Shown here: positions 1 to 33,529 of the stretch, one piece after another
Numbering within the stretch: the stretch's first letter is position 1
Layout of the letters: each line of letters starts with the position of its first letter
Origin: Sphacelaria rigidula
Lineage: Eukaryota
Assembly (NCBI GenBank): GCA_964200075.2
Contig: CAXNAA020000032.1
Coordinates: 1 to 33,529 of the forward strand
Direction of reading: 5' to 3'
DNA length: 33,529 nt
The notes under the pieces: generated by a model
The model's database searches: none
What the model saw: only the letters and a program-made list of their open reading frames with translations
What the model was told of the DNA's origin: nothing
Position numbers and translations under genes: made by a program

Positions 1-59
1 CCCACAACTCAACCATCAGAAGGTTACGAGGTTACCAACTGAGACACCGGGGCGACCGG
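1..59 (-). mobile_element. tRNA-derived SINE family A, 5' head (cut by window edge)
   Basis: Reverse complement matches 16484-16542 at 55/59 nt; pol III A-box-like motif. Confidence 0.8.
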
Positions 60-1664
60 GTATATATATGTATATACATATATATATCCACCATTCGAGG
101 TTTCATTTCCGTATGGTGGACGTATTACTCGACATGGCCTGTCATCAACGAGTAAAAATTTGGCCCAGGCCATGGAGAGCAGACGGGCATCTTCCTCTCG
201 ACGAGACGAGTAACACGTATGCGCGGATTGCGGCACGTTCAAATTGTGTCCATGAGGTTATTAAATAATTGGTTTTGGGCTCGACAGCAAGGGTGAAATA
301 TTCGGAATAATATTATTCCTGCATAGTAATTGCCAGATGTGATCACAACACAGAGTTGTCACCTCCACGAAAAGACATCACCCAAAAAGCGCAATACTCG
401 GTGAGAGCGCGATCGGTACGTATATGATCCATCACCCACCCAACAAAACGTCGGGCAAATTCAAGCCGAGCAGCTCGTGGCAACAAAATATGCGCGAGAC
501 GACCCAACAGCCTCAAAATTGGACAACAAGCGGAACAGAAGAATACTCAACACGTCAACTAATGACCAAAACGAAAAAAAAAGGACCAACCACAGGACGC
601 CGAAGCATGACAACCCACCTCCTTGTTTTTTTTTTTTTTTTTTAATTCTCTCTAACAGGAAGTCATCAACAATATCTATTTTCGAAAATTTATATTATGG
701 GGAAAGAAAACGAAACAACTTCCTATACCCTTAGTGCTACACAAGTGATGAGCGTCACGAGGGACCGTATCAAACACGAATCACGAACGCGCGGACAGGT
801 CGTCATCCGCCGTTTCAACGAACCATCAGCGCCCATGACTGCCGCGACGTTCGAGAACCCCTCGGGTCCACCGCCTCTTTTCCTATTTCGCAAAATTCCT
901 GCCAAATGCTCCTCTCAAGGTGCGGTGTGGCAGCGCATGTGCAGACCATCATCGCAGTTTAAGCTACTGCACTGTAGCACAATAACGGAAATGATACTCG
1001 TACGCAATATGTTTCATAATGTTACGAGAGTTGGTCCAGCACCCTCGCTCGCGCACAAATATTGCGGAGATGCATCAACCGAGACCAAAAGCTGAGAGAC
1101 GCAAAAACGTTCCGCTGCAACGAGGCGATCACTCCAAGCAACGACACTTCCAATATCCCACACCAAAATCAAACTCGTGGAGAATCCCGGGCTTCCACCA
1201 TCCCCAGCAAAACGAACAAAAAACACCCCGGACAGGATAAAAAATAATACACGCACATGGGGGGGGAGGGAGAGGGGGCGTAGATTCAACAACGTCGGCT
1301 TTCCACTTGAATGCCGTGCGAGACGCTAATCGTGCTCGAACGCAATTACGCGCAGGTCATGTGACGACAGAACCGAACAGAGGATCTTACTGGCAAACAT
1401 TTCTTTGCCCGTCTTCTCCTGGCGCAAGCCGACGCTTTACGTTGTACCAAGCGCCACTGCCCTTACCCGAGGTTGACTCCACCGTTTTTCAGGCACGCCT
1501 CTGGGCACGGTCCAGAGGCGTTCAACTACGAGGGGCAATTGGGCGGGGGAGAGACGGAGGCGGATTTCATCTATAATCATAACCTTTATCCCAGCAGCAG
1601 CCGTAGCAGTCTTGAGCGGCAAACGCAAAACGCCCTTGTTTTGAGGATAGCAGCAGCACCAAAA

Positions 1665-1784
1665 TTACATATTCTGGCACTGTACCCGCTGATCACCGTG
1701 CCCGCCTGGCCCACGTTCATCGTCCGACCCGTCGACGTTCATCTCGTGCTGGTGAGTCTGACCGAACGTGCTCAGGTCCACGCG
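1665..1784 (-). CDS. DNAJA: DnaJ exon 9, terminal, with CaaX box
   Basis: [39 protein letters not shown] then TAA. Confidence 0.9.
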   Translation of the reverse strand, partial: RVDLSTFGQTHQHEMNVDGSDDERGPGGHGDQRVQCQNM

Positions 1785-4700
1785 CTGAGGCAAAGAGAGG
1801 ACACACACACAATATGAACGTGACGAATACGGAAACACGACAGCGATCTCATCATATATGCAAGACGAGGAAATAGTTGAAAGTCATGAAAATATTCCAG
1901 CATAACAAATACGGGGCCACCATAATGGAGTCCTCACCTCCAGCATGGGCTCCTCCTCCTCCCCATCAAATTCCGTCACCTCCGGAGGCGGGAGTGATCT
2001 CTTCAACACTTCCACCGCTTCCGGTGAAAGCTCGCTCGGGAACGTCACCTTTTTTATTTGTAGCACGGGGGGGGGGGGGGGGAGGGGGAAAACACTGAAA
2101 GGAACATTTGGACAAAGGGGCACAACGCATTCTCAGGGGGCTTGCAAGCCATGATCCACCACAAATCGCCGCCGAACTAATACGCGTATCATGTGTACTT
2201 CTTCACACACCACCGAATATCACACGAGAAGAGCTTGGATGTATGACTACACGTAGTCACTCAACTCCTGGTTGCGGAACCATTACGCGAGCGGTGTCAC
2301 GGGAACGCGCAACAGCTAAAAAAAACAAGGTGAAAACTCGATATGCTCCACACGACGCAAGTGCTGACGCATACACCAACCTTGAAGATGATGAAAAGAC
2401 GGCCCTTGACGAAGGGGTTCCCCACGGTCGGCATGCCTTCAGAGTCCAGCATGAACACGTCATCGTGCTTCGTCACTTGTCCCGGGTTGCTTTTGACTCG
2501 CAGAGTTCGCTTGTCCATATGCGTGATGGAGAAGTCAAAGCCGCACAGAGACTCCGACAGCGTGAGACTTTTCTCAATCACCAGATCGGCGCCCTTGCGT
2601 CGGAACGTCGGGTGCTCCTACGACCCCAGAAGACGAAAAACAAAACGAAACACACGTCCGAGTAGTCAACAGATGAATCCAACACGTCCCTGGTATCGCG
2701 GGTCATGTCGACACGATGTACATCTCCAGTCTCCTCTCGGTCCTTTCCGACAAAACTAGTTATGTGGTTTGGCACCCAAAACGTTCAACCATCAGCGTAC
2801 GCTATGGGTTATTGGTGACTCCCACTATTTCACGATGAACAAACAGAAACAGTGCAGGAAGAACAGCGCGCAACGCCGACAGAAGGGGGGAGCATGGTCA
2901 CGTGCAAGAGTCGAACCGGTTGCCGCACACCTCACCGAGAAACGCGTATACTGAGTCTGGACGTGTACGTATGTATACATATATCCGTCACGTACCTTCT
3001 CCTCTACAACGAAAATGATATCTCCAGGAACAACCCCCGGCGCCTCATCGGCCTCCCCGTGGAACACGATCTTTTGGCCGTTGCGCATGCCCTTGGTGAT
3101 GTGCACTTCCAACACCTTGCGCTCTTTCACCACCTGTTCATTTCCGATTTCCAGCGTCGGTCAAGGAGGAGAGGAGCTCAGACCGACGCCACCTCGAGTG
3201 CTACTTCGCCATTCGTTACATGAAAACTTGAAACATCTACCAAAGTGCCCGCGATGAGATCATCTGCTGGACCTGTCTGTGCGAGGCAACACGGACGCAG
3301 AAACTCTACAGGGACTCCACCTCTGCTTTCCCCCCCCCCCCATTCCATCAGACTGGTTAAAATCCTGTTCCATGACACCATTTTCGCAGCTGATTTCAAC
3401 CACCTCAAAACACAGCCCTGTTAACACAGCTGATTTCAACCACCTACAGGAAACACATCTGAATGCAGTCGGACTGGTACATGACACGTGCATTATGTCG
3501 TTGCGATCACCCCTCAGTTTCATGCTCACATCATTACGGGTTGCATGCATGGTTTTATTTCTTTTTGGACAGACTGACGTTGAAAAAATGAATCGCGGAA
3601 ATTCAAACTCCGTCCAAGGGTCACCCACCTTTTTACCCAGGCAGGACTTGCACTTGTCGCGCTCGTTGATCACCTTCCCCTCCCCACGGCAACTTGAGCA
3701 AGTGCTCTGCAGCTGTTGGACCATGCCGGGTCCTATCTGTCGGAACTGTACCTGCACCACACCCGAACCGAACGGCCGCAAAGACACCGAAGAGAGACAG
3801 ACGGCGTCAATACTCGCACACCCCAGCGAGCCATTCAACGGTTGAGGCCAATCCACCGGTACACGAGATTACCGATCAAATGCGTGACATCATTTACACC
3901 GAGTCCTACGGAGGCTAAATTCGGGCATTACCAGGACTGATCAACCCCCCCCCCCCACACCTCATCCTCTATCCTCATCAGTCAGAATAAATAGGACAAG
4001 TTGGACGTCGACCATTCATGGTTCATACACGAGCGATAAATGTTCTTCCTTTCTTTGGCTTCGGGGTATAGAAGATACACAAGAGGTTCGAACGGGGGAT
4101 GCGGATTCTTCCGGGGCTTCGGTAGTTGTGCCGCTGCAGGCGATATCGTAACGAAATGACCGACCTGAACTCCGCGTCCCTGGCACTTGTCGCATGCCTT
4201 TTCCGCTCCCGGTTTCCCGCCGGCACCATCGCACACAGTACACACCTGTCGGAATCGTACATGCGACAGCGGACACATCGGTTTTAACGGGTGTAAAAAA
4301 TATAATGAGAACCCGACAAAAAAGGGCCGCGGCGAGATACCGCAAAAGGCATGTCCCACAAGCGAAAGCGCATGCACGTTCTGGTCCCTCTCAAAACTCG
4401 ATGTGCGTTTGTATCGTCGTTTTCCATGAATCAAAATTTTTCGTGGTGACGCGTATTATTTTCAAATGTAGGGACAAAAAGGTGACGAGGGATATAGAGA
4501 ATATATTGTGTCAATCATACATTTCTGCTCGAGATTGTCAAACATGCTGAAATAGTTGAAACTTTCAGAAACCCATCGTGTTACATATCACAAGCCTCCG
4601 GTTCGAACAGTGAAAACGATTACTGCGGGACGTTCACATCAGTCACACGTTGATATCTCGTTCAGGCGGCCCCACCTTGTTCCGGGTTACGGCCAGGCGG

Positions 4701-7700
4701 CACGTCTTGCCGTTGTACAAGTCTTCCAAAGCCACCTTGAGCTTGTGTCTGTCATCTTCACCCTTGCGAGGTCCCTGGGGAGCAAAAGAGAGAGAGAGAG
4801 AGAGAGAGACGAACGCGAAGCAAAATAACAGATTGGTTTTACTGAGAAAAAAACGAAACACAAGGGTAACCAATGCCTGTACACAAACTGAATTGGTTTA
4901 TCGTCCACAGAAAACACGCACAACACGCCCGACGGCCAAAGTTCATGAGAGCATGGCGCGCGCGATGCGTCGAGTTTATACCGGGTTCTCGCGGCGCTAC
5001 CGCCACACGACTGCCACGAAGCAATCTCACCGAGCCTCTGGGCGATCGGCACGAGAATCCGCAGGCAGAGTAAGCGTTGGGTTAGGTTCCCTCCTTCCGT
5101 CAAGGAAAAATTGATGCAACATACGAAGCCTTCATGGAAGGGACCACTGTTTTCTCTACACCACCCTCTGATGATGGTCTCCATTTCCTCGCGGGTCGTG
5201 GCCTACCGCGTACGCACGACGTACTTCTAGCACAGATAACACTCCATCATCGCACTCTGCGAAAAGGAGAACGACGACTCTAATGGCTGTCCAAAAATGA
5301 CGATATTCCGGAGTTTGCTCACGACCTGCACCGATCACATTCCGACAATCTGCTCGACACCGACACACCCTGGACAAAAATTAATTTTGTAGAAAAATGT
5401 ACCGCATGCAGTATGAAATCAAATGTCTATAGCAATAGGCGGAATACCGGGTCTCGGGGCAAAAACGACTGAAATTGGATCAATTTTGGGTATCTTTTAC
5501 GCTGCGACAAACAAAATCGCCGACAACTGTACCTACCCTGAAGTGGCCGTCAAGAGCAAAACATTGTGTATCATGAGATAGTCGTCGCCCACCCTAGGAC
5601 GTATGCACTGAAGCTAAGGTGGAGCCACAAAACACAAAATGTTTTTTCGTTCGGGGTGCGGACATCTCGCAACGAATGATCCATTGTGCTCCCCTGCGTT
5701 GTGTTTTGAAGCTTGTGAAGACAACCACACCAGAACCCCTCCTCCAGAAGAAGCCTTCATCAAGTGTGCGCTATTCGCAAAAGGGGACAAAAAGCAGAAC
5801 CGAGTGCGGAGCTCACGCGACGATTTTTGTTCGGGCCTACGGGCGATTAACTCATCGCCAAGACACAAGATACCTTGCGCACTTTTTCACTGCAGAGAGT
5901 TGTGAGTTAACATGTCGCGGGTGGGTGCTCCCACCACGTTCGTTCACACCCTGAACAATATTTCACTTTGTCAAAAAATGTACTGGGTACAGTGTCGACT
6001 ATCGCGGTACCAGGTTCCATGGTGTAGATAGCACATTTTTTTGGCGACGGAGTCTCGATATCCAGGATGATTCATCATCCGTAACCGTCTACCATCAAGT
6101 CACCGGATATATTCACATGACTCAACTGAGCCAATCCAACAAACACGAGGTAACTTCTGGGGAAAATGGTTGTAATCTAAACCCACGGTCAAGCCACACA
6201 CGTGAAAAACGACAGTAATGCACGGGAGGAACGCCTCGGATATACTGCCGACGGCCCAACATGACTACAGAAATCCGGGCAACTCACCCCCCGTTGCCTT
6301 CCCCCGCCGCCGAAAAACATGCTGAAGATATCTTCCGGTGTCTGGCCCGATCCTCCGCCCTCTCCCTCGACGCCGTCTTTTCCGTACTTGTCGTACAGTT
6401 TGCGCTTTTCTGGGTCACTCAAGACTTCGTACGCCATGGTGATCTCTTTGAACACCTCCGGGTCGCCGCCCTTATCCGGGTGATTCTGTCGCACCACGTT
6501 AGAGAAGGAGGCATTGGGGGTATGAGGAATGGGACACAGTTCGTCTTTTCATAGAAAATACAAGTTGCTGCACTTGCTCCGGTAGTCATGCACCGTGGCG
6601 AATTTGAAAGGAAAAAATGACCGACACACCAGTAGGGGTTGAATGGACATATGACTGATGCGTTCCATCCGCATTCACGGATTTTGGTACAATGAGGGCG
6701 TGTCTTGGAAAAGGAAGATGGTTTACATCACGACCCATCAGGTCGGAATATTTATTTTACTGCACTTTCTTGATCGACAAATGACACTCCAAGACCGTCT
6801 GTGGCAGGAGCCGTTCGAAATTCCTGTTTCAAACTGCCTTCTTGGCCTTTCTTCGTCATTATACGCCTGAATGGGGGGCTAAGCGGATATTGACGCCTGG
6901 GAATGACCCATTCTAGTCATTGAGACCGTTCCAGGGCGACTCTGCATTTCCCGCTGGCCGCATTTTTATTTTCGGCCTAGCACGTATTTTCAGTGAGAGC
7001 AATCAAAATACTGACGAAGACTTTGATCATCTGAGCGTCTTTCACAGAAGATTCGTGATTGGCCTGATTCGGTCATAAACTGCAGTGCAGCCAGCGGGGA
7101 ATGCAGAGTTGCCCGAGAACAGTCTCAAAGAGTAGAGCGAGTCACTCCAAGGCGTCAACTTTCTATCGGCGTAAATCGACGAAGAAGGGCAAAAAAAAAA
7201 AACAGTTTTCGGAAGGAGTTTAGGACGGCCTTGATTAAACTTGGCCTAATATTCGGAAATTCACTGGCCGCACTTCTGTTATCCGACAAATCAGGCCGAA
7301 CACGGATCTTCAGTAATAGCCGAGAATAAAAATGCGGCCAGCGGGGAATGCAAAGTCGCCTTGGAACGGTCAACGAGTAGAGCAGGTCGTTCGAAGGCGT
7401 CAACATCCGCCTAGCCCTTCCATCAAGGGCAAAGGAAGGCAGTCTCGAACAGAAGTCTTGAGCGACTCTTATTAGAGACGATAGAAGTCGCAACCTCAGC
7501 GTCACAAGTTTTCAGCGAGCGAATGCACAGCGGTGGAGACATGTCGCGATCATTTTTGCTGTAATGCAGAAAAAACAAAACCGTGACGATAGATGACACC
7601 TGTCACGTGCAGTACTAACTTATGTATTTACTGCATTTGAAATATTCGCCACACTGTACGCAGTACTCTTTTCGAAAATGCCATCCGTGTTAGCGGTGAG

Positions 7701-10700
7701 AAAAAAAAAAGCTGTCGGATGATTTCATGCCTCAAGAATCACGTACCATGACATGTGTGCCGTGGTTTGGATCATGACGGGCAACATACTCAAAAGAGGC
7801 AGATTTTCTGTCTTGTGGTGTTGGTCCTCTGCGGTGTGTTATGTGATAACGCGTACGTGAAACGTGAAGGTCTCGTGGGGAATCATCGATGATCGAATCG
7901 ATACATATATTTAGGTTGTGTACGATTTTTTATTCGAATATCGCCGTGATAAATCAAAACTTTCCAAGGGTATGATTCGTCCGGAGATTACTTGATTTTA
8001 GGGTGATTGATTCGTACCGACGAATCTATCCTCACGCCTCGTCCTCAGCGTCACGGCCCAGGTACGTAAAATGGCGAAAAGGGTGCGTGCAGTCCTGTTT
8101 GACCAGCTGTAGACTTTTTTTTCCCTTCATCAATCAGGTCTAAGAAATCGTGCATTTAGTGTTTTGAACCAGCGATGATTCTTGTGAACGATCAAAATTT
8201 GCATTACCGTCTTTTGATCTTGACCAAACAAACAGACTCGTGTGTTGGAGGGTCCCCAGGAAGTTTGCGGGCCATTGTGTTTCTTCCATCATTTCGACCA
8301 GTCGTACCGTGGTCGGCTTACGTATCCTCTCGGTGCAATGACCCGATAATCCCGCAAGACGGTGCGCAGTCACCGTCCAACTACGAGCACCCGCATCAAA
8401 ATATCGCTCGCCAGAAAAAAACGGCCATGTATTGTTCCTGCGAGTGGCCAGCACTCGGAACTTCATGCATGCGGGGGGTTACGTGCGGGCCGAGGCACAA
8501 TTTCACATCTACACGTTGGCGCCAGTGTTCGCCCGACTGATCACTTTTACGCGGAGTCAAAATTCGCTAGGTTTACTCGTAAAGCTCGAAATGGTAACAG
8601 TTATAACTGACCGTTACATTATAATGGTGATCATGGTGATGGTTATATGAAAATTTTGGATAATGGTTTCAAACTATTATTTACCCTTACCGGCTGCGTA
8701 TGCTACGTACAGCCCTTGAAATTTGCCCAAATGTCGCGTTTTTTTTTCGCTCTGGTGAAGCCAAATCACGTAAGAACGTGCTTCCCGCACGGGGCCCTCC
8801 GGCAGGGATCCCTTTGCCGAGGGTGGCTTTTTGGCTCGCGTCTGCGCCAGTCGATGACTAAACCATCATGTACCATTCAACTGGTTAATGGTCAGACAAA
8901 CCTTTTCCGAGCTCTGCTTGTTTGAATTTCTGCACACTTGATAGTTAAGTTGTAAAAGAGTTGCGGGTATCTCGCTTATTTTATGAAAAGAAAAAAAACA
9001 GAAACATCCTACAGCAATCAAGCGTCGAAAATGGAGGCGTTCCTTGACTTGCAACATCCGTGAGGACAACATGATTATCACACCAGGGGGCTGGTGAGAC
9101 GGACGTGGAAGCGGTTGGAATACGGTCCCTGCTGTCTCTGCAACAGCACAGTCGCCGAGGGATAAACCTTATTTGCAATGAACTGGCGGACAAGCCACGT
9201 CACGTGATTTTACTCTTGCCCAAAGTAAAGACGATGCCTCTTACTCTCCATCAGGCATGGCGTAAGGTCGTTTCGGCATCATTCATCACCTCCACGGGGA
9301 GATCATGGGGTAGTTACGTCCGGCATTCATTTCCTCGCACGCATTGGGAGCAGAACATGAACACGAAACACCTCCCGTGCTACGCTGTGATGTTCAGCGT
9401 TGAACCACGAGCCTTCACATGGCTGCACCTCAGGCACGTATGTACCCCGCGGATTGTGTAAGCTGACTTCATATTTTACGGAAAAAAGTAGTCGGAACTA
9501 CGGAATTACACGGCAAAATATTTCTCGAGTTAGGTAAGCTGCTGTGTGAGCAATTTGACATGTACTCGGGAGCTGATCACGGCAGCAATTCAAGTTCATC
9601 CACTACCTCTGGAGCGGAACCTAGTGCACGGGCTCTCAGCTAGAGACGCGCCCAGCGTTTTAAAAGATTTTGTCCCGTGATGTACGCTGCTAGGGTACTC
9701 GGTAGCACAAACATCATCAAAGGAACATCAAGCTTTGCCATCTATTTGTCCGCACCATGGCTGCTCGCTTTTTGTTGCGTGCAGTCGGAATGACTACGAA
9801 CACATCGTCTGCTCCGTCCCCGCATGCCTGTGACACAGCACACTGTACTCTCACGACGGCGACGATCGCCACGGTCATTTACGGCAGCAGTATAGGACTC
9901 GAGTACACCATGCGTGGCCGAATCATTTGCATCGAATAAAAGAACTGGCTACGACAGGGTGGGAAAATGTGAAAAAACAAAACTACTGGCATCGACGAGA
10001 TGGACAGGTCACGCTCATGTCAGGGGCGCTCCAGGCTTTTCCTCGATATCACAAAATAACGACAATTCGCGAACACACACAAATACAAATTTCCCGCAGT
10101 ACAGTTTTCAGGTTGGTCCAGGCAACCCTCGACAGCGGCTGAAAACTGCCGCATTTACCACTTGGCATGAGTTTACATCAAGTTCTCAACAGTCTAGGGT
10201 GCCTCTCAAGACTGGCGTGGGAACGAACGATCTTTGGGGCTCTAGAACATACCGACATCGCGAGATGTGACTTTAGAAAACATCACAGATTTCACGCCCT
10301 GTTGAAAACATTTACGTGGAGTGAACGGCAGCAAAGCTCCCGCAGACTCAGCAACAAGGCCTTCTTGCAGTCCAGGCGATTCGATAGCATAAACCCTTTG
10401 ACTGCGTGCAACCTGTGGAGCTAAAGTGAGAAGAGCTTGAAAAACAACCAAGTTGATCTCGAGGGGTGCGAATGAAGTGGTGGGTACTGGTACTCTTCGG
10501 TAAGTTAGACTGATGTAACTATGACGGAGGTCATTACCCAAAACATCTAGCTCCATGTATGGACACGATTGAGCACAGCGCCAAACCACGGAAATCTTTC
10601 CTGCCCCCGAATCTTCGAGTATCGGGGAACCGAAAGCCCGAGCTAGACCGGGCACAGAGCCCCTGTAACACGCACTACAATAGCATCCTCCGCATCAAAG

Positions 10701-11252
10701 CTTCCCGCATCGAAAATAATCACGGGCAGACACGGTTTTCTTTGAGCTGTGCGAGTGATTTGGCAGACCGTGACGTCGCTGCCCATCCTTCTGAAGATGT
10801 CTCACGTACCTGCCACACACCCCACTACGTTCGCCTTGCCCATCTGGGATGGCAGAAAAACATACATGTGAATAAACAGGCGGTTAAACACAGATCGACG
10901 GTTAAATAAAATGGACACCACATACCCCACTGGTTTGCTCCTCCGTACCCAGCTCCCATCGATCACCATAGTCAGCTTTAGAAACCGTACGATATCATCC
11001 ACTGAGCTTCCGATTCCTTCGCTCCAATAGGAATACAAATATCTCGTACGTTCACACCTTTAGGGCAAGCTTCCTGTAGGCTTTTTTGATGTCGGCCTCG
11101 GAAGCGTCCTTCTCGATGCCTAGGATCTCGTACAGCTTCGTCGTGTCCACGTCCGCGGGGGGGGCGCCTCGACCCCGCCCGCCGCCCATGCCTTCATCTG
11201 GGCCGCCGTGCATGCCCGCAAATTGCTCGAAAGGCGAGCCTCCAAAAAACAT
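1665..11252 (-). CDS. DNAJA: Class A (type I) DnaJ/Hsp40 co-chaperone, DNAJA/Ydj1-like, 9 exons, 433 aa, C-terminal CaaX (CQNM)
   Basis: Exons 11252-11058, 6485-6288, 4774-4676, 4245-4165, 3751-3629, 3133-2996, 2617-2381, 2048-1938 and 1784-1665 join in frame through GT-AG introns. The product has a J domain (LYEILG...[19 protein letters not shown]), a G/F region with DIF motif, four zinc-finger repeats ([32 protein letters not shown]) and C-terminal domains (PGDIIF, EGMP), and ends RVQCQNM-stop. Confidence 0.96.
1938..2048 (-). CDS. DNAJA: DnaJ exon 8
   Basis: [22 protein letters not shown]...EPMLE; aag acceptor, donor GAG|GTGAGG. Confidence 0.88.
2381..2617 (-). CDS. DNAJA: DnaJ exon 7
   Basis: [16 protein letters not shown]...[20 protein letters not shown]; acceptor tag. 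Confidence 0.93.
2996..3133 (-). CDS. DNAJA: DnaJ exon 6
   Basis: [16 protein letters not shown]...[11 protein letters not shown]; donor AAG|GTACGT. Confidence 0.93.
3387..3445. repeat. 19-bp perfect direct repeat, 40-bp period
   Basis: CAGCTGATTTCAACCACCT at 3387 and 3427. Confidence 0.8.
3629..3751 (-). CDS. DNAJA: DnaJ exon 5 (zinc-finger repeats 3-4)
   Basis: [25 protein letters not shown]...CKSCLGKK. Confidence 0.93.
4165..4245 (-). CDS. DNAJA: DnaJ exon 4 (zinc-finger repeats 1-2)
   Basis: [27 protein letters not shown]; cag/GT boundaries. Confidence 0.93.
4676..4774 (-). CDS. DNAJA: DnaJ exon 3 (GPRKGED...AVTRNK)
   Basis: LEDLYNGK motif; (CT)n pyrimidine tract before acceptor; donor AAG|GTGGGG. 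Confidence 0.93.
4787..4809. repeat. (AG)n microsatellite serving as the polypyrimidine tract of DnaJ exon 3
   Basis: Direct reading; lies just upstream of the minus-strand acceptor at 4775-4777. Confidence 0.8.
6288..6485 (-). CDS. DNAJA: DnaJ exon 2 (NHPDKGGD...GGRQRG)
   Basis: HPD motif; acceptor cag, donor GGG|GTGAGT. Confidence 0.95.
6805..7470. repeat. Foldback/MITE-like inverted repeat in DnaJ intron 1 (one left arm, two right arms)
   Basis: 6925-6976 versus the reverse complement of 7319-7370 matches at 48/52; the left arm 6805-6976 also pairs with 7086-7233. Confidence 0.75.
11058..11252 (-). CDS. DNAJA: DnaJ exon 1 (MFFGGSPF...YRKLALK)
   Basis: ATG at 11252; J-domain helices I-II; donor AAG|GTGTGA. 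Confidence 0.93.
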
Positions 11253-12246
11253 GTTGATGCCCTCTTTTCACCACCTATTTATTGTTGTGGCTTGTTGGCT
11301 CGTGACTGAGTTCGCTGGGTTTTGGACGTCGGGTACGTTCGCTGCGGCTGTTGTAATGAGGTCTAGAACAAAAACGTGGTGGCCACGTTTTTATTTCGAG
11401 ACGGAAGAGGCTAACGAATGACCAACACCACTTGATTGCTGTCGTTGTTCGAAAGCGCTCTAATGCACCACCAGGTATATGATGGACGCACGAATACTGA
11501 GAGCGCGAGAAGTCAATTACCTGTCTGCCGCTCGTACTATGTCCCTCGTCTATGTTGGTGGCACCGCAGAGTGCTCGGAAGCTAACGATGCACGCCTCTT
11601 GTGCAAGGCCGTGAGGAATCCGTCATGTGATTACGGAAGATCCGGTCATCGATCGGATTTATGATCAAATCCGGCTTGTCCTAGAAAAAAACAAAAAAAA
11701 CACCTTGAGCCACCCCCATCAACGACAGAACCTGTAGTGGAAGATCGACAGACGACGCCGGGATTGTCACAGGCACAAGTGAAGTCACCTGACTGCGGTG
11801 TAAGGAACGAAATCCACAGGTGGGTGAACGTGATTAGCGCTCTCGTAATGTATATATTGTTTTTGAACAACGGTATTGTGTATAAACCAACAGCTTCTTC
11901 GTGCATCCCTCTCTCGGTTTCCATGTTGACGTTCAGCAAGACCATATCTCACACTAAAATCAAGTCGTTTCCATGCTTTCTATCCGATGCACGGCTCCTT
12001 TTGCCTGAGTTGACCATCCATGCGATCCGGCAAACGAGAAAGTCTTTGAACATCCAGAGGGTGAGAGCTACATGGGAAGGGAGCGCACGAGACAGATCAC
12101 ACCATTAACAAGACAACGACAGCAGGATCTACCGTAATCCTGATGGAGTCTAACTCTTTGCCCCACACTCTTGAACCTGAAACCGCCCCCGACAACCAAC
12201 AACTGGAAATAATAAACAGGCAGAACGCATATCAGAAAACACCATC
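11253..12246. promoter_or_regulatory. Divergent intergenic region: 5' UTRs and probable shared promoter of DnaJ and AGO
   Basis: 994 bp between the two outward-facing ATGs; individual cis elements were not resolved. Confidence 0.65.
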
Positions 12247-12479
12247 ATGTCGGAGCGTGGACGTGGGCGAGGCGGCAGGGGGGGACGAGATGGCGGGGGT
12301 AGGGGGCGCGGCGATTACAGGGGCGGAGGTCGGGGAGGGGGGCGAGGAGGTGATTTCCGTGGAGGCGGGAGAGGTGGTGGCAGGGGTGACTTCAGAGGCG
12401 GAGGCAGGGGTGGCGGCGGTGGCCGATTTGGTGGTGCGCAGGAAGATGCTCGCTTTCGAAACGTGCCTCGCGTCCACGA
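12247..12479 (+). CDS. AGO: AGO exon 1, RGG-rich N-terminal extension
   Basis: ATG in catcATG context; RGG/GD(F/Y)RGGGRG repeats; donor GA|GTGAGT (phase 2) matches the phase of exon 2. Confidence 0.85.
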
Positions 12480-15400
12480 GTGAGTTTCCGGTGTTGGATT
12501 TCAACCAACAGAGAAGTCGAGATCCCGAGGCATTTCTATGATTTGTGCGGCTGTTGGCAACGGACATGATGGATTGGGGCAGGGGTTGTTGGGAGGAGGA
12601 TGGTTGGTTTTCACAGTGTCTCGTTCACTTCCTTTGTAATCGATTTCCTTTTTCCCGTTATGGGTGAGCTGGTTCGCTATGCCATCCTCAAGAGATGAAT
12701 CATGTGCTGTTCTTCCTTCGCTTCAAGTTTGATCGCCATTTTCCTCGGCTGCCCTCGGAAAGAAATACGTGCACGGTGCACACAGCAGTGCAGCTATATC
12801 CCTCATCCACCCGCCCACTCCGTCGCTCGCAGGTACCATGCTTGGCGTTTTATGTTCGACTGGAAAAAGGGTTCAGCAGTGAACGCCATGACATACTGCC
12901 CACGTATCTAGCTTTTTGCAGACAACAGTCAGTAAGATACTGGCTGTTTTTTCAAATTTGCTACATACTCTTATCCATCACGTTGGCATATGATTTCCGA
13001 ACATATTTTTATGTACCTCCACCTTCTTTGATAATTAAGACAACCCCGAGTTCCTCTCCACCGACCATCCACTTGTTCCGATTCACCGACCGCCACTTTT
13101 TTCCCTGGAGGCAGCGTGTTGAAAGTGCTCCCACTGACTGTGCCCTGTGAAGTAAAGTGAAGTCATGTGTCTTGACCGAATGAAATGTTGCTCTCAAGCA
13201 TGTCCTATGTTCGGCGGCCGCCGACTGCCTGTGGTTGCCCTTAGCTGTCGAAAATAGATATTGTTTCCCGGGAGAGTCGATTTTTTTCCCTGAGAAGTAC
13301 ACGGTGCTACCTGCACTGACTGTGACGATATTCACCGTGCTCTCCTGCGTTGACCCCCGTCTACCGTGACACCTTGTGTCACTTGAGATCAATGTCGAAG
13401 CATGACCGATGAAGCGAACACACGGGAGCTGCTTCATTTCGGAAAAGTATTTTGCCCGTTGAAGAATGCCCGCGTCGAATCTGATTTTTCGTCAGGAGTC
13501 TGCCGCCGCTTTTTTCGGTAGTTCTTGTTGAGACAGGTGAAGATCTACTTGCCCAGATGCGCAGACGACCGTTTAACCTTGTTATGGAGGCATTTTTATT
13601 CTACCATCAGTGGAAACCTTTGCCGAGGGAAAGATACGTTTATATTTATATGCGAACCATGCGTGAAATATCACCTTCCAGGGCCTTGATTCGTTCGAGG
13701 CGTTTCACCATGTCCCAATCTCCAGCACCTGTACCAGGTACGTGGACACACGAGCGCACGGTCCAGTGGAGTCGGCTCGATTCCGGTGACTGAAGTTCAT
13801 GGGCTGAGTCACATACAACAGTTGTTTCAGCTCAGATAATCATATTCGAATCTTAACAGGGCTCACACATAGGCCTTTACTTTTCATGTGTGCATATAAT
13901 ATCGCACAAAACGGCGTTTCGCGCATAACCTTCCGCGTTTTTCCAAAAACATTTGTTTTTGGATATGTCAGCATAGCAAAACAAGCCAAGAGATCTGCGC
14001 GATACGCACTACGTGGCGCATACAGTACTTGACGGGATTATACACCCCTTGCCTAACAGCTAGTAGCTGCCCACGGGTGCTCCATCAGGCGTGGCTCGCC
14101 GAGTCATGGCGCTTGTACTCGTGATTTTTTTTCTCAACTTCATTGCAGGTCTGATATCGATTATTGTGCTGTATGCGAACTACGTGATATTCATGTGGAA
14201 CTAATGAAAAAATAAATGTGTCAAATTTTACGTGAGACGTGGGCTTTTGCCTTTTATGTAATTTTTTTGCATGTCGGAAGGTATGTTCCTTGGAGGGTGC
14301 CGCTAGCATCCGCCCCATAAAGGACGCGGAAAAAGCACCCTCATATTTCACCGATATGCGCATATCGACGCATAGTTTTCACCCTCGAGCATGAAGAAAA
14401 TTAATGATACGTACGAAAAAAATGCGCATAAACAGCGAAAGTCCAATCACACCAAGCAACTCGCCCTCGGCCTGGACCACATGGATCCAGTCAAACTGGA
14501 GTTTGGATCCTGGGTGGAACCTCAGGATCGATCGCCAATGCCATGCCTTTGATATTCGAGTTTGACACTTTCGAAAACCCATCAACCCCCCCCCCCCTCC
14601 ACCCAATAAATGATGAAATACACATTGAGGTATGTGGTTACATGGGCCAACTCGGACTTCGCCGGGCAGCATGATTCCCGAGGGGAGAAGGGAAAAGCAG
14701 TCCCCGCGGATGGCTTCTGCCTTGAATTCGGAGGGTGACGTCCACCGTTTCGGTCTGCAGCGTACGGACAGAATAACTTTCAGTTGTCAGGGAAGTACTT
14801 TTCAATTCTTTAACCCGGGAATTAGATGCACGCATCCCTTCCCCACAAAAAAAACATGATTACATTGATGTTATTTTCCAGTTTGGTCTTGAATCCGACT
14901 GGCATCGTTCCCGAACTAGCAAGAACCACCTTGAGAACGTACCCTACCCTTCTGGTTCATGAGTTTTCCCGCCTCCCATTCCCTCTAAAGGGGACTACAT
15001 CTCAACGAGCAGGGGGTATTGTTCATCCGTGGGCAACCCCATGAGCATCCCCACGAGCATCATGCCAGTTCAAGGGGGACACACCCTCTGTGTCATGTAA
15101 CCATCGCGTTTGAAGGAAATGAAGTTTGAACCATGAACTTCCGAAATCTTGGTCCTCGCCGACCCCCCCCCACACACGGATAGTGCGTCAACTGCCGTCG
15201 CCGAGCAACTGCTGTCCACCTATGGATATCTGCATCCCACACACCCAACCCGCTGTTAGGAAATGGCGGAAAATCGCTCTCTCGGGTGCTGATGTAGTGT
15301 CGGACAAGTAACACGGCACTTCACTAGCGCGATCTGCGCCATGAAAAGCACATTGCAAAATCGAGAGCGACCGTCCAAGCGCGTCACCTCCCAGGTAATC

Positions 15401-18400
15401 GCCAAGTTTTGAGGTGGAGTGGCCGACCGAAACGATCCTGCTAGAGAGCCAGCATGTTCGGCACCAGAGCAAAACTGTCAGGACTTGGGGGTCTCCCTGT
15501 TGTCAATCAGGAATTCATTGTAACACGGAAGTACACTGTCAGCACGATACAGCGATCCATTAGCCACGGATTGGGCTCTGATATTGGCCTCAAATCCGTT
15601 CTATATGACGGTGGAATATAAAGGCGGGTGTGATACGGTTTGCAGTCGGTGTGATGGATAACGGGTCTTCGCGCGGATACCCCGATTGCAATGTGCAAGA
15701 GGTAGGAAACGAACTTGAACGTGTAGAGCCAGTGCTGTGAACACGAACTTTGTGGGGATATTTCTGAGCGCGGTATCATATGGGCGGATGTTCAGATTGC
15801 AGTGTGCAAGAGGCAGGAAACAAGCTGGAGCCTTGAGAGCCAGCGGGATGAATATAGGCAAGTGTCCGGATATTCCAGAGCCCGAAGTGGAAGAGATGGG
15901 GAACAAGGATGAGCGTGAATGACGGGGCTCACCTCGGAACTTATGCAGTAGGGAGTTTCCCGCCGTTCACGTAATGTATGGGACTTCGACCCAACGTAAC
16001 TGGTTGCCCGCGGGGGTAGGCTATCGGGGTTAATCATAACCGCCTGTTCAGCAGATGATCGTGCTCGCCGATAGAGAGTTGAAAGGGATGAGTGGTTCAC
16101 ACGTGAACAGTTTCGCTGCCACTGGTGATGGAAGTTGAAAGTTGCTGAGGCCTAACTGGCAAGCTTGGAATATCTATCATCTCCGACGGCAATTTTATCG
16201 GAGTCGCATGTTGTCACGAGAAATGGATGAAGCAAATATTATTTCCATGAGGGTGCGTGTGAGGGTGACAATTATGGAACACAACAGTATCAGCTAATCC
16301 AGGCGATACAAAAGTTTACGAGTTGGATGTTAAAATTTCGGAACGCTCACCAACACGCCCATCATCTCTCGGGATGCCGAAGAAAAAAGAACAATTATTT
16401 GAAATTCTAGCAAAACCTGGAAAGTCTCATATCTCCTCCAAAATATATACATGAAAGATGACGGCATATCATGAAATGTAAAGCCGGTCGCCCCGGTGGC
16501 TCAGTTGATAACCTCGTAACCTTCTGACGGTTGAGTTGTGGTATTCGATTCCCGGAGCGATCTGGGATTTTTCCTTACACCATGCCCAATGGTGGAGAGC
16601 GACTATGTCGTGGGTACACAAAATTCGACTTGACGGTCGACGAGGAAACGGGACGGCTGATCCCCTCTCGCGATATAGAATAAAAAGGCAAGCACCGCAG
16701 AAGGAAGGGGGATTCTAAAAACAAAGAAAAACGAAAAAACTCCTTTGTTCACCTTCCTCCTGTGTGACCCCGGCTGATGCGCCTACATATCCCGACAGGG
16801 GTAGACTGGCGCCCAGAATAAATGGGACGACAACACACACACATACATACTCGCATGCTGGAGATCCTAGGTTGAATATCGGCCAAAATTATGGCAAATT
16901 GGACCCTGTCCGTCACTTTTTGTGTAACATCCCTTTCCTTCCCCTCCCTCTGTATCCGAAGCGATGGAAGAGACTCAAGTCATGGAGGTCACGAGTTTGA
17001 ATCCCCACGTATCTTTTCTCGCAGAATCTGATTCCGTAGTTGAGGTAATATATTATGCAATACCTGGTGTATTTTTCTCATTTTTCTTCCAGCGGCAAAG
17101 TTTGCATGACCCGCAGGGTCTGCATTCCACAGCGATATACTTCACTCTGATTAATTCGGGAAACTTGAGAAGTTATTCCGTGATATGCGCTTATACTTGT
17201 TTTTTTACGGCGGGCCCAGCTCGTGGCTGTTCAAAAATCGGAAGGATGAAAAAGCTGAACCGCCAGTCTTACTCTCATTCTCAGTCTGTTGCCTCATTTT
17301 TGTTGTCTCTATGAAGACGTAGCCAAGGGTTGACCCTTTGACCGTGAGGGTAGGCCGTTTGAATCAACATATTACGAGCAGAGGAGCTCCGAGCTGGGCC
17401 AGCCTAGAGGCGGATTTGAGGTTTGTACGCACGTGCTCTTTTATACACTTGGAGTTGGGCCCTGAAATTTTGTTTGAACAGTGCGTAGGGCATAAAAAAA
17501 AACTTCGGTACCAAAATATATATTTTTATTCTTCATGAGTTGAGGGGCATTTTACTGATACCTGAACACTGATTATTGCCCTTAACCCCTTGACGGCGAG
17601 AGTAGGTCATCTTTTTAATCGGCATCAATTTCACTAAAAAGAAGAATGCATGATCCAGATAGAATGAGCTCGCGGTGTAAGGGTCAACTCATGATGAAGA
17701 AAACACTCTTGGTACCCCAGTAATTTTTTCATGCCCTACGAGCTGGGCCGCCGAAGATGCTCACTTTCCTTCAGTCCGTTCTTACTTACGATGTACCGCG
17801 AGTTGTGCCTACTATGGCACATCATTGTTATCGGCGAATCAGCGAGCGTCTTCAAATTCATGTAGCACTGCGATTCGACAAGGTCCCATAAAACAAAATA
17901 CCAAACGGTGGTGAAGTGCGAAGCGTAGAGAGGTGAGGGTACCATATGCGGCGGAATCAACAAAAAACGGCCAAAATTTGATTTGCGGTTACAGTCGGTT
18001 GTGCCGCGTGTTGCTGCACAAGTTGCGATCGTACAACAACACATGTCGCACTAGGCGCGCAATATCCAAAATGGCACGCAAACGAGGCCCTCAGCGCGCC
18101 AAGGTGTCTGGTGGTAGTGTGCCAACCAACGAGAAGTTCGTGAAGGCCTCTGAGCCGAGAGTAAAAGATGAAAAGTCAAGGGGGATGTTCCGGCTGAGGT
18201 TGGTCAAGTTAAAGGGGATGGTCCATCTCCACATGATAACTGCTGGTCGACGGAATGACGTATTTTCTTCGCTCAATTTCGGACCGTTTTCAATGAAATT
18301 TTGACGCGATGTACAGTATGTATGTGCGAATACCCCCTTCGTTTCTCCCCTGTTTTTTTTCTCCGTGAGTTTTTGTCGGCGGAACATTTCACAACAGTTT

Positions 18401-21400
18401 TTCGGAACAAAATTGCCAATAACTCACGGAGAGACGAAAAATATAGGGGATGTAAGGTTGGATCCTCGCACACACGTCCTGTACATCGTGTCAAAATTTC
18501 ATGAAAAAAACTTGGAATTGCGCTACATATTTGCGTTTTAATTATTCGTTGCTGGTCCATCTCCACATAGTAACTGCTGGTCGATGGAATGACATATTTT
18601 CTTCGCTCAATTTTTTTATCGTTCTCGATTAACTTTTGACACGATGTACAGGACGTATGTGCGAACAGCTGACCTCCCACCCCCTGTTTTTGTTTTTCGT
18701 GAGTTATTGGCGAAGTAACATTTCAGAACAGATTTTTCGAGACGCAATTGCCAATAACTCACGAAGAAAAGAAGAAAAAATACAGCGGATGGAAGGTCAG
18801 CTGTTCGCACATACGTCCTGTACTCCGTGTCAGAATTTCATAGAAAACGATCAAAAATTGAGCGAAGAAAGTGCGTTTCAACATTCCTGGTGGCTTCTTG
18901 GGCCGACCACCAGCCTGTATGAACTGTCCATACCAAATTTCAGGGTCCAACTCTTAATGTATTGAAGTGCATGGGCCCATCAAAAACCGAGTCGGTAGGA
19001 ATTCGGAACAGTATTTCGCAGGTCACTCACCGTCCCACGTTTGGTTCTCGTGTAGTAAAATTTGGTATGGGCGCTCTTCCAGGCATATTCAACAAAAAAT
19101 TATGGGTCAGGTTGATTTTTTTCATTTTTTTCACTGGTTTGGGGCGTTCTACTGTGGCGAAGACCATTTTTTCACGAAGACGCCCTAACCTCTGTTAAAA
19201 AAAATGAATGCCTATTTTTTATTCATTTATTCGGCGCTCTTTCGTGGTTCTCCACACCAAAATTCGCCGCCATATGCTAAATGCATCGATCGAGAGTTCC
19301 ATAGAGATTCTCTACTATTGGCAAGGTATTGGCGCTATCTCCCTTAGGTATATGAATTACTAGACATGAGGTTTAACCAACCAGAAAATATGAGCCCAAA
19401 CTCTTGAGCAGATGAAAACCTTACCCTTGATTGGACGATTAATACGATATGCGCGGGTCACGGCCTAACACGTCTGCGTCGATGAGAAATTGCCTTTGAA
19501 GCTTGAATCCGTTTTTAGGCTGGCCCAGCTTGTATCGCGTCTAGTTTTTGAGAGTTGCGCTACTTGAAAAATATCATGTACGAACTGGCCACAAGAATTA
19601 AAATGTATACGTGAACCCGAATATTTCGCTTCACGAGTTGATGGCAATGAGCAGTTTTTGAGGTGTCGGTGAAATTCCGTAAACCCCTACAGTGGACGAC
19701 GAAATCGGGTCATGTGCTGATATATGCATACATTTCACTTCGAAAATGTATACACGACCGAGGTGGACTACGGGTCGCGTGTTAGGGGTTGAATTGTGGA
19801 AAAAAGAGGCTTTGGGTCGATATATATATGTGTTTCTTTTAATATGCCTTATTCATTGTCCATACCTAATGTCCGGGTCCGCTGCGCCCTGGTGGTGAAA
19901 TGGTTCGACCGTGCCGTTAGGGTCAAGAGAACGGGGGTTCGATCCTCGGTCACTTGGGTTTTTTATTCGTAATGTATGATTTCCACCGTAGAAAGCGTGA
20001 GGACGTAGTGAACAAAAGTAGTCGACTGGGTTTGTGTGACGTAAGTTGACGCGGTGCGACAATGCTGATCCAATCCGCGACACGAAAACGACAGGCGCGT
20101 ACCGGGGAAGAGATGGGTTGATCCCTTGAGACCACGAACTCATTCCGAGGAAGGGGAAGGGTTCAAAGTTTGAGGGGGAAAAAAGAAAAAAAATCCTACA
20201 AATATTGGCCGCCGACTGGGCCTGCAAACTAACAAGCTCGCTTTTACTTCTTGTTCTTGCAGGCTCTAAACTCACCTCCCGTCCTCGGGACGAACCCGTG
20301 GTCTCGAGAAATGAACACCGTCTCTCCGCGGCAACCGCCGTAACACAAACTCGGCCAACTGCTTCTTGTTTACCCAAATCCTGGCGCTTTCTACGCATCC
20401 GGCGAGTCTCGAACTCATGTTCTCTTCACCCTCTCTGTATCAGTTGAACCATTGAACTGCTGGAGCACTGGTTGTTGTTCTACCTCGCGAACCTGCACAA
20501 TCGAACCGGCATTCGAAATTGGGATGTTCGCGGTGTGGAACGTGTGAAACTATTCCCTCGTGTAGGTGTGAGAATCAGTGCAACAATGTTCGTTTTCCCC
20601 CGTCATATTTCGAACCTCCCTATATTTTTGGGCGAGCCCATAATATGAGGAAGCAAACCGTGTCTTTACCCGCGATGTACAAGAGATTTTGGTACCGCTA
20701 ATTTCATCACGATCACCGCGCCGATCGACGTCGTATTTTCCAGGGCTACAAACGTTGCACGTGCAACAACGTTACATGTTACGTTAACATCACGGTTCGA
20801 CCAACACGTAACGTCAAGTAACGTGACGTAACCGTTAATGTTCTCATGACACTTCAGCGTAACGATAATCTTTTCAACATGCCAAATGAAGGGTAACGTG
20901 AAACCCTGAAATCGTCCAAAAGTTCAAAACACGTGATAAGTAACGTTTCATGTAACGTGTGACGTCTTGTTGACCTCAACGCGTTGCATGAAACGTCATA
21001 AACATGTTCCATGACGCAGGGCACCCTCCAAGATCGCAATCAACATTTGAAATCCTGGCAGAGAATGCCTACATCAAACACGAGTGAGTTTGAATGAGTG
21101 TGGTATACTGTAGGACATACTTTTTCAGCAAGTTTCCGCTACGCGCCCCAGCACACTACAACTTATCGTTGCAGTAGAGCATCATAACAAATATCATATT
21201 GATCACCTTCATATCAAAAGAAGAGATCAGGTGTAACGCAATGGGTCAATATATTCACCTCAGGACATGATGTGTGGGGTGTTTCCATCGCATATGCCCT
21301 TACTTCGCCCATAACGGTCAAGGTTTGATGAATAAACGCACCTGTCCTCAATTATACTGCCCCCTCTGCGTGATATTTACTCCCTTCGTTATCGCGTTTG

Positions 21401-24400
21401 GTCATATGTGTCATGTGTTGCTCCAGGATTCCGGTCGAGGTTGTCCCCGGCAAGTCCCTCCCACCCCCAGCGCCGGTTTCCCGCACCGCCCTTACTGACA
21501 CGCCGGTGAGTGGAAGGGGTTGCCTTTGTTTGACCGAGATTGGTGATTGCCATAAAAGATAGTCTGAGCTCTGGCCGCGCCGCCATTTTCCATCGAAAGT
21601 AATGTGCGTGGAATATCGTTGAATTGGAAAGTGAAACGAAGGAAGCTATGTTCTACACGGTATCCCTCAGCCCAAACGCATCCAGCTATCTGGGCCGATG
21701 GTTTGCAATCTCAACATCCCTCCCGCCTCATACTGTGGCGTCTTCGTGTGTTTCTATGTATTGCAATACGTATGTGGCACAGGTGGATGACATTGTCCTG
21801 CCGCATCGCCCCAACTACGGGAAGATGGGGAAGGCGTGTGTGGTGACAGCTAACCACTACAAGGCAGACTACAACAGGGGGCAACTCCTGTACCAATACG
21901 ATGTCAGCCTCGAGGGCTTTGACAAGACTGCTTTGGTGAGTTTTTGTATCACGGTTTTGATTAAATCGTTTTAGATCCGTTCTATTTTGAACTGCGACTC
22001 TGCTATATCTGGGTACCACTCTCTCTTCAGCAGGAGCGAGACACCTAGAGACCCGTGCTTCATTATGATGACGGACAAAAAGCGAAAACATGGGAGCGAA
22101 TGAGACAAAACAAAAGAAGTGGAAGGGATGAAGAAAATCAGTTGAAACAAAGCAAGAAAATATAAGTTGGGAAAAGGAAGTGACGGGCGAATGAAGCCCA
22201 AAGACGACGCAAGTAAGGAGAACTCTTCCGTGATTCATCAGACTTGGCCTGAAAGAAAACGCAGGGCCTGGTTTCCTTTTTGTAAACCATGATCACCTCC
22301 ATAATCAACGGAGTGTTGCCTATTGAGCTTCTTCCAATAACTTTCGTGTTTTTTCGTCCCCATATGTCGTTCCTTATACAGCCTGCGTCAAAGCTGCGTG
22401 CCATTTTCCAGAAGTTCAAGGAACAGCACTCGGCCACGTCTCTGGGGGGCATCGCCTTCACATACGATGGTCGGTCCGTGATGATAACCGCACGCGAGTT
22501 GCCGTTCCCTGCGGAGGGCAAGTCATTCGTGGTGGAGTTCGAGCCCGCTACGGAGAAGCGCGAGGCTAATAACTTCACGGTCATTTTGAAGCAGGTAGCG
22601 ACGAGGAGGCTTATGGACCTCGCCAGTTTCTTCAACGGGGTGAGTGTAGGCGCTTTCATTTTTCTGCTTGAAGATGTGCTGGCTAGTTTTCGAGGAGGAA
22701 ACAAATACTACGTATTTGTTGGCATCAATGTCGATGATGTCTTGGAGGATGACGTGGTTGCGTTTCTATCAGAGCGGCGTGCCATTTACCCGCGCAGCAT
22801 TGTTGTTGATTTCGATCTCGCGTTCGACATGAGGTTGGGAGCAGTATATGCGTGTGTGTGTGTCAACTTTTGAATTCGTCCACTCGGGCAGGATGAAGGA
22901 CGTCATGGCACGAGAGTTATGAAGTAAATCGTGGTCCGAATTCGTCATCATGTCGTGGTGAGATTGATGTGAAGTGAGAGTATGACTGACGCAAGAAGCC
23001 TCTGGCCCACTCATACGAAGAGCTTCGTCCCGTCTTCCAAGCGTCACGAGATCTTCACGTTCTGTCACCCCCACCCCTCACCGTTCCCGCCCGAACAGAA
23101 CACCACCCAAAATGCCTACGACTGCATTACCGCCCTCGATATCTCCCTCCGCCACGCACCCTCGATGTCCCTCACGTGCGTGGGGAGGAGCTTCTACACT
23201 CCGGAGATGCCGTCGCCCATCTCCGGGGGTGCGGAGGTGTGGCTGGGATACTACCAGTCGCTCAGGGCCACCCAGGGCGGACTGACGCTCAACGTGGACA
23301 TGAGCGCTATGGCCTTCGTGCGGAGTATGCCCATGGTGAGACACGGGAGGAGGAAGAGAGGGAGAGATGGTTTCATATATTGTACGCAAAGTTTTGTCTT
23401 CCTTTCCATCCGTCGTTTCTTCCGTGTCGTTGTGGGAAGTCGAGCCCGTGGACGGCGAGACGCAACCAAGATTCACTGGGTGTTGTACAGTTTGATGCTT
23501 GCTTGCCATAGTTGTCATCGTGGAAACAACGCGCCGCGTGCTCATATCATTGCACCCCGTCACCGGCAGAGAGGGTCGAGCTGGGTGTTACGCTGATTTT
23601 TCAAGTTGAGGTGGTCGAAGAAGTGAGACCAAGATAAAATGTGGCCACCCTGACTTGGACTACTCTCAGCGTCGTGCTGCGACCCTCTCGAACAGTTTGA
23701 TGTTAATTTTGCTTCCCACCAAGATCCCTTGTGTTGTTTGTACGATTACTGCGTTCAAACATTGACTACGCATATGCCACACTACTGTACACAGCTTTCA
23801 CGTACTTGCATCAGAATATGCCACAGTATTGTGTTTTTGTCATTCGCGCATCATGGTATGATGCCCCTTTTCGACCCAGGCCCTCTTGTTACGATTGACT
23901 CCCAGGCTGTTGATTTACATTACACTTGAGGTCGAGTTTTGATTGATGAATGACATTATATATCGATGTGTTCCGCAAAGTTCGTACGCTGTTTGTGCAT
24001 GATGTCGACTGCTATAATAGGTGGAGTTCGTGTGCGAGTTGCTGGGCATGCGCGACCCAGGGATGCTGAGCCGCATCCGGCCTCACGACCGACGCAAGTT
24101 GGAGACTGCCCTCAAGGGCGTGAATGTCGAGGTCACCCACCGCAAGTCTAACCGCTCGGTGAGTAGTGTGCTCCACACGTGACGCGATGAAGTCTACGAT
24201 GGCGAAGATTGTGGTGTCTTGTTTCCCGCCGCGGGAGTGCTTGTTGCACTCTTGGTCAAATCAGAAAACGCCCACAAGGTCTCGTGAGCATGGATCCGAA
24301 GTTCCTCCTTTGAATGGATATCCCCTCCGGTCATTCCCGAACGCGGGACGGATGAAAGGAACGGTAGATTTGTCATGAGTACTCGGAGGGCGTTGAAGTG

Positions 24401-27400
24401 CACAATCTTGTCGGAACCTGCAGAGGGTGCGTGTTGTGCCATGGGAAACCGATAACTCTCGCAAGGCGCCAGACTTGTGTCTGGAACAAGGGTGGAGGGC
24501 GGGAGACAGTAGTCACTTTCTTGGTCATGTTGCTGAGCGATTGTAGGAACGATATCTTGTCGCCGTTGTACTCGCTTATTTCTAGATGAAAAATAGTACA
24601 GTTGTTTTTATTGTGTCAACGCCGTCTCGACTTTGTTGTCTTTTTTGTTGTCACACATGTATACTTGACTCTAGGGACGACCACATCAACAACCCTTCGT
24701 TTTGTTCTCTTTTTTTTTTCTCATCGGCAGTACCGCATCAGCGCCGTTACCAAGGTCGGGGCGAACGAGCTGAAGTTCCCTAACCAAGAGACGGGGAGGG
24801 ATGAAGTCGTGGCCACCTACTTCGGACAGAAATATTTCCCGCTCAGGGTGAGTCGTGTGTAACGACTACAGATTTCGCTTCAGATGGGTTGCGACCCTTC
24901 CCGAGGTGTGTTCACCACTTGGTCGATGAAAAAAGTTCTCAGAAACGTATTTTTTTTAATGACCCTGGCCGCAACCGAAGACATGAGGACGAGCTTCGGG
25001 CGAAGGGGGTGCGAAGCGTTCTTTGGGCGAAGTGTGGCATTAGCAGACCTCAAAACGGCGCCGCAGACGCCGATTTTGTCGAAAACGCGTTCTGCGCACG
25101 CGAGGGGCAGCTCGGGCTGTCAGCCCCGCTGAAGATTCGGATATCGGTATTTACACTCGAATCGAGCAATGAAATCCTCGGAATTTTCTAGTTGAGCAAT
25201 AAACACTACCGTCCTACCACCTCGTCAACAGGATAACGGTTAGGTACGAGAGCAGTTGTACGCATCGGGATTCAATTCGGCACCACGCTTGGCCTCCGCG
25301 CAGTCACGTGTGGTCCCACCCACCCCATCTACTACAATATTTCGAAGCTGTGTTCTGTGTAGTACTCCGACAAAAGTTCGGGTATTGAGAAGTATAAAGG
25401 AGCTATTTAATCAGTATAAATAGTTTGCTAAACCATACCGGATTGGTCGGAACAAGGCTCGATACCCCGCCGGAATAAATACGAATGTTTGGCACATCAG
25501 CGATACCGAAGTGCAAGGTGTGTAGGGCGGGGGGGGGAACAGTGGTGGTCTCCCCGAGGCCGCAGATTCATCAATAGCGGTATATACAGTTTTGTCCTTC
25601 CCTTTTGGTGTTGTCGCAGCCTGCCCCGCACGCGTGTGGATGTGATCTTCGCTGAACGTGCCGCTTTTGATTCATTTCGCTGCTGCGCTTGCTCCCTTGT
25701 TTCCGGTTTCAGTATGCCGCGCTGCCTTGTGTGCGTGTGGGTTCAGCGGCGAAGCACAACTACATCCCCATGGAAGTATGTCAGGCAAGTGGTGCTATTT
25801 TGGAGGTTGAACGATAATGAAGGACGCACAGACGAGTCCCCGGTCTTCATATTTGTTTGTTTTTTCTTTTCAACGAACGCCACATTCCATCTTGCGTTTT
25901 GTATCAATGATAGCGCCATAAAACACTGGACTCCGATCACCGAAATGTTGAGGTCTTCCACAAAAAAAACAAATATGGGGAAATCGGGCGGTCCACTTTT
26001 ATCACCTAAATTCCCCAGAATTGTTTTTCGCCTAGGACTCTGATATTTAACATTTCGGTTATCGGAAGCCAAATTTTCATGGTGCGTAGAATCATCAAAA
26101 GCTACCAGGAGATGGAAAATGCAAGCATATAATTAATTATTTAAATGTTGATTAAGGATGGATGGTTGGATGTGGTGGGTTTTATTTTTCGGAGAAGGGA
26201 AGGACAAAATGGAATGAAAGCCTTTTCGCAGTTTGTCACGGGACCGTCACATTTTTTCTTCCCTCGCGGCACTCTCACTCTGACTTGAATTTGATGTGCA
26301 AACGAGTGAAATCATTTATTTGTAGGATCCGAAAACAACTGTTTCTCGAGATTCACTGTCGATGAGTCGCGCCTTTCTTTTTTTCCTTCTGTTTATTTTT
26401 TGCCATCTGTTCGTTGTGCTCATGAAAACACTGCACCATGTATCTTATACCTGATTGACAGATCGCTGCGGGGCAAAAGGTGTCGAAGTTGGACGAGAAG
26501 CAAACGGCAGACATGATCAAGATCACGTGCCAACGCCCGGACATCCGTCAGGGAGCTATCCACCAACAATTTAGTAACATCAACAGTGAGTAGGTGATAA
26601 TAGTTGACTGTGTTGCCATCCCGTCTATTCTGGATGCTGGTTTACACCTTTCCGTATGAGGGGGCCCATCAGCTGGGATCATACATAAGGAAGGTCGACA
26701 CAGGTGTTCTTCCTTTTCTTCTGTTTAAGCACTCCATCTTTTCTCTGCAGCGCTCGCTTCACTTATTATTCTTGCAAGAGGGGTTTCGTGGTTCTTTTCC
26801 CTCGTCGACTGTGAAGTCGAATTTTGTGCATTCACGATATAGTCGCTCTCCACTGTTGGGCATGAGGAGAAAACCCCAGATCACTCCGAGATTCGAACCC
26901 ACGACACAACCATCAGAAGGTCTCGAGGTTGCCAACCGAGCCGTGGCGTTTGATTTATCCCCAATTTTTTATTGGTCTCGCACTGAAGTGATTTTCCATT
27001 CCCCATGCGTACAGTAGGTTGATTCAAGTCTTCAAGTTGTTGTCCAGAGCATTGGAGGAACGAGCTTCCACTTTTGATGGTTGAAACAAACACAAAAAAC
27101 ATTCTGAGGTAGAAAAGGACCCCCATCATTCTGATTATTTTCCAACTGTTAATACTGCTGCGTTATTTCCGCCAAACGTTTTTGTCAGAGGAAATGAACA
27201 CGAGCTGCGAGCAGTTCGGCATCCGCATCACGGACAAGCAGATACAGACCAAGGCCAGGATCCTTCCGCCACCTTGCATACAATACAACGCTGTGAGTAT
27301 CAGATCATATTTTCTACCCTTCATGTACGCACGAAAGATACAAGAAAAATCCAGCCTGACTCGTGCAGCCACATCGGCTAACTCATTGAGATCATATATA

Positions 27401-30400
27401 TATATATATATCTGCAACTGTTTCTGAAGGCCATCGAATCATGATTTTGTCGTTGTTCCATCTGCGGTGATTTCGACGATGAGATTTTCGCACGCGATTA
27501 TCGATCTTGGACAAATTTTGTAGTCATGTTGTTGGAGTACGGGTGTTGCTTTCATGAACAGAAAGACCCCTGTCACTTTTCACAACTTGAAATCCCATAA
27601 TGCAGTTGAACAATGCAACACCCTTATAAGTGAAAAGCTCTGGTGCGGTATGGGGGGGGGGGGGCGGGCGCTTGGAGTAGAGCTATTTAAACGCGAACAA
27701 GTGGCGGACATCGTTCGAAAACAGAAAGAGGGAACGATTAGTTGGTCATTCTCCAACCGTCAAGAGGATGGCTAGTCTGACAGAAAAGTGTATGATTTTG
27801 GGAGGGTTGCCATGAACATGAGTGTATCTCTTTTCTGTTGCTTGCTCCTCTTTCTCTCTTTTCCTCCACCGCAAGTTCGTGTATGGTGCGAGTGTATCAT
27901 CATGTCAGCCCCTGTTCGCGTCCCTCCGTTTCACCTTTCGAACTTGTCTCCTTCGTGTGGAAGTTTCATCTCGCTTTTTATCGTTTCTTGTGTGCTTCTC
28001 GTGTCATCACGTGTTTCGGCTTGGACGATGCTGTGGATGCTTCCACACACGTTACTTTGCCGGCACTATCAGTCCGGCCGTCAGCCGACGGAGCAGCCGC
28101 AGTGCGGGTCGTGGAACCTTCGAGACAAAAAGCTGTACGACAGTAAGAAGCTCGTGAGCTGGGCCGTTGTGAGCTTCTCTAGCGGAAGGGATTTATCGCA
28201 ATACGTGAGTGTGTATGCCTTTTTTTTTCCCAACAAATTGCTCTTGTCTTGTTTTTGACTGTTTTTGACCGTTTGGCTTGCGTGGTGAGACTCAGGCCCT
28301 GTCTTTTCAAATTGTATTTGACTCGAAAATTATTAGCGTGGACGAATCAGAAGCGAGCGAATTCGATTCGACCGCACGTTTTCGACACTTGAACAATTTG
28401 ACAAGATACGGCCTTTTATTGTTTTATTGAAGGCCGTGACTTACTGCGTGAGTTTTTTTTTTTTCATATCTTTATCATGTTGTAAACCAACCGTGATATG
28501 TCTGGATTTGTCACAGAGTATTTCGAATGTTCCATAGATAAGACCGCTTCTTGGAGAGCTGTAAATGGTCGCGGTGGTGAACATATCCCGACAGTTCTTT
28601 TCCCAAGGAAATTGTAACTTTCTGGAGAGGAGTGTAGTGGGTTGCAAAGGATTGGGGGCATACACGCGCGTGACAAATATCTTCGTTCATTTGCTGTTCG
28701 AAAGAGCGGCCGCTGTAACTCGGAACCGTTTCACTTAACCATAGACGCTACCACCGACTTGGGGAAGTTGCTGGTTACCGCCTCTAGTCCTCATGAGGGT
28801 TCTCTCTAGCTTTCACCTTTTGCAGCAGGTGACCGGTGTGCGCCTTTGCCCGGCATGGACAAGCGTTGACCCAGCAAAAAGATATGAATGGATTACGTCT
28901 CTCGCCGCACGTAGCCAGTGTGAAGCGGAACATGAGAAGAAACCGTGATGTGTATCAGGATTAATGTGTTCGACCGTCCTCTTATTGTTGCACCTATTTT
29001 TTTCTGCGTCGCGTTGCTGTCTCGTTACCTTTGCAGACGCTGGAGAACTTCGTATCAGAGCTCGTGAAGGTCATGGGCATACACGGGATGGAGGTGAAAA
29101 TATTTCTGAGATTTTGAGTTTTTGGAGAGTACATTTGAATATCGGGTTGGTTGCGTTCTGTACAAGGTGGCATGTTCAAACGCGCGACTTGACAAACGCA
29201 TGTTCACCTCGATTCTACCAAAATTCATCGTTGAAATATACCTAACTTGAGTGTTGGAACAGATGCGGGTACACAGCCGTGAGTACTCACCGCGTGCGTG
29301 AGAAGTATTTTTTCGTGGATTTGGCGCTACTGGCGCCGATTCGAGATTTGCCCACGTACGTCACCCAGGGCACCCTGTTCACCCTCCTTGCTCAAAGCTT
29401 CTCGGTGTGCGTTGGTTGGGGTCTAGGCTAGCTTGAGCATTGGCGTTGATGAAAAAATGTGTCATCACGAAGTGGGTAGACGAACTGGGGTGAAAATCCC
29501 ATCGAGAAATGAATTGATGTGCTCGTTTTTTTCATTCATCGAAATGCCTTTCAGATTTCCCCAGCTGCTCGGAAGCCTCCGCTGCTCATGGCGGACGCCG
29601 TCCCAGCGAACCGCCAACGTGTTGACGATGCCACCTACGCTAGGAATGCCCTCACAGCGGCCAGGGACGCGGCACGGTGAGATATCAAGACACAACCTCT
29701 GTGGAATTGTTGACTTTTCCACAACGATCCATTAACCCTGAGGCGGAATACGACATGAACAATCACGGGACACAGGGACACGGTCCTGCATATTTTTTCC
29801 CCTCAGGTATCGGCGTATGTGCTGGGTTTTCTGCTGTGTACTCCGCAGGCTAAGACCCCGATACGTACAGATGACTCTTTTTTTTAGAGGGAGGAAACCT
29901 AGAGCTTCGTTGTTTCGCTTTGTGAAAGATCGATAGATTTGGAACGGTGGCGATGTCGGAAATCCTGCTGGGTGCATTCGCCTTGAGATTTCGTTGCGTG
30001 TCCATCTGTTTTATTCTCACATGAAGGATTTGGGGTGTTTTAGTGGTTTGTGTCGCAAAACGCGAATGAAATACTCCTCCCTGTGGAATGTGTAGCGACA
30101 GATCGCTCATCAGCTCCATGTGTATGCGTTTTTTTCCCACAGGAAAGCATTCAAGGAGGAATGCCAGCTCATCCTCGTGCCCAAGTCTACTCAGGACTCC
30201 AAGGACTACGGCGAGATCAAGCTCGCCTCTGACACAGTTCTCGGCATTCCAAGCCAGGTGTGGTTCTGGCCAGGCAATAATACGTCGTCACGCGGTTGGT
30301 GCCGTTGACTTTTCGTGTTGAATGTAGCACGGCGTGTATCGCTGGACGCCGCTGTTGCAAACCTGGCGCACCGCAAGGTTCTTTGTTCAAGGTATTTATA

Positions 30401-33370
30401 TGAAATATAGATGCAGTGTCGGGCAACGACAAAAGTTAGACAATACACTCTTGGATGACACACGGCACCGATTGGGTAATGACTGAAGTTCCCCCTCCCC
30501 TGTGCGCTGGAAGTGGCGGTACCTGGAAATGAAGATCATGCGTACAATCTGCCCTCCTCTATGCTTTGAATGTTGAGGTACTTCATCGCCTTGGAGAAAC
30601 AGTCTGGTGAAGTTATTTGTTGCGTGTGATTCATCAACACACCCTCCCTTGAAAGCGCTTGCAGCTGTGGTGAGAGAATTCCTCTTCCCCCAACCCCCTA
30701 CCTCGTATGTTGTTGATCGTGCGTCAATCAGTGTGTGCTGTTGAAGCACGTGAACACGGCGAAGATACAGTACTTGGCCAACTTGTGCCTGAAGGTCAAC
30801 GCTAAGCTAGGCGGACGGAATGCGGTGCCGCGAGACAAGCTGCCCTTCGTGCAGGATGTGAGCGCATTACCACGGCCTCGGATAGTTGTTTTTTCTCGTT
30901 GCACTTGGAATTATTTGGTGCTTGAAATTTTATTTGGTATCGATGGTCCGGTTGATTTCGGCGCTTGCGTGATTGTGTCTATCTGAACATCACTGACAAT
31001 GGCCAATGTTGACTGCATGTGCAAGGTTAATGTAGTATACGCTGTGTGCTCTTGAATGAAAATCAGGCGCCCACCATCGTGTTCGGTGCGGATGTGAACC
31101 ACCCCGGCGCCGGCAACGTCTCCAAGCCGTCCATCGCTGCCGTGGTGGCTAGTATGGACAGATGGGTGTCCCGACACGGTTCGTGCGTGGCCGTACAAGA
31201 GCACCGGAAGGAGGTTATCCAGGTAAAGGAGGAAGGGGCCTTGTCAAGAAGGCAGGCATCTTTGAACACGTCGTCCAACTAGCCGGAAAACGAAGTGCAA
31301 GAGGGGAAGGTCATAGATCGTTTTAACCGAAAACGCTGTAGACGGAAAAATGTGGGGTATTGCTGTAGAGTGGGGGGGATGCTGTCATCCCGGGCGATGA
31401 GATGAACTACTGCTTTTTTCATCGCACACGGGTGAATATAATTGGTGGTTATTAACCCTTTGAGAACCCTCCGGTCCCGTCCCCAGTCCAAACGCCTCAT
31501 CATTTCAAGCGCCGGTCAAGAAGAGATGGGAAAAAGAAATACCGACCACAATCATTTCACCGTGAAAAGCCACATGGGAATCCATCGACATACGTTGTGC
31601 TCGCAACAAAAATGTCGCCTCTGTTATTTTGCGTCAGTTTTATCTCATGAATGGACCCAACGGGTCAAGTGTGTTCAACAATGTGCACACAGCAAGAATC
31701 GGCACCGCGGCCTTTGAATTTAATAAAACAAAAATCAGTACCACAATCGGTACCGCCTGTAAATTTTACATGTATGCATTCCTGTGTGGCGCCGGGGCAC
31801 ACTTTTATGGCGGTGACGCACCGCACCGGAGTATTGTTGTGCTGCAGTCCGAGGGTCGTACCCGCCCAACACTTGGCAGGCGTACTATGCCACGTCCCGG
31901 ACACAAAGTAGTATGTCCAAGCACGCAGGAATCCCCTCACCATACGTGAAAGGATTGAGGTGCGATGTTTACGCGATTCACCTGCATTTGGAACTCGCGT
32001 GGGTCTGAAAAACACGCCTTGGGCTACTTGTTCTCGTGAAAGCTATGAGTAATCAACCATGTCGCTCAAAAGAGCACCTCGACGTCCACAGTTTCCCATT
32101 GCCAGCGCCAAACGGGTCTTGTGTCTCTGTGCGTGATTTCTGATGTGTAGGACCTAGCGGCAATGGTGAAGAGCCTCCTCATCTCCTTCTACCGCGTGAA
32201 CAACGCCAAGCCGGCAAGGATCATCTTCTTCCGTGACGGTGTTAGCGAGGGGCAGTTCAGGGAGGTGCTGCGCTACGAGGCAAGTTTGTGACAGCGGACA
32301 GGGGGTGGTCCCGTCGTATTTGTCTTGTCTGTACACTACAAGTGAAACAGCTGTCTCTATGGGAGGAGGTTCGCGTCTCTGAGTGTTCATACGATGAAAG
32401 CTGGAGCAAATGTGTTGCACTCACCCTCGCATCATTGCAGCTTGTTTTGTTCGTCTTGTTTTCACGGAAGTTGACGATTTGGCCAAAGGAGTACCGAGCC
32501 ATGCCTATCAATAAATATGTCAAGTGGTCACCGCGGGAGAGAATGGGTTGTGATTCCTCTAAGAGTACGCACTCGTTCCAGGAAGGAGCCGGTCGGGGAG
32601 GGGGCGAATGGGACGTCCGGTCAACAGTATGTCGGAAGGGAAAAAAACAACCTTTTCGCACGTGGTTTCCCACTGGAGGAGGAACGGCGATAGACATGCA
32701 ACGTGTGAATTTGATGGAAGTAGTGTTCAATTTTCCCGCTGTGTCGTTTGAATTGTTGATTGTTAAATCGCTAGTTCGATGGTGATTCAATTCGTGTTTG
32801 TGCGCAGGTCCGAGCAATTGAGCAGGCGTGCGCGGCCTTGGAGCCCAGGTACCGCCCGACCATCACCTTCATCGTCGTGCAAAAGCGTCACCACACTCGC
32901 CTCTTCCAGCCCAAGAGGTAATTTTGTTGTTTTATTGCAGAGTGAAAGCCGTCGTGACGTGACGGTCAAGAGCACATTGATGAAGTTGCCGGATGTTCTG
33001 AACGTGGCGATCGTTTTGCGTTTGTTTGCCTCCTTACCCTCGCTGTGCTGTCTTGTTGACGTGACCACCTTGCCTCATACACTTGTGGGGATTATAGCCT
33101 TTTTCGCCGCTGTTGTTTCGTGTGTGTATCGAGGGTGTTGCAGGAGTATCCGTCGTTGTTGTGAAGGACTGTTTCATTTCTTGTTGATTTTCGTTGCTTT
33201 TTTTTGTGTGCTCTCCTCCAGGGAGGACCAGGACAAGTCCGGCAACTGCTTCCCTGGTACCGTAGTGGAGACCGGCATCTGTCACCCGATGGAGTGGGAC
33301 TTCTACCTCATGTCCCACGGCGGGCTGCAGGGTACCTCTAGGCCGGCCAAGTACCACGTACTCTGGGACG
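12247..33370 (+). CDS. AGO: Argonaute (AGO-clade), 19 exons in window (~870 aa), 3' end beyond the window
   Basis: Exons 12247-12479, 21427-21505, 21783-21935, 22382-22639, 23099-23335, 24021-24158, 24731-24847, 25713-25784, 26462-26585, 27189-27292, 28073-28204, 29037-29093, 29555-29676, 30143-30257, 30732-30857, 31067-31222, 32151-32279, 32808-32917 and 33222-33370 join in frame. Motifs: [33 protein letters not shown] ([17 protein letters not shown]), MID ([18 protein letters not shown]) and PIWI ([56 protein letters not shown]). Confidence 0.96.
15670..15885. repeat. Degenerate tandem repeat, 111-bp period, 2 copies
   Basis: GATTGCARTGTGCAAGAGGYAGGAAAC at 15684 and 15795; GAGCCAG and GGATATT also recur at +111. 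Confidence 0.7.
16484..16850 (+). mobile_element. tRNA-derived SINE family A, full-length copy in AGO intron 1
   Basis: A box TGGCTCAGTTG, degenerate B box ATTCGATTCC, non-tRNA body, (CA)n/(CATA)n tail; two further copies in the window. Confidence 0.8.
17205..19540. mobile_element. Nested cluster of non-autonomous DNA-transposon (MITE) remnants in AGO intron 1
   Basis: Inverted pairs 17392-17424/19500-19530, 17450-17482/18921-18955 and 17484-17543/17684-17740; TTAA-CCC...GGG-TCAA mini element 17582-17687; TTAAAGGGG terminus at 18209. Confidence 0.6.
18220..18880. repeat. Tandem duplication (334-bp period) of a palindromic unit forming two long hairpins
   Basis: Units start GGTCCATCTCCACAT at 18220 and 18554; perfect 30-bp stem 18646-18675/18794-18823. 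Confidence 0.85.
19872..20195 (+). mobile_element. Second tRNA-derived SINE-like element (family B)
   Basis: A box TGGTGAAATGG (19893-19903), B box GGTTCGATCC (19936-19945), patchy similarity to the family A body, A-rich 3' end; boundaries approximate. Confidence 0.6.
20741..21057. mobile_element. hAT-like MITE (317 bp) with dense (T)AACGT subterminal repeats
   Basis: TIR CAGGGCTACAAACGTTG versus reverse-complemented end CAGGATTTCAAATGTTG (13/17); no 8-bp TSD retained. Confidence 0.55.
21427..21505 (+). CDS. AGO: AGO exon 2 ([26 protein letters not shown])
   Basis: ctccag acceptor, CCG|GTGAGT donor; reconciles the phase-2 end of exon 1 with the phase-0 start of exon 3. Confidence 0.8.
21783..21935 (+). 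CDS. AGO: AGO exon 3 (N domain)
   Basis: [26 protein letters not shown]...YQYDV. Confidence 0.92.
22382..22639 (+). CDS. AGO: AGO exon 4 (N domain)
   Basis: PASKLRAIF...[16 protein letters not shown]...LASFFNG. Confidence 0.92.
23099..23335 (+). CDS. AGO: AGO exon 5 (L1)
   Basis: [35 protein letters not shown]. Confidence 0.94.
24021..24158 (+). CDS. AGO: AGO exon 6 (PAZ)
   Basis: VEFVCELLG...[16 protein letters not shown]. Confidence 0.92.
24731..24847 (+). CDS. AGO: AGO exon 7 (PAZ)
   Basis: YRISAVT...[13 protein letters not shown]. Confidence 0.92.
25713..25784 (+). CDS. AGO: AGO exon 8 (PAZ end), GC donor
   Basis: [24 protein letters not shown]; donor CAG|GCAAGT. Confidence 0.88.
25882..26121. 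repeat. Imperfect inverted repeat / MITE-like hairpin in AGO intron 8
   Basis: TCCGATCACCGAAATGTT versus AACATTTCGGTTATCGGA, with weaker pairing extending outward to TTCCATCT/AGATGGAA. Confidence 0.6.
26462..26585 (+). CDS. AGO: AGO exon 9 (L2)
   Basis: [26 protein letters not shown]. Confidence 0.92.
26605..26948 (-). mobile_element. tRNA-derived SINE family A, diverged antisense copy in AGO intron 9
   Basis: Reverse complement is collinear with 16490-16836 (GTGGAGAGCGACTAT, CACAAAATTCGACTT, GTCGACGAGG, CCAGAATA shared); intact B box GGTTCGAATC. Confidence 0.8.
27189..27292 (+). CDS. AGO: AGO exon 10 (L2)
   Basis: QFGIRI...[12 protein letters not shown]. Confidence 0.92.
28073..28204 (+). 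CDS. AGO: AGO exon 11
   Basis: [13 protein letters not shown]...SWAVVSF. Confidence 0.92.
28294..28414. repeat. ~120-bp hairpin mini-MITE (AGGCC...GGCCT termini) in AGO intron 11
   Basis: AGGCCCTGTCTTTTCAAATTGT versus reverse-complemented AGGCCGTATCTTGTCAAATTGT; inner TCGAAAA/TTTTCGA and CGAATC/GATTCG. Confidence 0.6.
29037..29093 (+). CDS. AGO: AGO exon 12 (MID)
   Basis: [19 protein letters not shown]; ttgcag acceptor. Confidence 0.85.
29555..29676 (+). CDS. AGO: AGO exon 13 (MID)
   Basis: [11 protein letters not shown]...AARDAA; phase-2 donor matches exon 14. Confidence 0.8.
30143..30257 (+). CDS. AGO: AGO exon 14 (MID)
   Basis: QLILVP...[18 protein letters not shown]. Confidence 0.93.
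30732..30857 (+). CDS. AGO: AGO exon 15 (MID/PIWI)
   Basis: CVLLKH...[18 protein letters not shown]. Confidence 0.94.
31067..31222 (+). CDS. AGO: AGO exon 16 (PIWI, catalytic D and E)
   Basis: [30 protein letters not shown]. Confidence 0.95.
31452..31958. mobile_element. Possible piggyBac-like MITE remnant in AGO intron 16
   Basis: Begins TTAACCCTTTG; degenerate right end GAAAGGATTGA. Confidence 0.3.
32151..32279 (+). CDS. AGO: AGO exon 17 (PIWI, catalytic D), GC donor
   Basis: [34 protein letters not shown]; donor GAG|GCAAGT. Confidence 0.92.
32808..32917 (+). CDS. AGO: AGO exon 18 (PIWI)
   Basis: [27 protein letters not shown]. Confidence 0.95.
33222..33370 (+). CDS. AGO: AGO exon 19 (PIWI); gene continues past the window
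   Basis: [44 protein letters not shown]; donor G|GTAAGC. Confidence 0.95.
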
Positions 33371-33529
33371 GTAAGCAGTATGGCGTCACTTGATTTTTTT
33401 ATCCACGCCGCCTCAATCTTTCTTTCCCTATTCTTGCTCCGTCTCGAAAGGGATGCGTGGTCAATGGTCAAATGGGTAAGGCAAGCAACAAATGCGGACC
33501 CCCCCCCCCCCCTCTCCTCCCGTGCTCCG

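Follow-up and report, generated by a model that had tools for sequence, protein, structure and literature searches.

A gene encoding a class A Hsp40 (DnaJ, minus strand) and a gene encoding Argonaute (AGO, plus strand) diverge head-to-head on a 33.5-kb contig of Sphacelaria rigidula, which was analysed over its full 33,529 nucleotides (hereafter the window). The features of the locus are:

1665..6485, minus strand: DnaJ exons 2-9, stop codon included (RNA joints and best fit to Ectocarpus HSP40; Pfam)
6485-6288, 4774-4676, 4245-4165, 3751-3629, minus strand: DnaJ exons 2-5
3133-2996, 2617-2381, 2048-1938, 1784-1665, minus strand: DnaJ exons 6-9
6486..11057, minus strand: DnaJ intron 1 (4572 nt; joint 6485->11058, CT..AC)
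11058..11252, minus strand: coding part of DnaJ exon 1 (sequence; Pfam DnaJ, 3.2e-09; RNA joint 6485->11058)
11253..11548, minus strand: minimum DnaJ 5' UTR (at least 296 nt; spliced RNA contigs)
11549..12249, no strand: inter-transcript interval of 701 bp, bounded on each side by the last well-covered RNA contig
12247..12479, plus strand: Argonaute exon 1 (sequence; joint 12479->21427, GT..AG, in runs X6, X7 and X8)
12480..21426, plus strand: Argonaute intron 1 (8947 nt; RNA joint; GT..AG ends)
21427..33529, plus strand: Argonaute exons 2 onward (Pfam; RNA joints; tblastn; splice ends)
21427-21505, 21783-21935, 22382-22639, 23099-23338 ... 33220-33390, plus strand: the Argonaute exons within that stretch

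Splicing was read from contigs of the RNA-like runs X6, X7 and X8, all from one study, with X1 as the DNA run. The record gives X6-X8 no RNA label and their RNA nature was assigned from intron-skipping contigs alone; we take them to be cDNA-derived because these contigs skip canonical introns that X1 spans. The joints 6485->11058 (CT..AC, skipping 4572) and 12479->21427 (GT..AG, skipping 8947), and likewise 21504->21782, 21934->22381 and 22638->23098, were each present in one contig in each of X6, X7 and X8 and in none of X1. These joints identify the RGG-rich exon at 12247-12479 as exon 1 of AGO. They also confirm first introns of several kb in both genes (4572 and 8947 bp), as an earlier note on this DNA had claimed. 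All three Sphacelaria RNA runs show expression of both genes, with contig depths (~1725-2411 for DnaJ, ~540-738 for AGO) that cannot rank expression.

The DnaJ gene consists of nine exons and its spliced model encodes 433 aa. Exon 1 encodes an N-terminal Gly-rich stretch and the first half of the J domain, and exons 2-9 encode the remaining J domain with the HPD motif (residue 67 of the model), a G/F region (residues 71-130 are 28% G+F, a linker composition judged without a formal threshold), the zinc-finger repeats, the C-terminal domains and a CQNM terminus. Pfam matched the J domain (PF00226, DnaJ) in exon 1 (ORF 11055-11267) and exon 2 (6192-6548), the zinc-finger domain (PF00684) on two exons (3985-4455 and 3263-3868) and DnaJ_C (PF01556) in the ORFs 2828-3160 (4.5e-10) and 2300-2617 (1.7e-11). 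The model holds four zinc-finger C..C.G.. repeats (residues 166, 182, 209 and 225), the fourth of which reads CKSCLGKK with its last G replaced by K. Pfam and the spliced model thus bear out the earlier reading of a class A protein with four zinc-finger repeats and a CaaX ending. The CQNM ending was found in 17 of the 24 homologues inspected, including all full-length brown-algal ones with the C-terminus present; six others end in CNNM, CAQG, CGQA or CANQ and one is truncated. A methionine at the X position of a CaaX box favours farnesyltransferase, and prenylation of the DnaJ cysteine is predicted from the box.

In tblastn searches residues 1-63 of Ectocarpus HSP40 (P0144, CBJ30599.1) matched DnaJ exon 1, and residues 1-430 were collinear with the nine exon blocks. 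The alignment of the spliced model to this protein contained 380 identities in 435 columns, and by sequence comparison the DnaJ of the window is its orthologue (87% identical). Against solved structures, Ectocarpus HSP40 matched human DNAJA2 best (7zhs, 7.4e-117), followed by yeast Ydj1/MAS5 (4.1e-63), and with DNAJA3 the J domain alone matched (~1e-14). Judged through this orthologue, the closest characterised relatives of the S. rigidula protein are the cytosolic DNAJA/Ydj1 proteins and not mitochondrial or bacterial DnaJ. Upstream of the start codon, the 5' contig ends lie at 11548 (X6), 11524 (X8) and 11464 (X7), with a 13-nt inverted repeat at 11367-11395 within the 5' UTR. Intron 1 carries repeats at ~6.5-9.2 kb, where the DNA depth is 1088-3860 versus ~65 elsewhere.

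Exon 1 of the Argonaute gene contains the ATG and encodes a disordered N-terminus rich in RGG/Gly (36 G and 19 R among 77 codons). Intron 1 contains dispersed high-copy repeats (~15.9-20.5 kb), and a single-copy stretch of it (14903-16507) is weakly transcribed; no tandem repeats and no Pfam or Rfam matches were found in it. Between ~21.8 and 33.4 kb of the plus strand the domains follow in the Pfam order ArgoN, L1, PAZ, L2, Mid, Piwi, with which the precomputed domains of the deposited AGO protein (P0017) agree. The contig ends before the gene does, within PIWI (Fucus AGO aligned over residues 92-888/975 in tblastn, and P0017 was aligned to the exons in the same way). The DEDH catalytic tetrad of PIWI is described as conserved in brown-algal AGOs (PMC12867755). 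The AGO of the window is 85% identical to that of Fucus over 94% of the query and is a single-copy AGO-clade gene. Ectocarpus AGO (Ec-01_009010; Bukhanets et al. 2026, PMC12867755) is likewise single-copy and of the AGO clade, with an N/L1/PAZ/L2/MID/PIWI architecture and a disordered Gly/Arg-rich N-terminus; unlike it, the window copy is cut by the contig end.

It is scarcely credible that the head-to-head arrangement is a gene-model artefact, with the exon at 12247-12479 belonging to another gene and AGO starting near 21.4 kb: Pfam finds nothing in this exon and the deposited protein is flagged partial and begins at 12280 rather than at the ATG, but it does so in the same frame, one contig in each of the three RNA runs links 12479 to 21427 and runs on into the ArgoN exons, the frame of exons 1-5 is open and from its 12th residue coincides over 200 residues with the start of the deposited protein, the AGOs of Fucus and Ascophyllum are also rich in Gly and Arg at the N-terminus (42-44 G and 27 R among residues 1-130), and a disordered N-terminal region of ~125 residues is described for brown-algal AGOs (PMC12867755). 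Assignment of exon 1 to another gene was rejected on the splice joints.

The spacer between the two genes

The start codons occupy 11252-11250 on the minus strand and 12247-12249 on the plus strand, leaving 994 bp between them (11253-12246), which agrees with the earlier observation that the two start codons point away from each other at this distance. The transcribed regions are at most 701 bp apart, as judged from RNA contig ends, which need not mark transcription start sites (TSSs), and the interval 11549..12249 is presumed to be a shared bidirectional promoter region. Within it, a single contig of low depth (depth 4, run X6 only) covers 11982-12217, and its ORFs had no Pfam match. Between DnaJ and Argonaute, or nested on opposite strands, no other genes were found (0 credible Pfam matches among 107 ORFs, 0 Rfam matches). 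The composition of 11253-12246 (GC 0.485, CpG o/e 1.03) equals that of the window overall.

The earlier note had also suggested that the arrangement could tie RNA silencing to the stress response. A search for the heat-shock element GAAnnTTCnnGAA, with at most one mismatch allowed, gave no match in the DnaJ-Argonaute spacer, which speaks against this suggestion; over the whole window there were 10 matches versus 12.3 expected by chance.

With head-to-head orientation, less than 1 kb between the starts and a spacer without a gene, the two genes form a divergent pair. The arrangement itself is not beyond chance, because in brown algae no layout is commoner than two head-to-head genes separated by a short spacer. 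A partner of this identity, an Hsp40, is rare a priori, though this feature was chosen post hoc.

The probable counterpart in Ectocarpus

Ectocarpus AGO1 is known as CBJ30598.1 (PMC4839659), as Esi0203_0032 (PMC4513859), as D7FQK3 (PMC3874173) and as Ec-01_009010; a match to Esi0203 in PMC6337836 was discarded, being an actin peptide. The accession numbers of Ectocarpus HSP40 (CBJ30599.1 / D7FQK4) come directly after those of AGO1. On chr_01 the annotated TSSs of Ec-01_009010 (7626069, minus strand) and Ec-01_009030 (7626209, plus strand) are 140 bp apart (PMC7784034, supplementary table). From the consecutive accessions, the position and the expression level we infer that Ec-01_009030 is the HSP40 gene and the head-to-head partner of AGO. 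Among the predicted miRNA targets of Ectocarpus is the transcript of Ec-01_009030.

The adjacency of AGO and Hsp40 thus appears to be conserved in Ectocarpus and has probably been kept since the split of Sphacelariales and Ectocarpales. Absence of the pair from related genomes, which the earlier note had named as part of a refutation, is not what this relative shows: accessions and annotated TSSs point to an equivalent divergent pair. Choristocarpus tenellus is uninformative, since AGO and DnaJ are on separate contigs, both short (14,279 and 14,515 bp), and the 5' part is missing from its AGO model.

We compared expression of AGO and Ec-01_009030 as TPM over 14 condition means from three studies. 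Both genes were expressed in every condition (AGO 11.7-357 TPM, partner 51.5-286 TPM), with a partner/AGO ratio ranging from 0.23 to 6.0. The log2 TPM values of the two genes hardly followed each other (Pearson r = 0.20, p = 0.49, n = 14), and in the six-condition study r was 0.37 with a Spearman rho of -0.03. When the two low-input points of unilocular sporangia were left out r rose to 0.75 (p = 0.005, n = 12), which is due to a between-study offset. In microdissected unilocular sporangia AGO reached its peak (332-357 TPM) and the partner was in its lower range (81-84 TPM), and in bulk partheno-sporophytes the values were 61-67 TPM for AGO and 211-286 TPM for the partner, so that in the sporangia AGO is up ~5.5-fold and the partner down ~3-fold. 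Similarly, from wild-type gametophyte to wild-type sporophyte AGO rose from 12 to 46 TPM (~3.8-fold) and the partner did not (62-75 to 52 TPM). For eight histone marks, the presence/absence string was the same for AGO and partner in both generations.

Co-regulation and divergent gene pairs in brown algae

In Ectocarpus divergent pairs account for 61.7% of the genes that flank TSS-adjacent intergenic regions; the spacers of such pairs have a median of 409 bp, versus 2293 bp for tandem pairs (PMC7784034). [quoted passage not shown] Similar tendencies were reported across brown algae (bioRxiv 10.1101/2024.02.19.579948). The AGO-Hsp40 pair resembles these pairs (2021, PMC7784034) in being head-to-head, in having a spacer far below 1 kb, in the activity of both genes and in the equal histone-mark calls at the Ectocarpus counterpart. 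Structurally nothing sets it apart from them; the difference is that the products AGO and Hsp40 are functionally connected in other eukaryotes.

We consider it likely that the locus is a real, probably conserved but ordinary brown-algal divergent pair of AGO and a cytosolic class A, CaaX-bearing Hsp40, in which the two genes are independently driven. Two core promoters in one nucleosome-depleted, activation-marked region would keep both genes accessible, and each gene would then be driven by its own regulatory inputs, Hsp40 as an abundant housekeeping co-chaperone and AGO as a gene modulated during development, with its maximum in unilocular sporangia and meiospores. That the two genes share open chromatin here is likewise suggested by analogy with the Ectocarpus pairs. 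Because a break within so short a common promoter would harm two genes that the alga needs, the adjacency would persist without any need for co-regulated products. Conservation through promoter sharing alone is an argument rather than a result. The earlier suggestion that a bidirectional promoter could couple the expression of the two genes is not supported by the genome-wide correlation (r ~0.05) or by the way in which AGO and its partner move apart across the Ectocarpus samples.

A weaker, non-adaptive form of coupling, in which shared open chromatin sets the basal or on-off state of both genes while their levels are independent and the relation between the products is coincidental, has in our judgement a small but real chance of being the better description. 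It is in line with the expression of both genes in all Ectocarpus conditions seen and in the three Sphacelaria RNA runs, with the identical histone-mark calls and with the general sharing of chromatin by pairs under 600 bp (PMC7784034), but it is hard to separate from the ordinary, independently driven pair, of which it is a shade.

The idea of a selected, co-regulated RISC-loading module goes further and holds that the promoter couples the one and only AGO to its loading co-chaperone, that selection keeps the pair and that there is perhaps a link to stress. Its background, as given by the earlier note, is correct: the five chaperones with which RISC assembly can be reconstituted include Dnaja2 and Droj2 (PMC5733571), and in Arabidopsis membranes AGO1 is associated with farnesylated J2/J3, farnesylation not being required for AGO1 loading (both PMC6204899). 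Abstracts on S. pombe Mas5 and C. elegans DNJ-12 also point to a link with RISC/AGO, so that a class A Hsp40 is involved in RISC assembly or associated with AGO in several lineages. Droj2, DNAJA2, J2/J3, Mas5 and DNJ-12 share their architecture with the DnaJ of the window: a J domain carrying HPD, zinc-finger repeats, C-terminal domains and a CaaX box. The partner of AGO in the window thus belongs to the kind of Hsp40 employed for AGO loading in flies and humans and bound to AGO1 in Arabidopsis. Adjacency to an AGO gene is not mentioned in the passages and abstracts examined on class A Hsp40s in RISC assembly, a literature search for Argonaute-DnaJ linkage via a bidirectional promoter found nothing related, and in PMC12867755, on Ectocarpus AGO, the terms DnaJ, HSP, chaperone and mass spectrometry have 0 occurrences.

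Further points that fit such a module are the apparent conservation of the pair across the deep split between Sphacelaria and Ectocarpus with TSSs only 140 bp apart in the latter, the CQNM box kept in 17 of 24 homologues, the correlation of 0.75 without the low-input samples and the common histone-mark string. The reported salt induction of Ectocarpus AGO1 (PMC3874173) would fit a stress-linked promoter. There is also a precedent in the head-to-head M1PDH3/M1Pase1 pair of the mannitol cycle (Denoeud et al., bioRxiv 10.1101/2024.02.19.579948), which is kept across brown algae, has products that act in one pathway and has an intergenic region of ~500 bp in Ectocarpales. That pair encodes two dedicated enzymes of one cycle, whereas the AGO pair includes a general co-chaperone, and the conservation of the latter is indicated for two orders only, and indirectly.

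Nevertheless, we regard a module of this kind as unlikely. Genes in divergent pairs form the majority and show no co-expression across the genome (PMC7784034), the peak of AGO in unilocular sporangia coincides with the lower range of the partner, AGO rises from gametophyte to sporophyte where the partner does not, and the spacer lacks a heat-shock element. Among solved structures the Hsp40 is moreover most similar to the general-purpose co-chaperones DNAJA2 and Ydj1, and AGO would therefore be one client among many. Among 80 AGO-bearing metagenome loci none had a DnaJ match, which is weak counter-evidence, and too little to argue against conservation outside brown algae, since 71 of them are at most 6 kb long and transcript-like and only nine exceed 6 kb. 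The strongest version, an ancient and selectively retained unit, older than the Sphacelariales-Ectocarpales split, in which one promoter region ensures that AGO is never made without a farnesylated Hsp40 that loads it or anchors it to membranes, and in which the predicted miRNA site on the Hsp40 transcript would close a feedback loop between RISC and its co-chaperone, we likewise hold to be unlikely.

A dedicated, co-regulated RISC-loading module is thus not supported, and the ordinary divergent pair with independently driven genes is the reading that we retain. By analogy with class A Hsp40s elsewhere, the Hsp40 may well assist AGO loading, and the two proteins may be in contact; any such help would be a property of the protein, independent of gene order.

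The analysis validated two gene models on a draft contig, including an AGO start that is absent from the deposited protein, and revealed an AGO-Hsp40 pair that is apparently conserved in Ectocarpus. A functional linkage would be an uncommon eukaryotic example of a silencing effector connected with its chaperone through the genome itself, and it would offer a concrete candidate AGO cofactor to the Ectocarpus field, where CRISPR already works. For brown algae in general, head-to-head adjacency says little about co-regulation.

The divergent gene pair

The DnaJ (minus strand) and Argonaute (AGO, plus strand) genes start at ATGs at 11252 and 12247, respectively, facing away from each other 994 bp apart, just as the earlier note had described. 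It had also claimed multi-kb first introns for both genes. Comparison of the contigs of three RNA-like runs (X6, X7 and X8, one study) and a DNA run (X1) over 3200-23199 yielded the joints listed here together with the Pfam domains.

6485 to 11058, minus strand: DnaJ joint, CT..AC, 4572 nt skipped, one contig in each of X6-X8 and none in X1
Exon 1 and an exon at about 6.3-6.5 kb, minus strand: J domain
Two exons, minus strand: DnaJ zinc-finger domain
Two exons, minus strand: DnaJ_C
12479 to 21427, plus strand: AGO joint, GT..AG, 8947 nt skipped, one contig in each of X6-X8 and none in X1
21504 to 21782, 21934 to 22381 and 22638 to 23098, plus strand: AGO joints in the same contigs as the preceding one, in each of X6-X8
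About 21.8-33.4 kb, plus strand: ArgoN, L1, PAZ, L2, Mid and Piwi, in this order

The two long joints occurred in all three RNA runs and in RNA only, and therefore both first introns are real and of multi-kb size. The RGG-rich exon 12247-12479 is part of the AGO gene despite its distance of ~9 kb. No further gene was found in the interval of the pair or nested opposite to either gene: none of 107 ORFs had a credible Pfam match, and no Rfam family matched. Tandem repeats were not seen in the introns of the two genes.

The DnaJ model, built from the RNA joints so as to agree best with the Ectocarpus orthologue, comprises 9 exons and 433 aa, with HPD at residue 67, four C..C.G.. repeats and a CQNM C-terminus (the last exon ends in VQCQNM-stop). 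The alignment showed the Ectocarpus "Heat shock protein 40" (P0144; CBJ30599.1, D7FQK4) to be collinear with the exons over its full length, with 380 identities in 435 aligned columns. Among solved structures, human DNAJA2 was the best match to P0144 (7.4e-117 over almost the full length), with yeast Ydj1/MAS5 next, and the protein is therefore of the cytosolic class A type. The four repeats and the DNAJA2 relationship confirm the class A assignment of the earlier note, and the last exon and the spliced model its CaaX end. Of the 24 homologues inspected, 17 end in CQNM, among them all brown-algal ones with the C-terminus present, a conservation that fits a putative farnesylation box.

Piece by piece, the deposited AGO protein of S. 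rigidula (P0017; "unnamed protein product, partial [Sphacelaria rigidula]"; 872 aa) is 100% identical to the window, and our model of AGO exons 1-5 is an open frame that agrees from its 12th residue with the start of P0017 (12280). The only in-frame ATG (12247) lies 11 codons before this start, and because an RNA contig reaches 12250, the deposited model may lack the true start. Within exon 1, a 36-nt unit present 1.9 times (12325-12393) encodes the GGRGG-DFR motif that recurs in the disordered N-terminus.

Spacer and first introns

Spliced DnaJ contigs reached upstream to 11548, 11524 and 11464 in the three RNA runs, the first implying a 5' UTR of at least 296 nt, and AGO contigs started at 12250 (X8), near 12317 (X7) and near 12338 (X6), the latter two by arithmetic from record positions. 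At most 701 bp thus separates the transcribed regions, a figure based on contig ends, which are unreliable guides to RNA termini; assembly may also be interrupted at the Gly-codon repeats in exon 1 of AGO. The heat-shock element GAAnnTTCnnGAA had no match with at most one mismatch in the spacer (11253-12246), and 10 such matches in the whole window against 12.3 expected. GC content and CpG ratio of the spacer equal those of the whole window. Inside the DnaJ 5' UTR there is an inverted repeat (11367-11395; 13 nt, 3-nt loop, 92% complementary) with two ACGT cores.

Unspliced RNA contigs of 1.2-1.5 kb were found in all three RNA runs at 14903-16507 in AGO intron 1, where RNA depth was 14-33 versus 0-4 over most other parts of the intron and DNA depth 73-90 versus a baseline of about 65. 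Neither strand gave a Pfam or Rfam match, and the contigs could come from a non-coding transcript nested in the intron. In Ectocarpus, Ec-01_009020 (0 TPM) is numbered between AGO and its divergent neighbour. Dispersed repeats occupy both first introns (15873-20541 in AGO, 6535-9202 in DnaJ), with summed DNA depths of up to about 673,000 and about 3,900, respectively (baseline about 65); the AGO repeats are abundant in the RNA runs and the DnaJ repeats are not (RNA depth 0-34). Tandem structure is absent from these repeats, and neither a transposase nor an RT domain was recognised in them. It is a minor curiosity that a gene of silencing should itself have transposon-rich introns.

The probable counterpart pair in Ectocarpus and its expression

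Ectocarpus AGO1 has been listed as CBJ30598.1 (PMC4839659), D7FQK3 (PMC3874173), Esi0203_0032 (PMC4513859, Table 2) and Ec-01_009010 (PMC12867755 supplements, PMC5381526). The orthologue of our DnaJ, CBJ30599.1 / D7FQK4, has the next accession after AGO1 in both series. Accession numbers of that submission presumably follow gene order. The annotated TSSs of Ec-01_009010 (chr_01:7,626,069, minus strand) and Ec-01_009030 (chr_01:7,626,209, plus strand; both Bourdareau et al. 2021, PMC7784034 supplementary table) lie 140 bp apart on opposite strands, and the two thus form a divergent pair; on the 3' side of AGO, Ec-01_009000 lies about 20 kb off (TPM 2-4; PMC7784034). Ec-01_009030 is probably the HSP40 gene, because it is the expressed gene abutting the AGO 5' end, because the AGO1 and HSP40 accessions are consecutive and because its bulk-tissue TPM is 2-4 times that of AGO. 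The pair, whose absence from related genomes would have counted against the earlier note, appears to be conserved in Ectocarpus. The Sphacelariales branch between the nodes of FDI origin and crown radiation. These are dated at about 236 Mya and about 190 Mya, respectively (Denoeud et al., 10.1101/2024.02.19.579948). The Choristocarpus AGO and DnaJ genes are on separate short contigs and thus uninformative on adjacency, and none of 80 AGO-bearing metagenome loci, only 9 of which exceed 6 kb, had a DnaJ match.

TPMs of AGO and Ec-01_009030 were gathered from three studies, excluding frameshift mutants (AGO mRNA depleted). In sporophyte and gametophyte, respectively, AGO was at 73.5 and 95.7 (second experiment 84.9 and 76.5) and Ec-01_009030 at 251 and 206 (219 and 179; PMC7784034). 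Bulk mature partheno-sporophytes had 61-67 for AGO and 211-286 for its partner, and microdissected unilocular sporangia 332-357 and 81-84 (Bukhanets 2026, PMC12867755). The six conditions of the third study gave, in order, 11.7, 12.4, 46.0, 43.5, 34.5 and 38.5 for AGO and 62.3, 74.8, 51.5, 146, 158 and 91.0 for Ec-01_009030. Over these 14 points the log2 Pearson r was 0.20 (p = 0.49) and the partner/AGO ratio ranged from 0.23 to 6.0; differences in protocol confound TPMs across studies, and the comparison therefore leans only tentatively against the coupled expression proposed in the earlier note. The six-condition study alone gave r = 0.37 (Spearman rho = -0.03). Without the two low-input points r was 0.75 (p = 0.005, n = 12), which reflects an offset between studies of a kind that would raise the correlation of many gene pairs. 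The low partner level in unilocular sporangia, the tissue of the AGO peak, points away from coupling, as does the 3.8-fold rise of AGO from WT gametophyte to WT sporophyte without a rise of Ec-01_009030. The reported induction of AGO1 under salt stress (Billoud et al., PMC3874173) counts toward coupling.

Ec-01_009030 is also listed as a potential miRNA target (previously published miRNAs column, entry Ec-15_000460; PMC12867755 Dataset S11) and grouped 'targeted_by_MIR' (Datasets S12, S13). It is not differentially expressed in ago mutants (TPM 220 vs 211-286 in bulk, 70-78 vs 81-84 in sporangia; PMC12867755).

Divergent pairs in brown algae

In Ectocarpus, 61.7% of genes flanking TSS-adjacent intergenic regions are in divergent pairs, with a median spacer of 409 bp versus 2293 bp for tandem pairs, and pairs closer than about 600 bp have one nucleosome-depleted region and histone-mark peaks in common (PMC7784034). 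Transcript abundances of partners were uncorrelated (Pearson 0.042 for all pairs, 0.054 for pairs <600 bp) and the authors concluded that partners are independently regulated (PMC7784034). The FDI clade shares strand alternation, and short divergent intervals occur in all brown algae (Denoeud et al., 10.1101/2024.02.19.579948). Since such pairs are the majority, a close head-to-head partner is the likelier state for any brown-algal gene; the next divergent pair in Ectocarpus, Ec-01_009040 (minus, chr_01:7,646,420) and Ec-01_009050 (plus, 7,646,546), whose annotated TSSs are separated by 126 bp, illustrates that the layout is routine. On these published data, head-to-head partnership in brown algae predicts shared chromatin, not shared expression, and the AGO-Hsp40 arrangement, like other such pairs, is not special in itself.

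The earlier note read the sequence carefully and correctly. The role it gave for class A Hsp40s in AGO loading (Droj2, DNAJA2) agrees with PMC5733571, where Dnaja2 and Droj2 are among five chaperones reconstituting human and fly RISC assembly. Likewise, the J2/J3-AGO1 association is found in PMC6204899, where farnesylated J2/J3 are associated with Arabidopsis AGO1 in membrane fractions and AGO1 is loaded without need for farnesylation. By analogy, it is plausible that this Hsp40 aids AGO; the gene order is no added evidence for it.

No printed description of the adjacency was found in the literature searched. The searched text of the 2026 Ectocarpus AGO paper (PMC12867755) contains no DnaJ, HSP, chaperone, promoter or "neighbo-", and in that of the Ectocarpus small-RNA paper of 2015 HSP90 appears, but HSP40 and DnaJ do not. 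The adjacency is already implicit in public annotation. Most economically, AGO and Hsp40 would be a standard brown-algal divergent pair with a common open promoter region, retained since breakage within a spacer this short would be harmful to two genes that are needed, and each would be under its own regulation.
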